From NCBI GenBank assembly GCA_963666365.2, contig CAXXNF010000002.1:2144001-2208000 (forward strand): DNA of 64,000 nt, given 5' to 3'. The DNA is from Syntrophales bacterium. Its GTDB lineage: Bacteria > Desulfobacterota > Syntrophia > Syntrophales > UBA2210. The notes beneath the pieces are model-generated. The model did not search any database. It had not been told where the DNA came from and saw only the letters and a list, made by a program, of their open reading frames with translations. This document shows positions 1-64,000 of this stretch, one piece after another; positions within the stretch are counted from its first letter, which is position 1, and each line of letters starts with the position of its first letter. The position numbers and the translations under genes are program-made.

Positions 1-2367
1 ATCAACGGTCATATCCAACACATCGGCAATGCTTTTTCCCTTGTACCGCACCTCCAGAGTGTCCCGGTTGAATCTTCGTCCTCCGCAGACATCGCAGGTC
101 ACATACACGTCAGGAAGAAAATGCATCTCGATCCGTTTCAACCCGTCGCCCTGACAGGATTCACAGCGCCCTCCTTTGACATTGAAGCTGAACCTCCCCG
201 GCCTGTAGCCCCGCATCTTCGCCTCGGGAAGGCGGCTGAAAAGGTCGCGGATGTGGGTAAACACACCCGTATAGGTTGCAGGATTCGACCGGGGTGTGCG
301 CCCGATCGGCTGCTGATCCATGACAATAGCCCGCTCGATGCCGCCGAAATCCCTGATGCGGCGTATTTTCCCCGTTCTGCCCCTGTAGCGGTTCAAACGC
401 CTTCTGAGCGCCTTGTAAAGCGTTTCGATTACCATGGTGCTCTTCCCCGACCCCGACACACCGGTCACACAGGTAAAAAGCCCGCAGGGAATGCGTATTT
501 CAACATCTTTTAAATTATTTTCCGAGGCGCCTTCAATGACCACATACCGATCCGAGAGGGAACGCCTTCGTTCGGGCGGGGGAATCGACAGAGCCCCCGA
601 AAGGTATCTTCCGGTGAGCGATGCTTCGGACTTTCGCACCTGTGAGGGAGTCCCGTGAACGACCACCTTGCCGCCCTCTTCACCTGCCCCTGGACCCATG
701 TCGATAATGTAGTCGGAGGCATTCATCACGGCAGCATCATGTTCAACCACGAGCACCGTGTTTCCCATATCTCTCAACCGCAGCAGGGTTGATATGAGGC
801 GGGCGCTGTCCCGCGGGTGAAGCCCGATGGTAGGTTCATCAAGCACATACAGCACGCCTACCAGCCCTGAACCGATCTGAGTGGCCAGTCTGATTCGTTG
901 CCATTCACCTCCTGAAAGCGTGCCCGATGAACGGCTGAGGCTCAAATAATTCATCCCCACATCGAGAAGGAACTGAAGCCGCGCCTTTATCTCTTTTTGA
1001 ATCCTCCCGGATATAACCATTTCCTGTTCAGACAGTACAAGCCCTTCGAAAAACTCCATACACCTGCCGATAGACATGCGGCACACGTCATGAATATTCT
1101 TTCCCGCCACCGTTACCGAAAGGCTCTCCCGCCGCAGACGCGCCCCTTCGCAAAGGGGGCAATCGGTAATGTTCATATAACGGGCAAGTTCCATCCTCAC
1201 CTCGTGCGACTCTGCCTCACGGTAGCGCCGATCGAGGTTGGGCATCACGCCTTCAAAGATCCTGCGGTAGAAATGACGCCGTCCCCTTCTGTCAAACCAG
1301 AACTCGATTTCCTCATCGCCGGACCCGTACAGCAATACTTTGCGAATCCGATCGGGCAACTGGTTGAAAGGCGTATTCACGTCGAAACCGTAGTGTGCCG
1401 AAAGCGACTCCAGCATCTGATAAAAATAGAGTGAGTTCCTCTTCTCCCAGGGAGCGATGGCCCCCTCTCTAATGGAAAGTCCGGGATCGGGTACGATCAT
1501 ATTTTCATCAAAATATATCTTCGTACCCAACCCCCCGCAGTCGGGGCAGGCCCCGTAGGGACTATTGAAAGAAAACGTGCGCGGCGCCACTTCAGCAATG
1601 CTTATGCCGCAGTGGGGACAGGCATAGTGTTCACTGAAGATCATTTCATCGGCGTTATCAACAATCACTTTGATAAGCCCCTCGGAAAGACCGAGACCGG
1701 TTTCAAGGGAATCGGTGAGTCTCCCGCGAAGCCCCTCCTTGACGATGAGGCGATCGACCACTACATCTATGTCATGGCGCTTGTTCTTGTCGAGAGAGAT
1801 CTCCTCCGCCAGATCCCTGAGTTCTCCATCTATGGACACTCTGGCAAAGCCCCCCTTGCGAAGTCCCGCCAACTCCCGCTGGAACTCCCCCTTCTTCCCC
1901 TTGGCAACAGGCGCTAGTATCTGGATTCGGGTCATTTCGGGGAGTGCCAGGATTTGCCCTGCCATCATGTCCACTGTCTGCGAACGAATCTCACGACCGC
2001 ATTTGTAGCAGTGAGGCACACCGATTCTGGCAAAGAGAAGACGAAGGTAGTCGTATATCTCCGTTACCGTGCCGACCGTCGAGCGGGGATTGTGACTGGC
2101 AGCCCGCTGCTCGATGGCAATTGCGGGAGAAAGCCCCTCTATAGATTCCACCTCAGGTTTGTCCATCTGACCGATGAACTGACGGGCGTAAGTAGAAAGG
2201 GATTCCACATACCGGCGCTGCCCCTCGGCATAGACGGTATCGAAGGCAAGGGAAGATTTTCCCGAACCGCTCACCCCGGTAATAACCACTATTTTATCTC
2301 TGGGAATATTGACGTGTACATTCTTAAGATTGTGCTGGCAGGCGCCGCGGATTTTGATATATTTCAT
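1..2367 (-). CDS. uvrA: Excinuclease ABC subunit A (3' part runs off the window)
   Basis: Minus strand from ATG 2367 reads [64 protein letters not shown]; later [37 protein letters not shown]. Absent from the ORF track because no stop lies in the window. Confidence 0.97.
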
Positions 2368-2425
2368 AATTACAGTCTGTCATGCGTAAAAATTTCCTTA
2401 CCTCAAAAACAGCCCTTTACGATTT

Positions 2426-3403
2426 TTACAGCCGTATGTCTATATGGGCCTTTTCCACCAACTCGTCGATCCACTCCATGAACTTCGCTTCCATGCGCTG
2501 GTTGCCGATCTCCGAAATGATCTCTTCACGCACTTCTTCAAGCGGTTTGGCGCCGATGCCTCTCTTGTCGGCTATTCTGAGAATGTGGAACCCCACCGGG
2601 GATTCCACGACATCGCTGACCTCGCCTTTTTCCAGCGAAAAGGCAACCTTTTCAACCTCGGGGACGATCATTCCCTTTTCTATAAACCCCAGATCCCCCC
2701 CTTCTTCAGAGGCGGGCCCCTGTGAATATTGGCGCGCCAAAAGATCAAACCGTTCTCCCGCCCTTATTTTTCCCAATACCATTTCGGCGCGCGACCTCAA
2801 TCTTACCTTGGTTGCCTCGTCGGCATCGCGGGGAATTACGACAAGAATCTGTGCGATTCTCACCGATTCTTTTCCCTCGTATTTCTCCCGGTGTTCTTTA
2901 TAATACCTGCCGATATCCTCGTCAGAAACGGCAATTTTTGACCGAATCTCTCTGCGCACAAGTTTCGCGCGCATTATTTCCCTGCGTATATCATCCCTAT
3001 ACTTCTCGTAGGACATATTTTCCTTCGCCAGGACGTCCAGCAGATCTTTTTTGGTCGCCTTTTTTTCCGCCAACCTGTCCTCGATAACTGCATCGATTTC
3101 CTTGTCGCCTACCGTAACACTCAGCCTTTTTGCTTCCTGTTCTATAAGGATGTCGCGGATCAATCTATCCAGCAGCGATTTCTTTGCTTGATCCCTTATC
3201 TTTTCATTCATTTTCGCACGGTCATCGGCCTTAATTCGCGCAAGAATGGGTTCATACACCTCGTTGAGTTCGGAAAGGGTTATCACGTCGTCATTGACGA
3301 CTGCCACTACTCTATCTTCGAAGGCATCCAACGGGCGCACAAAGGAGGCACACAAGAAAATCCCGGCAATCAGCATAGCCCATGTCCTTAACTTCATCGG
3401 CAT
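2426..3403 (-). CDS. SurA-like periplasmic chaperone/parvulin PPIase
   Basis: Signal peptide, DRVVAVVNDDVITLSEL N-domain, parvulin motifs GGDLGFI and SPVGFHIL; lies next to mfd. Confidence 0.9.
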   Translation of the reverse strand: MPMKLRTWAMLIAGIFLCASFVRPLDAFEDRVVAVVNDDVITLSELNEVYEPILARIKADDRAKMNEKIRDQAKKSLLDRLIRDILIEQEAKRLSVTVGDKEIDAVIEDRLAEKKATKKDLLDVLAKENMSYEKYRDDIRREIMRAKLVRREIRSKIAVSDEDIGRYYKEHREKYEGKESVRIAQILVVIPRDADEATKVRLRSRAEMVLGKIRAGERFDLLARQYSQGPASEEGGDLGFIEKGMIVPEVEKVAFSLEKGEVSDVVESPVGFHILRIADKRGIGAKPLEEVREEIISEIGNQRMEAKFMEWIDELVEKAHIDIRL

Positions 3404-3492
3404 CCCTCACGTTCGTTTATTAGGAGAAATGTGCACTTGTATCAGAATCCCGGCCATTATTCAATGCAAATTGGCGTCACTGAGGGCGCCTT

Positions 3493-6400
3493 CTATTGAC
3501 AATGGGTTTCGGTCAACAGACGAATCAATCCCCTCGCCTCTTCCACTCTTCCCTTTTCGCCAAGCTGCGGCCTTACCACTGTAAGCCGGTTATCCGCCGA
3601 AAAGTGCATTCCGGACCCCTTTCTATTGACGAGTTCCACTATCCGCAGAGGATCCACGGCAGTATCGGGAGAAAAGAGAATGGAAAAGCATTTGCCGTCA
3701 TATCTCAGCTCCCGGACTTTTATGTGCTTGAGCAGAAGCTTTATCCGGATAATATCGATCAGGGCATATACCTCTTCGGGAACGGGTCCATAGCGGTCGG
3801 CAAGTTCCTCCCCTATATCGTCAAGTTCTTCTTCGGAGGCTGCCATTGACAATTTTTTGTACATAATTAAACGATCATGGGTATCAACAATAAAATCATC
3901 CGGAATAAAGGCGGCAACACCCAGGTGAATTTCGGGCTGCCATGTCGCCTCAGTCGGCGTTTCGCCCCGCAGCTCTCGAATCGCCTGTTCCATCAATTCC
4001 ATGTACAGTTCATAGCCCACCGCCGATACGTGGCCCGATTGGGATACCCCCACGATGTTTCCGGCGCCCCTTATTTCAAGATCATAGGCGGCTACTTTGA
4101 ACCCCGAACCGGGTGCCGAGAACTCCCGGGCCACGCGCAGCCTTTTTCGGGCATCTTTCGTCAAAACGGCCCCCTTGGGTACCAGCAGATAGGCGAAGGC
4201 CTGTTCCCTGGCCCGACCCACCCGCCCGCGCAGCTGGTAGAGCTGGGAGAGTCCGAAGCGGTCGGCGCGATTGATCACAATCGTATTCGCCGTCGCTATA
4301 TCGACACCGGCGCCCACTATGGTCGTACAGACCAGCACATCGATCTCCTTTTTGAGGAACCCGACCATTATCTCTTCAAGCTCTTTCGGGGGCATCTGAC
4401 CATGGGCAACTCCCACCCGCGCCTCCGGCACGATTCGACGCACCGCATGGGCCATCCCCTCTATGGACTGCACCCGGTCATGGATAAAAAACACCTGTCC
4501 CCCCCGCGCGCGTTCCAGTTCAAGGGCATCCCGAATGAGATCCTCATCGAATTCAGCCACATACACCTTGACTTCCTGCCGATCCTCCGGGGGAGTGTCT
4601 ATTACCGAAAGATCCCGCAAGCCGGCCAGTGAAAGCTGCATCGTCCTTGGAATCGGCGTGGCGGTGAGCGTTAATACGTCAACAAGGGTCCTGAGCTTCT
4701 TCAGCTTTTCTTTGTGGGCAACACCGAAACGCTGCTCCTCATCGACTATCACAAGCCCCAGATCCTTGAAGACCAGGTCCTTCTGAAGAATCCGGTGGGT
4801 CCCGATTACCACGTCAACCAGCCCCTTGTTCACATCGGCAATGATCCTGTTCTGTTCTTTCTTCGTCTTGAAACGGTTGAGCACCTCCACCCGAAAGGGG
4901 TAGTCGGCAAAACGCCGTGCGAAGGTTCGATAGTGCTGCTCTGCAAGAATCGTCGTCGGAACCAGAACGGCCACCTGTTTTCCATCCATGGCAGCCCTGA
5001 ATGACGCCCTCAGGGCGACCTCCGTTTTGCCGAATCCGGCATCGCCGCAGATAAGACGGTCCATGGGCTTGACATCGTCCATGTCCTCGTTCACTTCTTC
5101 AATCGCCCTGGCCTGATCGGGCGTTTCCTCATATTCGAAGGATGAGCAAAATTCATCGTAATATCGACTGCTTCTGGCGTAGCTGTGTCCTTCCATCACC
5201 TCACGGGCGGCGTAGAGGGCAACCAGTTCCTCGGCAATCCTGCGAACCGATTCCCTGGCACGCTTTTTTACGGCATCCCAGGAGGTTCCTCCCAAGCGGT
5301 CAATCCCGGGTTGTTGTCCGTCGGGACCGATATACCGCTGGATCTGGTCGAGCCGATCCACCGGGATATACAATCTGTCGCCCCCGAGATATTCGATAAG
5401 GAGAAAATCGTTCTCGATTGCACCCACAGAAAGCCGGTTCAGCCCGCGATACAGACCGACGCCATGATCCACGTGAACAATGTAATCCCCCTCTTTCAGT
5501 TCACCGAAGGATTTTAAGAAATACCCCTCCCGCGCCCTGCCCTTCCTCCTGCGCTTGATTTTCTGTCCGAATACATCATTCTGAGATATCAGAACGAGTT
5601 TCAAATCACGATACTCAAATCCCTCCGACAGGGCGCCGGCCTTTACAAGCAGGCGCCCCGATCCACCCTGTTGCGCCAAATCGGTAAAAAGCGGAAGCGA
5701 GGATTTTTCCACGGGAAGGGAGTAGCCCTGAAAAAGGTGCATAATCCTGGGCCCCTCTTCTTCCCCGCATACAAATGCAACCAGCGTCCCGTCCCTGAGC
5801 CATTCTCTTACCCGTTCCACGAAGGGCGCCAGAAGGCCCTGGTCCGGTTCGGGAATATGCATATTTCTTTTCAATCCGGCCGTGGATTCAACGGAAAAGG
5901 CAAAGGAATGCGTTGTTTCGCGGTCATGCATTGTATGGAGAAAGAGACGCTGAAGATCCTTGTGCTCCGAGAAAAGCGCATCGATCGTAGTAAAATGGGA
6001 ATCCCCATCGAGATAAAACCGTTCCTCCGCCCGCGCCTTTTCGAAGAACCGTTCTATACGACCGTAGACCTCCATCTCGCCGTCATGTATGCCCTGGTCG
6101 TCGAACAGGGCGACAATGCTCTTTTTCGGGAGGTAATCAAAAAGCGTATCGAGCTTTCGGCAGGCGGTGTTACCGCCCTCTTCAGATATGATGTCATAAT
6201 AGAGGGGAAGAAGCTGAATGCCCGCAGACGAGAAAATGTCGCCCTGTTCCATAAGATCGGCCAGGTAATCCCGACGTTGGCGTGAAACGTCCAGTGCGTG
6301 AGATCTGATCCGAAGATTCTTCAGGGCCCGTTCTTTTGTTTCATTTGTGACCACAATCTCGGAGGCGGGGGCAATCACAAAAGATTCGACGGTCCCCCGG

Positions 6401-7056
6401 GATCGTTGCGACTCGGGATCGAATGTCCTGATCGAATCTATGTCGTCGCCGTAAAACTCCAGTCTCAGGGGAAGCGGGCTCGTCACCGGAAATATGTCCA
6501 TGATATAGCCCCGCTGGCTGAACTCCCCCGTCTCCTCCACCAGTGAAACCCTCTGGTACCCTCCATGGAGAAGCTTGTTCGCCAGTCCTTCGCGGGAGTA
6601 AGTATCGCCCGCGGCAATTATTTCAAGGTATTCTCCCAGCACCGCGAGAGGCATTACACGCTGTATAAGCGCTCCCACCGGGGCCACCACCACGGAGGGG
6701 CGACCGGCATAGAGGCGCGACAGAACCGCGATACGCGCCCTCATCGTCTCCTGTTGAAACGAAAGAATATCGTCGGAGGTAAGCAGTCTGAGATCCCAGG
6801 CGGGGTGCAAAAGGACATCTTCAGGATCGAGGAAAAACTGCAGGTCCTGATAGACCTGCGCCGCCTTTTTCTGCGATTCCGCGACCACCACTACCGATTT
6901 GCCGACCCTCCTGAAGAGAAGTGCACAGAGAAAGGCGCTTGAGGCCCCTTGAAGGCCCCGGAGAGAAAGATCCTGCTCGCCCTGAAGTGCGGCATCTATG
7001 AACGAGTTGAGAACGGGATCGGACGCAAGATGTCTTCTTTCTACTTTTTTTCTCAT
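3493..7056 (-). CDS. mfd: Transcription-repair coupling factor
   Basis: 1187 aa; RID (GDYIVHVDHGVGLY), GDAGFGKTEVA, DEEQRFG, TATPIPRT, QLRGRVGR, DLEIRGAGN. Confidence 0.98.
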   Translation of the reverse strand: MRKKVERRHLASDPVLNSFIDAALQGEQDLSLRGLQGASSAFLCALLFRRVGKSVVVVAESQKKAAQVYQDLQFFLDPEDVLLHPAWDLRLLTSDDILSFQQETMRARIAVLSRLYAGRPSVVVAPVGALIQRVMPLAVLGEYLEIIAAGDTYSREGLANKLLHGGYQRVSLVEETGEFSQRGYIMDIFPVTSPLPLRLEFYGDDIDSIRTFDPESQRSRGTVESFVIAPASEIVVTNETKERALKNLRIRSHALDVSRQRRDYLADLMEQGDIFSSAGIQLLPLYYDIISEEGGNTACRKLDTLFDYLPKKSIVALFDDQGIHDGEMEVYGRIERFFEKARAEERFYLDGDSHFTTIDALFSEHKDLQRLFLHTMHDRETTHSFAFSVESTAGLKRNMHIPEPDQGLLAPFVERVREWLRDGTLVAFVCGEEEGPRIMHLFQGYSLPVEKSSLPLFTDLAQQGGSGRLLVKAGALSEGFEYRDLKLVLISQNDVFGQKIKRRRKGRAREGYFLKSFGELKEGDYIVHVDHGVGLYRGLNRLSVGAIENDFLLIEYLGGDRLYIPVDRLDQIQRYIGPDGQQPGIDRLGGTSWDAVKKRARESVRRIAEELVALYAAREVMEGHSYARSSRYYDEFCSSFEYEETPDQARAIEEVNEDMDDVKPMDRLICGDAGFGKTEVALRASFRAAMDGKQVAVLVPTTILAEQHYRTFARRFADYPFRVEVLNRFKTKKEQNRIIADVNKGLVDVVIGTHRILQKDLVFKDLGLVIVDEEQRFGVAHKEKLKKLRTLVDVLTLTATPIPRTMQLSLAGLRDLSVIDTPPEDRQEVKVYVAEFDEDLIRDALELERARGGQVFFIHDRVQSIEGMAHAVRRIVPEARVGVAHGQMPPKELEEIMVGFLKKEIDVLVCTTIVGAGVDIATANTIVINRADRFGLSQLYQLRGRVGRAREQAFAYLLVPKGAVLTKDARKRLRVAREFSAPGSGFKVAAYDLEIRGAGNIVGVSQSGHVSAVGYELYMELMEQAIRELRGETPTEATWQPEIHLGVAAFIPDDFIVDTHDRLIMYKKLSMAASEEELDDIGEELADRYGPVPEEVYALIDIIRIKLLLKHIKVRELRYDGKCFSILFSPDTAVDPLRIVELVNRKGSGMHFSADNRLTVVRPQLGEKGRVEEARGLIRLLTETHCQ

Positions 7057-7076
7057 GAGAAAAAAATCTTCGACAT

Positions 7077-7985
7077 CTAGGAAATCGACAGCATACGCTC
7101 CAGCGCCCGGTAGGCGGGAACTCGGATTTCCTCGGGAACTGTCACTGCGTGCTTCATCTCCCGGAGAGAATCACGGATGTCTTCAAGCCTGATCTTTTTC
7201 ATGTCATTACAGATCAGATGATCCGATGCGGGGATGAAGGTCTTTTCGGGATTGCGCTTTTTCAGCTGATGCATGATGCCCATTTCGGTTCCCACAATGA
7301 TTTCCCGGACATCTGCTGTACCGGCAAACTCTATGATACCGGCGGTGCTTCCCACAAAATCGGCCCTGTCGATCACCGCCTTGGCACATTCCGGATGGAC
7401 CGCCAGGAGGGCCTTCGGGAAGCGTCCCTTTACCTGCTCGATATCGGCGACGGAAAGCTGATTGTGGACATAACAGAACCCCTTCCAGGGAATGATCTTC
7501 TTGGAAGTAAAGCGGGCCGTGTAGCGGGCCAGGTTCCCATCGGGGACCATCAGAATTTCTTCCGCATCGACGGCATTGACTACCTTGACGGCATTGCCCG
7601 ACGTACAGCAGATATCGCTTTCCGCCTTCGTCTCGGCCGACGAATTTACATAGGTCACCACCACGGCGTCGGGATGTTCCTCTTTCGCCCTTTTGAGCTC
7701 CTCCAGGGTAATTTTGTCTGCCAGGGGGCATCCCGCATCGAGCACGGGCAACAGCACCGTTTTGTCCGGCGATAGAATGGCAGCGCTTTCCGCCATAAAT
7801 TGCACCCCGGCAAAAACGATCACCTCGGCATCGGTTTTGGCGGCCTCTATACTGAGGGCAAGGGAATCACCCAGAATGTCTGCGACATCCTGAATCTCGT
7901 CCCTCTGATAATAGTGAGCGAGAAGTACGGCGTTTTTTTCCCTCAACAATTCCTTAATTTCAGTCTGCATATCTGGTATATTCAT
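7077..7985 (-). CDS. nadA: Quinolinate synthase
   Basis: LAHYYQ, GDSLAL, GCPLAD, YVNSSA, HPEC and CNDMKK motifs; start at MNIPDM preferred over the longer ORF call. Confidence 0.96.
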   Translation of the reverse strand: MNIPDMQTEIKELLREKNAVLLAHYYQRDEIQDVADILGDSLALSIEAAKTDAEVIVFAGVQFMAESAAILSPDKTVLLPVLDAGCPLADKITLEELKRAKEEHPDAVVVTYVNSSAETKAESDICCTSGNAVKVVNAVDAEEILMVPDGNLARYTARFTSKKIIPWKGFCYVHNQLSVADIEQVKGRFPKALLAVHPECAKAVIDRADFVGSTAGIIEFAGTADVREIIVGTEMGIMHQLKKRNPEKTFIPASDHLICNDMKKIRLEDIRDSLREMKHAVTVPEEIRVPAYRALERMLSIS

Positions 7986-8090
7986 CAGCACTCTCTCTAT
8001 AAAAACCGGGGTCTCTTTTTGAAGCGCCCGGCGCCTCAATGCAGGGGCTATCCGTTTTTCTGAGCATCCCCGATTCTCGCTGGCTTAAAA

Positions 8091-8180
8091 TTGATGGTTT
8101 CGTAAAACGTCACATTCCCCTCCCCTGGTGGGAGGGGATGAAGGGGAGGGGGATTTTCAGACTTTTTACAAACCCATAAA
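8091..8180. repeat. Palindromic REP/MITE-like intergenic element
   Basis: Imperfect outer inverted repeat (TTGATGGTTTCGTAAAA ... TTTTACAAACCCATAAA) around a CCCCTCCC-CTGGT-GGGAGGGG hairpin. Confidence 0.55.
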
Positions 8181-8329
8181 AATTACGTGTGAAACAGCGT
8201 GCCTATTTAATCAATAACCATATATAAAAAGAGTTGTTTATAACAGCCCGCTCATTTATTCAAGTGTAAAATATTGACAACATTATTGCTTTGATATATG
8301 GGATCATTCAATTCACCCTGTGAGGCACT

Positions 8330-9577
8330 ATGAAAACCGTAGAAGAAACCCTGCGACATATTCTCGATTCCGTGGTCCCGCTGGGATTGGAAAAAACAGC
8401 CATTCTCCAGACTCTCGGCCGCATTATCGGCGAGGACATCTATTCGCAGCGCGCCATCCCCCCCCGGGACAATTCCGCCATGGACGGCTATGCCCTGAGG
8501 GCCGATGACATCGCCGGCGCCACCCGCGACTGCCCGGCAGTAATTCACACCGTCGAGCACATTCCCGCAGGCTATGCCCCACAGAAGGCGCTCGCCCCCG
8601 GCCAGGCGTCACGGATCATGACGGGGGCCCCCATCCCTGACGGCGCCGACGCAGTGGTCAAGATAGAAGATGTGGAAGTTGACGGAGACCTGGTAAAAAT
8701 CTTTGCACCATCAGCCGTCGGCGATCACATAAGGCGCCGGGGAGAAGACGTCGACGAAGGGGAACTGATTATCTCTCGTGGAACCGTCATAGGCCCCGCC
8801 CACATCGGCATGCTCGCCTCAACGGGAAATGCGGTCGTAGCCGTATATCAGAAGCCGCTGATCGCCGTCATCGCCACGGGAGACGAGCTGATCGACATAG
8901 ACGGCGATGCGACATCGGGCAAGATCGTCAGCAGCAACAGTTATTCACTCTACGGACAGATCCTTCAGTGCGGCGGCATACCCATGCAACTGGGTATTGC
9001 AAGAGACACAAAGGAAGCGCTTCTTGAAAAGTTCAATGCGGCGCGGCGAGCCGACATCATCATCTCCTCGGGAGGGGTGTCGGTCGGGGATTATGATTAT
9101 GTAAAAGACGTAATGACGGAAATCGGCGTCCGGCTGGAAATAGAGAATGTCGCCCAGCGGCCGGGAAAACCCTTTACCTTCGGGACACTCGGCGCCGTTC
9201 CCGTCTTCGGTCTTCCCGGCAACCCCGTATCGGCCATGCTTTCATTCGAACAGTATGTACGCCCCATCATTCGTAAAATGACGGGGCATCAACATCTTTT
9301 CCGCAAAACAGTCAGGGCGGTCCTTGAAGAGGATATAGAGAAAAAAGCAGACCTTACCTACTTTATCAGGGGACGGGTCGTCAACCGGGACGGCCGCTTC
9401 ACCGTGGCGACCACAGGTGATCAGGGCTCGGGCATCCTTAAATCCATGGTCCTGGCAAACGGCATCATCGTGCTGCCCCGCGGCGTCAAAAAAGTGAAAA
9501 AGGGGGAAAAGGTAACCGTCCAGCTCATGGACGACTCGCTCCTTTCAACACTGAAACCGGAATACATCCCCTTCTGA
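8330..9577 (+). CDS. moeA: Molybdopterin molybdotransferase
   Basis: NSAMDGYA, RIMTGAP, TGDEL, SGGVSVGDYD, PGKP, GLPGNPVS. Confidence 0.96.
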   Translation: MKTVEETLRHILDSVVPLGLEKTAILQTLGRIIGEDIYSQRAIPPRDNSAMDGYALRADDIAGATRDCPAVIHTVEHIPAGYAPQKALAPGQASRIMTGAPIPDGADAVVKIEDVEVDGDLVKIFAPSAVGDHIRRRGEDVDEGELIISRGTVIGPAHIGMLASTGNAVVAVYQKPLIAVIATGDELIDIDGDATSGKIVSSNSYSLYGQILQCGGIPMQLGIARDTKEALLEKFNAARRADIIISSGGVSVGDYDYVKDVMTEIGVRLEIENVAQRPGKPFTFGTLGAVPVFGLPGNPVSAMLSFEQYVRPIIRKMTGHQHLFRKTVRAVLEEDIEKKADLTYFIRGRVVNRDGRFTVATTGDQGSGILKSMVLANGIIVLPRGVKKVKKGEKVTVQLMDDSLLSTLKPEYIPF

Positions 9578-9643
9578 TATCGGCACAACGGCGCAACATC
9601 CTTATTGACAGGGTCGAAGATTTTCTGTATTGATCCGCTATGC

Positions 9644-9741
9644 GGAAGTGCCAAGGTCACTGGTGGGCCTCCCGGACTTCAAATCCGGTGTGGGGGGCTA
9701 GTACCCTCCCAGGTGGGTTCGATTCCCATGCACTTCCGCCA
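9644..9741 (+). tRNA. selC: tRNA-Sec (UCA)
   Basis: GGAAGTG...CACTTCC acceptor stem ending GCCA; anticodon arm CCGGA-CTTCAAA-TCCGG; long variable arm; GGTTCGATTCC T-loop; TTGACA at 9605. Confidence 0.96.
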
Positions 9742-9806
9742 ATCATTTCAATATGTTAGCGTTCAGCTCCTTTTTAATGTCCACACCGGATTTATCCATT
9801 AGCACA

Positions 9807-10877
9807 TTATTGTGATAAAATTGTGATAGATTTTTGCGCTTCCTGCAAAACCGATTGTCGCTCCCTTGAAGCTTCATCGACTTTTTTTGCTGCAGAACGG
9901 AGATCCTCCTCGTTTATAATGTTGTATCGGTCAAATACACTCCTTGTCTTGTGACCGCTGATCTTCATTGCAACAACATCGGGAACTCCTGCTCTCGTCA
10001 TGTTTCGGACAGCTGTCCTTCGATTGTCATGCAAAAATCTCCCCACCAGCCCGGTCTTTTTACAGGCAGTATTCCAAGCTGCCTGGTAATTTCGAATCTG
10101 CTGCCCATCCCTAAAGAAGACGTAGGGACATTCCGGGTACTTTGTCTCCCTTATCTTCCACTGCAATAGAATCGTATCATAGAGTTCTCCTGTAAGAAAA
10201 ATCTCCCGACTTTCGCCATTTTTCGTCAACTCTGGAGGTAGCGTGATTTTTTCTTCAAACAGGTTGGTATGACACCATCGCAGATTAAGGATTTCCGATT
10301 TTCGCATCCCGGTAAAGTAGGCAATGGTCAAAACCGGTTTCATGTGAGCGGGTAAAGCATTTCGTAAACGAACGTACTCATCGTACTCAAAAAACCCTTG
10401 CCTGGGTTTGCTCTCCTTTAATTTCGGGATAAAAGGGGGATTCAGTACCCTGGGAGGACTTTGTCTCATCCCCAGCACAAAAATCCTGTTCAAGGCCGAG
10501 AGTTCCCTATTAATCGTCCCATTACTGGCCTTTTCTTCCTTTCTCAAAAGAATATAGTCATCTATAATACTTGATGTGATCTCAACAACTTTCATCCCGC
10601 CAAAGAAAGCTCCTAAGTGCTTAAGGCTTAATTCCGCACGATCCAGCGACCGCCTCTCGCGAATCTTATAATCTTTGATGAGTATATTGCTCAAGTCATC
10701 GAATGTTACCTTATCGAGATTCATATCGGGACGCTTTCCTTCCGCAATCTCGCCTTTCAATTTGTCAAAGATCCGCTGGGCCAGTTTTCGGTCTTCCGTC
10801 TCCGTTGACCGTCTGTACTGTTGCCCCTGATGAGTAAAACTCATCCACCAGACCGTTCCTCTCTTATAGAGCCCCAT
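9807..10877 (-). CDS. Tyrosine recombinase/phage-type integrase
   Basis: Likely start [14 protein letters not shown]; catalytic motifs [31 protein letters not shown]. Confidence 0.95.
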
Positions 10878-11235
10878 CTCTGACCTCCTTTCCGAGGCCC
10901 TTGATCCGGTCTGATTTCCCGTGATCGTCATGGTAATACTTTCCCTTTTCCTCGTCAATGGTCTTGCGGATGACCTTATCGAAGTTCCCGCCATTCCTGC
11001 TGACGGGCCCTCTTCTTCTTTTCTGCACATGCGGGTCTTTCGTTTCTCCACGCCGGTGTTCTTCCAGCCAGTCATCGACCTCTTCCATCCTGAAGCGAAT
11101 AAGTCGCCCGATGCGGTAATGAGGTATGTCTCCCGCTTCAACCTTCGCATACAATGTTTTCACTTTAACCCCGAGATATGCCGAAAGCTCTGATATCGTT
11201 AGCAAACATTGGGGTTCCTTTACTTTTCCTTCCAT
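10864..11235 (-). CDS. Excisionase-like HTH protein
   Basis: [47 protein letters not shown]; overlaps the integrase start. Confidence 0.88.
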
Positions 11236-11544
11236 TTTCGATGTCTCCCATCCGGGATCGGATGGTAATTGCATCGATGGCCACCAAACTGTCCGGCGGT
11301 CTGTGTCATGGTAATTGTTTCAAAAAAATCTGATCCCTGCTGTTGTGTGTTAGTCCCATGGAAAGAGCCCCGCCAGGGCTCTCCCCTCCTACGTTATGCT
11401 TACCCTTTTGCGCACCTCCTTTTATGTCAGTACCATATATTTATACATAGAGGGACAGAATGTCAATAACATATTGTATATACTATAATATACATCATTA
11501 TAACATTATTCTACCGATATATTATTGTTAATGTTAAAATCATC

Positions 11545-11574
11545 TTGACAACCAGATAGATGAGTAAATATAAT
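11545..11574 (+). promoter_or_regulatory. Consensus sigma70 promoter, probably giving a leaderless or short-leader mRNA
   Basis: TTGACA-N18-TATAAT ending 8 nt before ATG 11583. Confidence 0.65.
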
Positions 11575-11582
11575 GCCCTATC

Positions 11583-12287
11583 ATGATTAATGAAAAAAAA
11601 GACATGTCACGGAAAAAAGACCTGAAAATCCTTATTGAGGATTACCTGGAGCGGGACATTCTGCAAATGGAAACCCTTTTTGACAGGCGAAGACATGACG
11701 CAACGGCACTTTTCAGCAGAATCTTCCAACTGCTGGGAGCACCAGAAATTGATGCTGACGACCTGACGCCTTATGAATTGAAGGAAACTGTCCTGGAATG
11801 GCATGGGCTCTTGTCGCCAATCTGGGGGAAAATTAAGAATGCTTTTCTTGATTATCGTAACCATGTTCTTCCAGAAAAAAGAACGCACCAACGTATGATT
11901 ACATCGGCACAAAATCCTTTGTCACCACTCAGCAAATACAGGGATCTAGTGGAACACACACCTGCCTTTCCCGAGGAAAAAACCTACGCCATAAAAGCTC
12001 GACGAATGCCAGTCACTATAAATCTTTCCTTCTCTTCCGAAAAATTTCATATCTCCATGGAGGGTCTCAGAATACTCGATAATTTTCTTCTTCATCTTAA
12101 GGATGTGCCCATAGAGAGCTTATATCCCTGCGACCACTGCGGGAAGATCATTGTGGCAACCAGAAAGGGAAAACGATATCATGCGGGATGTGCCGCCAAA
12201 GCGAAACAGAAAGAACGGTGGGAAAAAGATCCTGAAGGATGTCGCGAGAAAGAACGACAGCGATATCGGGAACGAAAAAAAACATAA
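11583..12287 (+). CDS. Hypothetical protein with C-terminal CGNR-like Zn finger
   Basis: CDHCGKIIV...RYHAGC followed by a basic tail. Confidence 0.6.
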   Translation: MINEKKDMSRKKDLKILIEDYLERDILQMETLFDRRRHDATALFSRIFQLLGAPEIDADDLTPYELKETVLEWHGLLSPIWGKIKNAFLDYRNHVLPEKRTHQRMITSAQNPLSPLSKYRDLVEHTPAFPEEKTYAIKARRMPVTINLSFSSEKFHISMEGLRILDNFLLHLKDVPIESLYPCDHCGKIIVATRKGKRYHAGCAAKAKQKERWEKDPEGCREKERQRYRERKKT

Positions 12288-12454
12288 AGAATAAACAAGA
12301 GGTTCTGTAAATGCGATAAATACTGTCCGCATTGAAGTAAGGTCCCGATAAAAATTAAGAAAAATGGGATCCCGGTAATCTATGGAGGCATGGAGAAGGG
12401 TACAAAAGATGGAACGGAACGCTGTTGGGGTTTCCCATACCAGATGTGGGGTGA

Positions 12455-13543
12455 CTATTTCATTAAGTCCTTCTTCTGCTCTTCACTCCTCTTCTTGTAT
12501 GTCGCTGCATATGCGGCACATAAATTTGAGCAATACTCTTTATTAGCTTTGGGGAATTTTACGAAGAGCCTTTTCTGGCGACATGATTTGTTTCCGCAAA
12601 TGCCAAAATAATCGAGGCTGACGTGGGAAAACATCATCATAATTAGATGTGCTAACTCATTTTTCGCATTTGTAAACCTCTTTTTAAAGTTGTCATCGAG
12701 ATAAACATGCAGGCTGTGGTAATTGAAATCCTTTGTGGGCCTTTCTTTGCTCAAAATGTTCGGGAAATAGCATTCAATCAGTGAATATTCATCCAAGGCA
12801 ATCATTGCTTTAATGTCACTTATAATAGAATCGAGTAGTGAAAAAACATCTTCAACCCACAATTCAAATAACTTTATGTTGATCATAGGGTATCCGTTTC
12901 GTTTCTGATAGTGGAAATAGGCAACCACATCATTGGTTAACGTACGGAAAGCCTCTTGAACCTCCTGCTCAGAAACCCCGTCCAGAAGACTGTGCAGGAA
13001 ATCGTTGTCAGGTTTTTTAAACTCGCGTGCAAACTCTTCCTGCAACGTGTCCGCTTTGGCTTCCGAAAAACTTTCAATTCCCTTTTTCCTAAAATATAAC
13101 GACTCTAAAACTGCGTATTCTCTGATTTCCGGTTTTTCTAAAACACCGTCAGCAAGATTGAATGCCAGAACAACATCGTCGGGATTTGAAAAGTCAAAGT
13201 GGTCATTGTTATATATGTCGATAAAATGCTTTCGTGTGACTGGTGATGAAAACCAGGAATCAACCCGGTCGATGGAAGGTTTTTCCTGCAGATCGTACAA
13301 TGGTGCTCTTTTTCCTCGAAGGAATTTCCTGAAATTGACCACCATAGCCCTTGTCGGTCCCTCCCCCTCCTTTAAAAAGGGTGCATACAACATCCAAAAG
13401 GTTTGCATCTTGTCTATGAGGATAGCCCTCTTTTTCTGCGATCGTTTATTATCGTAATAAAATTGCTCGATTAGGAATTTCAGACCCCACAATTTTTGTG
13501 TCAGATGGCTATCGATCCCTTCCATGTTTAATGAACTCCTCAA
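12455..13543 (-). CDS. Hypothetical protein with C-terminal CGNR-like Zn finger
   Basis: CGNKSC...KEYCSNLC followed by a basic tail. Confidence 0.6.
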   Translation of the reverse strand: MRSSLNMEGIDSHLTQKLWGLKFLIEQFYYDNKRSQKKRAILIDKMQTFWMLYAPFLKEGEGPTRAMVVNFRKFLRGKRAPLYDLQEKPSIDRVDSWFSSPVTRKHFIDIYNNDHFDFSNPDDVVLAFNLADGVLEKPEIREYAVLESLYFRKKGIESFSEAKADTLQEEFAREFKKPDNDFLHSLLDGVSEQEVQEAFRTLTNDVVAYFHYQKRNGYPMINIKLFELWVEDVFSLLDSIISDIKAMIALDEYSLIECYFPNILSKERPTKDFNYHSLHVYLDDNFKKRFTNAKNELAHLIMMMFSHVSLDYFGICGNKSCRQKRLFVKFPKANKEYCSNLCAAYAATYKKRSEEQKKDLMK

Positions 13544-13724
13544 GTTTTTGCAATAGTTCGTTAAAAATAAATCAATATTATCAACTAGTTATTGACATTT
13601 AAAATCGAATGTCATATTTTTTCATTAAACACGGTTGCAACCATAAAATCAAGCAATTTGCCCCCTCACTTGAGGCAGAGGCAACCACATCAAGACCGAA
13701 ACAACGGTCAAGGAGAAAAGAGAT

Positions 13725-13952
13725 ATGTTTATGCACAAACACAAAATAGCAGCCATTAATGAACAACTGGCGTCCCGGCTGGGAAAAATGGACCCTACGG
13801 GACTTAGCATGAAGAGAAGAACTGAAACCATTCTGATCGATATGCTGGACAGATTACCACCTGGTTGGAATGCTCAGGACCCTGCCTGTACGGTGAAGTC
13901 GCGCAAGAGAAGAAGGCGTAGACGAGGACCTCGCGTTCTAACTTCCAACTAA
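13725..13952 (+). CDS. Small basic hypothetical protein
   Basis: AAGGAG RBS, 75 aa, Arg-rich tail. Confidence 0.45.
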   Translation: MFMHKHKIAAINEQLASRLGKMDPTGLSMKRRTETILIDMLDRLPPGWNAQDPACTVKSRKRRRRRRGPRVLTSN

Positions 13953-14137
13953 AACGGATAAGTCATTATAACAGTCACCGAATTGATGGTCTCATAGGGA
14001 AAGGAGGTACAATTATGAAGATATAAGCATATCATCGGATCAGCACTAATTTAAAATTTATAGACACATGTGGGGCCGGTTTTTTTCTGTGAAAGCCGGC
14101 CCTTTTTATTAACCTGAAACAGGAAGGAGAAATAAAA

Positions 14138-15202
14138 ATGTCGAATGACGAAAATATTACGAACTTAGAAGTAGAAAACGAAGTCATCACGGATGAGAAC
14201 AATCAGCATAACATTCCTTCAGTCGATGTAAATCATGACTCGATAGAGCCCGAATCAGAATACTGGTCCTATATGGGTACCGATAGTACCGCTGTTAACG
14301 AAATTAGAATATGCAGTGTCGGTGAGGAATTGGATGATGCGGAGGGTTACGGAGAGCGAATCAATGCCTGGACCGGGGAACTTGAGGCAAACCTCGTCGA
14401 GGGTAGAACAAGGCCCATCAATGATTTACTAAGCGATGGGGTTACCATGGTCCGTGAAATATCAGCAGACGCCAACAGCCTGATCAACTCCGCGAACCGT
14501 GATTTTGCGAACCGGGCTATTCAAATCGGTATTCTCTGCATCAAACTCAAGAGCCTGCTTTCGGAATCCAAGAGAAAATGGGGCCCCTGGGCAGAGGAAA
14601 ACCTCCCTTTCATAGCCCGACGCAACCGTGAAAAATATATGCGGCTTGCGAAACGTAAAGATTGCTGGCCCTTCAGCTTCCTGGGCGTTGACCGTCTCGA
14701 TGAGCTCTGCGCGGCGACCGAAAAGATGTCAGGCGAGGATAGAATTGGAGATCTCTTTCGCACCTACGGGATCCCCTTCGATGAAGGCTCGGAACTCAAC
14801 ATGACCGAATTTCGGCTCAAGATCGACACTGCCATCGCCAATGAACGGCTTATCAAAAAAAGCATAACAATTGATCCTGCCCTGGTCGAGGCCGTGATTC
14901 GCCAGGGAATCGAAGTTGACGGCGCCCTTATTCGTCGGTTGTCGGACGCAATAAGTTCCGGCGGAAATCCATCCATGCTGCTTGAAAAAATTTCCCTTGA
15001 GGGCGGCCAGGAGCCACAGAGCAAGGCACCGGAAACGCGAGTCAGAGATTTTAATAGTCTTTCCAATAAGTTGATCAAAACGATTGAATTCATTGCGGGA
15101 GACAGGGACCATCTGGACAGAATCGACAGGGAGAGCCTGGAGAGGCTCCTGGAAAAACTTCAGGGTATTCTGGAGCAATTTCAGCCTGAAACGGTAGCGT
15201 GA
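14138..15202 (+). CDS. DUF3102-like DNA-binding protein
   Basis: AIQIGILCIKLK...KWGPWAEENLPFIARRNREKYMRLA resembles the DUF3102 pattern; strong RBS. Confidence 0.55.
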   Translation: MSNDENITNLEVENEVITDENNQHNIPSVDVNHDSIEPESEYWSYMGTDSTAVNEIRICSVGEELDDAEGYGERINAWTGELEANLVEGRTRPINDLLSDGVTMVREISADANSLINSANRDFANRAIQIGILCIKLKSLLSESKRKWGPWAEENLPFIARRNREKYMRLAKRKDCWPFSFLGVDRLDELCAATEKMSGEDRIGDLFRTYGIPFDEGSELNMTEFRLKIDTAIANERLIKKSITIDPALVEAVIRQGIEVDGALIRRLSDAISSGGNPSMLLEKISLEGGQEPQSKAPETRVRDFNSLSNKLIKTIEFIAGDRDHLDRIDRESLERLLEKLQGILEQFQPETVA

Positions 15203-15274
15203 CTTTTAACAATCCGGCCCCTTACCGTCTCCGTAATGGTGGGGGGCCTTCACTTTTTATAAGGAGATACAATC

Positions 15275-16156
15275 ATGAAATTTTACCAAGCCTCCATGAG
15301 TTTGCGAATTCTGCAGAGGTACTGGAAAGTATTCGGTGAGAAAGTCAATATCCTGCTCTCTTTTGCCTATGTCGGCTCTGACTTTTCGAACATTGTCACC
15401 AACTGTCGGCACATGGTGAAGGGACTCGTTCTCGATTCCGGTGCGTGGTCCGTTGCCACGGGTGTTGCCGACCTTTCGCTGCAAAACTACATGGCGTTCA
15501 CAAAACTCCATGGTCATCGCTTCGATCGATATTTCAATTTCGACACAGACTTCAGTGATAGCGGCTTTGATCACAACGTAGCCCACCAGCTGATCATGGA
15601 GCGGGAGGGACTTTCCCCAGTTCCCGTGGTTCACAATCTCTTTGACGGTGAGATCGATTATTATGTTCAGTCCGGCAGATATGACTATCTCGCGTTGGGT
15701 TCGAGCCAGACAACCAATTATGACGACCTGGCCTATGGGGTTCATCGAATCAAGAAGGCAAAGGAGGACATGAAAATTCACTGGTTCGGCGGCGGCAGGT
15801 ATGACTGGCTCAGCAGATTGCCCATAACATCCTGCGACACATCATCGTGGGCATCACTCGGCAAGTTCGGTTTCATCATGTACTGGAACCAGCATCAACC
15901 GGGGCCGAACAAGGCTGACAAAATATACGTCAGCGGCACAGTGCGACCGGTAAAGGAAGATGAGTTTCTCTACACCACCTATCCCTGGAGAGAGGAACTT
16001 GACCGCTACATTTTCACGGTCTTTGGGCTCACCTTTCATGATCTCTGTGCCTACGAGGGAGCCTTCAACATGCAGCTGATCAATACCAGGTTCTATGCGG
16101 AAATGGAAAAACGGATCAATGAGGAGCGGACCCGCCGGGGAATCGCACTGGAATAA
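15275..16156 (+). CDS. TGT/DpdA-like base-exchange transglycosylase homolog
   Basis: LDSGAWS, FNFD, PVPVVH, YDYLALG, IHWFG and SCDTSSW match the ordered motifs of the TGT TIM barrel, including both catalytic Asp positions. Confidence 0.6.
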   Translation: MKFYQASMSLRILQRYWKVFGEKVNILLSFAYVGSDFSNIVTNCRHMVKGLVLDSGAWSVATGVADLSLQNYMAFTKLHGHRFDRYFNFDTDFSDSGFDHNVAHQLIMEREGLSPVPVVHNLFDGEIDYYVQSGRYDYLALGSSQTTNYDDLAYGVHRIKKAKEDMKIHWFGGGRYDWLSRLPITSCDTSSWASLGKFGFIMYWNQHQPGPNKADKIYVSGTVRPVKEDEFLYTTYPWREELDRYIFTVFGLTFHDLCAYEGAFNMQLINTRFYAEMEKRINEERTRRGIALE

Positions 16157-16359
16157 AAAACGCAGGAGTCTGCGCTTTTTAAATATTCAACGAAAGGAGG
16201 TATCATTATGGAATAACTATTATTGATACAAGTTGTTAGGACTACAATGGAAGTGGGACGTCTCCAGGAAGGGCGTCCCTTTTTTATTCCAGCACCATGA
16301 ACAGCGGAAGCATCCGGCCTGGCGGACTCCTAGAAAAAAATACAGAAAGGATAAAACAA

Positions 16360-16908
16360 ATGTCAGGAAAAGTCTTTGATGACCTAAAAAGAATTTTCGA
16401 ACAAATTGGCATCCAGATGGACGATGAAGATGAATTGGTTAATTCGGTTTATACCTTAGTGGGCTTTTATGATTACAGAAAAGTTGAAATGTGTGTGGCA
16501 CTCGAACATCATTACTGGCCCCACTTTTCCAAAATCTGGATTGGCGAAATAACGGTGCCAATAGAAAAGATATCTGCTGCCTATGAGCTTATTAGCAGAA
16601 TCAATTCACTGCTTGTATATGATCATTTTAAAATCGACCCCGAAAGTGGTGAAATCGGATTGTATGCTGGTTTTTATAGTGGAATGGTCGGATGCGACGA
16701 AGATGAAGAGGAATTAAATGATGGTTTGGATACATATAGTTTTATGCATATCCGTATGTTGATTTATCAGATGATCCGACATTTTTCCCTTTTTTCACCA
16801 TTGTTTAACACATTAACTAAAACCGATAAGCTTCCATCTGTTATCATGGAAGAATTTTGGAACAAACTTTCCAAAAAAAATAAAGCTGAATTGAGAGAGT
16901 ATCTCTAA
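16360..16908 (+). CDS. YbjN-like (T3SS-chaperone fold) protein, paralog 1
   Basis: VPIEKISAAYELISRINSLLVYDHFKIDPESGEI; start placed at MSGKVF after AAAGGA. Confidence 0.6.
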   Translation: MSGKVFDDLKRIFEQIGIQMDDEDELVNSVYTLVGFYDYRKVEMCVALEHHYWPHFSKIWIGEITVPIEKISAAYELISRINSLLVYDHFKIDPESGEIGLYAGFYSGMVGCDEDEEELNDGLDTYSFMHIRMLIYQMIRHFSLFSPLFNTLTKTDKLPSVIMEEFWNKLSKKNKAELREYL

Positions 16909-17127
16909 TAATCTTCCCAAAGGGACCATCGTGGAATACCGCTGGAATGAAAAACGCAGGAGTCTGCGTTTATTGAGAAAGGGGTGAGCGGATATATGAT
17001 TGCATGAAAACGGTTTTCGGTTAAGCAACTCAAATAATTCAGGTATACGCAATGATAAAGGGGATTGTCTCTCAAACGGGACGCCCCTTTTTTATTGCCA
17101 TTAATCAAAGAAAGGTAGGATTTTGAA

Positions 17128-18123
17128 ATGAATAAGATGAATAAGTTTACCGCTAAAGACAAACAGATCTTCGATGACATGAAGCAATGCGTCAAGGATC
17201 TCGGATTAAAAATTGTTGATGAGTATGTGGAGGAAGGGGTTCTTTTGGGAATGTCTACGTTTGAATACCCAGGTTACAACTTGGGGATCTTTTTTTCCTA
17301 TACCCCGTCAACGAATATGGCGTCGGTGGTTTTGGGGTATGCAGATATACCGGTTGAGAAGCTTCCAGCTCTGTATGATTTGCTAAACCGCATTAACGGA
17401 CACCTGATAGGCAACCACTTTTCTATCAATCCTGAACTTAGGATTCTTCTCATGCATTCAGGCATGGAAGTGACTGGCTACTTCCTCGATAAAGCGGCAT
17501 TTATGGGTATCCTTGGACATGATCTCGGCTCAGGACATACGTTTATGCCCTTGATTGGCAAGGTCCTGGCGAGTGATCAAACACCCCAGGCGGTGATGGA
17601 GGAATTTATGAAACAAAAACACAAGATGCCTCGTACCCTGTTTATGCAGGATGGGACGCTCAGAGTGGAACAGGAGGCAGAGGATCTTCCATTCTTCATA
17701 CATGTGTATAAAGATATGCCTGCTTTTCCCACCCACACCCATGGCCTCACAGAACTGGGCATGCCAGAGTTTTTAATGGATCCTCTTTCATTTGGTCAAA
17801 AGGGAACGTACACGCTCGTCATTGTGTCGTACAACTATTTCAGCTGTCCCGAGAATAAAGCTAAGCTGGAAGCCATTATGAATGGGAAAATTGTCAAATT
17901 GACGCACCGTGACCTGGCGCCTGACGGATGCGGTGAAGACCCTTACGTCTATTGCTACCGCAGGGTCTATCCAGAGTTCGAGATGGTCAGGCAAGCATAC
18001 AACATCGACGAGGAAAAGGAACAATCAGACGCCTCTCCGGAAGTGTGTTTTGTCCAGATCTACGTTGAGGGAGATGATCATGTCTTGACTGACGATTACT
18101 ACAAGGGCGGGGTTATGTGGTAG
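17128..18123 (+). CDS. YbjN-like protein, paralog 2, with extra C-terminal domain
   Basis: IPVEKLPALYDLLNRINGHLIGNHFSINPE; C-terminal HTHGLTELGMPEF domain. Confidence 0.6.
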   Translation: MNKMNKFTAKDKQIFDDMKQCVKDLGLKIVDEYVEEGVLLGMSTFEYPGYNLGIFFSYTPSTNMASVVLGYADIPVEKLPALYDLLNRINGHLIGNHFSINPELRILLMHSGMEVTGYFLDKAAFMGILGHDLGSGHTFMPLIGKVLASDQTPQAVMEEFMKQKHKMPRTLFMQDGTLRVEQEAEDLPFFIHVYKDMPAFPTHTHGLTELGMPEFLMDPLSFGQKGTYTLVIVSYNYFSCPENKAKLEAIMNGKIVKLTHRDLAPDGCGEDPYVYCYRRVYPEFEMVRQAYNIDEEKEQSDASPEVCFVQIYVEGDDHVLTDDYYKGGVMW

Positions 18124-18220
18124 GGTAATCAAAAACTAATACATGACAAAGGGGATCGATCGTGCCCGAGATTGATCCCCTTTTGTCATTTCAGCACTTT
18201 CAGAAAGGAAGGAAAAGACA

Positions 18221-19249
18221 ATGAGTAAAAAGAAAAATAAACAAGGCAATAAGGTCGTAAGGGACTTGAAGGAATGTTTCCGGTCCTTCAATCTACCCGT
18301 CAATAAACTCAAAGGCAATCATGACGATCCCATGAATGTCGTCTTCACCTCTCAGCTCTGTAATGACCAGGCCTGCGCATTTGTAGCCGTTACGTTTGAT
18401 AGGTTTAGAGGATATATCGGCATGGACGCCGCCGCCCTTCGCTTTAAAATTCCTCAAGAGAGAATGGGAGAGACATTGACGCTGTTAAATCTGCTCAATG
18501 AAATCAGGCCTATCTGCAGCTATTCGGTTTGCCCCTGCTGCAATACCGTGTCATATAGGACAGCTTTGTTTCTCTCTGGTGAGACCCTTCCTGTGAGTAA
18601 ATTCAGAAGGCTTATCCAGGATATGCTTGAAGAGACATACCTCTGTTTCCCGTTGATATCCAAAGTGGCCACAGATGGCAATCCCAAGGATCTTCATGCT
18701 CGGTTTATGGATGACCATAAACATCTGATGAGCATGGAAAGTAAGTTGTCCCAAAAAGCAATAAAGCAGATTCTTGATGACATGGGGCAGGTTATGGCCA
18801 ACCTCAAAATACCGATTCATGAGAGGCTCTCTGACGGTTTTGTCACGGATCTCATGCTTGAAGGCATGGATTTTCCGGTCCGTATCGGCGTTACACTGGT
18901 AAAAGAATATGAATTGGTCACGCTGAGCGTTGGACCAGCCTTTACCGTTCCAGATGACAAGATTCCCGTAATGTTGGATTTGGTGAACCGGATCAATAGA
19001 GCGTCCGAGCCAGATCATATGTTCATTAACCAGCAATCAAAGCGGGTGATCCTTGTCAACGGGATTCTGATCGACAATGGCACCTTTGATAAAAGGGAGT
19101 TAGAATTGTCGCTTCAAATCCTGCTGGGAAAAGGAAGGTTAGTCTTTCACACTATCAATGAGCAGCTTTCTTCCAATGAAAGCCCAGAAGATCTTTTCGA
19201 AAAGACGATAAAATATCACGAGAAGATCATCGAGAATCAGAACGTTTAG
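18221..19249 (+). CDS. Double YbjN-like domain protein, paralog 3
   Basis: Two copies: IPQERMGETLTLLNLLN and VPDDKIPVMLDLVNRIN. Confidence 0.6.
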   Translation: MSKKKNKQGNKVVRDLKECFRSFNLPVNKLKGNHDDPMNVVFTSQLCNDQACAFVAVTFDRFRGYIGMDAAALRFKIPQERMGETLTLLNLLNEIRPICSYSVCPCCNTVSYRTALFLSGETLPVSKFRRLIQDMLEETYLCFPLISKVATDGNPKDLHARFMDDHKHLMSMESKLSQKAIKQILDDMGQVMANLKIPIHERLSDGFVTDLMLEGMDFPVRIGVTLVKEYELVTLSVGPAFTVPDDKIPVMLDLVNRINRASEPDHMFINQQSKRVILVNGILIDNGTFDKRELELSLQILLGKGRLVFHTINEQLSSNESPEDLFEKTIKYHEKIIENQNV

Positions 19250-19937
19250 TTGATTCTGGAAACCCACACCCTGTGGGTGTGGTCATGTGGGATTGGCTGT
19301 GCCAGTCCCGAATGGGTATGGCCAAATAGGCCGCCCACTGCTATCCTTGCTCAGAGTTGTTAGCCACAACAAAAGAGCAAGGAGGAAGCAGTGAGCAGAT
19401 TTCACAAGTTATCACATACGATATGGCATTGTCAGTACCATATTGTATGGGTTCCGAAATACAGATACCGGATTCTGACAGGTGCTGTTCGGGATGCGAC
19501 AGAGGCGGGGATTCAAGCGATATGCGGTTATGCAGGGTGCGAAGTAATCGAGTTAAACGTACAACGTGATCATGTACACCTTGTGGTAATGATACCGCCC
19601 AAGCTGTCGATATCGAATTTGATGGGTCGCGTTAAGGGACAGACATCAATGAAGATGTTTCATCAATTTCGGGAATTGCGGAAGAAGCCCTATTGGGGGA
19701 ATCATTTTTGGGCAAAAGGATATTGTGTTGACACAGTTGGACTGAATGCCGAGATGATTCGGAAGTATGTCCGGTATCAGGAGAAAAAAGAGAAGCAGGA
19801 AGAGCAACTGAGGTTAGATTAAGAGCACAGAGACATGCGGCACAACTCGCTATGCCTCGCCCCCTCTGGGGGCAGAGGCACAATCCCCCTATGGGGGATA
19901 AATTAAAGCCGCGTCCTGTGGGCGCGGATTATTTACA
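19250..19937 (+). mobile_element. IS200-type element (IS200/IS605 family), no tnpB
   Basis: Subterminal hairpins CCACAC-CCTGTGG-GTGTGG and CCGCG-TCCTGTGGG-CGCGG flank tnpA; inserted between a stop codon and its terminator. Confidence 0.85.
19391..19822 (+). CDS. tnpA: Y1 HUH transposase
   Basis: YHIVWVPKYR, DHVHL, FWAKGY, IRKYVRYQ. Confidence 0.95.
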   Translation: MSRFHKLSHTIWHCQYHIVWVPKYRYRILTGAVRDATEAGIQAICGYAGCEVIELNVQRDHVHLVVMIPPKLSISNLMGRVKGQTSMKMFHQFRELRKKPYWGNHFWAKGYCVDTVGLNAEMIRKYVRYQEKKEKQEEQLRLD

Positions 19938-20129
19938 CTAAAAGGGGCTCATACTTTACGTCTGGTATGGGCCCCTTTTACATCCTATTGTCAGATTACG
20001 GAAAGACCATATTAAAATTAGCTTAGAATCTCAAAGAAACAATCCCGCACTGATCTGTCTCTCACCATAGAACAAACTAATGAAGGATCATTTTCCTTTA
20101 ATTATATTTTATGAAGGAGGAATCGAACT

Positions 20130-20315
20130 ATGAAGACAGCCTGTTTTACAAAAGCGTTAACCGTAGCCTTTACCGAAGACATTTACCTGAAAATCAAGGA
20201 AATAACCGATGAGAAAAATATTTCCATGGGGGAATGGGTGCGAATCGCAGCGGAAAGGGAATTGAACAATAACGAGTATATCAAATGTATTTCTGGAGGA
20301 ATCAAGCATGACTAA
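20130..20315 (+). CDS. Ribbon-helix-helix-like small regulator
   Basis: beta-helix-helix pattern; paralog of 37413-37592; overlaps the primase start. Confidence 0.6.
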   Translation: MKTACFTKALTVAFTEDIYLKIKEITDEKNISMGEWVRIAAERELNNNEYIKCISGGIKHD

Positions 20316-22647
20316 ATTTATATCAGACAAAGAGACTTTCATTACAATGGCATCTGATTTTTTCAACGAACTTTTTGAACCAGCGTTTAATAGCGAGTGC
20401 GGTGATATCGAAATCAGGACATTCAAACCATCACCTCAACAGAACTTTTACAAATCGGAGCATGAAGCCGCTGAAAGAGCGTTCGATTTATGCAACCGGG
20501 GCATTGATGTGTATTTCGGAGTGAATCCGCGAACCGGCAATGCTGGAAAAAAAGAGAACATCCAGTATGTGAGTGCATTCCACGCGGAAATCGATTACGG
20601 CGAAACAGGTCATAAAAAAGATACACCCCATAAGACGTATGAAGACGCCTTAAATGCTATAGAATCCTTCAACCCGGAACCAACCATTATTATCCACAGC
20701 GGCGGCGGCTTTCATTGTTACTGGGTATTGAGCAATCCCGTAAAGGTCGATGCCATTGGATGTCAGATTCTGGAAAGCATCAATAAAAATCTGTCGGAAA
20801 AACTGGGAGGCGATCGGGGAACACAGGACATTACACGGGTGCTGCGAGTGCAAGGTACATACAATTTTAAAATAATGGACAATCCGCGACCAGTAATGCT
20901 CATATCCAACAGTCATAAGAAGTATGAGTATGAGGAGTTCAGGACATTCATACCCACCGAACATGCAGTCGCAAGCGGCATACCAGACACCGGCAAAAAT
21001 CTTCAGACACACCGCCCAGTTGCGCATGTTGAGCCCTCACAACTGTCGTTTGATATAGAGAACTTGCCTGTTTCGAGTAAAATAAAGTCGCTTATTAAGA
21101 ATGGCAATGACGGCAGGTATACATCAAGAAGCGAAGCAGACATGGCGGTGGTAATTGCTCTGGTGAATAAAGGGGTGAATACAGAAAATATCAAACAGAT
21201 ATTTCTCAACTGTGGCATCGGTGAAAAATACAGGGAGCATCGCTCAAAAGACGACTATTTGAACCATACCATTGAACAGGCAAAAAAATACTCTGATCTT
21301 ACCGAAGAAGAGAGGACAGACCCGCTTTTCATTACAAACGCGCTTTTAAAAACAGATGGGAGATATCGACTCAACATTCTGAAATTTCAAGAATACATGG
21401 TCAGAAAATACCGTATAGTCATTCTTGACCGTGAACAGGCAATGTTCCGCTATACAGGTAAATGCTATGAACAGATAACAGATAAGGCCCTTAATAATCT
21501 CTGCCAGAGGGAACTGAAGGACCATAGAAATCTCTTTTCCCGGTCGTCTCTTTCAGAATTCATCCATTACGCCGTGGGAGAAACACTGGCCGACAGCGAG
21601 AAGGTGAAGCAGGAGCAGGTCAATTACCTGACAATGCAAAACGGCATCTATGAATTTGACCGTGGGAGATTATTGCCCCGTACCCCAAAAATCTTCACAA
21701 CGAATCTTCTGCCTTTTGAATACGACCCCAATGCTAAATGCACCAGATTCATACAGTTTCTTAATGAAGTATTCGAAGGTGAGCAGGAAAAGATCCGTTT
21801 CGTACAGGAAGCTGTGGGGTACATCTTTCACAAGTCCATTCCCACCCCTGCGGTCTTTTTCCTTATCGGGTCAGGCAGCAACGGCAAGTCGGTTTTCATT
21901 AACACCATATCCAGCCTGGTAGGAAAGGAGAATACAAGCAACGTCAGCTTCAACCTCCTTTCCGACGAGACCTACATTCTTGAGCTTTATCAGAAGATGA
22001 TCAACATCTCCGGTGAAACCCCTCATGCAAAAACGATCGATACAGATGTGATTAAAGCGGTGACGGCTGGCGATTGGGTTACGGGAAGAGAGCTTTACAA
22101 ACCGCCCATGAAATTCCGACCTTTTGCTAAAAGCTTTTTAGCTATGAATAATCTGCCCACAATAAAAGATACCTCGCATGGTATGTGGCGGAGAATATGG
22201 GTTGTCACTTTTCCCAAAAAATTTGAAGAACATGAGATGGATCGACAGCTGGAAGAAAAACTCACGAAGGAGTTATCAGGCATCTTTAACTGGGCGCTTG
22301 AGGGGTACAGTAGATTAAAAGGAAACGGTTTTTCTTTACAGGAAAGCGATTCCATGAAACTGGAGAAGAAGTCTTACCGGATAAGTGCCGACAGTGCCAG
22401 AGAATTCATTAGTGAATATCTTGCTCCTTCGAGTGATGAAAATGCACGAATTAAACTTAGTGTGCTCTATAACCACTATAAAGACTGGTGTAATTCACAA
22501 AGATCAAAAGATGTTAAAAATAAAAATGAATTCAAAATAATACTTGAAGATATGAAATATTATGTAGACAACTCTTCAAAAGACAATAATCAAGTTCATG
22601 CATTCAATGTTGTTTTTAAAGAGAATATAAAAAATATTATTGTATAA
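20308..22647 (+). CDS. P4-family primase-helicase (RepB-like primase + D5/SF3 helicase)
   Basis: HSGGGFHCYW, RVLRVQGTYNFK, SRSEAD, Walker A GSGSNGKS, MNNLP, GMWRRI. Confidence 0.9.
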   Translation: MTKFISDKETFITMASDFFNELFEPAFNSECGDIEIRTFKPSPQQNFYKSEHEAAERAFDLCNRGIDVYFGVNPRTGNAGKKENIQYVSAFHAEIDYGETGHKKDTPHKTYEDALNAIESFNPEPTIIIHSGGGFHCYWVLSNPVKVDAIGCQILESINKNLSEKLGGDRGTQDITRVLRVQGTYNFKIMDNPRPVMLISNSHKKYEYEEFRTFIPTEHAVASGIPDTGKNLQTHRPVAHVEPSQLSFDIENLPVSSKIKSLIKNGNDGRYTSRSEADMAVVIALVNKGVNTENIKQIFLNCGIGEKYREHRSKDDYLNHTIEQAKKYSDLTEEERTDPLFITNALLKTDGRYRLNILKFQEYMVRKYRIVILDREQAMFRYTGKCYEQITDKALNNLCQRELKDHRNLFSRSSLSEFIHYAVGETLADSEKVKQEQVNYLTMQNGIYEFDRGRLLPRTPKIFTTNLLPFEYDPNAKCTRFIQFLNEVFEGEQEKIRFVQEAVGYIFHKSIPTPAVFFLIGSGSNGKSVFINTISSLVGKENTSNVSFNLLSDETYILELYQKMINISGETPHAKTIDTDVIKAVTAGDWVTGRELYKPPMKFRPFAKSFLAMNNLPTIKDTSHGMWRRIWVVTFPKKFEEHEMDRQLEEKLTKELSGIFNWALEGYSRLKGNGFSLQESDSMKLEKKSYRISADSAREFISEYLAPSSDENARIKLSVLYNHYKDWCNSQRSKDVKNKNEFKIILEDMKYYVDNSSKDNNQVHAFNVVFKENIKNIIV

Positions 22648-22649
22648 TG

Positions 22650-23000
22650 TAATACTTTTTTCCCAAAAGATTAAAAAGAGATTAATTCCCAGCATAAACA
22701 TTAATCAGTAATAGCTGAATATAATAAAATGGTTAAACCGAAAGATTAATAGATTAATTCTTTTTTATATTATTTGTTGCAAATAAAAAACAATATTATA
22801 AATATAATATAAATTATAAATAAAAAATAAAAGATAGGAAATTACATTAATCTGTTAATTTTTACCAGAACACAGTAATAATATTAATGATTTTAGATTA
22901 ATGGATTGTATATTTATTTAATCTCTTTTTAATCTGACTGTTTCCTCAGAGAAATATTGTCCTTCATGAGTTTTTCAAAAAATAGTACAATAATAGTAAT
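22650..23000. other. AT-rich putative replication origin
   Basis: Very AT-rich, with many GATTAA/TTAATC copies in both orientations, directly after the primase. Confidence 0.55.
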
Positions 23001-23200
23001 GTAAGAACCCTTAAGCAAATTTTGGCAAAAAAAAGAAAAGACAAAACAATATGAAATAGTTTACCTTCAAATATTGAAACTTAAAACCAACAACACTGAA
23101 TTAAAACGACTCCTTTTCCGGTAATTCGATTGATCCCCGATACTGTTTTGACTTTAAAAGAGCATCTTAAAGAACTTATAAATGCCCAGAAAAACCGAAA

Positions 23201-23590
23201 ATGACTATCACTGCACGTTTCCTTCAACACCCCCTGGGAGAGCTTTTTGCTCATAACCTTCTATCGAAGAGCTATGACTGGTTGGATAACCGGTTTTATC
23301 GCCTCCCCAATAATGCCCAGGTTTTCTATAGAAGGTTTTTGATCCACAATGACTATAAGAGTATCCCCCTGAAAATCGAGACGATTATAGAAGCATTAAA
23401 CCTCGTTGACAAAAATATCACCAACCTGACCGGAACAATAGAAACGAATATCCTGAAGCCGCTCATGGACCAGGGATTAATCGATTCCTATGAGAAAAAG
23501 AGGGATGGTCTCTACGGTTTGAAGTTCATAATTAAGCGATCGAAAAATTCAGTACCCGTTGAGATTGACCTTCAACAGCCGTCAAGTTGA
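23201..23590 (+). pseudogene. C-terminal fragment of a plasmid-type Rep initiator
   Basis: Winged-helix-like sequence, broken upstream frame, iterons immediately after the stop. Confidence 0.45.
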
Positions 23591-23598
23591 GATGGATT

Positions 23599-23733
23599 GA
23601 GGGTCTGTAAAACTTTAATCGAGGGTCTGTAAAACTTATATCGAGGGTCTGTAAAACGGAAACCGATTTAAACCTTTCAGATTGGTTAGGATCTCAAAAA
23701 TACAAGATATAATAAGATATAATAAGATATCTT
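23599..23733 (+). repeat. Iterons: 3 x 22-bp period (GAGGGTCTGTAAAAC) plus 3 x AAGATAT(AAT)
   Basis: Copies at 23599, 23621, 23643; AT-rich 10-mers at 23704, 23714, 23724. Confidence 0.85.
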
Positions 23734-24612
23734 AATACCGGAACCCCTCCCTTTGGGTCGGGTTTCCTCGGGGACCATATAGTTATATTTTTGTAGTTAG
23801 GGAAAAATGGTTATGGAGATATGAATATTCATACAAGAAGATTGGTCATGCATTACTAAAGGAATTGGTCAAGAGGAAATTATGGGGTAATAGATTTATA
23901 GTAATGAAGAATGGGTAAACATTACTTGTGAGATTGGTCGTACACACCATGGGGTTTACTTGTAAGAAATACAAAACTATAACAAATAAAAAATGGTGAG
24001 AGAAGAAGAGTGGTCGGTTGCTGCTTTTATCTACTGTTTACTTCATGCTGCTGGTGGGTATACTGAAACAATACCCTCTGAAGTCTATCTCATGTCTTCC
24101 AGGAAAGAAGATCTGTGGGAAAGTGGAATGGATCGCGAAGGGTTCCCATGGTAGTAGCGTCCGTTATTACAGCAGGAGTAATGGGTCCCGGTTTCGCGCG
24201 CCGCCTGATGGGATCGTGAGCCTCATTGAGGGAGACCGTCCGTACTGTCGAGCATTCACCATCCCGGGACTTCTCAGGTTGTCTCTCCGGTGAGTTCTGC
24301 CGCATCGTATATATGGGGTTGGATTATGAATGAACGAGTGCTGACATCAAAGCAGGAAGGTTTGAGAGGGGAGGGCAAATACGCAGGAGTCTGCGTTTTT
24401 AGCTGTTTTCACCATGAGCATCGGGCAGAATGGATGGACGTATTGAACATTCTCCGAGACTATCGAAAGTACCTCTGCAAATAAACGAGATCATTCCGAA
24501 ATAACGACCGTTTTTCGCCGTTCTTGATATTTACAATGAATTTTGGGCGAATTCGGGAAGGCGTTGGAATGAAAGGGATATGTGTTGCGGAGTACACCTC
24601 TAAAGCCTCAGC

Positions 24613-24684
24613 GGTGGCGGAATCAATCGGAATCAGCTGGCGGAATGAATCATATTCGGGTGGCGGAATGCGTCGGAATATCCA
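24613..24684 (+). mobile_element. Orphan IS21-like end
   Basis: Three TGGCGGAAT repeats ending ...CGGAATATCCA; no istAB nearby. Confidence 0.5.
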
Positions 24685-24825
24685 TTTCGTTCAACGGCTC
24701 TTCACGTTTCATCGAATGAGCAGGCGCACCACCCGCCTTTTGCGGCCCGCCTTCGTCTCCATGATAATCAAATATCTCTTACAGTATCAACGGGATACAA
24801 AATTATTTTTATCATACGCCCCTTC

Positions 24826-24841
24826 TGGCACGGTTCTTTCT
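24826..24841 (+). promoter_or_regulatory. Sigma54-like promoter (imperfect -12)
   Basis: TGGCACG-GTTC-TTTCT versus consensus TGGCACG-N4-TTGCW. Confidence 0.45.
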
Positions 24842-24889
24842 ATAAAGTAAGGCAAAGACACACGAACACACCAAAAGGAGGAAAATGAT

Positions 24890-25165
24890 ATGAAACGGAC
24901 ACTTCAGACACTGATCATGGCGGTCTTCGTGGTTCTGATTACGGCATCCTTCAGCTTTGCCGAGTATGTGGCATCGACGGCGGGGAATTTCCCCTACTTC
25001 CAACTGGGCTGCCTGGTGGTGGGCGGTCTGATCATCACCTCACTGAAGCACAAATACTCCAAGATCTACATGAGCGAAGCCGTCGGTTCCTTCGCGCTGT
25101 ACGCGGTGCTGGTGGCCCTCTTCACGGCTCCGGTCATCGATGGATTGAAGGCATTGGTCAGTTAG
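24890..25165 (+). CDS. Small membrane protein
   Basis: AAGGAGG RBS; three hydrophobic segments. Confidence 0.7.
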   Translation: MKRTLQTLIMAVFVVLITASFSFAEYVASTAGNFPYFQLGCLVVGGLIITSLKHKYSKIYMSEAVGSFALYAVLVALFTAPVIDGLKALVS

Positions 25166-25236
25166 ATAGAGTAATATAGAAAAAGAGCGCTTCACCTGCA
25201 TAACGGCAGGCATCCTCGGAAAGGAGGACAAAGGCA

Positions 25237-25482
25237 ATGACAGCATTGAGAGAACATATGCACCAGATGGAGAACAGATCGCAATACACGTCGGTATTCA
25301 TGATAAGCGTGTGGGGATTTGTAATCGCAATTTCGTCCTTCCTCTTTCTCTATGCGGGGTACTGGCTTGACCAGCAGTTCGGTTCCGCGCCGACCTTCAT
25401 GCTGGGACTCTTCTTTCTCGGGGTGTTCCTCTGCATAGGTCGTCTCTACTGGGAAGTCTGGGTGAGACGGGGAAAGGACTAA
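25237..25482 (+). CDS. AtpZ/AtpI-like membrane protein
   Basis: GYWLDQQFGSAPTFMLGLFFLG motif between two TM helices. Confidence 0.7.
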   Translation: MTALREHMHQMENRSQYTSVFMISVWGFVIAISSFLFLYAGYWLDQQFGSAPTFMLGLFFLGVFLCIGRLYWEVWVRRGKD

Positions 25483-25849
25483 ACCCTGCCGGCAGCGCCG
25501 GTTGCCTCGTCGATAACGCCCATCGTATACAAAAGATCCCCCTTTACTATCAAAAAAGGGGGACTTTTTTGAATCCGGCGACAGCATACGCAATTACGAC
25601 CCTCTCACGCGACACTTCCAGTCTGTCGTGCACTTTTGTGGTTTTTCGAGGACCAGTATCCCCGGAATTGACCTTGACACACAAGAGAACGTTTCTTATA
25701 CTGCCGCCAACTGAAAGTAATTTCTCATCAATCGCTGATATCGGACTGTTAGAGGCACCGCAACCACTGGCGATCGACGGACCACCGGCCGCACCGTGTT
25801 TCCACCGGCAATGGCGCGGATTCTTTAACCAAAACGACAGGAGCAAACG

Positions 25850-27850
25850 ATGAAAATGGTTTTCTACTGGATCTTTGGTGTTATTGGTGTGTTCTTACTC
25901 TGCCTCACCGGTTGCGAGTCCGGGTCCGAGAGCGATAGCCTGGGTGCTTCAGATGGGAATGGCATTGCCATCTTCGCCTATAGCCAGGACTGCAATAATT
26001 ACTTTTCCAAACACGCCTACTCTCATTTGGGAGAAACGACGATGAGCGGCCAGTGGGACAGCAGCTACTACTGGGACCATATGACAAAGTTCAACGTTGG
26101 CGACCAGCAGTACATCATGGGCCACCACAAGTACGATCCCTCTACCCTGAAAGGCTCGAATGACTGGTGGATAAGGAGAATCTACAAAACCGGCGACCTT
26201 GGACAACAGACCGACAGCGGCGTGTGGTCGCACCGCTACCAGACCCTGACCGGCTGCAAGTCAGGCAACAACTCGTTTATAATTGGCCAGAGCTCTGACA
26301 CCAAGCGCTGGTTCGTTCAGCAAGTGCTGACCGGTGGCAAACTCGGAGACGAGACGTCGTCGGGTACCTGGTACGACTATTATCCTGTCGCGGTCCCGTT
26401 GGAAATGAACGGCAATACTTTCATCTATTTCCAGTCCAGCAGGGATGAGTCGAGCCGGTACTATTGGTTCATCGCCAAGCTGACTGAGACCGGACACCTC
26501 CACCAGACCGACGACGGCTACTGGAACAATCTTTATCACGCACACACGTCCTTCGAGATCGACGGCATCTGGTACATCTTCGGAATCAGAAAACCGACTG
26601 CCGAGTCAAAGGGGGTCTGGTTCATCCAGCACGTTTTTCACGATGGTACGATGGGCAACGAGATGGACAACGGCAAATGGGATTATTTCTATCAGACCAT
26701 CGCCTCATACAGGGCTGAGAACGGCAAGACCTACATTCTATCCCACAATGCGGAATACAATTTCTGGCACATTCACGAGGTGCACTCCGGCGGAACAATG
26801 GGCTCTGAGACCGACAGCGGCGTCTGGGACAACTACTGCGAATACGTTTTTCCGGTCAGCTTCAACACAGTTTACCTGCGCGACGACAATTGGATGACCG
26901 CTATGAACGATACCATCGGCCCCCGCAAGCTGATCAACATCACGCTGCCGGGTTCGCACGACGCAGGTGTAAATGAGAAGGACTACAATTTGGGGGCGGA
27001 CTGTTTTAGCGGCGCCTGTTCGTGTAACACCACCGCACAGGAAACCGACATCATCGGCCAGCTCGAACGCGGATCGCGCTACTTTGATATCCGTCCGTCC
27101 TGCATGGAAAGCAATAAAAAGGAATGGGCATCCTGGCTAACCGCACATCTTGAAGTGAACGGTTCGACAATCCTGGGCTGCCAGAGCGAATCCATGTCCA
27201 ACGTGTTTGCCGACGTCTCCGATTTTTTTGCCAACGGCGCCCATAACCAGGAACTGGTCATCCTCAAGATTTCCCATTGCATTGACGTCAATTGCGCAGA
27301 AGGACAATGTGACGGCAACGACTTTGACTTGCTCGTGTCGCACATCAAGAAAGATCTGCCTAACCTGGTTAAGTGCGACGACAATTGCAATCTGATGGAC
27401 ATGACGCTCGACGAAATTCTCGAAAAAGGGAACGTTATCGTTCTGGTTGACGAGCCTAGTGGCATTTCAGTAAGAGACAAGGCCAACGGCATCTTCTCCT
27501 GGTCCGACGACATGCCGATATACGACGAATATTCCAATACCGACGATCTGGACACCATGACCAGCGACCAACTCAGTAAGCTGAAAAACTCGCACAACCA
27601 CAAGAATAAGCTCTTTCTGCTCTCCTGGACTCTGACTATGACTGAGGATGATGCCATTGCGTGCATAATCACGAAAAACTCTATTCTGAATATGGCTTTA
27701 CAAGCGCGCGAAGCGCTCTTTCCGACGCTCATCGGCGGATGGGTCGAAAAGGGGACCATCACACAGGAGATCTATCCGAACATCCTTTACCTCGATGCGT
27801 TCCAGCAACTGGGTACGCGGGCCGCGATATACTTGAACCTTTACGATTAA
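25850..27850 (+). CDS. Lipoprotein: Trp-rich repeat (beta-propeller-like) domain + PI-PLC X-box domain
   Basis: Lipobox LTGC; about six TDSGxW-type repeats; TLPGSHDAG, GSRYFDIRP, ELVILKISH. Confidence 0.8.
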   Translation: MKMVFYWIFGVIGVFLLCLTGCESGSESDSLGASDGNGIAIFAYSQDCNNYFSKHAYSHLGETTMSGQWDSSYYWDHMTKFNVGDQQYIMGHHKYDPSTLKGSNDWWIRRIYKTGDLGQQTDSGVWSHRYQTLTGCKSGNNSFIIGQSSDTKRWFVQQVLTGGKLGDETSSGTWYDYYPVAVPLEMNGNTFIYFQSSRDESSRYYWFIAKLTETGHLHQTDDGYWNNLYHAHTSFEIDGIWYIFGIRKPTAESKGVWFIQHVFHDGTMGNEMDNGKWDYFYQTIASYRAENGKTYILSHNAEYNFWHIHEVHSGGTMGSETDSGVWDNYCEYVFPVSFNTVYLRDDNWMTAMNDTIGPRKLINITLPGSHDAGVNEKDYNLGADCFSGACSCNTTAQETDIIGQLERGSRYFDIRPSCMESNKKEWASWLTAHLEVNGSTILGCQSESMSNVFADVSDFFANGAHNQELVILKISHCIDVNCAEGQCDGNDFDLLVSHIKKDLPNLVKCDDNCNLMDMTLDEILEKGNVIVLVDEPSGISVRDKANGIFSWSDDMPIYDEYSNTDDLDTMTSDQLSKLKNSHNHKNKLFLLSWTLTMTEDDAIACIITKNSILNMALQAREALFPTLIGGWVEKGTITQEIYPNILYLDAFQQLGTRAAIYLNLYD

Positions 27851-27862
27851 CGGAGCGTGGAC

Positions 27863-27955
27863 TCAATTCCGGGGACAGACTCAATGCAGTATTTCTGCAA
27901 AAAAGGTACAATTCCGGGGACAGTATACTTAATTCAGTATTTCTGTAAAAAAGGT
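27863..27955 (+). repeat. Tandem imperfect direct repeat (about 46-bp unit)
   Basis: CAATTCCGGGGACAG...CAGTATTTCTGYAAAAAAGGT occurs twice. Confidence 0.75.
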
Positions 27956-28130
27956 GACGGTATTTTTTTGCCGGCTTTCAAGGAAACCTGAGGGCCTTTA
28001 ATTAAGTATACTGTTTGAATGCATAAGTAAGAAAGATTGCAGGAAACCTCCAGGCGGGTCACAATGTTTGTAAATGCAAACTGCTGGGTCGAGATGAGTT
28101 CGCCCAGAAATGAACCACAAGGAGGTTTCC

Positions 28131-29162
28131 ATGGACAGATCTTACTACATAGGGTTGGATATTCACAAGAAGGTAATCGCATATTGTATCAAGGCCCTTG
28201 ACGGATCCTTGATTGATCAGGGAAAGATAGGGGCAGACAGGCTGGCCTTGGGAGTATGGGTGAAGGGTCTGCCGGGACCCTGGATAGGAGCTATGGAAGC
28301 GACCCTCTTCACCGGATGGGTGTACGACTTTTTGAAACCCCATGCCGTTGCCCTGAAGGTGGCTCATCCAGCGATGCTCCAGGCCATAACAGTCGCCAAG
28401 AAGAAGAATGATCGAGCCGATGCGGAAAAGATAGCCGATCTACTGCGGGTGAATCTTCTGCCTGAATGCCACATGCTCTCGGAAGAGATTCGCGAACTGG
28501 GGAGAATATTACGATATCGCAACCACATAGTTCGGACGGCAGTGAAGATTCAGAACAAGATGTCGGGCCTGCTCATGGAGGTTGGGGTCAGCTACAGCAA
28601 AAAACGCCTGCACGGCAATAAATACTTTCATGAGCTACTCGAACGGGTCGATGAGATTCCTCCTTCGGTTAATGAGCTTCTTCAGTTGAGCCGTTCCAGC
28701 TATGAGATGTTTCGCTCTTTCCAGAAGCGGCTTGTTGAGACGCTTCGTACCGACAGCCTGATCAGTGGGCGGGTGCATCGTCTCATGACCATCCCCGGAG
28801 TAGGCGAGATAACAGCTCTCACTTGGATATTAGAGATTGGCGATCCTGACCGATTCTCATCCATTCGGAAGGCAGTCAGTTACTGTGGTTTGTGCAGCGC
28901 GCAAAGGGAATCAGCGGGGAAGGAACAGCGAGGTCCCATCTCCAAGAAGAGGAACAAGCACCTGCAAACCATGCTCATTGAGGCAGCAAAGGTTGCGCCG
29001 CACTGGAACGAACAACTGGCAATCGTACATGAACGAGAATTGAAGAAGGGTAACCGGAACAGGGCAACGCTTGCCGTTGCGAGAAGGCTTGTTGCCTACA
29101 TGTTGGCCGTTGACAGGAAAGGAGCAGATTTCAATCTGCCCTCTGAAATACGGGCAGCATAA
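28131..29162 (+). CDS. IS110-family recombinase/transposase
   Basis: YIGLDIHKK, AMEAT, KNDRADA (DEDD), TIPGVG, QRESAGK. Confidence 0.95.
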   Translation: MDRSYYIGLDIHKKVIAYCIKALDGSLIDQGKIGADRLALGVWVKGLPGPWIGAMEATLFTGWVYDFLKPHAVALKVAHPAMLQAITVAKKKNDRADAEKIADLLRVNLLPECHMLSEEIRELGRILRYRNHIVRTAVKIQNKMSGLLMEVGVSYSKKRLHGNKYFHELLERVDEIPPSVNELLQLSRSSYEMFRSFQKRLVETLRTDSLISGRVHRLMTIPGVGEITALTWILEIGDPDRFSSIRKAVSYCGLCSAQRESAGKEQRGPISKKRNKHLQTMLIEAAKVAPHWNEQLAIVHERELKKGNRNRATLAVARRLVAYMLAVDRKGADFNLPSEIRAA

Positions 29163-29169
29163 AGCAAAA

Positions 29170-29500
29170 GCTGAACATATAGATCTGCCGAGAGGAAGAT
29201 CTTCCCGCCGGGCCTTGCCGTTCTGGGGACTGTGCTATCGGATGTAGGTATCCGTGATGCACCGGTTATTATGTTTCGAGGCCGGTGGGTTGACCCAAAC
29301 TCAATCTTCTGCAGAGGTCATGAAGGATATGGTGTAACGCGAACCTGTCTGACCTTGATACAGCAAATGGATGTCTGGTCGCATGTGATCGATTAGTGCG
29401 GACCAAAAAGGATTATAAAGATCGGGTTGCGGCAGATGAACAAGAATAACCGCCGGGAGTCCTTCAATCGGAAAGGTCAAGGGAAATCTCCGTTTTCCCC
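29170..29500 (+). ncRNA. Putative IS110 bridge/seek RNA
   Basis: Contains ATGGATGTC (29367) and TGTGA (29384), matching both sides of the inferred donor junction ATGGATGTC|ACA. Confidence 0.6.
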
Positions 29501-29729
29501 TTGATAAAACTTATCATGGATGTCGGTATAGAAATTCACGGTTGACGAACCGGTCATTTTTGTATATTCTCTGTACTAACATACAGTTAACGACAGGCCA
29601 CGTCACGCATCTCCGGCCTCTTATTCCTCTACCGGAACCGACTCCTCAAAAACATAAAGCCTGCACAGACACCGATGCAACCCCATATTCCTGCAGGCGT
29701 GGCCTGTTTTTTCATTAAGAGGCAGGATC

Positions 29730-30332
29730 ATGACAGTACAATATGCAATTACCATCATGACAAGAAGAGACAATCGATTTGGGTTGCTGAAGAAGTGTGC
29801 CGATATTGTCACTGAAACTTTTCCCGATAAGAGCTTTAGAACCAGCGATCTGTTGAATAATGAGGACCTAACCTGGAATGAGAAAAAGATTATGAAGGAT
29901 CTGTTCGACGGCAAGTCAAGTTACATCATGACTCACCGATTTGATTTCACCAGAGAAGATGGAGACAAATGGGTCTTTGACGACGGAAAAAGACAGAGGC
30001 ATGAATTTGCCATGAAAGTCCTCAACATGATTCACTATGAAGGGACATATAAGATAGGAGAGACAGTCTATACGAGGGATTTTGATTTCATACGATCGTT
30101 AATAGGTGCCTGGAATGCGATTTTGAAACATCTGATGAAAAAGGAGCTGGGTGAAGAAGATCCCGGATATGATATCACGGAAGAGATGATGGAGCATATA
30201 TCGGATGGCCTGATGGAAAAGGTGGGGATCTTCGGGAAATTCGATTACAGTTTTGTCCGGAGGTTTCTGGAGGCACTGTCGGAATATGACGAGGCGTATG
30301 TGGAGAGGTTGATAGAGGAGGAAGAACCCTGA
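29730..30332 (+). CDS. Hypothetical protein
   Basis: 200-aa ORF with plausible RBS. Confidence 0.6.
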   Translation: MTVQYAITIMTRRDNRFGLLKKCADIVTETFPDKSFRTSDLLNNEDLTWNEKKIMKDLFDGKSSYIMTHRFDFTREDGDKWVFDDGKRQRHEFAMKVLNMIHYEGTYKIGETVYTRDFDFIRSLIGAWNAILKHLMKKELGEEDPGYDITEEMMEHISDGLMEKVGIFGKFDYSFVRRFLEALSEYDEAYVERLIEEEEP

Positions 30333-30349
30333 GCGCCCTATCGTATTAT

Positions 30350-32122
30350 CCTAAATTCCCGGCTTAATGTAACGAGGTTGGCGGGGCGATCCCCATTGCC
30401 TCATAAAGTTCGATTTGTTTCTTTGTCACTTCACCTACGCGAAGTTCATACCCCGGGTACTCAAAGCATTCAATGATGTCCAGTTCATCCAGAAGCTCAT
30501 GCATCGTATATTTTTTGAAAAGATTTCCATCTTGCATCTTCTTTTTGAGATAAGAAAGAAAAATAAGCGCGATAAATTCCACAAACAGCTTGCCGTCCAG
30601 ACTTTGATCGGAGGACACCGCCATGCGGTTGAAATTCAGTCGCTCTTTCAGATTTCCGAAGGCCTTTTCCACAAGATCCTTGTTCCGGTATATTTCCAGG
30701 GCTGCGATAGGTTCCCTGACCTCGTTGCTGAGTAACACAAAAAATCCATAATTCTTTCGTGCATCAAGAAGAGCATCCTCTCTGGCAATAACCTTTGTCC
30801 CTCTTACCGGGGTGGTGGTGACATCAAAATATTTGGCGTACAGCCTGTCGTGTTCCGGAAGGGTTGCGCCGCCTTCCAATTCCTCCTGCAGACGACAAAG
30901 CAGGGCGTTGAAGTTCTTTTCATCCTCCAATGCCCGTTCACTGTTAAAATAGAGGTGCATATACATCCGGCGTTTTCCCTTAAGAATATCGCCCTTGTAA
31001 GGACGCTCCTGAGAATAGTCCCATTCTATCTTCGTGGTGCAGGCATAAAGATCATGTTTCTGATTATAGTGTGTCCAGGTACGGAGTGAATCGCGCACAT
31101 TATCCAGTTCGGTCTTTACGAATTTCAACGACTTCTTTGCGGCAATCAGGAATTTCAAATGATTCCGGTACAGGTCGTTGATATTGTCCTCGCTGTAGAA
31201 TCCCCTGTCCATAACCAGCTTGATCTTGTCGTACCCAAAGAAATCGATGTCAGCCAGAAGGTTCTTCACTGTCTTCACATCGGGAATGTTGCCTGCAAGT
31301 TTTCGGTAGTAAAAAGGAAGATTGGATTCCTCCCCGAACAATAACGCGAGATTGATCTGCGGAAGCGGCTCATGATCCTTGTTCATCCCGTATCTGACCT
31401 GGCTTAAGCATCTGGAATAGCTCGATATGGAGGTCGTATCATAGGCCCAGTACTCTTTCTCGACTCGCCGTCTTCCCTGCAGCCGGAAAAACCGATTCTT
31501 GTCGTCTTCGGTAATAGATGCGAACAACTCACTGCTCCTCTGAGAAGGGATGTTTCTGCCGTAAGGATGCCTATGCGTGGCTGCCCATTTCGGAAAACGG
31601 CTCAAGGGGTTCCTGTCCTCCATGATGAGGTAGTATGCCGTGGACAAAATCTGTTTGTATGTGCCGGGAAAGCATTTTTTCAAATCCGCGGCAATCCCGA
31701 GCTTCTCGCCGATGGCGTCAAAAAGGTATGTTGCCCCGTAAAAACTGCGGGATACATTCTCGATAGGGACCGGACCTCTTTTATGGACTTTGTCATGATT
31801 GCCGGGATCAGTGGCAACCACCCTTTTTCTGGTCGGGATGATCTCCTTTGTCTCGGGATCAACCCGTCCGATGCATCTACGTGTGGCACGAGACTGCTTT
31901 TTCTCTTTATCCCAGTAGGATAGCGATTCATAGGCATAGGTAATTCCCGTCTGCTTGCTGGTCTGATACACAATCGCCGCCATTGAGCACCCCCCCCTTT
32001 TTTATCATCGTTACATTATGCTTAACATGTAACGAGACTCAAATCAAGGAAAAATGCTCCGATCTATTAATGTTTATTCGGCTTTTATGCCTTTCATCGT
32101 TACATTATACCGGGAAGGCAGG
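30350..32122 (-). mobile_element. IS1634-family element (transposase 30364-31983)
   Basis: DDE motifs YDTTSISS, MDRGFYS, VEKAF; ends CCTAAATTCCCGG / CCGGGAAGGCAGG; TATTAT duplication at 30344-49 and 32123-28. Confidence 0.92.
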
Positions 32123-32620
32123 TATTATGTGCATTAGCTAGGATTTGATTTGACAGACATTGTCAGAAAAAATACCTGATTGAATCATCAAGTACACCTA
32201 CCTATCAACACCCATGATGTTACGGCAAACTTACTCATTAATTATTGTAGTCGAGATTTTGCGCTAGAGTGGCGTTATCGTAGGTTTGATACCGTAATGC
32301 TCAGCTTTAGGAGTTTATTTTACGATGGAGCAGGATATTGGCTCCACCTACAAGTCATTGAGGTCTTGCCAAAAGGAAATCAACAATTATCATTTGAAAT
32401 ATCAATATCCCTAAAACTTATTGACAAAACCACTGAAAAGGAGTTACTCATTCGCCAGTTATTTTATTTTTTCCTTATTCACTGCCATGCTTTAACCGCT
32501 TGTAATGAAGGAGTGAGGATGGTTTGAATCTAACAGCCCTGTTTCTAGAAAAGAGAGATAGGGCTTTTGTCTTTTGTGAACAACTCAATATGTTCCGTCA
32601 CCAAGATGAGTAAAAGGGTA

Positions 32621-32784
32621 TTATGCGGACCCGTATAGACCACCACGGCAAATAACACAGTAGCATGTAAGTAATTATAGATATTGTGATATATGACGTA
32701 AGTGATTTGACTAAACAGGATGGTTTTATAAGGGGAAAATTGAGGTTCTGCGGTTTATACGGACCCGTCTAGACAATGTTAGGG
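32621..32784 (+). other. Putative integron attI-like site, no intI nearby
   Basis: 20-bp direct repeat TTATRCGGACCCGTMTAGAC (32621, 32755), then core GTTAGGG (32778) 11 nt before the cassette ATG. Confidence 0.55.
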
Positions 32785-32795
32785 GTTAGAGCAAT

Positions 32796-34205
32796 ATGGA
32801 AACAGATTACTTACACGCATTAGCAAATATAAAATTTGAAGTTGATTGTTGCCTAATTGTCCTTACCCAAGAGGGTGAAATCGATAATCCTCGAATCTAC
32901 AAAGGCCCAGGTACAATAATTCAAAATGACGAAAATTCATTTTCTGTCAAAATTTTTTGTGAAGGAAAATTAGATATTAAAGAAGTGTTTGGCAAAATTA
33001 ATCGTCTGACGCCTGGAAAATTAATCGAAAGGACAAACTACTACTCTCTTGAAGCATCTGACTATGCTGGGAATACATGGACTGCAAACTCCATAATGCC
33101 TAATACAAATGGTGGTATGGACTGTGACGGTTTTTTGGTTTCTGGCAATTTCACTAGGTTATTTTGCCACAGAAAAGAACACTATGAATACAAAGGAATG
33201 ACATTAAAATTATTTTACAAAGGAAAATATAAAATCCCATGTAATACGGTTACAAAATCAAAGCACATAATCGGAACTGAGGATAGAGGAACAAGTAGCA
33301 AATTGAATGTTGCTCAGTTTGAAATTGAAAATATTGAATTCGAAATCTTATCAGACGATGACAGGCTTATTGTTTATCTCTACTCTCAGAGCGAAAATCT
33401 AACAAAAGTTACCGCCCAGAGAATACATGAGGCTCTTCAGTTTGTATTGGTTAACTTAGAGCCTTGGGATATTTTGTTAATTCAAAAAAGTAACATCCAA
33501 GAAACCATCTTTCGAACTGTTCCTCCGACATCTCGGAAATCAAGAGTTCAGCCACCATTGCATTTTGATTCAGTGGATAGAGGTGGGTATGTATGGAATA
33601 TGTTCGAATTATTTCTAAAGTATTCATTGCCGTACCAAGAGGCAGATTGGCACCCATTGTATGCACAAGTTCATAAAGTTATAGAGTCAGGGAAAGCATC
33701 CATTGAAGCACATGCTTTAACATTAGCCGTTTCAATAGAAGGACTGCTTAAATTGTGCTTTCGCGAAGTTGCTCTCCCAGATGATGAGTTCAAGAATAAA
33801 GTTAAAAAAGCAACTGATGAAATTAACAACAGTGGCATCGATAGCAATCTAAAAATAAGGCTGCAAGGCGCACTTGGAGCAATGAAAAGCCCCAGAGCCA
33901 AGGATAGACTTTATAGCCTGCAGCAATCGGGAATAGTTGAGGAACGACTTGTTACTTCATGGAGCAACATGAGAAATAGTTCTGCTCATTCGGATTCCAT
34001 AGAGTTATTAGAAATACAAAATTTTTTAAATGATTGTAGTGCAATGTGTGTACTTTTTAACCAACTAATTTTTCACGTAATTGGCTATAGGGGAGAATAT
34101 ACAGACTATAGCGTTTATGGTTATCCGAAGAAAAAATATGAACCGATAGAAACCCTAACAAATATAGGATTAGTCCCGAGTCGAGGAACGAGCGCTCGGA
34201 ACTAA
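32796..34205 (+). CDS. ApeA-like HEPN protein carried as a gene cassette
   Basis: C-terminal RNSSAH (RxxxxH) after LAVSIEGLL helix; low GC; flanked by GTTAGGG/CCCTAAC. Confidence 0.65.
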   Translation: METDYLHALANIKFEVDCCLIVLTQEGEIDNPRIYKGPGTIIQNDENSFSVKIFCEGKLDIKEVFGKINRLTPGKLIERTNYYSLEASDYAGNTWTANSIMPNTNGGMDCDGFLVSGNFTRLFCHRKEHYEYKGMTLKLFYKGKYKIPCNTVTKSKHIIGTEDRGTSSKLNVAQFEIENIEFEILSDDDRLIVYLYSQSENLTKVTAQRIHEALQFVLVNLEPWDILLIQKSNIQETIFRTVPPTSRKSRVQPPLHFDSVDRGGYVWNMFELFLKYSLPYQEADWHPLYAQVHKVIESGKASIEAHALTLAVSIEGLLKLCFREVALPDDEFKNKVKKATDEINNSGIDSNLKIRLQGALGAMKSPRAKDRLYSLQQSGIVEERLVTSWSNMRNSSAHSDSIELLEIQNFLNDCSAMCVLFNQLIFHVIGYRGEYTDYSVYGYPKKKYEPIETLTNIGLVPSRGTSARN

Positions 34206-34218
34206 TCCATGGTTCAAG
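34153..34218 (+). other. attC-like site 1
   Basis: CCCTAAC ... GGATTAGTCCCGAG / CTCGGAACTAATCC stem ... GTTCAAG. Confidence 0.6.
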
Positions 34219-34465
34219 AAGCCGCGGGCTATAGGGGAAAAGGTTCGATAATCCTGGGATGGTTTTGAAGATTGAATCAGGTAAAAGACCGGAAGAAGAT
34301 CTTTGAAAACATGGTCAATCGAAAGTAAAGGGATTCATCGTCATGAGAAATCCTGATTAAAAGGGTTAAAAGCCTGCCTTTGGGCAGACGGGTGCTATAG
34401 AGCATTCCCTAGTATAGATCATCTCTCGTGGCCTGAAAAAAATCATTGTCTTGCAGATATATTTT

Positions 34466-35560
34466 CTATCCCGAAGGACCCCATCGGGGCATAGGACTTA
34501 CAAAGGCAATAAACCTTAACGCCTGTCCACAGCAGGGACATTTAATCCCTTCCCCTTTATGTTCGGGTGTGTTGGGTAAGAGATCACGGATGACATCGTG
34601 GATTAATGAAATGAGTTCACGCAGCTGTTCGATTGAGAAGGAACTGTTTGAATTGAGAAAGCCGTAGTATCGTATTTTCATAAGCCCTTTCGGCAGGACA
34701 TGCTGAAGAAATCTTCGGATAAACTCCACGGCATCAAGCTTCATGGTTTTCCATGTCTTCTTCCGACGATCTTTATATCGAAATGTAATGACGCCGTTTT
34801 CAATATTTTTAATGCGGTTATTAGAGATGGCGACGCGGAAGACATACCGTGAAAGGTAGCGCAGAGAGTTTTGCCCCGTTCCCACGGCCTGACTATCGAC
34901 AACCCATTGTTGCGTCCAGAGGTCGGGATGAATGGTATCAAAGAGTCTGGCCTTTTTCATTGCATCCCGGAACTTGGCCCGAAAGATGATTGCCAGGGGT
35001 TGTGTGTGCACAAAGAGATCTTGTCTTGAGGATACCCATTGATCTCCTTTTTCGGATACTGCGCCGCCCGGAATAACCAGATGGAGATGAGGGTGATACT
35101 GAAGCATGTTTCCCCAGGTATGGAGCACGGCCAGATAACCGATTCGTGTTGAGCCGACAAACCGCTTGTCTTTCGCTAATTTCCTTAGCGCTGCATGAGC
35201 GCATGAGAACATGGCCGCATAAACGATCTTTTGATGGGATCTGGCAACTTCCCGAAGGCCTTGCGGCAGCGTTATGGTTAAGAGGAAATAATGGGTGGGC
35301 AAAAGCTGTTCCATCTGTTTGTGAAGCCATTGATCCCTTTTATCATGCTGACAGTTCGGACAGTGGCGATTCCCGCAGCAACAGGGAATGGAGTGTATGG
35401 CGCCACAGTCATGACAGCCATACACAATCGTTCCGAAAGAACCACTGCGGCAATCAGTGATATCCTGCATGGCTTTTTTATGAATGTGCGGCATTCGGTC
35501 GCCATGCAGCGCCAGATAGTGCGGCCCATATATCTGGAAGATTTTTTGAATAGCGCTCAT
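34466..35560 (-). CDS. IS91-family (Y2 HUH) transposase with Zn-binding N-domain
   Basis: CHDC...CGNRHCPNC, LHTWG, HPHLH, YLSRY, EFIRRFLQHVLPKG, IRYYG. Confidence 0.95.
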   Translation of the reverse strand: MSAIQKIFQIYGPHYLALHGDRMPHIHKKAMQDITDCRSGSFGTIVYGCHDCGAIHSIPCCCGNRHCPNCQHDKRDQWLHKQMEQLLPTHYFLLTITLPQGLREVARSHQKIVYAAMFSCAHAALRKLAKDKRFVGSTRIGYLAVLHTWGNMLQYHPHLHLVIPGGAVSEKGDQWVSSRQDLFVHTQPLAIIFRAKFRDAMKKARLFDTIHPDLWTQQWVVDSQAVGTGQNSLRYLSRYVFRVAISNNRIKNIENGVITFRYKDRRKKTWKTMKLDAVEFIRRFLQHVLPKGLMKIRYYGFLNSNSSFSIEQLRELISLIHDVIRDLLPNTPEHKGEGIKCPCCGQALRFIAFVSPMPRWGPSG

Positions 35561-36432
35561 GACAACACCCCCTGCATCACCTGTGAGACCCTAGTATGGG
35601 AATCGGTTTGGGCCTGAGTGGTCACATGCAGATACACCATGGTGCTTTGCAACGTTTTGTGGCCCAATATTTTTTGGACATGCCGTATGGGGATATTGGC
35701 TTCCAGCAGGTGCGTTGCATAGGCATGGCGAAAGACATGGGGATGAATATGTTTTTTAAACCCCAGACGCTTCAATGTGCGTTGCAGAACCCCTTGGACG
35801 CCGCTGTCGCTGACATGTGCATTTGCAAATTGAGCATCTTTGCCTCCGTTGTGACCCAGGGCGGGAAAGATCCATTTTGGATTGCGGTGGCTTTTATAGT
35901 ACTCACGTAAAGCCAAGAGGGTGATTTTCGGTAAGGGGACTGTCCGATCCAGTGCCCCTTTCCCCGCATGGATGTGAACCAGACCCCGATCGGAGAGAAT
36001 GTCCCCGACTTGCAGCGTCGTTGCTTCCCTGAGACGAAGTCCCAGGGAATATAAGGTCAGGTAAAAGGTATGACTCTGTAACGTGGGAAGGGCATAAATG
36101 ATCTTTCTCACTTCCTGAAGGCTTAAGATAGTGGGAAGCGTCTGGTCACGCTTCCACTTGATTTCATTGAAAATGTTCCAGGACCGGACAAGCGTCCTGG
36201 TGAAAAAATGCTGGATTCCGGCGTAACTGATTCGTAACGATGCAGCGCTCCAGCCGAATTCACTTTGGCAACAAAGCCAATATTGACGCAGTTCCTCTTC
36301 GGTGATATCTTCTAGCGGCTTGTTGTAAAAGCGTTGCAAGCGCAATACGGAACTTACATACGACTGAATACTTCTTTTTGCATAACCGGCTAACTGGAGA
36401 TCCTCCTTGAAACGTTTGATCACATGGCTCAT
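35557..36432 (-). CDS. Tyrosine recombinase partner of the IS91-like transposase
   Basis: GLRLRE, GKG, HVFRHAYATHLLE, LGH, TMVYLH; start MSHVIK; no IntI-specific insertion recognised. Confidence 0.9.
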   Translation of the reverse strand: MSHVIKRFKEDLQLAGYAKRSIQSYVSSVLRLQRFYNKPLEDITEEELRQYWLCCQSEFGWSAASLRISYAGIQHFFTRTLVRSWNIFNEIKWKRDQTLPTILSLQEVRKIIYALPTLQSHTFYLTLYSLGLRLREATTLQVGDILSDRGLVHIHAGKGALDRTVPLPKITLLALREYYKSHRNPKWIFPALGHNGGKDAQFANAHVSDSGVQGVLQRTLKRLGFKKHIHPHVFRHAYATHLLEANIPIRHVQKILGHKTLQSTMVYLHVTTQAQTDSHTRVSQVMQGVLS

Positions 36433-36562
36433 GGTATCTTCCTTTCTTCTTTTAACCTTGTCGGGTAGAAGATACCGACCTGCAAGCCGGGATGAAGATA
36501 CCATGACTTATTTGATCAAACAATGATGGTTGAAAATCATTAATCTGCCGCGTAGCGGCTTA

Positions 36563-36643
36563 CTTGAACAACGCCATCAACTCGGACGTGCAAAAGCGCC
36601 GCTTCGCTCTGCTTTTGCACGCCAGTTATGGCGAGCGTTACCA
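36563..36643 (+). other. attC site 2
   Basis: CTTGAAC-AACGCCATCAAC...GTGCAAAAGC/GCTTTTGCAC...GTTATGGC-GAGC-GTTACCA: canonical attC stem with an extrahelical base. Confidence 0.8.
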
Positions 36644-37412
36644 ATTACGAAAAGAAACATACTATCACACGATCTCTATTAGCTTCGTTGACTACAGGAA
36701 GGATCAGAGGGTGTCATAATCCCGGAAACCGACATTCACAAACTTGTGCCTTTCAACCTGTACTCAATGCTCCTGCCGGAGCGGTCGTGGTGCGGCTTTG
36801 TCCTTGAAGTCAGGTATGATAATAGGAACAGCGACAATCTCTATTTCGGGGAGTTATGTGATCTGAAAATAACTGCCTGGTCTAATTTGAACTTTCACAT
36901 ATTATGCGCATATTGTCCTTAATACCACAGAGATCCCGGTATCACTCATGAGCCACGTGCAGGAAACCGCGGCGCACGAGATAACATAATCCCGCAGTCC
37001 CCTGAATGGGTATGCTGCAAAGCACATGATTCCCGCTCAATAAGACACCGTCTGTTCTACGCCATAACAGATAAAGTTCCGTGTGCACGGCGGCTATAGA
37101 CTCCCTCCCTCGAAACAAACTGTCCTCTCGGCATATACATTCAAAAGAGATTTGCAAGAACGCCCGAGATAACCGCATTTCGCGATGTAAAGGGGTTTTT
37201 CTTCGCATACCAAGGCGGTTATTGCGAGTTGCCGTCAAAAACCTTGCGGGAAGTCTTTTTCAAGGGTTTATTCCCCACAATCCACACATACGCCCGTCAG
37301 TTTGTTTCCCTTCATGACCCTCAAACAAAAATTTTCCGATCTGCGGAACACACCTGAACAAATATATGTATTGGAAAAGATTCAAATCTTAATCATTAAG
37401 GAGGAAACAGTA

Positions 37413-37592
37413 ATGCAAAAGAAAATCTACATCAGACCGGTCTCTGTGGTGCTTTCTGACGAAATGTTCACCCGTATCAAGGAGATTACCGACAGGGAAA
37501 ACATAGGAATATCGGAGTACATCAGGGCGGCAATTCAGGAAAAATTCAACAATCAATCGAAATCACCAGGAGGAAATGGCCATGAAAGATAA
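37413..37592 (+). CDS. RHH-like regulator
   Basis: AAGGAGG RBS; IKEITDRENIGISEYIRAAI; paralog of 20130-20315. Confidence 0.65.
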   Translation: MQKKIYIRPVSVVLSDEMFTRIKEITDRENIGISEYIRAAIQEKFNNQSKSPGGNGHER

Positions 37593-37791
37593 AGCCTATC
37601 GCACCACCTTCAGTTTTTTAATTGACGCAACCATACACCGCTCTCTGAAAGATGCGGCTAAAAAGGATAAAAGCACCATGTCAAAGCTCTTGCGCGAGGC
37701 CATTGACATGAAACTCAGGGACATCAACAGCCAGAACGGAACCATCGAACTCATGGAGGAGGGATTGAAAGATGAAGGAACAGGAAAATAA
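37576..37791 (+). CDS. RHH-like protein
   Basis: TTFSFLID...LKDAAKKDKSTMSKLLREAID. Confidence 0.6.
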   Translation: MAMKDKAYRTTFSFLIDATIHRSLKDAAKKDKSTMSKLLREAIDMKLRDINSQNGTIELMEEGLKDEGTGK

Positions 37792-38128
37792 AAAAGCAGA
37801 TGCACAAAAACAAAAAATGCCGGAATCGATGACGTTGATAACCAAGCAGGAAAAAAGACTTACTCAGCTCTGGAATGAAGTGCGGTTACTGGAGAAAAAA
37901 ATTCAAAAAATGGAGCAAAGGAAAGAATTGGAAGCGGTAACGGTCATGCTTTCCACTGAGCTGCTTGAAAGGGTGTACACATTTTTGATAGATTGCAACC
38001 GGGCCACAGGAGACAAAATGAGCTTTTCCGAGTATGTTGAAAATTCCCTTTTTCTGTGCCTGGAAGCAGAGGAAAGCCAATGGCAACAAGAGCAGGAAGA
38101 GGCAATGAAGCAGGAGACCGGGAAATAA
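37772..38128 (+). CDS. Coiled-coil/RHH-like hypothetical protein
   Basis: Translationally coupled to the upstream ORF. Confidence 0.55.
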   Translation: MKEQENKKADAQKQKMPESMTLITKQEKRLTQLWNEVRLLEKKIQKMEQRKELEAVTVMLSTELLERVYTFLIDCNRATGDKMSFSEYVENSLFLCLEAEESQWQQEQEEAMKQETGK

Positions 38129-38164
38129 TGAAAGGCTCTGGATGAAATGATGTGAAATATGAGT

Positions 38165-40857
38165 GATATCTGCGGGAGTTGCTTATGGAGATGGAGACGC
38201 TCTCGCAGATCGTAACCGTACGACCAACTCATCTTTCGCTTGAACGCACATTGGATTATAGCTTCCCGTCATGAACACATTTCATGATTGGAGGATGCCC
38301 TATGACACAACAAGAACGCACCGCCCACTGGTCGGCCATCGTAGAGCGGCAGATCGCAAGCGGGATGAGCGGTCTGGCCTGGTGCCAGATGCATCAGATC
38401 AATACGGCAAGTTTCTACTCCTGGCGCCGGAAACTCACTGAACCGCAAGGACAACAGGGATTTATCGAACTTGCATCCTCGACGGCCGACTATGCCGGCA
38501 TTCGCATTTGCATGGGGCCGCTTCTTTCCATCGAAGTGGAACGCGGCTTCGATCCCGTTACCCTGCGCACCGTTATTGAAACGCTTCATAATGGTTCCCC
38601 ATGTTCGGCCTGACAGCATCGGCACGCATCTATCTTTATCGCAGCCCCTGCGACATGCGCAAGTCCTTCGACGGCCTGTGCGGCATTGTCCGCGCCGAAC
38701 TTAGCGCCGATCCCCTTTCGGGATCACTCTTCGTCTTCGTCAACCGGCGGCGGAACATGGTGAAGCTCCTGTACTGGGACAGCGACGGCATGGCCATCTG
38801 GCTGAAACGTCTGGAGCAGGGGTCCTTCGTGCTGCCTTCCCGGCAGTCCCGCGACGGTCATATCGAGCGCCGGGATCTGGCCATGCTCCTTGAGGGAATC
38901 GTGCCGAAAAAAGTGGGAAAACGGTACAAAATATGTGCATAAAAAATAATATAAACACTTGACATTATTATAGTTATGTGCTATACGCCCGCTCATGATA
39001 TTGACGGAAGCACAAGAGATTATCGACCGAAAAGATGCTGCCTGGATTCTGGAATTTGCCGCCCAAAAGGATGCCCAGATCGAAGCGCTTACCCAGAAGC
39101 TCGAATCCGCCCAGCGCCAGTTGACCACCCTGCAGCATCAGATGGAACAGCTGCTGAAACGGCTCTACGGCCGCAAGTCCGAAAAGATCAACCCCGGTCA
39201 GCTGATGTTCGACGACATGGTGCTTCAATCATTAGAGCAGAATGCGGCGGTGAAAGCACAGTTCGAAGACGCTTCTGCCACAGAGACTGTCAAGAAGCCC
39301 CGCAAGGCCTCCCGGCATCACGGCCGGGTTCCCATTCCGGAGCATCTCGAACGGGTGGAGATTCTGCTGGACGTGCCCGAGGATGAAAAGATCGATGCGG
39401 ACACGGGCGCACCCCTGAAGGTCATTTCCGTGGAAGTCTCGGAGAAGCTGGAATACCGGCCGGGGAGACTGATCGTCAACGTCTACAAGCGGCCCCAGTA
39501 TGCGCTGCCGGAGGCATCGGAATCTACCGCCGGCGTCATCGCCGCCTCGCTGCCCGATCACCCCATCGCCAAGTGCAAAGCCGACGTGGGGCTGCTTTCT
39601 CATCTGATCGTCAGCAAGTACGCCGATCATCTGCCTCTCTACCGACAGAACAGCATTCTGGAGCGGGAAGGAGTGGACATTCCCCGGGCCACCCAAACCA
39701 GCTGGCTCATGCAGGTCTATGAGAGCATTCGTCCCTTGGAAACAGTGCTTCAAAAGGCCGTCCTTGAGAGGGACGTGCTCTTTACCGACGATACGCCCGT
39801 TCCTCTGCAGGTCAAGGGAAACGGCAAGGTAAAGAAGGCCCGTCTCTGGGTCTATCTGCGGGGCGGTCCGGGACCGCCGCTGACGGCCTATGACTTCTCC
39901 ATTGATCGGAGCAAGACGCGCCCACTGGAGTATCTCAATGATTACCAGGGGTACGTCCATGCCGACGCCTACGGCGGCTACGACGAACTTTTCAAAAAAG
40001 AAGAGATTATCGAAGTGGGTTGCTGGGCCCATACCAGACGGAAGTTCGACGAGGCGGTTTCATCGCGTCCTCAAGAGGCCACGGACATCCTTGCCCGCAT
40101 CGCCCGGCTCTATCACGAGGTGGAGACCCCCTGTGCCGAGATGACGCCCGAGGAGCGGCGCCGTTTCCGGCAGGCGCATGCAACGCCGCTGCTTGAGGGA
40201 ATCTTTGCAAAGATTGAGGAACTGAGGCCCCGGACGACGCCCTCGGAGCCGTTGCGGACGGCCATCAACTACGCCCTGAATCAGCGGGAGGCGCTCTGCC
40301 GCTATCTGAAAGACGGACGGTTAAGACCCGACAACAACCTGGCGGAAAACGCCATTCGGCCCATAGCGGTAGGTCGAAAAAACTGGCTCTTCGTGGGCAG
40401 CGAACGGGGCGGCCGGGCGGCGGCCCTTTATATGGGTCTCGTTCAATCTTGCAAAAACTGCGACGTCAACCCCTGGGAGTACTTTGACGACATGCTTCGG
40501 CGGATCATGAGCCATCCCGTAAACCGCCTGCGGGAACTGCTTCCCGATCAGTGGAAGCCTGTGCCCAGGGATGAACGGGGCCTGATCATCCAGGGAAAAC
40601 AATAATCAGTGCACCGTATTCCGGCGGTTGAATCCCGTAATCATATTATCAAAGAGCACCGGCTGTACCGGTTTTAGGTACAGCGTACTTCATGTAAAAT
40701 TCTTTTGCTATATGAGTTGGTCGTACGCTTACCGCAGATCCTGCTTTTCCGGCAAGTACGGTCATATGCTTACGGAAATAACAAAGCCTCAACGGTTGAT
40801 CATGGAAAGGTTTGAGGTCAACCACCGGCATAGTTATAAATTGAACGGGATTTTAGG
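38165..40857 (+). pseudogene. IS1634-like 3' remnant split by IS66
   Basis: Flanks read LRELLMEMETLSQ / SGKYGHMLTEITKPQRLIMERF, then an IS1634-type end CGGGATTTTAGG. Confidence 0.6.
38212..40732 (+). mobile_element. IS66-family element (tnpA about 38302-38613, tnpB 38601-38942, tnpC 38995-40605)
   Basis: IRs GTAACCGTACGACCAACTCAT / ATGAGTTGGTCGTACGCTTAC; 8-bp TSD CGCAGATC; DMRKSFDGL, GCWAHTRRKF, NNLAENAIR. Confidence 0.97.
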
Positions 40858-40953
40858 TGACATAATAAGGGAGTAGTCGTAGCTACCCTTTCTGAAGAAA
40901 CTGCATCATAGTGCCTTCCATACCGACACCCGCATTACATTACATCTCTCCTC

Positions 40954-41361
40954 TCATTTTATGACGGTTGAATCATTCAGAATTAACGGCATATCCTCAT
41001 ATTTTGCCCGAAATATCTGCTTCTTCAATCCACCATATCTGTTACGCCTCCATTCATCATAAAAAGAAAACCGATCTTCAGTTGTCGGTTTTGTGCATAT
41101 GATATCATCGCTTACCAATTCTAAACGGCACTGGTAACTTAATTTATCCACAATTTCTTTATCATGAAAATCTTTATTGAGATTGAGCCCTTTTTCAACA
41201 GCTCTAAAAACACCTGTAATTTGTTTGTGTCCCGTTTGATAATAGATGATGTAATCTCCTTCGGCAAGAAGATCCATTTGTGCTTTGTTCCAAAAACCAA
41301 TAAGCCTATTATCAATATTCCACAGATTCCGATGATGTACAACAAACCATATTTCTTTCAT
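40954..41361 (-). CDS. EVE/PUA-like domain protein
   Basis: N-terminal WFVV, LAEGDYIIYYQTGHKQITGVFRAV. Confidence 0.6.
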   Translation of the reverse strand: MKEIWFVVHHRNLWNIDNRLIGFWNKAQMDLLAEGDYIIYYQTGHKQITGVFRAVEKGLNLNKDFHDKEIVDKLSYQCRLELVSDDIICTKPTTEDRFSFYDEWRRNRYGGLKKQIFRAKYEDMPLILNDSTVIK

Positions 41362-41668
41362 ATTAACATCTCCTCTGATTTTTGGGACTTTAGTACTTGT
41401 TCAATCAAAACAGGATATTTCCAGACATAAAGTTTTCCTTTTGATTCATTTTGATGCAAATATGAACATTAAGAGAAAAAGGATACCAATAATTGCTGCA
41501 GATATATTTCTAACTGTACAGTCACTTTCCTTTCTTCTTTTATATTCTTCTTCATCTATATATTCGGAGGGAAAGATAAAATCATTGTATCCCCTGCGTA
41601 TTGGTTTTAACGGTACCTTAATTAACTTTTTTACATTCTTCTTATCACACATTTTATCTCTCCTTTCA

Positions 41669-42421
41669 TTAGGGGGTTGGGGTACTAAGAATATTTTCAA
41701 ATATCCGTCTCAAGCTTTCTGCCTTGAGTTCCCTTGCATTTTTTGTGAATCTCCATCCTGTTGGAAATGTAAGATACATCTTTACGCTTTCTGAAAACCG
41801 GGCATTGCTCATAATCACTTCGCCGTTTTTTAATATGCCTGTATAACTCTTTGGACTCTTCCTTCTGCTCAACGCATCATAAGGCAATTTACTGAAGCAC
41901 ACTACATGTCGAATGCCATAATCCAGGACTAATTTCTGTATGGATTCTTTTCCCTCGCTCACCATCTTGCTGTATGCGCCATAATCAAATATTTCTGTCA
42001 AATCACTGGGATCATCCGAAGGAAATGGTAAAAGCACAGACATAAAGAAGCGGAAAGGACTTTCATACCGGTTTTGTATCATCATGCTGGAATCGATTCT
42101 TTCATTATCAGTGAAATAGCCAGCATATCTCATGGTATTCCAAAAGGGGTTTTCTATACCGGACCTATTGGGAGATAAAATCATTCCCTGCCATACTGAA
42201 TGAGGATGAGGATTGCTCAACAAAATCAGAACTGGTAATTTCCCATTGTCTTCAGGGATAAGAGGTCCTTCTGTTCTATATTTCAATCCCTTCAGATTAT
42301 CATCGAACTCAAACATCTCACTCCACTCACTGAGCTGTTCTTGTACCTTTGATTTTACCTCTGTGTAATTATTGTCAAGTGTAATAGTTCTGGTATGAAT
42401 TATTGAATATTTATCCTTCAT
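41669..42421 (-). CDS. Uracil-DNA-glycosylase-superfamily-like protein
   Basis: VLILLSNP, NPFW, VVCFSK, FPTG in the order of MUG-type motifs. Confidence 0.45.
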   Translation of the reverse strand: MKDKYSIIHTRTITLDNNYTEVKSKVQEQLSEWSEMFEFDDNLKGLKYRTEGPLIPEDNGKLPVLILLSNPHPHSVWQGMILSPNRSGIENPFWNTMRYAGYFTDNERIDSSMMIQNRYESPFRFFMSVLLPFPSDDPSDLTEIFDYGAYSKMVSEGKESIQKLVLDYGIRHVVCFSKLPYDALSRRKSPKSYTGILKNGEVIMSNARFSESVKMYLTFPTGWRFTKNARELKAESLRRIFENILSTPTP

Positions 42422-42846
42422 TATTTCCTCCCTCCTTCTTTTGACCCCAAGTCTGATGGGCAGTAGCCCCGAATGTGAGTAATCCTCTTATATGTGTCAA
42501 AGCATCATCTCCATCGGGAAGTTGTGTAACATGAAATGAAATTAAGGTGCAAGAGAAAAATGATTTAACCAATTGTTATTACTATTTAATTTAATTTGAT
42601 TGCATTGGATTTAATTAATTGAATTGTATTTGATTGCTTTATATTTGGAATTAAATGATACCATTATCACCACTTATTTTCATGACATTTCAGATATTTA
42701 AGAACAAGATTTCATAACGCATTATGAATTTCCTTCATCCCCTCAAATAACGCAGCTTCTGCTCTTCCTCTCCAGCAATAACTGTATTTGCTTTTCTCCC
42801 CTATTATCGCATATAGTTTTCTCAAAATATGAAAGGAGTTGCCATC

Positions 42847-43011
42847 ATGGAAAAAGGGTTCGGAGAAGTAGCAAAGAAAAGATATGATGAGCTTTTAAAG
42901 CAGCGTGATGAGATTGACAAGGAACTGGCTCCTCTGAAGAAATATCTTCAGAATATAGGAATATTGAAAAAAGCAGCCAGAGGAAGAAAGAAAAAAGAAA
43001 AGGCAGAATAG
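42847..43011 (+). CDS. Small basic coiled-coil protein
   Basis: AAAGGAG RBS; terminator at about 43023-43052. Confidence 0.5.
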   Translation: MEKGFGEVAKKRYDELLKQRDEIDKELAPLKKYLQNIGILKKAARGRKKKEKAE

Positions 43012-43590
43012 AGATTTCCCAGAAAGACCCTGGCTTAGGCTGGGGTTTTTATTGGGGGGACAAAAACGCAGGATCTGCGTTTTCCTTCTGGGTAAATTTA
43101 AACGAGAATTTCCGTAATGTTACTATTGCGTTATCAAAAAAACCGATAAATATTGATCACACTTGCTCTGATTTAATTCTTAATTTTACGAGGACACTAT
43201 CACATAGTGACTTTCAATTGATACATACCCCAAGGTTCCAAGGCGTTCACAAATACTTTCAGTATAGCAAAGGGCTTTTTCCGAATAAGAATGACGTTGG
43301 CAACATACGGCAACTATCCGGCATATTGATCATTTCGATAATAATGGAGTCTTTGTATGCATCAAAAATATCTTAAAATATCTATTGCCTTCCTGCTTTT
43401 TCTTTTATTTGTCATAGGGTGTAATGAAATATGGGCAGGCGGTATTCCTCCAGAACTGGAAAAAGAAGTCAATGCCATAAACCTTTAATAGCAGAATTCG
43501 GAACGATTCTCATTACAAGCTAAGTGGCCGGACGTGTTGCAAATCCAATAGCTTTGCTCACAATGTTTGGTTCTTTGTCTTTCCATTCTT

Positions 43591-44217
43591 TTATTTTCTT
43601 TCAAACTCCGGCATATGCAATCCAATTCCTGTGTTTTGGGGCATCCATCGTTCAGCTGCAATCTCCGAATACGTTTTTTGTCTATGATGATGCTTCTGCA
43701 ATTTTATTGTATACCATTTGTTGTTTTCTTCCCGCCATCGAAGCGCCTTCTTTTGCCAGGCAAGACAAGTCGAACGCAGCCAGTATTTCAGTTCATATGA
43801 GAATGGTTCGGTCACAGACATCGGTGGGATTAACGCTACTAGTCCTTCCACATCCCTTTGTTTTTTGTCGGCGTGAAGCAGAATAATTGGTGCCTTGTAT
43901 GCAGGTCCAAAATCTATATCTTCTTCCAGGTCAGCCGATTCAATACAATCATGGTAATTGCGGCACTGTGGACATTTTTTCATTCTGCCCGACCATTCGG
44001 TAAGATAGCATTCAAAACGGTTGATTTCCGTGTTATTTTCAGTCAGGACAAGGGAGTCAAGTATCAGGATAAAACACGGGATCATGATTACGTCTGTAAT
44101 ATCCTCACAAAGACAAAGGCCGAAGGGCATGTTGCTTAAAATGGATGAGATGTTCTCTGACGTTGGAGAATCAGCAAGGATATTTACATTGTTTTCTATA
44201 GATCGAAAAACTGTCAT
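43591..44217 (-). CDS. Hypothetical protein (possibly decaying)
   Basis: Follows 44221 in operon; CPQC motif. Confidence 0.4.
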   Translation of the reverse strand: MTVFRSIENNVNILADSPTSENISSILSNMPFGLCLCEDITDVIMIPCFILILDSLVLTENNTEINRFECYLTEWSGRMKKCPQCRNYHDCIESADLEEDIDFGPAYKAPIILLHADKKQRDVEGLVALIPPMSVTEPFSYELKYWLRSTCLAWQKKALRWREENNKWYTIKLQKHHHRQKTYSEIAAERWMPQNTGIGLHMPEFERK

Positions 44218-44220
44218 GTT

Positions 44221-45195
44221 TTAATCCCGGTTAAGCCTCCACCATTGTTTTAGATCATCTTTAGGTGCACTAATGCCCAACTTTTTCATTGTTTCAGGAC
44301 AGGATTGTATCAAAACTGAAGGCAATTGCTTTTGAAGAATAAGAAGTAGATGCATAGCCCGCCGACTGGTTTCATCTTCAAGGCTCCCCGTTGTCATCGT
44401 TAAATATTTATTTAATGGTGATTTTGATGACATATCTTTTAGCTCATTTAAACTAATAGGTGGATGTCGACTATAGGCATGCTTTAAAGACCTAACTAGT
44501 TTTTCGGAATTGGGAATTTTTCCTAAACCATTTTTAAGAAGTTCGTTATGAAAATGGTAATCAAAATTTCCAAGACTTGCTTTTTCACGATCCCGAAAAT
44601 CGGCAATAATATGAACTTGATAGAGTATAACTGCAATAGGGTGAATATCATTTGGTGTCGGAGTGATAACAGAGCCAAATATAGCAGCTGTTTTTTTTAC
44701 AAATTCATCTTGTCGTTTTTCCCATTCCTGTCCGACAGTTTGATAAAGACCCTTTTTAAAAATTCTTTTTTCATTTTCTGTAAGAGTGTCAATTTTACTA
44801 ATACGCAATTCAACCCAATTTCTAAATGGCTTGCATTGTGGCGATTCTACAATATCTTTTGAATTAATGGTTAGTCCCCAATGGAATAGCCGGCGATGAA
44901 GCCCTCCATCAAAACCGAAATCATAATTAGATGGCAACCGAGTCATGAGGTTAGGGACAATTCGCCCCATCACTTCTTTGACTTCCTCGTGTTTGAGAGA
45001 ACGATCAACAAGAGATGAAAGTTCGATAAATTCTTTTATGACGGAACGGTAATCCGTTGTTCCAATGATGTGCAACCATAATTCTGCGTGACTCTTTGCA
45101 TTCGGTAACGCATAAAGATCGCTTGAACATAATAGAATACTAACACATATTGCACAAACTAATTTAAGCAATTTTACCCTACAAGACACTTTCAT
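44221..45195 (-). CDS. Secreted hypothetical protein, possible Zn-dependent PLC/P1-nuclease-like fold
   Basis: Signal peptide; SHAELW, LHRRLFHWG, VHIIAD. Confidence 0.45.
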   Translation of the reverse strand: MKVSCRVKLLKLVCAICVSILLCSSDLYALPNAKSHAELWLHIIGTTDYRSVIKEFIELSSLVDRSLKHEEVKEVMGRIVPNLMTRLPSNYDFGFDGGLHRRLFHWGLTINSKDIVESPQCKPFRNWVELRISKIDTLTENEKRIFKKGLYQTVGQEWEKRQDEFVKKTAAIFGSVITPTPNDIHPIAVILYQVHIIADFRDREKASLGNFDYHFHNELLKNGLGKIPNSEKLVRSLKHAYSRHPPISLNELKDMSSKSPLNKYLTMTTGSLEDETSRRAMHLLLILQKQLPSVLIQSCPETMKKLGISAPKDDLKQWWRLNRD

Positions 45196-47051
45196 TCCAA
45201 GACAATACCTTCATTTGTCCATTTGAATGTCTCTTCCTCTATTACAATAGAACTCTTATTAAATACGATTTTCAATTCTTTATCAAAACAGTCAGCCACC
45301 ATACCGATTATTTTATGACCAGGGAATCCAACACTAGATATTTCAATGAGTTGCTCTCGCAATGATTGCATACGTTTTTTCCACCATGATTTTGATTCTT
45401 CCTCTGTAAGGATTTGTGAAGCAAAATTAAGTTTTATTTTATAAGCATCTTGGAATGTTCTGTCCCGAATTAGTTTATCTCTTGCCAACTCAATTACCAG
45501 TTCAATTTGCTGTTCATTCTTTATAATATTCTCAAAATCGATAACATCTTCAAATAAAACAGATACGGTTTTTTGTTCTTCATTATAACCAATAATTTCT
45601 ATTTTATTTGATGCTTTTGAATTGCCTTCAATGGTGATAGTTATTTTTGCATTAAAATCATCGGTAATCCAACGAGCCGGTATTGTCATTAGAATTCCGT
45701 CATTATTAAAATACTTTCTTCCTGGTATCCATGAGGAATATAAAGCCGGAAATAGCCAAATGTGATCAAACTCGTTTGAAAGGTGTCTCAAAATATCCTT
45801 ATTGTGCATTTTACCATAAAGACGAAGAATATCATAATTATTGACGGTATCTGCTTTGAGAATTTTTTCCATTATACGCTTTATATTATCGTATTTTGAA
45901 CTCTCGAGAATCCTATATAATAGAGTGTCTATTGTTATTTTATTGTCAAAGGTGTTATCATATCCATTGTCCAAATTTCTCATAATAAGGTCTCGTGCTT
46001 CATCATAATGTTCCAGGCGGGCATATTGAAGTGCTGCAAAAAGAAGATTAGCCCAATCCTGATCAGTCGAATTTTGGACAATTAACTCGAGATTTAAAAG
46101 AGTATCCTGAACTGGTGTTTTATCGCCATTAATCATGATCTTTGACATGGCACAAGATGCCACAAATGGATCCTTTCTATAAATGTTCATTCGGGAATTG
46201 TTAAAATTGTCAAAACTGTTAAGGGCATCTTCCATATTACCTATATCCTGAGCAACTCTTCCCCGATAATACCAGTAGGGTGGGTACATTTGAAAATCGT
46301 TTTCTATTCTCACTAATCGGGAATGACATCTTTTCTTTTCCGGGTCTCGAAGAATTTCCGAATAGTTTGTTAACTGGCTTTCTGTGAGCCTCCAATGGTC
46401 TGGGATGTCGTACTCTTTTAAAAGTCGCCAAGAGCTGCCTAATAAACCTCTTCGGAAATCGTTAAGGTTCACTAGGACATTCTTTTCAATTGCCCACTCT
46501 TGGTCCTTGAGTTCCTCTTTAAATTGTTCGATTTGTGCCCGGTAGTTAAAATATACGGAACCCACAGACATAAGTCCACTGGCCAGCGTTGTATATGGAT
46601 TGGCAGTGAATTGCATCCCTGAAAGACCAGATCGAAACGCATCCTTCAGAGCATTATTTACATTACATGCATACTTGCGTTCAATAATCTCCCGCTCTCG
46701 GTCAGTAATCTTAGATTTTGTTAATAGATCTAGTAAATCTTGCAATAATAAGACAATTTCCTCATCGGGTATGCTTCGCAAATTCAAGTTGTTAATAATT
46801 TTATCATACTCTTGATCTAAAACACCTTTGTCATTATAAGAGATAATGTGAGTTAATGAGACAACCACATAGTTAAGAGATTGAATTGTCTGGAGTCTCA
46901 CGTGATCCTGATTTCTCGGAACGGAAGATTCATGACCGTTTTCATTTATGTAGTTCGATGCAGCATACCCATAACCAACAAGAATGAAGACAATAAAGAT
47001 TGTTGCTATAGAAATGTATAGTATCTTCATCCGCAAACTCTCTGATTTCAT
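45192..47051 (-). CDS. Exported TPR-like protein
   Basis: N-terminal TM/signal; YPPYWYYRGRVAQDIGNMEDALNSF TPR-like helices. Confidence 0.6.
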   Translation of the reverse strand: MKSESLRMKILYISIATIFIVFILVGYGYAASNYINENGHESSVPRNQDHVRLQTIQSLNYVVVSLTHIISYNDKGVLDQEYDKIINNLNLRSIPDEEIVLLLQDLLDLLTKSKITDREREIIERKYACNVNNALKDAFRSGLSGMQFTANPYTTLASGLMSVGSVYFNYRAQIEQFKEELKDQEWAIEKNVLVNLNDFRRGLLGSSWRLLKEYDIPDHWRLTESQLTNYSEILRDPEKKRCHSRLVRIENDFQMYPPYWYYRGRVAQDIGNMEDALNSFDNFNNSRMNIYRKDPFVASCAMSKIMINGDKTPVQDTLLNLELIVQNSTDQDWANLLFAALQYARLEHYDEARDLIMRNLDNGYDNTFDNKITIDTLLYRILESSKYDNIKRIMEKILKADTVNNYDILRLYGKMHNKDILRHLSNEFDHIWLFPALYSSWIPGRKYFNNDGILMTIPARWITDDFNAKITITIEGNSKASNKIEIIGYNEEQKTVSVLFEDVIDFENIIKNEQQIELVIELARDKLIRDRTFQDAYKIKLNFASQILTEEESKSWWKKRMQSLREQLIEISSVGFPGHKIIGMVADCFDKELKIVFNKSSIVIEEETFKWTNEGIVLE

Positions 47052-47054
47052 TAT

Positions 47055-47354
47055 TCACTCCTGTAAAATGTTTAGCTCAATCAAAAACCTCATTAATGCT
47101 TCAACCTCAATGAACTTCTTGCCAAAATATTCATATTCGCCAGCAAGTGTATCATCCATGATTTCGTCAGATAGTTTGATCAATATTTGAGCGGCGTATG
47201 TATTCTCCTGGTCATCAACGTCCTTGCCGATCAAAGCCAGATACATATACCTATGAGGATCGACCGGAATAAAAAATAAATGGGTATAGACAGATTGTCT
47301 TCTCAACAGACCTTTACGTTTTTTCATCACGCAATATCTGATTATTCCATTCAT
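47055..47354 (-). CDS. Hypothetical protein
   Basis: Co-oriented and tightly spaced in the operon. Confidence 0.4.
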   Translation of the reverse strand: MNGIIRYCVMKKRKGLLRRQSVYTHLFFIPVDPHRYMYLALIGKDVDDQENTYAAQILIKLSDEIMDDTLAGEYEYFGKKFIEVEALMRFLIELNILQE

Positions 47355-47362
47355 GCTTTTCT

Positions 47363-47884
47363 CTAGAAAATAAAAGTGATGGAACCGTTTCCCGTGTCTA
47401 TCTTTTCATGTATCTTCTTTTTGCAATTTTTCAGTGCCTGCTCTACATTTTTGTTTTCCGATGAAGGAAAGGTATAACCCATTCTGATTTCCATGTTTTG
47501 TGACGATGATTTTGGCAAATCAAAGGTGATACCGATTTTACGAACGTAATCCACTATCTGACCACGAATAATAATTTCATGACCACCCACTTCCGGTGAT
47601 ACAAGTCCAGCTTTTGCACGTTGAGCGACTTCCATACGGACTTTTTTAAAGTCTTCCGAGTCGCTATTCTGTACCTGTCTCCAGCTGCCGGACTTTGGGC
47701 TTTCCGCCGGTGATTTAATCTCGCCGATTATTACCGTATTTCCCTTAGCTGCAATGTAATCGGGTTTATTGGCGTGTTGTCTACCCTTGCCCTTGATGTC
47801 CCTGTCACCATCAAAGTAAAGATAGCCACACGCAGTAAGCGCGTCTTCTGTTTTTGAATAAAAGTCAGATTTACCTTCAGCCAT
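47363..47884 (-). CDS. PD-(D/E)XK nuclease-like protein
   Basis: KPDYIA...IGEIKS. Confidence 0.6.
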   Translation of the reverse strand: MAEGKSDFYSKTEDALTACGYLYFDGDRDIKGKGRQHANKPDYIAAKGNTVIIGEIKSPAESPKSGSWRQVQNSDSEDFKKVRMEVAQRAKAGLVSPEVGGHEIIIRGQIVDYVRKIGITFDLPKSSSQNMEIRMGYTFPSSENKNVEQALKNCKKKIHEKIDTGNGSITFIF

Positions 47885-48080
47885 AGGTCATTCCCTCGAT
47901 CAACGTTTCATAAAACGCAAAGACCCGACTGCATGGATTACGTAGACATAATGCAATTAGTTGTTGACTAGGAACCCTTTTTAGATCAAAGTTTCTGCCA
48001 TAGCACTTCCTCTCGCTTATTGTTTCAATAATTGTTTATAGTTTTCCCAACAACCTTTTTTACTTGCCTGGGGTTTTATC

Positions 48081-49610
48081 TTACGGAGCGGGATAATAAG
48101 TCGAGCGAATTCCTGCTACGACTTGCAAATAGTATATAATATCTTCTAGGCCTATCATTCCGTCTCTATTAGGATCATATTTCGTTCTTTCTGTCTCTAT
48201 CGCTTGATCCAGCTGTTCCTGTGTAAACATGGAAGCAATTGTTTGTTCCATCTCTTCTAGGATCAAATCCTTTGCTGCGTTGGCTTCCGCAATGGCTTGA
48301 TCTAATTCATTTTGTGTAAACATAGTTGCAATGATTTCATTTTGAGACAAAATGGTTGAACTCAGTTCAATTATTGCTTGGTCTTTCTGGGAAATATTGC
48401 TGTTTAAAGCTGAAATGGTCTCATCTCTCTCAGAAATTACCAAATCCTTTAAAGTAGTTGCATCAATAAGCGCTTGATCAAGTTGCTGCTGAGTGAACAT
48501 TAAAGCTATTGTGTCATCTTTCTGTGAAATGGTTTCGTTTAAGGATGCAATGACTAGATCCTTATCCGCGATAATAGTATCCTTTGCAGCATTTGCTTCG
48601 GCCACAGCATCGTCGAGTTGTGTCTTTGTAAACATTGACGCAATAGTGGTGTTCAATGTAGTTATAATTTGATTCTTCTGAGTTATTGTTTCATTTAGGG
48701 TAGTAATAAGTTGATCTTTTTCTTCTATGATCAAATCCTTTGCCGCATTAGCATTAGCAATGGCTTGATCATACTCTTCCTGTGTGTATATTACGTCAAT
48801 GACAGTTACATTCATCCCTGCCGATGTTGTGGAAACACCATCTGTAACTTCCAAAACAAAGTGGTGTATTCCTGATGTGAGAGGTCTAATCTTACTTAAA
48901 TCTAGTGAAGCTTCCCCTCCAGAAACACCTGCGGGACTCCAATCGACCACCACCTCATCATTATCCAACCATCTGTATGTTAAGATATCCCAATCAGGGT
49001 CTATAGTTACTCCGCTGATTATTCTTGGGTCAGGGATTTGACATGAATCATCCAAATTATACTGATGATCAATTCTAATGGATCTGTCCTCTCCTACTTC
49101 GATTACGGGTGGTTTGTTTTCAAGAGAGGGTTCGTTATCATACTCGATAATATATGTCCAAAGAGACTGGCTCTCAGGCTCATCTCCCCACTTTCCCGTA
49201 AAAACACTTCCTTGCACTGTGTACATTAAAAAAGATGGCCAGGAGTTGTTAGGTTCATTAGTTGACCAGCTGGAATAACTCCAATCTTCTCCGGTTATCC
49301 AGGCCCATCCTTCTGTAGATTCTATGCCATCTGAAATTCGATATCCCCCAAGCCAACCATAACTAAATCCAGTACTTGGCAAGGACGAAAAAACAAAGTC
49401 ATTCTCTGCTTGACTCGTCAAAGTTGCAAGATACCCTCCCTTCTGTTCAGCAGAATCTTTTGCTTCACTCCAAGATGTTTGTTTACTTACATAGGGTCTA
49501 ACCAGTTCGTACCAATGACCATTTGCGGACCAATAAACGGGTATTGCATATCCAGGAGTAGTGATAAATATCGTGGTTAAAATGCCTAATAAGACAGTAA
49601 ATGTTTTCAT
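48081..49610 (-). CDS. Surface protein: C-type lectin + Ig/PKD-like + coiled-coil repeats + dockerin-like tail
   Basis: NGHWYE, GGYLATLTSQAENDF, WSTNEPNN; LEVTDG; five (F/Y)TxxxLDxA-type repeats; DPNRDGMIGLEDIIYYLQ. Confidence 0.8.
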   Translation of the reverse strand: MKTFTVLLGILTTIFITTPGYAIPVYWSANGHWYELVRPYVSKQTSWSEAKDSAEQKGGYLATLTSQAENDFVFSSLPSTGFSYGWLGGYRISDGIESTEGWAWITGEDWSYSSWSTNEPNNSWPSFLMYTVQGSVFTGKWGDEPESQSLWTYIIEYDNEPSLENKPPVIEVGEDRSIRIDHQYNLDDSCQIPDPRIISGVTIDPDWDILTYRWLDNDEVVVDWSPAGVSGGEASLDLSKIRPLTSGIHHFVLEVTDGVSTTSAGMNVTVIDVIYTQEEYDQAIANANAAKDLIIEEKDQLITTLNETITQKNQIITTLNTTIASMFTKTQLDDAVAEANAAKDTIIADKDLVIASLNETISQKDDTIALMFTQQQLDQALIDATTLKDLVISERDETISALNSNISQKDQAIIELSSTILSQNEIIATMFTQNELDQAIAEANAAKDLILEEMEQTIASMFTQEQLDQAIETERTKYDPNRDGMIGLEDIIYYLQVVAGIRSTYYPAP

Positions 49611-49751
49611 TTCTCCCCCCTGTTTGGTGTGTATAAGTACCGTACATTTACTGCACAAAATATTGATATACCCAATATATTGCGAATGTCAAACATAAAT
49701 AACGCTTATGTACGGTTTATTAACCTCTCAATTCCTTATAAATACGTCATT

Positions 49752-50093
49752 ATGAAAAAGATAAAAGACCCTGACAGCATTCTTCTCGGCAGACGTATCC
49801 GGACCCTGAGGACAACCAAAGGGCTGACTCAGCAAAAGCTTGGACATCAGGCGGATGTCGATTATAAATTCATCAGCGAAATCGAGCGGGGCAACATGAA
49901 CCCTTCATTTAAAGTACTTATAAAGATTGCAAGAGCCCTCGACGTTGAGCTTCCCGAAATTCTCCGATTTGAGCAGGAAATTTCAGATCATGAGGAGCTG
50001 GAGAAGCGCATCCACCAGATTCTCAGCACTTTACCTGTTGAAAAGCTTCAGAATGTTTTATTGCTTCTCCGTGTGCTCTGTCCCGTTCGCTGA
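49752..50093 (+). CDS. XRE-family HTH regulator
   Basis: LGRRIRTLR...GLTQQKLG...ISEIERG..NPS. Confidence 0.9.
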   Translation: MKKIKDPDSILLGRRIRTLRTTKGLTQQKLGHQADVDYKFISEIERGNMNPSFKVLIKIARALDVELPEILRFEQEISDHEELEKRIHQILSTLPVEKLQNVLLLLRVLCPVR

Positions 50094-50339
50094 TCATATT
50101 CATTCATACCACCTGCCGATTTTATTTTACGGTACCGAAACCACAGCCCTATCAATATTCCCGTCAGTACAAGGGCCAGACTATTCCCGGCGATAAATAC
50201 AATATCCCTTCCCACTGCAATTCATTATATCCCAGTCCTCTACCCATATTAATTTATGAAAGGAGGATTTTGTAAGCAAAAAACGTTGTAACACCCATAT
50301 TCTCACTATCATTTACCATCAATCAGAAAGGAGAATCGC

Positions 50340-50687
50340 ATGATCAATCAAAGCATTGTAACCGGAAACCTGGGGGCCGATCCCGAGGTGTTCTATTCGT
50401 CGGAGGGGAACCCCGTGGCCTCATTCAACATCGCCTTCCAGTCGTCAAGGAAAAAGACCTGCTGGATCAAGGTGGTCTGCTTCCAGAAACTGGCGGATAT
50501 CGTGTCCCAGCACCTTCACAAAGGAGCCAGAATTGCCGTGTCCGGTGTCCTTGATCAGAACAAGTGGCAGGGCGATGACGGTCAGACGAGAAGCGCCTTC
50601 CAGATCATCGCCCACACCATCGAATTCATCAAGACCGATGGAAGGGGATTCAAGGAAGGCGAATCGTATGACGACGTTCCCTTTTAA
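50340..50687 (+). CDS. ssb: Single-stranded DNA-binding protein
   Basis: GNLGADPE, LHKGARIAVSG, C-terminal DDVPF. Confidence 0.92.
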   Translation: MINQSIVTGNLGADPEVFYSSEGNPVASFNIAFQSSRKKTCWIKVVCFQKLADIVSQHLHKGARIAVSGVLDQNKWQGDDGQTRSAFQIIAHTIEFIKTDGRGFKEGESYDDVPF

Positions 50688-50799
50688 CGGAAGGAGAGGG
50701 AGCCTATGTCGAAAGTCACCGTCGAACTCGTCGTCAAAATCGCTGAAATAACCGGTAGAATTATCGTAATCGTGCTGGATGCATTGAAAGGAGAAAAAC

Positions 50800-51822
50800 A
50801 TGACCAGTCAGGAAGTACTCAAAAGAAATGAAAAAGCACAGGGATTGAAAGTATGGCAGGTGGACAACGCGTGGTTCTACGTCGAGTCCGAAGACGGGAA
50901 GATCGCCTATAAATGCTGTGTCACCGACCAGGGGGATTTCTGCAACTGCGGGGATTTCGCCACCCGGTCCAAGAACGACCCGAACTTCAAGTGCAAGCAT
51001 CTGCTGGCGGTATTCAACTCCATTCCCCGGAACCAGATACTGACAGCGAATTTCCTCGAACGGAGCAGACCCCGTCTGGATGAGCGGTTCATTAAATCCA
51101 TCGACGGGAAGGACTTTGTCCTCTATGCGGGTCTGCTCGATCTGGCCCATCAGAAGAACCTCGTGTCCATAGATGTGGAACTGCTTCAATATCCTTCGAA
51201 GGAGAACGACCTTACGGCGGTCTGCAGGGCGGTCGCAAAAACCGCCACGGAAGGCCCCTTCATCGATGTGGGCGACGCCAATCCCGTGAACTGCAATTCA
51301 AAAGTGGGAAAGCATCTGATCAGGATGGCAAGCACCCGGGCAAAGGCGAGATGCCTTCGTGATCTGACCAACATCGGCATGACCGCCCTTGAGGAACTGG
51401 GAGACCTGGACGAAGTGATGGGCGAGGAAATGAAATCACCCGCGTCAAGAAAGAACAATGTAAGAAAGATGCCGGTGAGACAGGTAAAGGAATCTGCGGC
51501 AGTGACAGCGAAAGAGGAACCCCCGTCGGCAGGAGTGGAACATCCCGTGAAACCTGAAACACCGGAACCACAATCTGAACCGGCAAAACCGGCGAAGGCA
51601 AAGGCTGCAAAAGCGGGAAACGGCAACGGAAAAAAAGAGGACACACCCGCGCCCTCCATGTCTGAAGCGCAGAAGAACGCCATCTACAACCTCTCCCGCA
51701 GGAGAAATGTCTCCCTGGAAGAGCTGGAAGAGATGTCCATGAAAATCTTCAACACCACTGTGGAGAACCTCTCCTCCGCCGACGCATCCCTTTTCATCAG
51801 AACCCTTCAGCAGGCATCGTAG
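50800..51822 (+). CDS. SWIM Zn finger + Rad52/Sak-like annealing domain protein
   Basis: CNCGDF...CKH; MASTRAKARCLRDLTNIG. Confidence 0.65.
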   Translation: MTSQEVLKRNEKAQGLKVWQVDNAWFYVESEDGKIAYKCCVTDQGDFCNCGDFATRSKNDPNFKCKHLLAVFNSIPRNQILTANFLERSRPRLDERFIKSIDGKDFVLYAGLLDLAHQKNLVSIDVELLQYPSKENDLTAVCRAVAKTATEGPFIDVGDANPVNCNSKVGKHLIRMASTRAKARCLRDLTNIGMTALEELGDLDEVMGEEMKSPASRKNNVRKMPVRQVKESAAVTAKEEPPSAGVEHPVKPETPEPQSEPAKPAKAKAAKAGNGNGKKEDTPAPSMSEAQKNAIYNLSRRRNVSLEELEEMSMKIFNTTVENLSSADASLFIRTLQQAS

Positions 51823-51949
51823 TCAATCCCCTGTATCTCAATTGAATCACCAGTCAGGGCGGGACGCAGACCCGGGGGATTGGTGCGTCCTGTCCACTCC
51901 CATTGTCAAAAACACAGGATGCTGCGCATCTCAGGAAGGAGAAGAACTC

Positions 51950-52765
51950 ATGACATTACAGGAACTGCGGGCGGTTCCACATCTTTCAGCGTCGTCCATC
52001 GGCGATTACCTGGACTGCGGTCTGCTTTACAAGCTGGGGAGGGTCGACAAACTGCCCCCGGAAGGAAAGGCTGACGCACTGGAATTCGGCACGGTGATCC
52101 ACCTGGTGCTGGGCGAATACTATCAGCAGAAACTGGCGGGCATCGATCTGACCATACAGGAGATGCACCAATCTTTTGAAGAACACTGGACCAGGGTTGC
52201 ACACCATCGGGACGACATACTCTATGCCGAGGGCAAATCCTTTGAACCCCTGCTGCTGGAAGGAAAGGAACTCCTTACGACATATTATCACAAGAAACCG
52301 GAAGACCGGTTCACCGTGGTCGCCATAGAGGAACCCTTCAGCATCACCATTGAAGGGTGCGGCGTCCCCATTATCGGCGCCATGGATCTGCTCGAAGAAG
52401 ACGAATCGGGAACCCTTATCATCACCGATTTCAAGACCTCCGGCAGATCATATTCACGGGACGAGATTGACCGGAACTTTCAGATGACCCTCTATCAGAT
52501 CGCCGCCAGGGAACTGGGGTACGGGAATCGTGAGATCCTCCTGCGTTTCGACTGCCTTATCAAGACCAGGACACCCAAATTCGAGCAGTACTACACCACG
52601 AGAAGCGAGAGTGACGAAATCCGGGCAAGAAAAAAGATCATCGAGGTCTGGAAGGGCATATCGAAGGGGGTCTTCATCCCCAACGACAGTCCCTCCAACT
52701 GGAAGTGCAAGGGATGCGCGTTCAAGAAACACTGCGACGAGTGGTTCGCAAAGGAGGCGGCATGA
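51950..52765 (+). CDS. RecB/AddB/Cas4-like PD-(D/E)XK nuclease with Fe-S staple cysteines
   Basis: SASSIGDYLDC, FGTVIH, GAMD, TDFKT, QMTLY, CKGCAFKKHC. Confidence 0.85.
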   Translation: MTLQELRAVPHLSASSIGDYLDCGLLYKLGRVDKLPPEGKADALEFGTVIHLVLGEYYQQKLAGIDLTIQEMHQSFEEHWTRVAHHRDDILYAEGKSFEPLLLEGKELLTTYYHKKPEDRFTVVAIEEPFSITIEGCGVPIIGAMDLLEEDESGTLIITDFKTSGRSYSRDEIDRNFQMTLYQIAARELGYGNREILLRFDCLIKTRTPKFEQYYTTRSESDEIRARKKIIEVWKGISKGVFIPNDSPSNWKCKGCAFKKHCDEWFAKEAA

Positions 52766-52799
52766 CGAAGAAAATGGTGCACAAAGGAGGTGATGGCAC

Positions 52800-54650
52800 G
52801 TGAACGGCTTGAACAGGGAGCAGCGGCAGGCGGCGGAGTTTCTGCACGGGATTGCGGCAGTGATCGCCGTCCCGGGAAGCGGAAAGACACGAACCATGAT
52901 GGAGCGGATCGGCATGCTCGTGAAGGGGCATCAGGTAGCACCTGAAAATATCCTTGGCCTGACCTTTACCCGGAACGCGGCGGAAGAAATGAGACAGCGG
53001 CTGGTTCCCGTACTGGGGGATATGGCGTCGAGAGTCACCCTTTCGACGATTCACTCCTTCTGCCATTACCTGCTGCGGTCTGAAGGAAAGGTGTTTGAGA
53101 TCCTCTCGGGGAAGGACCAGATCGTCTTTCTTAGAACCATCATGAAGGGGATGCGATTGAAGGACATCTCGCTGGGCATGGTCCTGAACGAGATCAGCCT
53201 CGCCAAGAACAACCTCATCGACGTGAATGAATTCCGTGCCCTCTATGAGGGGGACAAAACCATGCTCAAGGTTGCCACGGTGTATGAAAAGTATGAAGCG
53301 GAAAAGGCGAAAAAATATCTCATGGACTTTGACGACCTTCTTGTCGAATCCTATCGCCTGCTCCATAATCATCCTGAAATCCGGGAGAAATACACCGGGC
53401 GGTACCTTCATTTGCTGGTAGACGAATATCAGGACACGAATCCCGTGCAGCTGGAAATATTGAAAACCCTGATCCATGGCGAGGGCACTGATTCCAGCTT
53501 CTGGGTCTGCGGTGACGACTGGCAGAGTATCTACGCCTTCACAGGGTCCTCCGTGGGAAATATCCTTCATTTTCACCGGATCTTCGAAGGATCTCAGATA
53601 TTCATTCTCAATCTCAATTATCGATCGACACCGCAGATACTCCGTGCCTGCCAGAATCTCATCAGAAACAACCGGCGGAAGATCGAGAAGACTCTTGCCA
53701 CGCATAACGAATCGGGAGATGAGGTGATCGTCCTTGAAGCATCCTCGGAAGACGGCGAGGCACTCAACCTCGTCAACGAGATCACGGAACTGGTCTTGCA
53801 TCAGGGGTATGTCCATAAGGATATCGCCATACTCTATCGCGCCAATTTTCAGTCCCGGGTGATTGAAGAGGTCTTTTCACAGCACAAAATCCCCTATCAC
53901 ATCGAAAACGGCCTCAATTTCTATACCCGCCCTGAAGTGCGCTATCTGCTTGAGTATCTCCGGGTGATCGCGAATCCCGATTCCGATGAGGCTGATGAGG
54001 CGCTTGTGAGTATTCTCAATGTCCCCAACCGGTATGTGAGCAGGAAGTTCGCAAAGGAACTGGAGACATTTTCACAGAAGAGAAAGGTGCATCTCTACAA
54101 AGGATTGAAGGAAGTGGGGATCGACCTTCCCTATGTGCGGAAAAATATCAGGGAGTTTCTTTCCTTCATGGACCCGCTGATCGACTATGCGGGAAACCTG
54201 TCGCCGGCGGAAATCATATCCCTCATCAGGACCGGCCTCGATTACGACCGGTTCATCTGTGACGAGGACATTCCCAGTCCCGACGATGTGAAGGTGCAGA
54301 ACCTCAATCAGCTGCAGGTTGCCGCTGCCAGATACGGAACCGTCCAGTCATTCCTGGAGTACACGGAAACCTTTCAGGAAGAGATCACCAACGACAGGGA
54401 AGGAGTGTCTCTCATGACCATACACAAGGCGAAGGGGTTGGAGTTTCCCGTGGTGTTCGTCATCGGCCTGGTGGAAGGAATTACGCCCACCAAACGGGGC
54501 GATATAGAGGAAGAGCGAAGAATCGTCTTTGTGGGCATATCACGGGCGATGAAACTTCTGTACCTCAGCTATTCCCACACCTTCATGGGCCAGCCCTGCC
54601 GGAAGTCGCTCTTTCTGGACGAGATCATGGACAGGATTGAGGAAGAATAG
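52800..54650 (+). CDS. UvrD/REP-family helicase
   Basis: AVPGSGKT, LVDEYQDTN, GDDWQSIY, NYRS, TIHKAKGLEF, EERR. Confidence 0.95.
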   Translation: MNGLNREQRQAAEFLHGIAAVIAVPGSGKTRTMMERIGMLVKGHQVAPENILGLTFTRNAAEEMRQRLVPVLGDMASRVTLSTIHSFCHYLLRSEGKVFEILSGKDQIVFLRTIMKGMRLKDISLGMVLNEISLAKNNLIDVNEFRALYEGDKTMLKVATVYEKYEAEKAKKYLMDFDDLLVESYRLLHNHPEIREKYTGRYLHLLVDEYQDTNPVQLEILKTLIHGEGTDSSFWVCGDDWQSIYAFTGSSVGNILHFHRIFEGSQIFILNLNYRSTPQILRACQNLIRNNRRKIEKTLATHNESGDEVIVLEASSEDGEALNLVNEITELVLHQGYVHKDIAILYRANFQSRVIEEVFSQHKIPYHIENGLNFYTRPEVRYLLEYLRVIANPDSDEADEALVSILNVPNRYVSRKFAKELETFSQKRKVHLYKGLKEVGIDLPYVRKNIREFLSFMDPLIDYAGNLSPAEIISLIRTGLDYDRFICDEDIPSPDDVKVQNLNQLQVAAARYGTVQSFLEYTETFQEEITNDREGVSLMTIHKAKGLEFPVVFVIGLVEGITPTKRGDIEEERRIVFVGISRAMKLLYLSYSHTFMGQPCRKSLFLDEIMDRIEEE

Positions 54651-54783
54651 CAACGCAGGAGGGTTCCCGGTTTCCCGGCGGTGAGTTCTTGCAATTACCA
54701 CACTCATGGATGGGGAAAAAGGGAACACCTTCCCTGGACCGCATTGAGAAGGTCTGGGAGGGCCCTGTCAAAGGAGCATAGAC

Positions 54784-55245
54784 ATGCACACAGCGTTATA
54801 TGAGAAAAAGGGACGGGTGGCGCAGGTCACCATCTGGTGCAAGATATACACCAACAATTTCAGTGAGAAGATGATTCATGTCATGGCCACCGGCGATGAG
54901 ATCTATGACTTTCTCATGTCCGACTGCGGATGCTGTCATGACGAAAAGGGCGCCCTTATGCCCGGCGACTGCAACCTCTGGTATCTGGGAATGAACGAGA
55001 AATTCGGGGAGATTTCATACGGGGAGAGGACCTGGAAATGGAGCTTCGGAGAATCATCCTTTGACCGCGTGGAGCTCTTCGTTATCGCCATGTATCGTGA
55101 CGGGTTCATCACCGGGACGCAGCGTGACGCCCTCATGGAAAAAATCGAGGAGGGGCGGGTGATAGGAGACATGTACCGGATCAGAGAGTATCTTCCGGCA
55201 CAACCCCGGGAACCGTCGAAGGAGACAGACACCCGTCAGGTATGA
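54784..55245 (+). CDS. Hypothetical protein
   Basis: AAGGAG RBS, 153 aa. Confidence 0.6.
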   Translation: MHTALYEKKGRVAQVTIWCKIYTNNFSEKMIHVMATGDEIYDFLMSDCGCCHDEKGALMPGDCNLWYLGMNEKFGEISYGERTWKWSFGESSFDRVELFVIAMYRDGFITGTQRDALMEKIEEGRVIGDMYRIREYLPAQPREPSKETDTRQV

Positions 55246-55276
55246 AACAGAATCAATTACGAAAGGAGAAGGACGA

Positions 55277-55990
55277 ATGTCATTTGAAATACTTCATTTC
55301 AGGGAATCGGAAGAGATTCTCAAGAAGAAGAACATGGGGAAGGAGCTCTATCTCGTCATGGAATATCTGGACGATGTGCTCTACGGGTCGCTCTATCGAA
55401 GGGAGCTGCTCCGTCAGGCGCTTGACGAGATGGACTGGCGGGATGGCGATGATCTCAACATTCTGGAAGGAAGGAGGTACAGCTACAAGGGGTTGAGAAA
55501 GCGTGTGGCCATGGACGGGAACCTGTCATCCTACGAGTACATCCAGGATGCACTGCTGCGGCTGCAGATCGGCTTTGACAAGGGGAGGATCGACATGGGC
55601 ATTGTCCTGGTGACGGCGGAACGAAGTGAAAAGAGTCATCTGGGGACTACGAAGGATCTGCTCATACAGGAAATCGACATGCTCTATCCTACCATATCGC
55701 TGCCGGTGACGGTGGTCCTCTTCGACCTGGGAAAACGAACGCTTATCGCTGACGAGGATGAGCTTGCCATTCCCGGGGAGCCGCATGTTCCTGATGAAAG
55801 AGACCATGTTACTCAGGGTACTGAAGGGAGATCTTCCGGTAAAGATGATCCCCCTGAAGAGATAGTGCCTTCTGAAATAGAAAAAGGCGGGAAGGGGAAA
55901 AATAAGAAAAAGGCTGAAAGGAAAAGACCTTCTCTTACGTCTGACATTTCTGAAGAACCTGCCTCACAGCCCATCGCTGTCAATCAGTAA
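55277..55990 (+). CDS. BglII/BstYI-like endonuclease homolog with degenerate active site
   Basis: KRVAMDGNL...LQIGFDKGRIDMGIVLV...ISLPVTVV; long charged tail. Confidence 0.5.
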   Translation: MSFEILHFRESEEILKKKNMGKELYLVMEYLDDVLYGSLYRRELLRQALDEMDWRDGDDLNILEGRRYSYKGLRKRVAMDGNLSSYEYIQDALLRLQIGFDKGRIDMGIVLVTAERSEKSHLGTTKDLLIQEIDMLYPTISLPVTVVLFDLGKRTLIADEDELAIPGEPHVPDERDHVTQGTEGRSSGKDDPPEEIVPSEIEKGGKGKNKKKAERKRPSLTSDISEEPASQPIAVNQ

Positions 55991-56026
55991 GTTCATTCAA
56001 CTGCACGTTAATTACAAGGAGGAATA

Positions 56027-56317
56027 ATGGCGTACACCCCGCAACTCAGCAAAGAGGCATCCTCGACGTTAAGACGAATAGCCTGGGCCATGCATGCTCC
56101 CATGACCAGTACGCTGGAAAGCATTATGACGGTCATGCCCCGATATATGAAACGGGAACAGGTCTGTAAAGCCTGCCGTGACAGAAGCAATTGCATGGAA
56201 TGCGCATTCAACGAGGAACGGATACTCATGAACGACAGGAAAGGAGAAGAAGCACACCATGTCACAAGTAACCACACTGGGAAAAGTAATGGAGAAAGTC
56301 GGCAGAATGTCCCTTGA
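56027..56317 (+). CDS. Small Cys-containing hypothetical protein
   Basis: AGGAGG RBS; YTPQLS...CKACRD..CMEC. Confidence 0.6.
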   Translation: MAYTPQLSKEASSTLRRIAWAMHAPMTSTLESIMTVMPRYMKREQVCKACRDRSNCMECAFNEERILMNDRKGEEAHHVTSNHTGKSNGESRQNVP

Positions 56318-57185
56318 GTGCCATGATCATTACGTGCCGGTTCGCCATATACGGTTTTACGATCTTGAAAAAGTTTCCATCGATGGGGAATCCTATCCCA
56401 TTCAGCCTGTAGCGCAGCAGTCCATCGCGCAGAGGCTGGGCATTCCCATCAGTTATCTCAGGAAATGTCCCCCGGAAGTCCAGCGGTACAACATGAATTA
56501 CTGGATCGACTATGAAAAGAACGAGGAGCTCTTTTTCAGATTCAAGCGAAATGAAGTACGGGCGCTTTTTACACCCCGCTATATTCCCACAGACAACCTC
56601 GAAATACTGGAAAGTCTGAAGGATCTGGGATACCCCTCTGATATGCCCGTGCAGGCATCAGTGGACGATACTTTTATGATGGTGAACATGCTGGAGGGGG
56701 AAAGGGGATTTTCTGTAAACGGGGACAGGATGACGCCGGGCATTTCCATCACCAATTCTGAAGTGGGTATTGCGGCGCTTTCCATCTCCGCTTTCGTGTT
56801 GAGGCTCGTCTGCACCAACGGGATGATCTCCAAAACGGAAGTCTCCGCATCGTATCGTCATATATCTGCAAAGATCATGAGCGAGTTCCCCAATGTGCTC
56901 GACAGCATCGCACAGGGGTTGGGAAAACAGCAGCATCAGTTTCGTCTCTCCCTTGCAAGTCCTGTCCCTGATCCTGAAGGAACCATCAGAAGCTTCAACC
57001 GACAGTTTGAACTTAAGCAGGAAGAAAGGGAAGCAGTGGAATGGGCAATGCCGCTTGAATATGGAGAGACCATGTTTCATGTGGTGAATACCTACACCAA
57101 GGCAGCCCAGTATGAAGAACTGAACGCTGAAGGGAGATACCATCTGCAGAGAGTGGGAGGAATGATCCTGGAGATGGTGAAGTAG
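56259..57185 (+). CDS. DUF932-like protein
   Basis: GISITNSEVG...LRLVCTNGMI. Confidence 0.75.
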   Translation: MSQVTTLGKVMEKVGRMSLECHDHYVPVRHIRFYDLEKVSIDGESYPIQPVAQQSIAQRLGIPISYLRKCPPEVQRYNMNYWIDYEKNEELFFRFKRNEVRALFTPRYIPTDNLEILESLKDLGYPSDMPVQASVDDTFMMVNMLEGERGFSVNGDRMTPGISITNSEVGIAALSISAFVLRLVCTNGMISKTEVSASYRHISAKIMSEFPNVLDSIAQGLGKQQHQFRLSLASPVPDPEGTIRSFNRQFELKQEEREAVEWAMPLEYGETMFHVVNTYTKAAQYEELNAEGRYHLQRVGGMILEMVK

Positions 57186-57222
57186 AAAAATAGGAACAGA
57201 AGGCAGAGACAAAAACCAGATA

Positions 57223-57265
57223 AGAGCCCCTTTGGAAAAACAATAAAATCCATGGGGGCTTTTTA
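57223..57265 (+). terminator. Intrinsic terminator
   Basis: AGCCCC...GGGGCT followed by a T run. Confidence 0.6.
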
Positions 57266-57476
57266 ATTTGAAGGAGTCAGATATGGATTACTCGCACAGC
57301 GAATTCTGGCAGGATTTCTTTGTATTTAGCCTTCAAGTATTTCCAGTTCTCATGAACTAAATTATAAAGTTCTTCAATCTGTTACTGATAAGGATGGAAA
57401 TGATACCACCACTTATAAACAATTAATTGGTGAAGGTGATACTCATAACACATGGCAATAAACACGGTTGACTATT

Positions 57477-60400
57477 GTCGCAATCCCTTCGAATGTCAGG
57501 TCTGTTCCGATATTTTGAAAGAACCACAGAATCACACGATCTGGCATCTGAGTCGCAATCCCTTCGAATGTCAGGTCTGTTCCGATTATTCAACTTTAGG
57601 CAAACTTAGCTACCGAGACCAATAGTCGCAATCCCTTCGAATGTCAGGTCTGTTCCGATATACTTCAAAGATCCATCAGAAGCAGCAGAGGACAGGGCCG
57701 GTCGCAATCCCTTCGAATGTCAGGTCTGTTCCGATTGTATTGCTTGATCCGGCGAACGCTTCCGTGCCTGAAGATCGTCGCAATCCCTTCGAATGTCAGG
57801 TCTGTTCCGATGAAAAAACCGAAATGGCAACCCGCAACGCTACCGGGTCGCAATCCCTTCGAATGTCAGGTCTGTTCCGATTATTGTCTTGAGAGGGGGA
57901 TTTAACAATGTGTATAGCAATGTCGCAATCCCTTCGAATGTCAGGTCTGTTCCGATACAACAAAAAGCAGACTGGTTATAAGACCTTACACAGGTCGCAA
58001 TCCCTTCGAATGTCAGGTCTGTTCCGATTCAGGCATCATATCGCCTTCGATATGTAACCCATATCGTGGTCGCAATCCCTTCGAATGTCAGGTCTGTTCC
58101 GATCTCACATACAAGACATACTGTAGCATTAACGGAAAGGGGGAAGGTCGCAATCCCTTCGAATGTCAGGTCTGTTCCGATAAGCAGAGGATAGGATAGA
58201 AGAGGCAAGGAATGCCCTGCGTCGCAATCCCTTCGAATGTCAGGTCTGTTCCGATATTGCCGGTATACCACGAAAGATTAATAGAAAGTCTGTACGTCGC
58301 AATCCCTTCGAATGTCAGGTCTGTTCCGATATTATCCGAGCAATAAACAACAACAAGAAAAAAAGTGGCCATGTCGCAATCCCTTCGAATGTCAGGTCTG
58401 TTCCGATCAGGACGGCTGCAAGCGGCAATAAATTTGCTGCCTTGCGTCGCAATCCCTTCGAATGTCAGGTCTGTTCCGATAGCCGCCTTAAAACGGTTAT
58501 TAAAAGGCATCGGGGTCGCAATCCCTTCGAATGTCAGGTCTGTTCCGATTTCAAGCAGTGGATAATGGATTCGGTTTCTGGCGAGAAGGGTGTCGCAATC
58601 CCTTCGAATGTCAGGTCTGTTCCGATAGTATCGCCTGCGCAACCATAAATTGCGAGGGTGATACAATGTCGCAATCCCTTCGAATGTCAGGTCTGTTCCG
58701 ATGAAATCGTCACAGCAATCAACAACAACAAAAAGCAGACGGGGTCGCAATCCCTTCGAATGTCAGGTCTGTTCCGATGGTAGGATGAAATACCGTGAGA
58801 GTAGTGAAATAAGGAAAATTGTCGCAATCCCTTCGAATGTCAGGTCTGTTCCGATAGATGTTGACGGTGAAACAATATGCGAGGAGTGTTTCGTCGCAAT
58901 CCCTTCGAATGTCAGGTCTGTTCCGATAGGATTGCTATGACAGATATTTCTGTACATGCGGTCTTTGTCGCAATCCCTTCGAATGTCAGGTCTGTTCCGA
59001 TTGGCCATCTTGAAGCAGATAATGTCTGAGAAATAGCCTTCTGTCGCAATCCCTTCGAATGTCAGGTCTGTTCCGATGTGCAGAGTATATATGTGAAGAG
59101 TTCTTTGGTCTTGAACCGGATGTCGCAATCCCTTCGAATGTCAGGTCTGTTCCGATCGAAAACAGGTTACAAAACACTTCACTCCGTGTACTCATGTCGC
59201 AATCCCTTCGAATGTCAGGTCTGTTCCGATATGAACATCCTGAGAACATTATAGACCTAGTGAGGGAGGGCGTCGCAATCCCTTCGAATGTCAGGTCTGT
59301 TCCGATTAAGGTAATAGGCAAAGTGGAATTCGAGGGTGTCACAGGTCGCAATCCCTTCGAATGTCAGGTCTGTTCCGATATCCATGAATAAAGCACAAGC
59401 AACCAGCCGCCTTAAAACGGTCGCAATCCCTTCGAATGTCAGGTCTGTTCCGATATTCGGATCAAAGGACGTAAGCGTGCAAACGCATCGGGTCGCAATC
59501 CCTTCGAATGTCAGGTCTGTTCCGATGGTCAACAACCAGATTCGGATCAAAGGACGTAAGCGTGCGTCGCAATCCCTTCGAATGTCAGGTCTGTTCCGAT
59601 AAGGAGTTGCCAAGTGGTTGAAATCATTACGGAATACGCGGTCGCAATCCCTTCGAATGTCAGGTCTGTTCCGATAGAAAGGGAGGAAGAGACAATGAAA
59701 AAGATGCTCGAGGTCGCAATCCCTTCGAATGTCAGGTCTGTTCCGATCGTATCGGAAGATGGAACTATCTACTTTGACAGCCCATGTCGCAATCCCTTCG
59801 AATGTCAGGTCTGTTCCGATAATATGGACTTGGATGATGGGAATTGGCATCGGGCTGGGAGTCGCAATCCCTTCGAATGTCAGGTCTGTTCCGATATGAA
59901 GTCAAGCTCGTTGACATAGCCCGATGAAGTCGCAATCCCTTCGAATGTCAGGTCTGTTCCGATTAGCCTTTTTTCAAGCAGGAGATATGACGGAACTTCA
60001 ACAGTGTCGCAATCCCTTCGAATGTCAGGTCTGTTCCGATAATTCAGTCACGGAAGAAAACCAAGAGGGTCGGGGAGAGTCGCAATCCCTTCGAATGTCA
60101 GGTCTGTTCCGATAACGAGGATTCCTGCCGCCTATTTGTAGGAAATATCAAGGCCGTCGCAATCCCTTCGAATGTCAGGTCTGTTCCGATCTCAAAGAAA
60201 GGAGAAAAATTAGAAGGCTGCGCTGGAGTCGCAATCCCTTCGAATGTCAGGTCTGTTCCGATGGAGAATGGGAAAACCGTGGATCGCCAAAGTCGATTTT
60301 TCGTCGCAATCCCTTCGAATGTCAGGTCTGTTCCGATGTGGTGCAATGAGGGGTGACAATGAATATTATGAGGACAGAGTCGCAATCCCTTCGAATGTCA

Positions 60401-61752
60401 GGTCTGTTCCGATGAGAGGACTTGGTAAGTCCGAATGAGTATTATGTCTGTTGTCGCAATCCCTTCGAATGTCAGGTCTGTTCCGATGGGAGACAGATGG
60501 GAAGGAGTTACCAAGTGACCGAAAGTCGCAATCCCTTCGAATGTCAGGTCTGTTCCGATATAATCTTTTGCAGCTAGGACACAAAAAGATGGTCTATGGT
60601 CGCAATCCCTTCGAATGTCAGGTCTGTTCCGATGTGCCAGCGAGTAAACCCAAAAAAAACATCTCTTAATCCGTCGCAATCCCTTCGAATGTCAGGTCTG
60701 TTCCGATTACATCGATCCAGAGGATGTCACGTTGGTCAGCGCGAGTCGCAATCCCTTCGAATGTCAGGTCTGTTCCGATTACGAGCACCCGGCGAAGCAT
60801 CAGGCCGGGACATACGGCGTCGCAATCCCTTCGAATGTCAGGTCTGTTCCGATGGATATGGAGGATGGGAAAGAAAGAGAGGATGCGTGGGAAGTCGCAA
60901 TCCCTTCGAATGTCAGGTCTGTTCCGATTCTTTTGACCGTTTGTAAAACGACCCTTTGTCTGAGTCGCAATCCCTTCGAATGTCAGGTCTGTTCCGATGG
61001 ACAACGATGGGGAAACGATGTGTGAGAATTGTTTCTCGGTCGCAATCCCTTCGAATGTCAGGTCTGTTCCGATATCACATTGCACTCACTCGGAAGCTTT
61101 GTTCTGTGTTCGGGGTCGCAATCCCTTCGAATGTCAGGTCTGTTCCGATGTAGGATTGCAATGATAGAGTATTAGAAAATGATACTCTAGTCGCAATCCC
61201 TTCGAATGTCAGGTCTGTTCCGATTCATTGAAAATTGCATATGGATTGTAGCCTGACGGGTGACGTCGCAATCCCTTCGAATGTCAGGTCTGTTCCGATA
61301 TCAAAAGATACGCAACGAGAAATTATAAAGAGATGAATCGGGTCGCAATCCCTTCGAATGTCAGGTCTGTTCCGATTGCCATGGCAGTGGGGAATTACAG
61401 GGTTGCTATTCCTGAGGTCGCAATCCCTTCGAATGTCAGGTCTGTTCCGATTTGGACTTGGATGATGGGAATTGGCATCGGGCTGTCGTTGTCGCAATCC
61501 CTTCGAATGTCAGGTCTGTTCCGATCTGATAGCTATGTTGTCGAATATGGCAATCCACGCAAGGCGTCGCAATCCCTTCGAATGTCAGGTCTGTTCCGAT
61601 TAGTGCGTTTCTGTAGAGGCAATTCCTACGCGACCGTTGCCAAGTCGCAATCCCTTCGAATGTCAGGTCTGTTCCGATTTTCGGTCACTCGAACGACTAA
61701 CAAACCCCATCGCTAATGTCGCAATCCCTTCGAATGTCAGGTCTGTTCCGAT
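57477..61752 (-). CRISPR. CRISPR array, 58 repeats / 57 spacers (hand count)
   Basis: 35-bp repeat, + strand GTCGCAATCCCTTCGAATGTCAGGTCTGTTCCGAT (transcribed as ATCGGAACAGACCTGACATTCGAAGGGATTGCGAC); spacers about 33-44 bp; orientation from leader and cas position. Confidence 0.99.
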
Positions 61753-61992
61753 GGCGACCCTTGTAATCCCTTTGTCCATCGGCTTTTGCACCGCTCTTTC
61801 CGCGAACCTCTTTCGTCTTTAAGGCAATAGCGCCCTGGGAACCCCTTTCTCATTCGCACAATCATAGCATATCCCTCCGTAATAATTGTATATTTTATTT
61901 TTCTGCAGACCCCATGCAGCCCTATCTACATTATTGGTTTAATATCAGATAGTTATCAAATGCTAGATTTCTTAGCGCAGAGGTTCGCGATT
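61753..61992 (-). promoter_or_regulatory. CRISPR leader
   Basis: Non-coding, partly AT-rich, between cas2 and the array; inverted CGCGAACCTC / GAGGTTCGCG pair. Confidence 0.75.
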
Positions 61993-62274
61993 TTAATATA
62001 TTGAGTATTCTCCGTCCGGATCGGTAAAGGAACCCTGGCCGATTATTTCTATGGTTTCAGCACATTTACCGCACAACGGAAAATACTTTACCCCGTCTTC
62101 TTCCGGCTCTATCACTTGTTCGATGCGTTCCCTCATCTCTTTCATCACCCATTGGGCGTCGATTGATGCTTCAAATATGGATTTCTGCACCCTCACGCCG
62201 TAGTCAGCCAGTATTTTCGCCACACGGGCCAGCCGCCGTTCATCGGCAATATCGTAAGCGATAAGCATATTCAT
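61993..62274 (-). CDS. cas2: CRISPR-associated Cas2
   Basis: LIAYDIADERRLARVAKIL..YGVRVQKSIFE. Confidence 0.95.
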   Translation of the reverse strand: MNMLIAYDIADERRLARVAKILADYGVRVQKSIFEASIDAQWVMKEMRERIEQVIEPEEDGVKYFPLCGKCAETIEIIGQGSFTDPDGEYSIY

Positions 62275-62304
62275 ATCCTGATACTCCTTTACAATCTATA
62301 CGCG

Positions 62305-62586
62305 CTATCCATCCAGCACCATATAGTCAAGCTGAGTCACCTTGATGCCCCGTCCTGAAATGATCACCTTGCCCATGCAGCGGTTGCAAATCTTGTATAT
62401 CCTTACCGAGTCGCGGGCAATGTCGAGATTATCGCGGCAATAGGCCCTGATGCGCTGAAGGGCGATATCGTCGATGTCGCACTCGAAGACGGACTTTTGC
62501 GTGTTCAGGCCGAATTCCTTCATAAATTTGTGAAGTGTTGTTAGTCGCTTCGGTTCGGTGATGTCGTAGGTTACAAGTGTAATCAT
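62305..62586 (-). CDS. cas2: CRISPR-associated Cas2 (second copy)
   Basis: LVTYDITEPKRL...FGLNTQKSVFEC...DSVRIY. Confidence 0.95.
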   Translation of the reverse strand: MITLVTYDITEPKRLTTLHKFMKEFGLNTQKSVFECDIDDIALQRIRAYCRDNLDIARDSVRIYKICNRCMGKVIISGRGIKVTQLDYMVLDG

Positions 62587-63740
62587 TTCAAAAGCACCGG
62601 CTGGTAGCGTTCGGCCTCCCCCTCGATGACTTTGCGAAAATGGCCGGCCTGATAGATGATCACATCGCCATAGGTCAGGCGTCGCTCGGCGGGGGGATAA
62701 TAGAATGCCGTGGTCAATTTTTTCTCAAAGGCATCGATCACGCGTTTGAAGGCCTCGGGACGAAGCTTTACGGGATATTTTCCCGACGATACCGCGGCGG
62801 CGCCAAGACCGTCGTCCATGCGCTGTTCCGGAAGATCGAACATCTCCACCTCGCCTTCTCCGCCCGATATGAGCCCAATGGGATCTTTTGTGACATCAGG
62901 CATTTCCTCGTCCTCAGGTGACTCTTCCTGCCCTGACTGGGGCGCTTCGACAATGAAATCGTCTCTCTGAAGAATCTTCAGGTTGAAAAGCGAGAGTGTC
63001 AGCGTTTCTGCAATAATGGAGCGGAACTCTTCCATCAGGTCCAGCACGAGCGAATAGCGGCCGTAGTCGATGGTGTGGAGGAACCCGGGATAGGGATCGA
63101 GACCGGCGATGCGGACCGCCGTGTAGACGCGGTTCATCAGAAAGGTGTAGAGCAGCGAGAGAACCGAATTCACGGGATCCGTAGGGGGCCGGCGGACACG
63201 CTTCGAAAAGCCCATATCCTCAAGAAATCCCAATGCAAAGGCCTCAAAGAACAGCGCTGTCCCCCTCCCCTCGTAGCCGCGAATACTTTCAACGCTTTCG
63301 GCGCCTTTTGCCGGTTCGATCAGATCAAGTATCCTGCGGGCCTTCTCAGCGGGCAACTTCACCTGTCTGCTTCGCTTGATCCGCATGAGCAGCGTGGCCA
63401 TGTTGGAAAGCTTGCCTGTCACGATGGCGCGGCAGACGCGAAGGGTAAATTCGGAATCATCGATGCACCGGAACTGGTGTTTTCGAAGGAAGACGTTTTT
63501 GGCCTCCTGTGCAGCGATGCGCCCGAGATAGCGGCCGCTGTAGGTAAGGAATACCACGTCGATGCCGCGGCGAAGAAGCTGCACGAAGGCCTGATGGGTA
63601 ATGTCCACATTGCCGAAGATGACAATCTGGCTCAGTTTGTAGGTAAAAAGGGTGTGATGGACGGCATCATTCTTTTTGACGAGAAGATGCCGCCCCTCTT
63701 TCACGATCTTCGATCCCTGGGTTTTGATGTATACAACCAT
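62583..63740 (-). CDS. cas1: CRISPR-associated Cas1 with acidic insertion
   Basis: RGYEG, RRPPTDPVNSVLS, GFLH, SLVLDLMEEFR; start MVVYIKTQG. Confidence 0.97.
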   Translation of the reverse strand: MVVYIKTQGSKIVKEGRHLLVKKNDAVHHTLFTYKLSQIVIFGNVDITHQAFVQLLRRGIDVVFLTYSGRYLGRIAAQEAKNVFLRKHQFRCIDDSEFTLRVCRAIVTGKLSNMATLLMRIKRSRQVKLPAEKARRILDLIEPAKGAESVESIRGYEGRGTALFFEAFALGFLEDMGFSKRVRRPPTDPVNSVLSLLYTFLMNRVYTAVRIAGLDPYPGFLHTIDYGRYSLVLDLMEEFRSIIAETLTLSLFNLKILQRDDFIVEAPQSGQEESPEDEEMPDVTKDPIGLISGGEGEVEMFDLPEQRMDDGLGAAAVSSGKYPVKLRPEAFKRVIDAFEKKLTTAFYYPPAERRLTYGDVIIYQAGHFRKVIEGEAERYQPVLLK

Positions 63741-63846
63741 CGGCTGTCTCCTTTTTGCCGCCAGTATAGGAGACAGGCATCGCAAAGGGCAAATGTTGCA
63801 ACGTTGCAGTATGCTATTCAGTTGTCAAAGAACGGCACAGTATTCC

Positions 63847-64000
63847 CTATAATGTGGGAAAATCGAAAAATTCTTTCATTTGGACAAATTCAGTCACGGT
63901 CTCCAGGATGCCCTGGGCGGCACGCTCCCCCACCGGCCGGATGCCGTGGGCCAGAATTGATTGATTGCGATTGCTCTGAATATCCTTAATCCTTTTTTCG
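63847..64000 (-). CDS. C-terminus of a CRISPR-associated CARF-HEPN RNase (Csm6/TIGR02710-like), partial
   Basis: Own translation: ...KDIQSNRNQSILAHGIRPVGE...FDFPTL*; RNxSILAHG HEPN motif. Confidence 0.75.
   Translation of the reverse strand, partial: EKRIKDIQSNRNQSILAHGIRPVGERAAQGILETVTEFVQMKEFFDFPTL

Follow-up and report, generated by a model that had tools for sequence, protein, structure and literature searches.

Three genes of this island are each preceded by the same arrangement, in which a strong Shine-Dalgarno (SD) box is followed by an open reading frame of two or three sense codons and then by a hairpin with a T run. The locus thus raises two questions: whether these arrangements are copies of a single element, and what such an element could do in front of genes that it does not itself start. 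Throughout, "the window" refers to the whole stretch of 64,000 nucleotides that was analysed, and all positions are positions in it.

Three units ahead of island genes

We refer to the three arrangements as U1, U2 and U3. Direct reading of the window sequence finds all three at the positions given for them in the first-pass annotation. The host 16S tail, against which the SD boxes were compared, is GGATCACCTCCTTTCT. The features of the region are the following.

13999–14008, + strand: U1 SD box GAAAGGAGGT, a 10-nt perfect complement to the host 16S 3' tail
14015–14026, + strand: U1 mini-gene ATG AAG ATA TAA, with 7 nt from the GGAGG core to the ATG
14072–14110, + strand: U1 hairpin of 13 pairs (14072–14103) with its T run, ending about 27 nt upstream of the ATG of the 354-aa gene
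14138–15202, + strand: 354-aa gene behind U1, the commonest gene behind the module
15275–16156, + strand: 293-aa TGT/DpdA-like gene (phrog_887, E 1.1e-21; 70 phage records by tblastn)
16161–16174, + strand: small hairpin CGCAGGAGTCTGCG, directly 3' of the stop of the TGT/DpdA-like gene
16192–16201, + strand: U2 SD box GAAAGGAGGT, 10 nt perfect
16208–16216, + strand: U2 mini-gene ATG GAA TAA (start, one codon, stop)
16255–16285, + strand: U2 hairpin of 9 pairs (16255–16279) with its T run
16360–16908, + strand: 182-aa gene behind U2
16933–16968, + strand: 3'-end relic of a DpdA-like gene (GGAATACCGCTGGAATGAAAAA) with a second copy of the small hairpin, after the 182-aa gene
16976–16984, + strand: U3 SD box AGAAAGGGG, 7 nt perfect, or 9 if one G.U is counted
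16996–17007, + strand: U3 mini-gene ATG ATT GCA TGA
17060–17093, + strand: U3 hairpin GGGGATTGTCTC...GGGACGCCCC (17060–17087) with its T run
17128–18123, + strand: 331-aa gene behind U3

The 354-aa protein has no match in Pfam, PHROG or NCBIfam and no sequence match in the PDB. Its predicted fold is all-helical (pLDDT 74, structure model) and has no match in the PDB at E ≤ 0.001, and no member of its family was found in viral contigs, plasmids or 60 relatives. The small hairpin CGCAGGAGTCTGCG also lies 3' of homologues of the TGT/DpdA-like gene in other islands, where the sequence of its stem is kept, without covariation. The codons ATG ATT GCA of U3 recur in five other copies (L017, L030, L032, L190 and L191), there with the stop TAA.

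A repeated module on related islands

Two models were used to assess family membership: R1 includes the window copies, and R2 is a sequence-only model of 43 copies from other islands that contains no window sequence. Among the 44 window matches listed for R2, the top three are U3, U2 and U1 (E 1.6e-4, 2.7e-3 and 0.022, respectively); the membership of U1 is marginal by this test because of its E value. On the whole 4.0-Mb genome, R1 finds just U1–U3 and one weak match (E 0.056). The same genome contains 103 mini-genes of up to 4 codons behind a strong SD, and only three of these, including U1 and U2, have a terminator-like hairpin within 140 nt. The first-pass annotation had added two similar units, one near 32508 and one near 11365 on the minus strand. 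The sequence is as described in both cases, but neither is a member of the family: 32498–32574 reaches 9.1 bits with R1 (E 1.2) and is not among the R2 matches listed, while 11412–11431 on the minus strand scores 7 bits (E 3.6) with R1 and has an E of 9.7 with R2.

The carriers of the module are a family of tRNA-integrated islands, in which it precedes a conserved pair, consisting of the 354-aa protein and the TGT/DpdA-like DNA-modification enzyme, as well as genes that follow the pair; the genes downstream of modules include DNA-modification and replication genes. The 354-aa homologues have 45 distinct upstream regions, and about 38 of these contain the module; this count was judged by eye and is backed by model matches. 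In the related islands the flanking protein is only 31–55% identical, yet the SD, ATG and stop are conserved in the homologous intergenic regions. All of the copies with E ≤ 0.005 (54 of 54) lie on the gene strand. The copies are mutually related, and the counts given here are therefore not of independent events. Several loci have two to four copies each. Of 59 copies, 56 have a downstream ORF no more than 230 nt away; it is of the 354-aa family in 41 and of the 331-aa family in 8; homologues of the 331-aa gene lie behind the module in 7 copies other than U3. For nearly all copies that precede the 354-aa family, the gap from hairpin to start codon is 15–62 nt, based on start codons picked by a simple rule, which leaves just tens of nucleotides between the module and the gene. 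This gap is too small for an rrn-type promoter.

Across the copies, the SD box is complementary to the tail of the 16S rRNA over 5–13 nt. The median complementary run is 9 nt for the element, compared with 6 nt for the ribosome binding site (RBS) of the gene behind it and 4 nt for window ORFs of at least 150 aa. The spacing from SD to ATG is 7–10 nt in 36 of 36 copies, and the stop codon mostly follows one or two codons past the ATG. Under a strict rule (an ATG 5–12 nt past the core, with no more than 4 sense codons), a mini-gene is found in 33 of 54 copies, compared with 3.0 expected from shuffles, and its stops are TAA (18), TGA (11) and TAG (4). The same 33 copies show the pattern of toxic mini-genes of the lambda bar type, in which a strong SD precedes an ORF that is only two or a few codons long. 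Some of the 21 copies that fail the rule have TTG or GTG, an ATG just 2 nt past the box, or 5–9 codons, and five weak matches lack the SD entirely. The intervening codons vary between copies, but start and stop are retained; in a second subtype, ATG-NNN-stop is constant with at least eight different middle codons (GAA, TGC, CGC, ATC, AGC, GGC, AGA, GGT, AAC and others). The box also resembles a STAB-SD, as an SD-like sequence with complementarity to the 16S tail from which no real gene starts. The SD-ATG region is slightly more open than shuffled sequence (0.47 vs 0.43; more open in 24 of 36 copies), which is a weak signal.

The linker between the stop and the hairpin is A-rich, with a median length of 32.5 nt and a length of 15 nt or less in only 2 of 36 copies; A+T after the stop is 75%, vs 59% overall. 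In the hairpin alignment, 90% of cells are paired and both sides change at six of eight pairs, a level of covariation reached by 0 of 500 shuffles. Pairs of U with G are frequent and are valid solely in RNA of the + strand, which points to the module acting as + strand RNA. A strict script finds the layout of an intrinsic terminator, a G+C-rich hairpin with a U tract behind it, in 40 of 54 copies, and each of U1–U3 has it. The 14 remaining copies include five in which the T run is folded into the predicted stem, one that is mislocated, and eight that are truly without a U tract, and termination is therefore not universal to the module. A possible extension of the stem past the U tract (CGGAAA...UUUCCG) was rejected as a general feature, as it occurs in one subclade only (mean z −0.41; 6 of 46 copies below −2), and RNAalifold gives no consensus for the extended-stem stretch. 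A boxA-like motif 3' of the hairpin, sought by comparison with the host rrn leader, is absent from U1–U3.

Searches of existing collections did not recover the element. With Rfam 15 at gathering thresholds, tRNA-Sec is the sole match in the whole window and none falls at the units; at E ≤ 1, five related loci give two tRNAs and one chance plastid match, none of them at the element. A blastn search of the element against plasmids and phages gives no match. In viral contigs the 16-mer box is frequent (at least 116 stretches), and most of 14 inspected stretches are ordinary RBSs of genes; model scores there reach at most 31 bits, and a few viral copies do have a mini-gene. We found no account of the module family in the literature on mini-gene, start-stop and extended-SD elements in mobile elements. 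By these comparisons of sequence, U1–U3 are copies of one conserved, strand-specific, repeated RNA module, a candidate RNA family absent from Rfam, and the suggestion in the first-pass annotation of a repeated RNA design specific to these islands is supported by the conserved SD, ATG and stop, the uniform strand and the covarying, G.U-rich hairpin.

Possible action of the module

We tentatively read the module as a leader acting in cis, in which a ribosome would be parked on the start-stop ahead of a terminator gate. The role of the ribosome is one that we infer, and we consider the reading plausible rather than probable. In this scheme, the start-stop would capture a ribosome, which would advance just one to three codons with the long SD helix retained and would stay parked at the head of the leader, since travel over so few codons would never require release of that helix. 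The hairpin/terminator would stop most transcripts, so that the next gene would depend on read-through RNA alone. The ribosome on the start-stop would neither cover nor refold the terminator. It would instead work post-transcriptionally by shielding or marking the RNA, much as a STAB-SD does, and the yield of each cassette would thereby be set. A search of the 94%-complete host genome with TIGR00649 finds no RNase J, and the control matches in 13 of 14 named genomes; any shielding would then have to counter another nuclease.

Two of the roles put forward in the first-pass annotation fare less well. As a decoy for CsrA, which the host encodes, the element would be expected to stand out in GGA motifs, but it contains 2.31 GGA compared with 2.16 in shuffles, and the hairpin loop has a GGA in only 7 of 54 copies. 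The other role, a ribosome-dependent transcription attenuator, assumes that the ribosome or translation on the mini-gene sets the formation of the terminator, either by covering the hairpin, as proposed for ampC, or by switching to an antiterminator, as in the trp type. A single leader does hold the SD, mini-gene and terminator, with a downstream gene that would depend on read-through, and the SD region is often the best partner of the pyrimidine-rich 5' arm of the hairpin. However, the upstream part pairs with the 5' arm no more strongly than shuffled sequence does (mean z −0.16; 2 of 46 copies below −2), a ribosome on the mini-gene cannot reach the hairpin given the length of the linker, and the hairpin is retained in the eight copies that have no U tract. 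In its classical sense, attenuation is therefore improbable here. A different coupling to transcription would treat the module as a nut-like site with the ribosome as its ligand, such that a 30S or 70S on the SD helix, tethered to polymerase by looping of the RNA, would confer resistance to terminators. The early operon has no evident internal promoters and is punctuated by terminator-like hairpins; the scan gave six between 14072 and 18183, and inclusion of the full U3 hairpin, of which the scan reported only part, brings these to seven. The location of modules upstream of terminators, their retention where their own hairpin has no U tract and the lack of an alternative pairing are all compatible with such tethering. 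We think this arrangement very unlikely; if it were true, distal genes such as the primase could be expressed.

Other readings place the function of the module outside the leader, or deny the mini-gene altogether. Termination at the hairpin could yield an RNA of about 100 nt, ribosome-bound in its 5' part, with the terminator hairpin as its 3' end, that accumulates when the early operon fires and there occupies ribosomes, or sends them through rounds of dipeptidyl-tRNA drop-off as lambda bar mini-genes do, so as to damp host translation in trans. The copies follow the design rules that PMC8708949 gives for toxic mini-genes, with a strong SD, a length of two or three codons and mainly TAA as the stop; most have a strong hairpin and U tract, the sequence past the stop is A+T-rich, and there are multiple copies per island. 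Action in trans would not need every copy to lie directly 5' of a gene on the same strand, however, and a conserved upstream promoter is absent, the box often lying about 10–25 nt past the terminator of the preceding gene; the unconserved second codon argues against starvation of one particular tRNA, and eight copies lack a U tract. We consider this reading unlikely, though a real contender. The module might also be kept mainly as a homologous joint for the swapping of cassettes between islands. The SD-ATG would then be what remains of a former gene start; T4-type phages, with their repeated promoter/stem-loop cassettes, provide a model. The DpdA-like 3'-end relic and the second small hairpin after the 182-aa gene bracket the cassette of U2 and the 182-aa gene, the small-hairpin stem is conserved without covariation, and, by hand count, 20 of 26 positions agree between the SD-ATG stretch of U1 and the RBS with start codon of the 293-aa gene. 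A relic would decay, whereas the optimally spaced ATG and early in-frame stop persist as the codons change, and both the strand bias and the covarying hairpin speak against a mere joint; as the main explanation it is about as improbable as attenuation, although a junction role and a function can both be true at once. Finally, the TATGAT-like hexamer could be a −10 element instead of a start codon. A promoter scan gives TTGAGA-16-TATGAT over U3 (10 of 12 matches) and TTTAAA-17-TATCAT over U2 (9 of 12), and the host rrn promoters are of the canonical TTGACA/TATAAA type. The −35 is not conserved, though, and the second subtype has TTGAGA 13 nt from the hexamer or none at all, so the conserved −35 and −10 elements at 16–18 nt spacing of a sigma-70 promoter are not found, and the matches over U2 and U3 are at chance level and unconserved across copies. 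The last position of the hexamer also varies while the ATG and in-frame stop are kept, and the conserved box is an exact complement of the 16S tail; we give the promoter reading hardly any weight.

Comparison with known mini-gene and start-stop leaders

To our knowledge, only individual examples of mini-genes and start-stop sites have been described (lambda bar, the LEE1 leader and the axe-txe leader), and what they do in nature is still debated. The lambda bar mini-genes, like the island module, are very short ORFs behind an SD on a mobile element, and can trap peptidyl-tRNA. The module differs from them in its unconserved second codon and in its location directly 5' of genes with a hairpin after it, and any toxicity is putative. 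The leader of E. coli ampC has an SD, a start, an immediate stop and a terminal terminator, and has been proposed to sense ribosome supply. The resemblance is in the SD, start and stop within a terminator-ended leader; in ampC the ribosome site adjoins the hairpin, whereas the stop of the island module is well upstream of it (the median linker given above).

A similar layout occurs in axe-txe mg2 and EHEC LEE1, where the leader of another gene contains an SD and a start codon with one further codon before the stop. As described in PMC8708949, translation of these two-codon mini-genes affects the next gene in cis, and a ribosome at a strong SD can reinitiate without dissociation. Relative to these two leaders, the island module has a far longer SD and a hairpin/terminator between the mini-gene and the next gene, whose start is about 70–150 nt away rather than 15 nt, and it is a conserved family with several copies per island. 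A STAB-SD such as that of cry3A is an SD-like sequence in a 5' UTR, complementary to the 16S 3' end, that starts no gene; as described in PMC4113751, the 30S subunit binds it and the mRNA is stabilised, and it is described with neither a start-stop nor a subsequent terminator, unlike the island module. Within that same account a STAB-SD counters RNase J1, while RNase J was not found in the 94%-complete genome of the island host.

Set beside these systems, the parked-ribosome leader that we tentatively favour would be a new form of start-stop/mini-gene leader, and by its sequence a candidate RNA family beyond Rfam. Its SD pairs with nearly all of the free 16S rRNA tail, and the start-stop design, in this module, takes the form of a conserved, multi-copy, strand-specific family on mobile islands. 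Its many natural variants provide material for testing the effects of a parked ribosome on a leader, including stability, read-through and host takeover, in a family where the lambda bar, LEE1 and axe-txe examples are single cases.

Three module copies in the island gene row

The island is integrated beside a tRNA-Sec gene, with its tyrosine integrase on the minus strand, and its rightward gene row carries three copies (U1, U2 and U3) of an RNA module composed of a Shine-Dalgarno (SD) box, a start-stop mini-gene, a linker and a hairpin. Every element that the first-pass annotation had claimed in 13995-17100 was located there by direct reading of the sequence.

Features of the island and module copies (window coordinates, strand where listed)
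9644-9741, tRNA-Sec gene
9807-11150, minus, tyrosine integrase (Pfam Phage_integrase)
13725-13952, plus, 75-aa ORF, first of the rightward row
13999-14008, plus, U1 SD box GAAAGGAGGT
14015-14026, plus, U1 mini-gene ATG AAG ATA TAA
14072-14103, plus, U1 hairpin, then T run
14138-15202, plus, 354-aa gene
15275-16156, plus, 293-aa gene
16192-16201, plus, U2 SD box GAAAGGAGGT
16208-16216, plus, U2 mini-gene ATG GAA TAA
16255-16279, plus, U2 hairpin, then T run
16360-16908, plus, 182-aa gene
16976-16984, plus, U3 SD box AGAAAGGGG
16996-17007, plus, U3 mini-gene ATG ATT GCA TGA
17060-17087, plus, U3 hairpin, then T run
17128-18123, plus, 331-aa gene
18221-19249, plus, YbjN-domain gene
19391-19822, IS200-type transposase gene, between YbjN-domain gene and primase
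20308-22647, plus, D5_N/DUF5906 primase-helicase

The host 16S gene ends in ...GGATCACCTCCTTTCT, which makes the boxes of U1 and U2 perfect 10-nt complements of the 16S rRNA tail; the U3 box matches it perfectly over 7 nt, or over 9 nt allowing one G.U. Strong-SD mini-genes no longer than four codons number 103 in the whole genome; just three are followed within 140 nt by a terminator-like hairpin, two of them being U1 and U2. The terminator scan reports the U1 and U2 hairpins whole and the U3 hairpin in part; from 13725 to the primase it lists six terminator-like hairpins (14072-18183), or seven with the full, only partly listed, U3 hairpin. By hand count, the U1 SD-ATG stretch (14001-14026) is identical to the 293-aa gene's ribosome-binding site (RBS) and initial codons (15261-15286) at 20 of 26 positions, and U1 and U2 have GAAAGGAGGTA..ATTATG in common where the family consensus instead has GGAGGTGATGC; this likeness may reflect local copying inside the island.

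The 354-aa and 293-aa genes form a pair that is kept jointly in related islands. For the 293-aa protein there are matches to PHROG 887 ('queuine tRNA-ribosyltransferase', E 1.1e-21) and, by tblastn, to 70 phage records (25-30% identity), several of which carry the annotation queuine tRNA-ribosyltransferase; these matches identify it as a predicted TGT/DpdA-like protein. For the 354-aa protein there is no match in Pfam, PHROG, NCBIfam or PDB, and its predicted model, which is all-helical, has no PDB match; it may partner the DNA-modifying enzyme. The 75-aa protein, whose ORF stops just upstream of U1, is small and basic, ends with an arginine run (…KSRKRRRRRRGPR…) and has no family match in Pfam, PHROG and NCBIfam searches; RNA binding is conceivable. 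The gene occupying its position differs among related islands. To the right of the operon, the island is riddled with transposase genes (IS200-type at 19391-19822, IS110-type at 28110-29162, DDE at 30364-31983 and IS91-type at 34466-35560).

The module family in related islands

Homologues of the 354-aa protein number 49 in a large protein collection and none in 60 related genomes. The DNA around these relatives, which are 25-55% identical to the window protein, was obtained for 60 loci, 7 from genomes and 53 from metagenomes, and the 300 nt 5' of the gene were compared in 45 distinct loci. About 38 of the 45 upstream regions share one layout, in which a box (e.g., GAAAGGAGGTGATGC) is followed by a short ORF, then a linker and hairpin (e.g., GGCCATTCCTGGCAACGGGGGTGGCC), usually a T run, and the gene's RBS. 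The regions that depart from it are L026, L041, L043, L050, L062 and L069, together with L065, which retains the linker and hairpin only. In L014 and L017, as in the window, the module has a tRNA a few kb upstream.

A family model (R1), whose 37 training copies include the three from the window, gave 95 matches at E<=1 in the 60 loci. In 39 non-redundant sources, all 54 matches at E<=0.005 are on the gene strand, and each of the seven minus-strand matches among the 95 has E>=0.03; the copies are related to one another, so that counts of them are not counts of independent events. Several loci have two to four copies (four each in L013 and L032, three each in L037 and the window). Because R1 contained the window copies, a second model (R2) was trained solely on other islands (43 copies); it scores sequence alone, RNAalifold having given no pairs on its alignment. 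Its three best matches in the window are U3 (E 1.6e-4), U2 (E 2.7e-3) and U1 (E 0.022), and membership of U1 by this model is marginal. No further copy was found in the same genome save a weak match (E 0.056), and of 151 genomes of the class searched, four, counting the source genome, have a match at E<=0.001.

The first-pass annotation had proposed a repeated, island-specific RNA design, and this is supported for U1-U3; the two other units that were put forward as copies, near 32508 and at about 11365-11422 on the minus strand, do not belong to the family. The former (32498-32575), scored at 32498-32574, has E 1.2 with R1 and is absent from the R2 matches. It has a similar layout (AAGGAG, ATG GTT TGA, and a hairpin with a T-rich tail) and lies about 220 nt upstream of a gene at 32796, adjoining transposase genes. 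The latter, scored at 11412-11431(-), has E 3.6 with R1 and E 9.7 with R2. In this region (11355-11430(-)), upstream of the integrase side, a box AAAAGGAGGTG, which complements the 16S tail over 10 nt, lacks an ATG at the usual distance and is followed after about 30 nt by a hairpin without a U tract. The unit resembles the copies of L014, L063 and L067 that have neither ATG nor U tract.

Synteny was examined for 59 copies, and in 56 a same-strand ORF of at least 60 codons begins within 230 nt downstream (354-aa family, 41; 331-aa family, 8; 182-aa gene, 1; primase, 1; other genes, 5). Eight copies are directly 3' of a DpdA-like gene, and in these the stop codon is followed by a small, sequence-conserved hairpin (CGCAG-loop-CTGCG) and then the box. 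As an exact 14-mer the small hairpin occurs three times in the genome, always inside the window (16161, 16955 and 24382). The copy at 24382-24395 and an inexact one beyond the window, at G000:C2:2224759-2224782(-) (96% over 24 nt), have no SD or mini-gene behind them.

Conservation of the mini-gene and hairpin

Of the 54 copies, 33 have a mini-gene under a strict rule that puts the ATG 5-12 nt past the GGAGG core and allows no more than four sense codons, whereas shuffling of the 36 nt that follow the core gives an expectation of 3.0; with up to nine codons there are 36, all with a core-ATG spacing of 7-10 nt. The 33 strict copies have one (2), two (15), three (14) or four (2) sense codons and end in TAA (18), TGA (11) or TAG (4). 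In the subtype behind DpdA-like genes, which reads ATG-codon-stop, the middle codon is GAA, TGC, CGC, ATC, AGC, GGC, AGA, GGT or AAC. Thus, the start and stop are maintained while the peptide is free to vary. The 21 failures include TTG/GTG starts, an ATG just 2 nt past the box, ORFs that run to 5-9 codons, one copy clipped by the model match, and five weak matches consisting of an A-rich stretch and hairpin only. The longest perfect run against the 16S-tail complement has a median of 9 nt in the 54 elements (maximum 13), compared with 6 in the RBS of 51 genes behind elements and 4 in the window's 53 ORFs of 150 or more codons. The SD-ATG stretch is slightly more open than shuffles, and A+T after the stop is 75% vs 59% overall.

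In the hairpin alignment, which was fitted to the model and is thereby biased toward structure, 90% of 431 cells form standard pairs and six of eight pairs are changed on both sides; this covariation was reached by 0 of 500 shuffles, and pairing drops to 35-60% when the register is slid. An independent MAFFT/RNAalifold run gave the same eight pairs, five with compensatory changes. The pairs are frequently U-G, which would be mismatches if read from the opposite strand, and the structure therefore belongs to the plus-strand RNA. A strict U-tract rule is passed by 40 of the 54 copies; of the 14 failures, five have a stem that takes in the T run, one is mislocated, and eight truly lack a U tract (L014, L045, L046, L057, L060, L061, L063 and L067). 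In one subclade (L010, L013, L023, L027 and L190) the stem can reach past the U tract (CGGAAA...UUUCCG), with both sides changed in L027 (UGGAAA...UUUCCA); such an extended helix could form only in read-through RNA. As a general trait the extension was rejected (mean z -0.41; 6/46 below -2).

Candidate mechanisms and known systems

On these comparisons we conclude that the module is a real, conserved, cis-placed RNA element, in which ribosome binding and the start-stop arrangement are under selection. In U1 the gap between the T run and the 354-aa gene's ATG is about 27 nt (mostly 15-62 nt in relatives). Host rrn promoters are canonical, and the gap is too short for a promoter of this type; since no canonical promoter fits, transcription of the downstream gene must pass through the hairpin. 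The most likely mechanism, judged from sequence, would be a parked ribosome. Such a ribosome would travel one to three codons only, leaving the 9-14 bp SD helix unmelted, so that it could stay or reinitiate in place, as PMC8708949 describes for strong-SD mini-genes. The hairpin would end or punctuate the RNA as a terminator, and the next gene would be served by read-through RNA only. The parked ribosome might act post-transcriptionally, either in a STAB-SD-like manner (cf. PMC4113751) or by insulating cassettes from one another. A search for RNase J in the 94%-complete host genome gave no match.

One rival to this reading is a mini-gene RNA that acts in trans, of the lambda bar kind. The ribosome-dependent attenuator of the first-pass annotation is disfavoured, as the duplex between the upstream part and the hairpin 5' arm is no stronger than with shuffled upstream sequence (mean z -0.16; 2/46 below -2) and the stop lies a median of 32.5 nt upstream of the hairpin (range 1-69; within 15 nt in 2/36), which also gives no sign of steric block. 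For a CsrA decoy, another of that annotation's suggestions, the elements show no signature, although the host encodes CsrA. A promoter with the conserved hexamer as its -10 box is likewise disfavoured, as the last position of the hexamer is not kept and no -35 is conserved across copies.

There is some support for a recombination joint carrying a relic gene start. After the 182-aa gene, the intergenic region IG4 (16909-17127) contains at 16933-16968 a relic DpdA-like 3' end and a second small-hairpin copy, and the cassette made up of U2 and the 182-aa gene is therefore bracketed by duplicated joints, an arrangement which suggests that the cassette was inserted at the IG4 joint. The joint reading leaves the maintained start, stop and spacing unexplained. 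The relic is nearer to the gene ends of L031 and L033 than to that of the window's 293-aa gene.

No Rfam family matches the module in the window and related loci, blastn against annotated plasmids and phages gave no match, and the literature searched yielded no account of such a family in mobile elements. The combination of a near-full-length 16S-tail complement, a start-stop and a covarying hairpin, in multiple copies before a DpdA-like module, was not found described; leader mini-genes, STAB-SD elements and intrinsic terminators are each known separately.

Follow-up and report, generated by a model that had tools for sequence, protein, structure and literature searches.

A recombination hotspot for cargo genes behind a DpdA-like gene on a probable mobile island of a Syntrophales bacterium

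We find that the locus at positions 14138 to 19249 of a 64,000-nucleotide stretch of Syntrophales DNA (the window) is a cargo recombination hotspot, as indicated by its variable cargo, its mosaic arms and its recurring orphan gene ends; a dedicated docking machine is not demonstrated. The probable explanation is a mobile island in which a core of two genes, encoding a protein that we call A354 and a DpdA-like enzyme, adjoins a slot whose cargo is swapped by recombination, leaving short scars of the enzyme gene's end. The original prediction had described a DUF3102-like gene and a TGT/DpdA-like gene whose 3' end is a docking site for YbjN modules. Its TGT/DpdA-like assignment, variable downstream content and recurrent junctions have held up, while the YbjN specificity, the docking site and the DUF3102 label have not. 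All features described here lie on the forward strand except the integrase gene.

The region would represent the left arm of an integrative, self-replicating island of approximately 15 kb at tRNA-Sec. The tRNA-Sec gene (9644..9741; ARAGORN; Rfam RF01852, 76.3 bits) is the left boundary of the island and its likely integration site, and 66 nt separate it from the start of the gene for the island's tyrosine integrase (9807..11150, reverse strand; Pfam Phage_integrase, 2.2e-17, and Arm-DNA-bind_2), which is 66% identical to the integrase of the related locus L007. The right-hand backbone comprises a small gene of family f11 (20130..20315; one family member has an RHH_1 match) and a primase/D5-type helicase gene (20308..22647; Pfam DUF5906 and D5_N), in an order that is identical in related loci, and these RHH-primase genes would bound the slot on its far side. 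An IS200-type transposase gene (19391..19822; Pfam Y1_Tnp, 2.7e-40) is inserted at the slot's right edge and is missing from this place in a contig from another study (run X4), which diverges after 19249. We looked for an attR of the island and found none, and no genes for 7-deazaguanine synthesis lie on the island itself.

The first gene of the core (14138..15202) encodes A354, a conserved protein of 354 residues that is predicted to be helical throughout (AF2 pLDDT 78.7) with a disordered segment at residues 1-64. It has no match in Pfam, PHROG, NCBIfam or PADLOC, and the DUF3102-like label was not confirmed; a structure search gave no informative fold match and no homologue was found in phages. 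In 78 of 91 sequences the TGT-like gene has an A354 homologue immediately before it, and each of the remaining 13 has at most 442 nt of upstream DNA; across homologous loci, 51-80 nt separate the two genes. A354 and the enzyme gene would thus form a constant two-gene operon, the core of the island, with A354 most likely serving as an obligate partner of the enzyme, for example in targeting or DNA binding.

The second core gene (15275..16156) encodes a DpdA-like guanine transglycosylase of 293 residues without the zinc motif. This identity is backed by a match to phrog_887 (E 1.1e-21; PHROG annotation, queuine tRNA-ribosyltransferase), by the TGT fold of its AF2 model (pLDDT 90.2; the best 50 Foldseek matches are all bacterial TGTs, best E 1.3e-6), by its catalytic aspartates and by matches to phage DpdA. 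Both aspartates are kept: D54-S55-G56 and D188 are invariant in the alignment, and they align with the aspartates of TDSGG and FDCV in the host TGT and with a phage homologue. No match to the enzyme was obtained with Pfam TGT, the PADLOC models or a PDB sequence profile search. Its closest relatives by sequence are phage DpdA genes, with 148 phage records matching at 25-29% identity over approximately 90% of the length, and the best of these is adjoined by YhhQ, QueE, Gat-QueC, QueD and FolE. The host genome encodes QueC and a canonical TGT. Judged from these comparisons, the enzyme's most likely function is DNA-guanine exchange, in which it would replace guanine in DNA with a 7-deazaguanine base from the host queuosine pathway.

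Phage DpdA was reportedly connected with 7-deazaguanine DNA modification by Hutinet and colleagues in 2019. Phage DpdAs are described as the DNA-guanine transglycosylases of this modification by Cui et al. (2023, PMC10516641). The island enzyme shares with them its full-length 25-29% homology and the TGT fold, and both it and the homologue of Providencia phage PSTCR4 keep the catalytic aspartates and lack the zinc motif. In contrast to the phage genes, the enzyme gene sits on an integrated, primase-bearing island without adjoining FolE, QueD, QueE or QueC, is preceded by A354 wherever enough upstream DNA exists, and belongs to a family whose identity to phage records does not exceed 29% and which has no Pfam TGT match. 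Dpd models are included in PADLOC, and A354 and the enzyme have no PADLOC match; the locus also differs from bacterial Dpd in that A354 is all-helical and no dpdC-K-like genes are present. As described by Gedara et al. (2023, PMC10164549), bacterial Dpd is encoded on a genomic island, its DpdA needs the ATPase DpdB, and it draws on host preQ0; the likeness lies in an island-borne TGT-family enzyme that would depend on an adjacent second protein and draw on host preQ0.

Fold alone does not settle the substrate class, since tRNA TGTs, ArcTGT and the protein-binding Cap10 are tied (VIA Z 15.6-16.5; 9ntn_B, Z 15.7 over 238 residues). The enzyme could instead resemble Cap10 of type IV CBASS and act on a nucleobase that is attached to a protein, with A354 or the cargo proteins rather than DNA as substrates. 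Cap10 is reported to be a TGT-family enzyme remodelled for binding of a modified protein N-terminus (bioRxiv 10.1101/2025.04.06.647259), and the small size of the island enzyme and its missing zinc motif would fit. However, the island has no QueC-like Cap9, no CD-NTase and no PADLOC match; the Met-Gly start reported for modified CdnD in the same preprint (bioRxiv 10.1101/2025.04.06.647259) is absent from A354 and from the cargo proteins Y1, Y2 and Y3; and the sequence similarity is to phage DpdA genes situated in deazaguanine clusters. We therefore regard a protein substrate as very improbable.

The enzyme ends in ...ERTRRGIALE*, and directly 3' of its gene lies AAAAACGCAGGAGTCTGCG. A repeated gene end had been predicted at this junction, and it is real: a repeat search pairs 16136-16180 with 16930-16974 (45 nt, 84% identity, 794 nt apart), and 16156 and 16950 are the sites of an exact 19-mer that chance does not predict (expected count 0.00; 100 shuffles) and that recurs with one mismatch at 24377 and with three at 51908. 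The first copy (16136..16180) combines the final 21 nt of the TGT-like gene with a terminator-type hairpin (stem CGCAG/CTGCG, 16162-16175; -9.9 kcal/mol, z -3.6), flanked by A and T tracts as in intrinsic terminators. Reading on, we observed a Shine-Dalgarno-like GGAGG and the 2-codon mini-ORF ATG GAA TAA at 16208-16216 (together 16196..16216), a layout present in other lineages regardless of cargo, and then, before Y1, a second terminator-like hairpin, which is stronger than the first and has a T run (16255..16288; repeat family D10, folding). The second copy belongs to an orphan (16918..16974), made of an approximately 33-nt 3' end of another TGT-like allele, the hairpin and a Shine-Dalgarno-like GAGAAAGGGG; it translates as QRDHRGIPLE* in a frame that is otherwise closed. 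Behind its Shine-Dalgarno-like site are a mini-ORF, ATG ATT GCA TGA at 16996-17007 with an in-frame GTG at 16984 (16984..17007), and a second terminator-like hairpin ahead of Y2 (17060..17096; D10, folding). The third hairpin copy (24377..24395; 1 mismatch; 19-mer search, folding) has no TGT-like end before it, and L005 and L007 have analogous copies far downstream.

All 48 aligned junctions retain the hairpin, and compensatory changes affect 3 of its 6 pairs. Given these changes and the copies elsewhere in these islands, the hairpin behaves as an ordinary terminator. It would close the core operon and be followed by a leader composed of the Shine-Dalgarno-like site, the mini-ORF and the second terminator. 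Compared with the intact junction of L013, the orphan is 92% identical over 53 nt, while the neighbouring coding DNA is 66-68% identical; on this comparison the orphan, hairpin and Shine-Dalgarno-like site outconserve the flanking genes and may have a function beyond that of a scar. An integron-like capture, with the hairpin as a folded recombination site read by the island's tyrosine recombinase, would account for its conservation in sequence and structure among lineages whose proteins are only 47-64% identical, for the direct repeats that bracket the Y1 cassette, and for the 16930 boundary, which X4 and the window have in common despite the different cassettes ahead of it. We nevertheless consider it quite unlikely. 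The compensatory stem changes and A/T tracts resemble those of intrinsic terminators, the hairpin is also present as a plain terminator at sites remote from any TGT-like end, the orphans of about 20, 33 and 72 nt represent joins at varied places upstream of it, and the Y1 orthologue in L012 has a different terminator behind it, with neither orphan nor hairpin copy.

Three YbjN-like genes with four domains had been predicted behind the enzyme gene, and both counts are correct. A domain of another kind makes up the C-terminal half of Y2. Y1 (16360..16908), the cassette in front of the orphan, is a single-domain gene. Its longest frame starts at 16297, and we place its start most likely at 16360 (182 residues) because 18 relatives are 182-198 residues long and cover 90% of the longer frame. 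Y1 has no Pfam match but does match a custom YbjN-like profile built without Y1 or its relatives (E 2.5e-20), as do Y2 (3.1e-34) and, with two domains, Y3 (2.9e-77). Y2 (17128..18123) joins a YbjN-like N-terminal domain to a distinct C-terminal one (approximately residues 168-331), for which there are weak Atlas leads to DUF4261/DUF4262 (score 0.77). Its N-terminal half scores 13.7-15.1 bits, under the Pfam YbjN cut-off of 22 bits, whereas its orthologues in L001, L015 and L028 score 33.5, 33.4 and 26.7 bits. Y3 (18221..19249) has two YbjN domains (Pfam YbjN 2.1e-7, 31.7 bits, in two stretches), and its orthologues follow those of Y2 in L001, L013-L016, L018, L028 and L067. Y1 and Y2 are both acidic (pI 5.0). 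The first cargo gene of L001 and that of L005 match Y2 at 52-53% identity.

The two arms of the locus have different relatives: positions 14468-16878 are colinear with L012, and the part from 16933 onwards with L013, L014 and L001. A tandem duplication in situ of a segment that spans the TGT 3' end and a YbjN gene, followed by divergence of the paralogues, would produce repeats 794 nt apart around one YbjN-like gene with another such gene next, but it is contradicted by this colinearity and is extremely improbable. Y1 and the N-terminal domain of Y2 are only 25% identical, against 84% for the non-coding repeat; Y1 has its orthologue in the L012 cargo (59% identity to its first gene), and Y2-Y3 have theirs in L013-type cargo; the orphan reads RGIPLE, as in other alleles, where the resident gene reads RGIALE; and run X4 has the same right-hand block with a different cassette ahead. 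The X4 contig (12,614 nt) shows 29 differences to 16930-19249 and 4 to 16277-16336; between these, 1858 other letters replace 593 of the window, the Y1 cassette, and the match resumes exactly at 16930.

Of the 47 lineages, 3 contain orphan ends of the enzyme gene, confirming that the junction repeats recur, and in two of these the genes ahead of the orphan differ between near-identical elements, L032 and L033 in one and X4 and the window in the other. L032 and L033 have a common TGT lineage and orphan, with 3 and 1 genes, respectively, ahead of it. The L033 orphan matches the intact end in L061 at 96% identity over 73 nt, and cargo family f6 stands behind the orphan in L033 and behind the intact gene end in L059-L061; in L068 the orphan comes after a PF01702 TGT cargo gene. 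With lengths of about 20, 33 and 72 nt, the orphans have no fixed crossover point of the kind expected for a site-specific docking site. No TGT fragment larger than 72 nt was found in the 91 sequences; this limit is not obvious for purely random illegitimate joins and could reflect a specific mechanism or selection.

We compared the slot, which the enzyme gene and the RHH-primase genes enclose, in the 47 lineages with at least 700 nt downstream of the TGT-like gene, and its content varies between related loci. YbjN-like genes are present in 19 lineages and are the first cargo gene in 17, five lineages have no cargo, and the other occupants are PF01702 TGT, SAM methyltransferase and radical-SAM genes and unassigned families, so that the slot is not specific to YbjN. 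PADLOC, run on 24 cargo and backbone proteins, gave no match for 22 and weak methyltransferase matches for 2. A dedicated docking site at the TGT-like 3' end, with YbjN-like proteins as exchangeable adaptor or immunity subunits of A354 and the enzyme, would be consistent with the recurrence of orphans at the site and with YbjN-like genes as the commonest cargo. In addition, the YbjN/T3SS-chaperone superfamily is described as binding peptides (PMC9503650), and the disordered 64-residue N terminus of A354 may be a target of the chaperone type. However, 28 of the 47 lineages have no YbjN-like gene, which, with the five that lack any cargo, indicates that the system does not require these proteins as subunits or immunity partners. 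Moreover, unrelated genes use the same slot and leader, each of the 48 aligned junctions has a terminator that separates the cargo from the enzyme gene, and the rearrangement put Y2 and Y3 behind a TGT-like allele that had not co-evolved with them. No result of the analysis ties YbjN to the enzyme as a subunit, and we consider this reading unlikely. Under the preferred reading of a recombination-swapped slot, YbjN-like, chaperone-fold genes would be the commonest occupants while being present in a minority of lineages; their enrichment at the first cargo position (17 of 47 lineages) counts against this reading.

The pattern of gene end, small gene, orphan gene end and small gene resembles the CDI/Rhs polymorphic toxin loci, in which arrays of orphan toxin tips and immunity genes arise from displacement by recombination. 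Here, in contrast, the orphan is a conserved gene end rather than a variable toxin tip, is at most 72 nt long and encodes no domain, and the small genes are dispensable, as 5 of 47 lineages have none. YbjN proteins and type III secretion chaperones form one superfamily, for which a structure of AmyR is reported. Y3 and the Y2 orthologues pass the Pfam threshold (PF10722), but the members in these islands are carried as cargo and take one-domain, two-domain and fused forms. P4-like satellites and P2-like phages are described as carrying hotspots of variable cargo, including defence genes (NAR 2026, PMC13586616). The island shares with that description a conserved backbone around a fast-swapped slot, short non-coding recombination remnants, an integrase and a primase, and a position at a tRNA gene (PMC13586616). 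It differs in being a separate element family in Desulfobacterota-type MAGs, in having cargo without a known defence family, and in having scars in which an end of the flanking backbone gene can still be recognised.

Thus, the duplicated gene end would be a recombination scar. An L012-like arm with A354, the TGT-like gene and Y1 would have been joined to the approximately 33-nt TGT-like 3' end of another, L013-like element that brought its leader, Y2 and Y3, and this join would have added one more cargo gene ahead of the resident cargo. The joining may have been illegitimate or based on short homology, with homologous exchange afterwards. With the gene end, hairpin and leader serving as homology patches, the cassettes between them would be swapped and stacked repeatedly.

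The original prediction assigned the gene at 15275-16156 (+ strand, 293 aa) to the TGT/DpdA-like transglycosylases, and its fold, profile match, catalytic residues and phage relatives bear this out. Its AF2 model (pLDDT 90.2) has the TIM-barrel TGT fold, and a Foldseek search with that model returned bacterial TGTs in all of its best 50 rows (best E 1.3e-6, probability 1.00). Comparison by VIA aligned 238-262 residues with Z scores of 15.6-16.5 and an rmsd of 3.4-3.9, the scores being tied among ArcTGT, bacterial TGT, human TGT and Cap10. Although Cap10 thus ties with the TGTs in fold score, we consider a Cap10-like role in type IV CBASS unlikely because its partners are missing: the island encodes no QueC-like Cap9 and no CD-NTase starting with Met-Gly, and PADLOC gave no match to the system. 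The catalytic aspartates of TGTs lie in the TDSGG and FDCV motifs. D54-S55-G56 and D188 of the enzyme align with these motifs in the canonical TGT of the host and are invariant among 27 aligned family members; by this alignment the enzyme keeps both superfamily aspartates, one in the DSG motif and one acting as nucleophile. The C-terminal zinc motif CxCxxC...H, found in the host TGT and in PF01702 TGTs carried as cargo by two related loci (L006 and L068), is missing from the aligned enzyme and likewise from its homologue in phage PSTCR4.

Sequence profiles match the enzyme to phrog_887, queuine tRNA-ribosyltransferase (E 1.1e-21). It has no match to Pfam PF01702 at E <=0.1 and none in NCBIfam or PADLOC, and a PDB sequence profile search with its family gave nothing relevant, with VapC matches at chance level only. 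Of the 200 proteins recovered at E <=0.001 in the first search, not one has a Pfam domain or is informatively named, and an IMG/VR scan found no relative. By tblastn, however, 148 phage records match at 25-29% identity, 26 of them with at least 80% query coverage, so that the similarity to phage DpdA genes extends over the full length of the enzyme. The best of these matches is in Providencia phage PSTCR4, where the gene adjoins YhhQ, QueE, Gat-QueC, QueD and FolE. DpdA-family enzymes are taken as signature genes of 7-deazaguanine DNA modification (PMC10516641). Whereas the phage homologue lies in a deazaguanine cluster, no 7-deazaguanine synthesis gene was found among the ORFs of the island; the host encodes QueC outside the island as well as the canonical TGT, and its genome holds one copy of the enzyme gene. 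We read the enzyme as a phage-DpdA-type transglycosylase, and we infer that it uses host-made deazaguanine. It represents a new branch close to phage DpdA, and its obligate partner is new as well.

That partner is A354, the 354-aa product of the gene at 14138-15202 (+ strand). In 78 of 91 sequences, the gene directly 5' of the enzyme gene encodes an A354 homologue; the remaining 13 have no more than 442 nt of upstream DNA. The pair is separated by 51-80 nt. In the related locus L008 (6983-8881), frameshifts split both genes, and the core pair there decays jointly. A354 has no family match in Pfam, PHROG, NCBIfam or PADLOC, and no phage homologue was found. The protein had been called DUF3102-like, a label we do not retain: Pfam gave no match between A354 and DUF3102 (PF11300), even at E 10 or with the core alone, and a single one of 33 A354 homologues matched it, at E 0.027, which is below any cut-off. 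A remote kinship may nevertheless exist. The predicted structure is all-helical with a disordered N-terminal stretch of 64 residues; Foldseek returned nothing for it at E <=0.001, and a wide VIA search gave generic helical-hairpin matches only, the best with a Z score of 7.7 over 67 residues.

For comparison of the DNA that follows the enzyme gene, we drew 10 related loci from genomes and a further 80 from metagenomes, excluding one candidate (L011) as a non-relative because its match covers 45 residues at 33% identity. Lineages were defined as groups with at least 90% enzyme identity, and 47 of them have at least 700 nt downstream. The common gene order is A354, the enzyme gene, a variable stretch, a small RHH-type gene and then a primase-helicase or PolA gene. 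In the variable stretch, hereafter the slot, cargo ranges from zero to four or more genes and spans many families. YbjN-like cargo occurs in 19 of the 47 lineages and is the first gene in 17, and 5 have no cargo; the remaining lineages carry PF01702 TGTs, SAM methyltransferases, radical-SAM/SPL-like genes or families without assignment. Downstream content is therefore not fixed across homologous loci, and the slot has the conserved flanks (A354 and the TGT-like gene on the left, RHH and primase or PolA genes on the right) and variable interior of a mobile-element hotspot. From the TGT, SAM methyltransferase and radical-SAM cargo there is a hint that additional enzymes of nucleobase modification can be accommodated in the slot. 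Some related islands have in the slot a second, canonical PF01702 TGT with CxCxxC (e.g. L006:12828-13931 and L068:1755-2855), and SAM methyltransferase, radical-SAM/SPL-like or TGT genes also lie at L008:9478-10731, L081:678-2024 and L047:5936-6877.

The cargo of the window consists of three genes, Y1 (16360-16908), Y2 (17128-18123) and Y3 (18221-19249), all of which proved to be YbjN-like as predicted. Y3 matches Pfam YbjN (PF10722) at 31.7 bits, above the cut-off of 22. Y2 itself scores 13.7-15.1 bits, under that cut-off, and its orthologues exceed the gathering score (33.5, 33.4 and 26.7 bits). Y1 has no Pfam match, but a profile built without Y1 or its relatives recovers it at E 2.5e-20, along with Y2 at E 3.1e-34 and two domains in Y3. 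Since 18 relatives of Y1 are 182-198 aa long, its start is probably at 16360. An Atlas lead from Y2 to YbjN clusters (0.76) is under the level that counts. The C-terminal half of Y2 (residues ~168-331; 17629-18123) is a separate domain, which also occurs as a free-standing 182-aa ORF, 54% identical, in a related locus (L003:10613-11161). Its Atlas leads to DUF4261/DUF4262, families that are mainly viral, reach 0.77 and are likewise under the level that counts.

The YbjN proteins had been proposed to serve the A354-enzyme core as exchangeable adaptor or immunity subunits. We found no tie to the enzyme: YbjN-like cargo is frequent and not obligatory, a terminator separates the genes, and co-folding of A354 and the TGT-like protein with Y1 as the queried partner gave a score of 0.00 and a mark of 0.32, which is neutral on binding. 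One possibility, by analogy with the peptide binding listed among YbjN superfamily properties (PMC9503650), is that these proteins would act as peptide-binding factors on host or rival-element proteins.

The enzyme ORF ends in ...ERTRRGIALE* and is directly followed by AAAAACGCAGGAGTCTGCG. Across loci the gene end reads ...INEERxRRGIPLE*, with a GC hairpin flanked by A and T tracts a few bases on. The six-pair stem is kept in 48 aligned junctions, with compensatory change in 3 of its 6 pairs. In many lineages, regardless of cargo, the hairpin leads into an SD-like site, then a mini-ORF of 2-7 codons, then another terminator. Two whole-leader RNA folds gave z values of -4.2 and -2.3. The window has a strong SD-like site and mini-ORF between two terminator hairpins at 16196-16216 and again at 16974-17007; the same layout lies just 3' of the TGT-like stop in L003, L007, L014, L019, L023, L028, L039, L041, L063 and L068. 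These mini-ORFs, many of them no more than ATG-codon-stop, recall the 'bar' minigenes of phage lambda, which have two codons, and the leader could gate read-through into the cargo. As a plain terminator, the CGCAGGAGTCTGCG hairpin also stands 6-8 kb downstream in three islands of different genomes (window 24377-24395, L005:14777-14790 and L007:14156-14169), apparently as a house terminator common to them.

The predicted duplication of this gene end is real. Positions 16136-16180 and 16930-16974 form a 45-nt repeat that is 84% identical, and 16156 and 16950 both carry an exact 19-mer, of which 24377 has a one-mismatch copy, where 0.00 are expected (100 shuffles). The second copy is an orphan that reads ...RGIPLE* and whose frame is closed upstream. 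An old tandem duplication might have left such a repeat, but we rejected this origin because Y1 and Y2 are just 25% identical. Instead, the two sides of the repeat match different loci. The window is colinear with L012 over 14468-16878, the first cargo gene of L012 being 59% identical to Y1, and from 16933 it is colinear with L013, L014 and L001, in which orthologues of Y2 and Y3 directly trail the enzyme gene. Identity to the L013 junction reaches 92% in the orphan region, against 66-68% in the flanking genes. The join falls at GGGACC, similar to the start of the terminator of the L012 cargo and to CGGACC in the end of the enzyme gene; in this single case, the sequence makes microhomology at the join possible. 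A 12,614-nt contig of another study, from sequencing run X4, has 29 differences to 16930-19249 and 4 to 16277-16336, carries 1858 other letters in place of the Y1-bearing 593 nt, and lacks the IS200 copy.

Repeated junctions recur among the homologues. Six related loci (L033-L038) and L087 have an orphan of ~72-73 nt, with 96% identity to the L061 gene end, which is intact, and the cargo family behind it, f6, is also found in L059-L061, there behind an intact enzyme gene. L032 shares enzyme lineage and orphan (87.5% identical) with L033 but has three cargo genes in front rather than one, and L068 has an orphan of ~20 nt behind its PF01702 TGT cargo gene. No enzyme-gene fragment longer than the orphans was found in the 91 sequences. 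Three further motifs, each without a hairpin behind it, were rejected as chance regex matches: 'RRIALE*' within the leading cargo gene of both L053 and L054, 'RARIPLE*' 5' of A354 in L004, L035 and L037, and, a long way downstream in L039, L040 and L063, 'VRIPLE*'.

The slot is a recombination hotspot. Cassettes become stacked and exchanged between copies of the gene end, hairpin and leader, which stay on either side of a cassette. Of the proposal that the 3' end of the enzyme gene is a docking site, the stacking and swapping of cassettes and the recurrence of orphans stand. The remnants vary in length (about 20, 33 and 72 nt), which argues against site-specific exchange at a constant position. 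The small size of the remnants and the well-conserved orphan element nonetheless keep a more specific mechanism in play. An integron-like system would have a fixed crossover within a folded att site, which these lengths do not indicate, and a site borne at the 3' side of the cassette; in L012 an unrelated terminator stands behind the Y1 orthologue, and neither orphan nor hairpin has a copy there. We think it improbable that gene end, hairpin and mini-ORF leader make up a purpose-built analogue of an integron platform, guided by homology or structure, that captures, stacks and regulates cargo, with chaperone-fold YbjN proteins as exchangeable partners retargeting or restraining a new nucleobase-exchange enzyme whose two subunits are A354 and the DpdA-like protein.

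The island adjoins housekeeping genes on the left, where a tRNA-Sec gene (9644-9741) lies next to the integrase. The Y genes are succeeded on the right by an IS200-type transposase (19391-19822), a small gene and, by Pfam, a D5-type primase. The near-identical X4 contig diverges after 19249, indicating that the IS200 insertion between Y3 and the RHH-primase genes is recent; many short contigs from runs X1-X4 pile up at 19259-19400, as for a multi-copy element. No attR was found: the final 26 nt of the tRNA are present a single time, and when the tRNA region was compared with the remainder of the window by short-word BLAST, the only matches were of 10-15 nt, so the right end looks eroded. Likewise, a backbone protein of ~400 aa found in L004-L007 is reduced to a 129-aa remnant (23201-23590), suggesting partial decay of the island; a very AT-rich stretch (GC 0.34) at 22650-23200 adjoins it. 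The left part looks variable too, since two ORFs there (11583-12287, + strand; 12455-13543, - strand), each ending in a Cys-rich stretch and a Lys/Arg-rich tail, have no relatives among L001-L010. Transposases of the IS110 family and DDE type (28110-29162 and 30364-31983) lie just outside the island, and the region is a general insertion-prone zone.

P4-type satellites resemble this island in having cargo hotspots that leave recombination remnants (PMC13586616). P4/P2 hotspots carry known defence systems as cargo, whereas PADLOC found no known defence family in the slot: Y1-Y3 gave 0 matches, and among 24 related-locus proteins two matched, both weakly, as methyltransferases to mad2. Orphan arrays of polymorphic toxins show a similar pattern, but their defining features are absent here. 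Among the matches listed for DpdA in the island and satellite literature, no paper contains 'DpdA', and to our knowledge the A354-enzyme gene pair and its island family are undescribed. The DpdA family thereby gains a distinct, well-populated branch that is found, always with a helical partner, not in phages but in anaerobic bacteria, on integrative islands that bear a primase. The slot offers a clean, datable record of cargo stacking and swapping in mobile elements, in which one can still make out the parent lineages' intact junctions, and its cargo families (YbjN-like, f6, f10, f12 and f21) are candidates for functions in element-host conflict. If the enzyme modifies DNA, the genomes of island hosts may be modified in ways that go unnoticed in sequencing and restriction studies.

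Follow-up and report, generated by a model that had tools for sequence, protein, structure and literature searches.

Two genes in a 64,000-nucleotide stretch of a Syntrophales contig (the window), one for an IS91-like transposase and one for a tyrosine recombinase, lie between sequences that resemble the attC sites of integrons. A first-pass annotation read them as a single unit, 34212-36643, arranged exactly like an integron cassette. Is this unit a cassette, or is it a mobile element that inserts into attC, and which of its two enzymes would insert it? We found that window positions 34160-36569 are one copy, ~2.4 kb long, of an insertion sequence of the IS91 family (HUH-Y2) that carries an added recombinase gene. 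Its target is the attC of a lone integron-type cassette, in which no bases were duplicated.

Boundaries, ends and genes

The boundaries were set by a second copy in the same genome (G000:C2:1070889-1073322). Only 3 of 2410 bases distinguish the two copies, a near-identity that points to recent movement. The second copy (L002) interrupts an OmpA-like gene in frame; its flanks, ATC and CAC, form no repeat, and we observed no attC on either side of it and no hairpin in its target (z +1.0). The copies show a mobile unit that starts and ends upstream of the annotated one. The hairpin that had been taken as a cassette site (attC1) belongs to the element, being common to copies and fragments in unrelated flanks, and attC1 is a hybrid of the target's R'' box and this hairpin. 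We also observed five solo fragments in the same genome, all of which retain the hairpin end and differ in their internal breakpoints, and no solo right end. No empty-site joint and no circle joint was present in the contigs of four sequencing runs (three samples), in which rare forms are invisible. By cumulative GC skew, the + strand of the element lies on the C-rich strand in 6 of 7 own-genome copies and fragments, too few to weigh, with two of them ~500 bp apart.

Table 1. Features of the element, its target attC and the interrupted cassette, in window positions.
Feature	Position	Strand	Basis or remark
Mobile element, 2410 bp	34160..36569		Bounds set by comparison with the second copy in the same genome
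Element end downstream of tnpA, putative ori end	34160..34211	+	AAATAT spacer, hairpin, ATG spacer
Internal repeat GTTCAAG AAGCCGC, complementary to the right terminus	34212..34225	+	Covaries with the terminus in relatives
Right end, putative ter, CTGCCGCGTAGCGGCTTACTTGAAC	36545..36569	+	Read in the sequence; 25-base end recurs across the phylum
tnpA, IS91-family HUH-Y2 transposase, 364 aa	34466..35560	-	Pfam and NCBIfam matches, motifs
intY, Xer/IntI-like tyrosine recombinase, 315-aa ORF	35557..36504	-	Overlaps tnpA by 4 bases
GTTAGGG, likely R' remnant starting the interrupted cassette	32778..32784	+	Complementary to CCCTAAC at 34153
Cassette ORF, 469 aa	32796..34205	+	0 Pfam, 0 NCBIfam families
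CCCTAAC, R'' box of the target attC, cut off from the rest of the site	34153..34159	+	Junction comparison
Remainder of the target attC: L'', loop, L', R' GTTACCA	36570..36643	+	Fold z -4.0; top strand = + strand

The arms of the left-end hairpin (34167-80 and 34195-208; fold z -3.1) contain one mismatch and no bulged bases. This hairpin is kept in seven left ends of the same genome, and also in relatives, although their stem sequences differ. At the other end, a small stem, GCCGC/GCGGC (36547-51 and 36555-59), stands ten bases from the terminus; both this stem and the solo hairpin-end fragments hint at polarity, and the ori and ter assignments in Table 1 are putative. GTTCAAG (34212-34218) and CTTGAAC (36563-36569) are indeed the perfect complements that had been pointed out. 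CTTGAAC, however, is the right terminus of the element and not the R'' of the downstream attC, whose R'' is CCCTAAC at 34153-59. AAGCCGC was said to continue both ends: it does follow GTTCAAG at 34219-25, but at the other end its complement GCGGCTT (36555-61) precedes CTTGAAC with one extra A, at 36562.

Profile matches bore out the reading of the genes as an IS91-type rolling-circle transposase with a tyrosine recombinase. TnpA scored 195.9 bits with Y2_Tnp and 88 bits with Zn_Tnp_IS91 (Pfam) and 366.8 bits with NF033538, above its cut-off of 125; a weak match to ISCR clade Ia reached 25.8 bits. Its motifs HPHLH (156-160) and YLSRY (235-239; Y235, Y239), which we take to be the HUH motif and the two catalytic tyrosines, are intact. 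The second gene, intY, is translationally coupled to tnpA. IntY has the full RKHRHY set (R157, K182, H256, R259, H282 and Y291), and its best-scoring models are those of the Xer and integron-integrase families. It falls below the integron-integrase cut-off (TIGR02249, 141.3 bits against 265), in a match that skips model positions 182-203, and aligns with a 27-residue gap opposite the additional domain of an integron integrase from another genome (G015). In integron integrases, this domain recognises folded attC.

The interrupted attC and its cassette

The segments 34153-59 and 36570-36643 are one attC split by the element, an imperfect hairpin whose structure, not its sequence, is conserved. 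When the target was rejoined in silico (34153-59 plus 36570-36642), R'' paired with R' through the GTTA of R' (dG -23.2, z -6.4). With seven related sites, 36570-36643 gave a consensus hairpin that has compensatory changes in 11 of 21 pairs and unpaired columns on the 5' arm. Our attC model, built from seven sites of one subfamily, found a single site of that kind in the window, this one, at 70.3 bits; the site is itself a seed of the model. The element was inserted directly 3' of the R'' AAC in the attC top strand.

The first-pass annotation had also paired GTTAGGG with CCCTAAC as the cores of a preceding cassette. Both words are present, at 32778 and 34153, and GTTAGGG stands 12 bases ahead of the ATG of the cassette ORF; however, no attC hairpin was found upstream of GTTAGGG (fold z +1.4 and +0.8), and the window contains the word 4 times, where 4.9 would be expected. 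The present stop codon of the ORF falls within the element's hairpin. Both element genes are on the minus strand and oppose the cassette, as had been noted, but with one attC of the model's kind, the array that they were said to face is not apparent.

Target choice across genomes

The 25-base right end matched 25 sites in 16 of 401 genomes of the phylum and none in the controls. The left-end pattern was found in 5 of the 401 genomes and is less conserved; a search by TnpA alone returned three related loci, and one by the internal-repeat pattern returned a single close relative. Of 15 clear left junctions, 14 have AAC directly before the element; the exception is the ATC of the second copy. The base before AAC is T, C or A rather than G, and a second element type in the same genome has GAAC.

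We observed attC-like right flanks at 11 of the 25 sites, where about 0.5 would be expected by chance, using an arm-complementarity test (empirical P <= 0.021 against 3000 random GAAC sites); the other 14 failed the test. This test was used in place of an energy-only hairpin test, which could not tell sites from controls, since long spans gain energy. In two genomes (G026, three sites; G037, one site) the right flanks are attC-like and belong to the family of the target here, and in G015 an element end lies in the attC of a cassette, with an integron integrase (436 bits) ~2.3 kb away. Every attC insertion with a readable strand is in the top strand. Judged from the copies and from right flanks in other genomes, the downstream attC does not move along with the element. 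The first-pass annotation asked whether other copies always abut attC: 14 of the 25 right flanks failed the test and the second copy has no hairpin beside it, which counts in part against its reading. The proposal that attC hairpins are targeted fared better, since the family is strongly associated with them.

A relative on an E. coli plasmid (NZ_LT985243.1), with an IntY 36% identical, lies in a class 1 integron after aadA1, between GTCTAAC and AATTC (AATTCGTTCAAGCC...), with zero bases gained or lost; its flanks, once joined, are presumably the intact aadA1 attC. We had considered a duplication of AAC at insertion, because the window reads AAC|...|AAC and the spacer is shorter in an intact attC of this family (C2:1792556). 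It is excluded by the aadA1 attC, split without an extra base, and by the first three bases past the right end, which differ from site to site across the 25. The 7-mers at the terminus and in the internal repeat covary, as CTTGAAC/GTTCAAG in the window, GTTCAAC/GTTGAAC in the E. coli element and GTTCAAC/GTTGGAC in the second element type. Their pairing is not a chance effect, because the right end recurs as described and the 7-mers covary.

Transposase, recombinase or both

The comparisons demonstrate the identity, boundaries, target position, orientation and recurrence of the element; the acting enzyme, the strand that is used and the ori/ter polarity are inferred. We consider it likely that this IS91-family element, which also encodes an Xer-like recombinase, homes to attC and that its transposase carries out the insertion, as in IS91. 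TnpA would cut a single DNA strand 3' of AAC at each boundary of the element, at the target-supplied ...TAAC|AAATAT of the hairpin end and at the element's own ...CTTGAAC| of the other end, and the cut strand would then be joined 3' of AAC in the target. attC would be favoured because its conserved AAC lies at the base of a hairpin, which is extruded in single-stranded form. A bare rule of AAC beside a hairpin fails to predict the use of the top strand only, because the bottom strand offers the same. Furthermore, distant relatives keep intY intact and coupled to tnpA, so IntY must have a role, and insertion by the transposase assigns it none.

It is possible, at clearly lower probability, that the recombinase integrates a circular element, perhaps a single strand made by the HUH enzyme, through joined ends that fold into an attC-like site. 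The folded circle site would be CTTGAAC - AAATAT - stem - ATG - GTTCAAG, and IntY would exchange one strand with the folded top strand of the target attC at AA|C. This would resemble the action of integron integrases on folded attC and that of XerCD on the single-stranded DNA of CTX phage. The joined ends do fold into a long attC-like stem (dG -26.0, z -6.1), the stems vary in sequence yet remain paired, and a recombinase site would explain both this fold and the covariation of the 7-mers. The full catalytic set of IntY, its best models and the strict orientation at attC sites are also consistent with such a route. The junction fits a cut at AA|C, with only the C in common at the second copy, but this geometry fails to separate the two enzymes because integron integrases also cut at AA|C or AAC|. 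However, IntY is without the roughly 27-residue extra domain of integron integrases, and the element's hairpin has its mismatch and no bulged bases. The second copy went into a target without a hairpin, and the 14 failing right flanks also argue against integration by IntY. The solo hairpin-end fragments, variable in length, better fit aborted rolling-circle copies. We also tried a minus-strand cassette reading, in which the element would have its own 3' attC and G|TT crossovers: the geometry fits, but the target attC would then be cut at R'' and not at R', and the idea is retained only as a form of integration by the recombinase.

The two enzymes might instead act in turn, the HUH transposase peeling off a single-stranded circle, whose joined ends would fold into an attC mimic, and the Xer-like recombinase, without the IntI-specific domain, recombining this site with the folded top strand of a resident attC; we hold this to be just as tentative as integration by the recombinase. 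If true, it would be a mirror image of integron recombination and a self-contained entry into arrays that needs no integron integrase, and read-through at the ter end could also take downstream cassettes along.

It is very improbable that 34213-36643 is a true cassette or a mimic, captured by an integron integrase and mobilised between attC1 and attC2: near-identical copies have 34160-36569 in common instead, the second copy has no attC beside it, the left hybrid site reaches only 8.7 bits with our attC model (E 8.9), and the best integron-integrase score in the genome is 141 bits, short of the cut-off of 265. The inserted unit does look like a cassette, with GTTCAAG and CTTGAAC complementary like R' and R'' and two attC-like sites flanking it, because on both sides the element's hairpin and complementary 7-mers restore an attC-like site. 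A passage of PMC9229058 likewise remarks that ISShvi3, which adjoins attC in a Shewanella integron, forms "a new gene cassette structure" with it. Two copies so alike in a genome without an above-cut-off IntI suggest that the element may be independent of IntI.

Meaning and comparison with known systems

Integron cassette arrays are a main store of adaptive and resistance genes. To our knowledge, mobile elements that home to attC are of two kinds, IS1111-attC elements and group IIC-attC introns; an attC-homing IS91-type element would be a third, and this kind recurs across phyla and in a clinical class 1 integron. The recombinase gene of two-gene IS91 members, so far unexplained, would thereby acquire a testable role. 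Each insertion splits one attC into two attC-like sites, which could alter the units that an integrase can excise, replaces the 3' end of the upstream gene, and puts a rolling-circle element beside cassettes; the IS91 family is known for one-ended transposition.

With IS91, IS801 and IS1294 the element shares an HUH-Y2 transposase with an N-terminal zinc domain, the lack of target duplication, and insertion next to a short fixed word, which flanks the end that lies downstream of tnpA. It differs in its extra tyrosine recombinase gene, its attC-like terminal hairpin and its target word, AAC at the R'' box of attC in one orientation, where IS91 targets GAAC/CAAG. ISfinder lists IS91-family members with an upstream integrase gene, and those of the ISShvi3 type have, by description, the same two-gene layout. 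ISCR elements have IS91-related transposases and are also linked to integrons; they are single-gene, and we know of no report of their insertion within attC.

A passage of PMC9229058 mentions the IS1111-attC group (IS110 family) and group IIC-attC introns. The literature that we searched contained one passing mention of an element like ours and no description of its attC target rule. Both of those groups also home to integron attC in a fixed orientation, but they use unrelated enzymes and another insertion position: IS1111-attC elements have a DEDD transposase, and group IIC-attC introns a reverse transcriptase and a ribozyme. Elements of the IS200/IS605 family (IS608) have subterminal hairpins, are cleaved at each end 3' of a short word and insert 3' of the target word without duplication, much as proposed here, and the GTT...AAC complementarity suggests that a similar guide pairing may operate, with a Y2 enzyme in place of the Y1 enzyme of IS608.

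Boundaries, ends and genes of the element

We compared the flanks of the two copies of the IS91-family element in the Syntrophales genome, which differ at 3 of 2410 bases over their shared span, and observed identity from about 34160 to 36569 of the window. The hairpin that the first-pass annotation had named attC1 and read as a cassette boundary is therefore internal to the element; CTTGAAC (36563-69), taken there for the R'' of attC2, is instead the element's last seven bases, and the hairpin at 36570-36643 falls outside. The motifs themselves, GTTCAAG and CTTGAAC included, were present where it had placed them. The second copy splits an OmpA-like gene, the N- and C-terminal parts of which flank the element and are still in frame. 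Five more fragments in this genome retain the hairpin end, with differing internal breakpoints, and we found no solo right end in the assembly.

Two extracted loci (L006 2217-2252, L011 1501-1534) hold 34-36-base fragments comprising only the spacer, first hairpin arm and loop, with a shared breakpoint (...GAACGAG). Window 36695-36800 is 83% identical to C2:1674421-1674526 (C2, contig of the same genome), which adjoins a decayed element copy, but on the opposite strand. In sequencing runs X1, X2 and X4, contigs fuse window 34224 to 36544, that is, the hairpin end to the last 26 element bases, at depths of 144, 358 and 161 (flanks, 4-9). This miniature form was absent from the assembled genome; the contigs may reflect a high-copy derivative, joined end to end, from elsewhere in the samples, or an artefact of contig building at the inverted repeat.

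Coordinates of the features described (window positions unless a contig, locus or accession is given)
Feature	Location	Strand	Basis or context
Hairpin at element end, inside element	arms 34167-80 and 34195-208		copy comparison
IS91-family HUH-Y2 transposase (tnpA)	34466-35560	-	Pfam and NCBIfam matches
Tyrosine recombinase (intY)	35557-36504	-	complete R-K-H-R-H-Y set
447-aa integrase	9807-11150		low-GC island
D5-type primase	20308-22647		low-GC island
IS110-family element	28110-29162		low-GC island
IS4-like element	30364-31983		low-GC island
IS66 element	38284-40605		low-GC island
Second own-genome copy of element	C2:1070889-1073322		in OmpA-like gene
Second, distinct two-gene element	L053 8263-10781 (G000:C2:438262-440780)		own genome
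Integron-integrase fragment, 38 residues	C2:1791625-1791738		own genome
E. coli plasmid element	NZ_LT985243.1 10934-13294 (L112)		IncC plasmid

The transposase matched Pfam Y2_Tnp (195.9 bits) and Zn_Tnp_IS91 (88 bits) and NCBIfam NF033538 (366.8 bits; cut-off 125), with motifs HPHLH at 156-160 and YLSRY at 235-239. Together with the R-K-H-R-H-Y set of IntY, encoded by a gene sharing 4 bases with tnpA, these matches confirm the IS91-like transposase and tyrosine recombinase proposed initially. IntY scored 141 bits against an integron-integrase model with a cut-off of 265 and has a 27-residue gap opposite the extra domain of the integrase of genome G015; it is therefore not an integron integrase. 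By the membership features tested, the element belongs to the IS91 family. Gene cassette, as an identity for the element, was rejected on the cassette features tested.

All versions of the element share their end architecture. The hairpin end reads 5-6-base spacer, hairpin (AGG(A/T)T at its start, A(A/T)CC at its end), 3-5-base spacer, GTT-initial 7-mer and AAGCC; the far end has a GC stem followed by ~10 bases closing in ...AAC. Stem sequences diverge with pairing kept among the window element, G059, G300, the E. coli plasmid and a second element type in the own genome. The terminal and internal 7-mers are complementary at 7/7 positions in the window, G278, G026 and G059 (CTTGAAC/GTTCAAG) and in the plasmid (GTTCAAC/GTTGAAC), and at 6/7 in G300 (CTTGAAC/GTTCATG) and the second type (GTTCAAC/GTTGGAC), so that across elements two positions are altered on both sides. 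Joined to each other, the element ends form a stem of dG -26.0 (z -6.1).

The second type encodes a recombinase of 312 aa, which scores 215 bits with TIGR02249, and a Y2 transposase of 394 aa, and recurs in locus L052 (99.3% identity). Its ends show the same architecture (ATTTA, hairpin, GTTGGAC TAAGCCGC ... GCGGCTTA GTTCAAC), GAAC directly precedes it, and attC-like matches at C2 423040 and 437727 lie nearby.

A split attC in a putative cassette

When the element was removed in silico, CCCTAAC (34153-59) abutted AACGCCATCAACTCGGAC...GCGAGCGTTACCA, and the rejoined site folded by script into a hairpin of dG -23.2 (z -6.4) with TAAC paired to GTTA. With six related sites (three adjoining element copies in G026 and G037, intact C2:1792556, G059 and G097), it shares a common hairpin with compensatory changes in 11 of 21 pairs and the unpaired bases on the 5' arm. 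The target of the window element is one attC. In relatives, a ribosome-binding site and ATG come after these sites on the same strand, which makes the + strand the attC top strand. The element genes, both on the minus strand, are thus oriented against the cassette direction, as the first-pass annotation had stated.

GTTAGGG, the complement of CCCTAAC, sits 12 bases upstream of the ATG of ORF 32796-34205; this position and complementarity fit a single putative cassette made of that ORF and the split attC. However, we detected no attC-like structure upstream of GTTAGGG, no second attC in the window with our own model (7 sites, one subfamily), and no integron integrase above the cut-off in the own genome. 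The 469-aa cassette ORF terminates at a stop codon (34203-34205) within the element hairpin. In the rejoined site, read by eye, its frame would extend ~85 further codons through the attC, and the original 3' end of the gene has therefore been replaced by the insertion.

The element occupies a low-GC island (window 9807-50000), the IS66 TnpC of which equals the IS66 transposase ORF at L053 5810-7420 in length and Pfam scores. Clusters of attC-like sites occur elsewhere in the genome: of 12 matches in all, 7 fall within C2:1825723-1854243 (29 kb). These clusters look like cassette arrays without their former integrase. An intact attC lies ~0.8 kb from the integrase fragment (region C2:1791625-1792631).

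Recurrence of the insertion rule

In 14 of the 15 left junctions that were clear, the element came directly after AAC (own genome 7, G015 3, G026 2, G278 1, G059 1 and the E. coli plasmid 1), the exception being ATC at the OmpA-like gene (L002); the bases ahead of AAC were frequently R''-like (GCCT, CCCT, GCCC, CGCT). Of the 401 phylum genomes sampled, 16, own genome included, contained the 25-base right end, at 25 sites altogether; its reversed control gave 0 matches. We tested the 24 bases after ...AAC for complementarity to the 24 before a GTT 50-140 bases downstream, with empirical P from 3000 random GAAC sites. Eleven of the 25 right flanks passed at P <= 0.021 (~0.5 expected by chance), seven at P <= 0.01. 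Fourteen failed, including the OmpA-like site; five of these had no GTT within range, and at least two (L058, L080) appeared attC-like by eye. In G015, which has a complete integron, an element end lies within the attC downstream of gene 243-524, part of a minus-strand gene run leading to an integron integrase (436 bits). Both G300 copies lie outside attC-like sites, yet each is preceded by ...CAAC. Copies at sites unrelated to attC, which the first-pass annotation had taken to count against its reading, do occur in part: the OmpA-like copy has no hairpin, and 14 of the 25 right flanks failed the attC-likeness test.

In locus L049 (G026:C64), two derivatives without either gene (4700-5315 and 7950-8564, 3.2 kb apart) carry the internal 7-mer 543 bp before the right terminus, each with an R''-like ...TAAC on one side and the remaining part of an attC on the other.

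The clearest case of the target rule is a relative (IntY 36% identical) on E. coli IncC plasmid NZ_LT985243.1, in the array cmlA1-aadA1-[element]-qacEdelta1-sul1. Its junctions read ...TAA TGTCTAAC/AAATAAGGATAGG... and ...GCGGCTTCGTTCAAC/AATTCGTTCAAGCC...GCGTTAGAT, in what we take to be the aadA1 attC, cut exactly after R'' with zero bases gained or lost. Among 72,556 plasmid records, this was the only one with the element at full length; a plasmid of Shewanella sp. ANA-3 carries 254 bases of it at 94.9% identity. The insertion rule (AAC, attC sites) recurs outside the window. Overall, the initial observation was partly confirmed and its interpretation partly supported.

The acting enzyme and known systems

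The transposase is probably the acting enzyme. The element agrees in layout with IS91: no target bases are duplicated, a short target word adjoins the tnpA-downstream end, and AAC precedes both boundaries. Insertion also occurred at unstructured sites (z +1.0 for the L002 empty site), the hairpin-end fragments differ in length, as aborted rolling-circle copying would leave them, and the element moved recently in a genome with no integron integrase above the cut-off. A recombinase-dependent step in insertion seems unlikely, even with the points that speak for it: the junction is consistent with a cut between AA and C, the joined ends are attC-like with covarying terminal and internal 7-mers, strand choice at attC sites is strict, and intY is kept and coupled to tnpA down to ~42% identity.

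A halophile-integron paper discusses IS200/605, a different kind of element, beside an attC cluster without integrase (PMC7923331). Our literature text searches found no published statement of the target rule. ISfinder lists IS91 members with two genes. The window element is a member of the IS91 family that homes to attC and encodes its own Xer-like recombinase.
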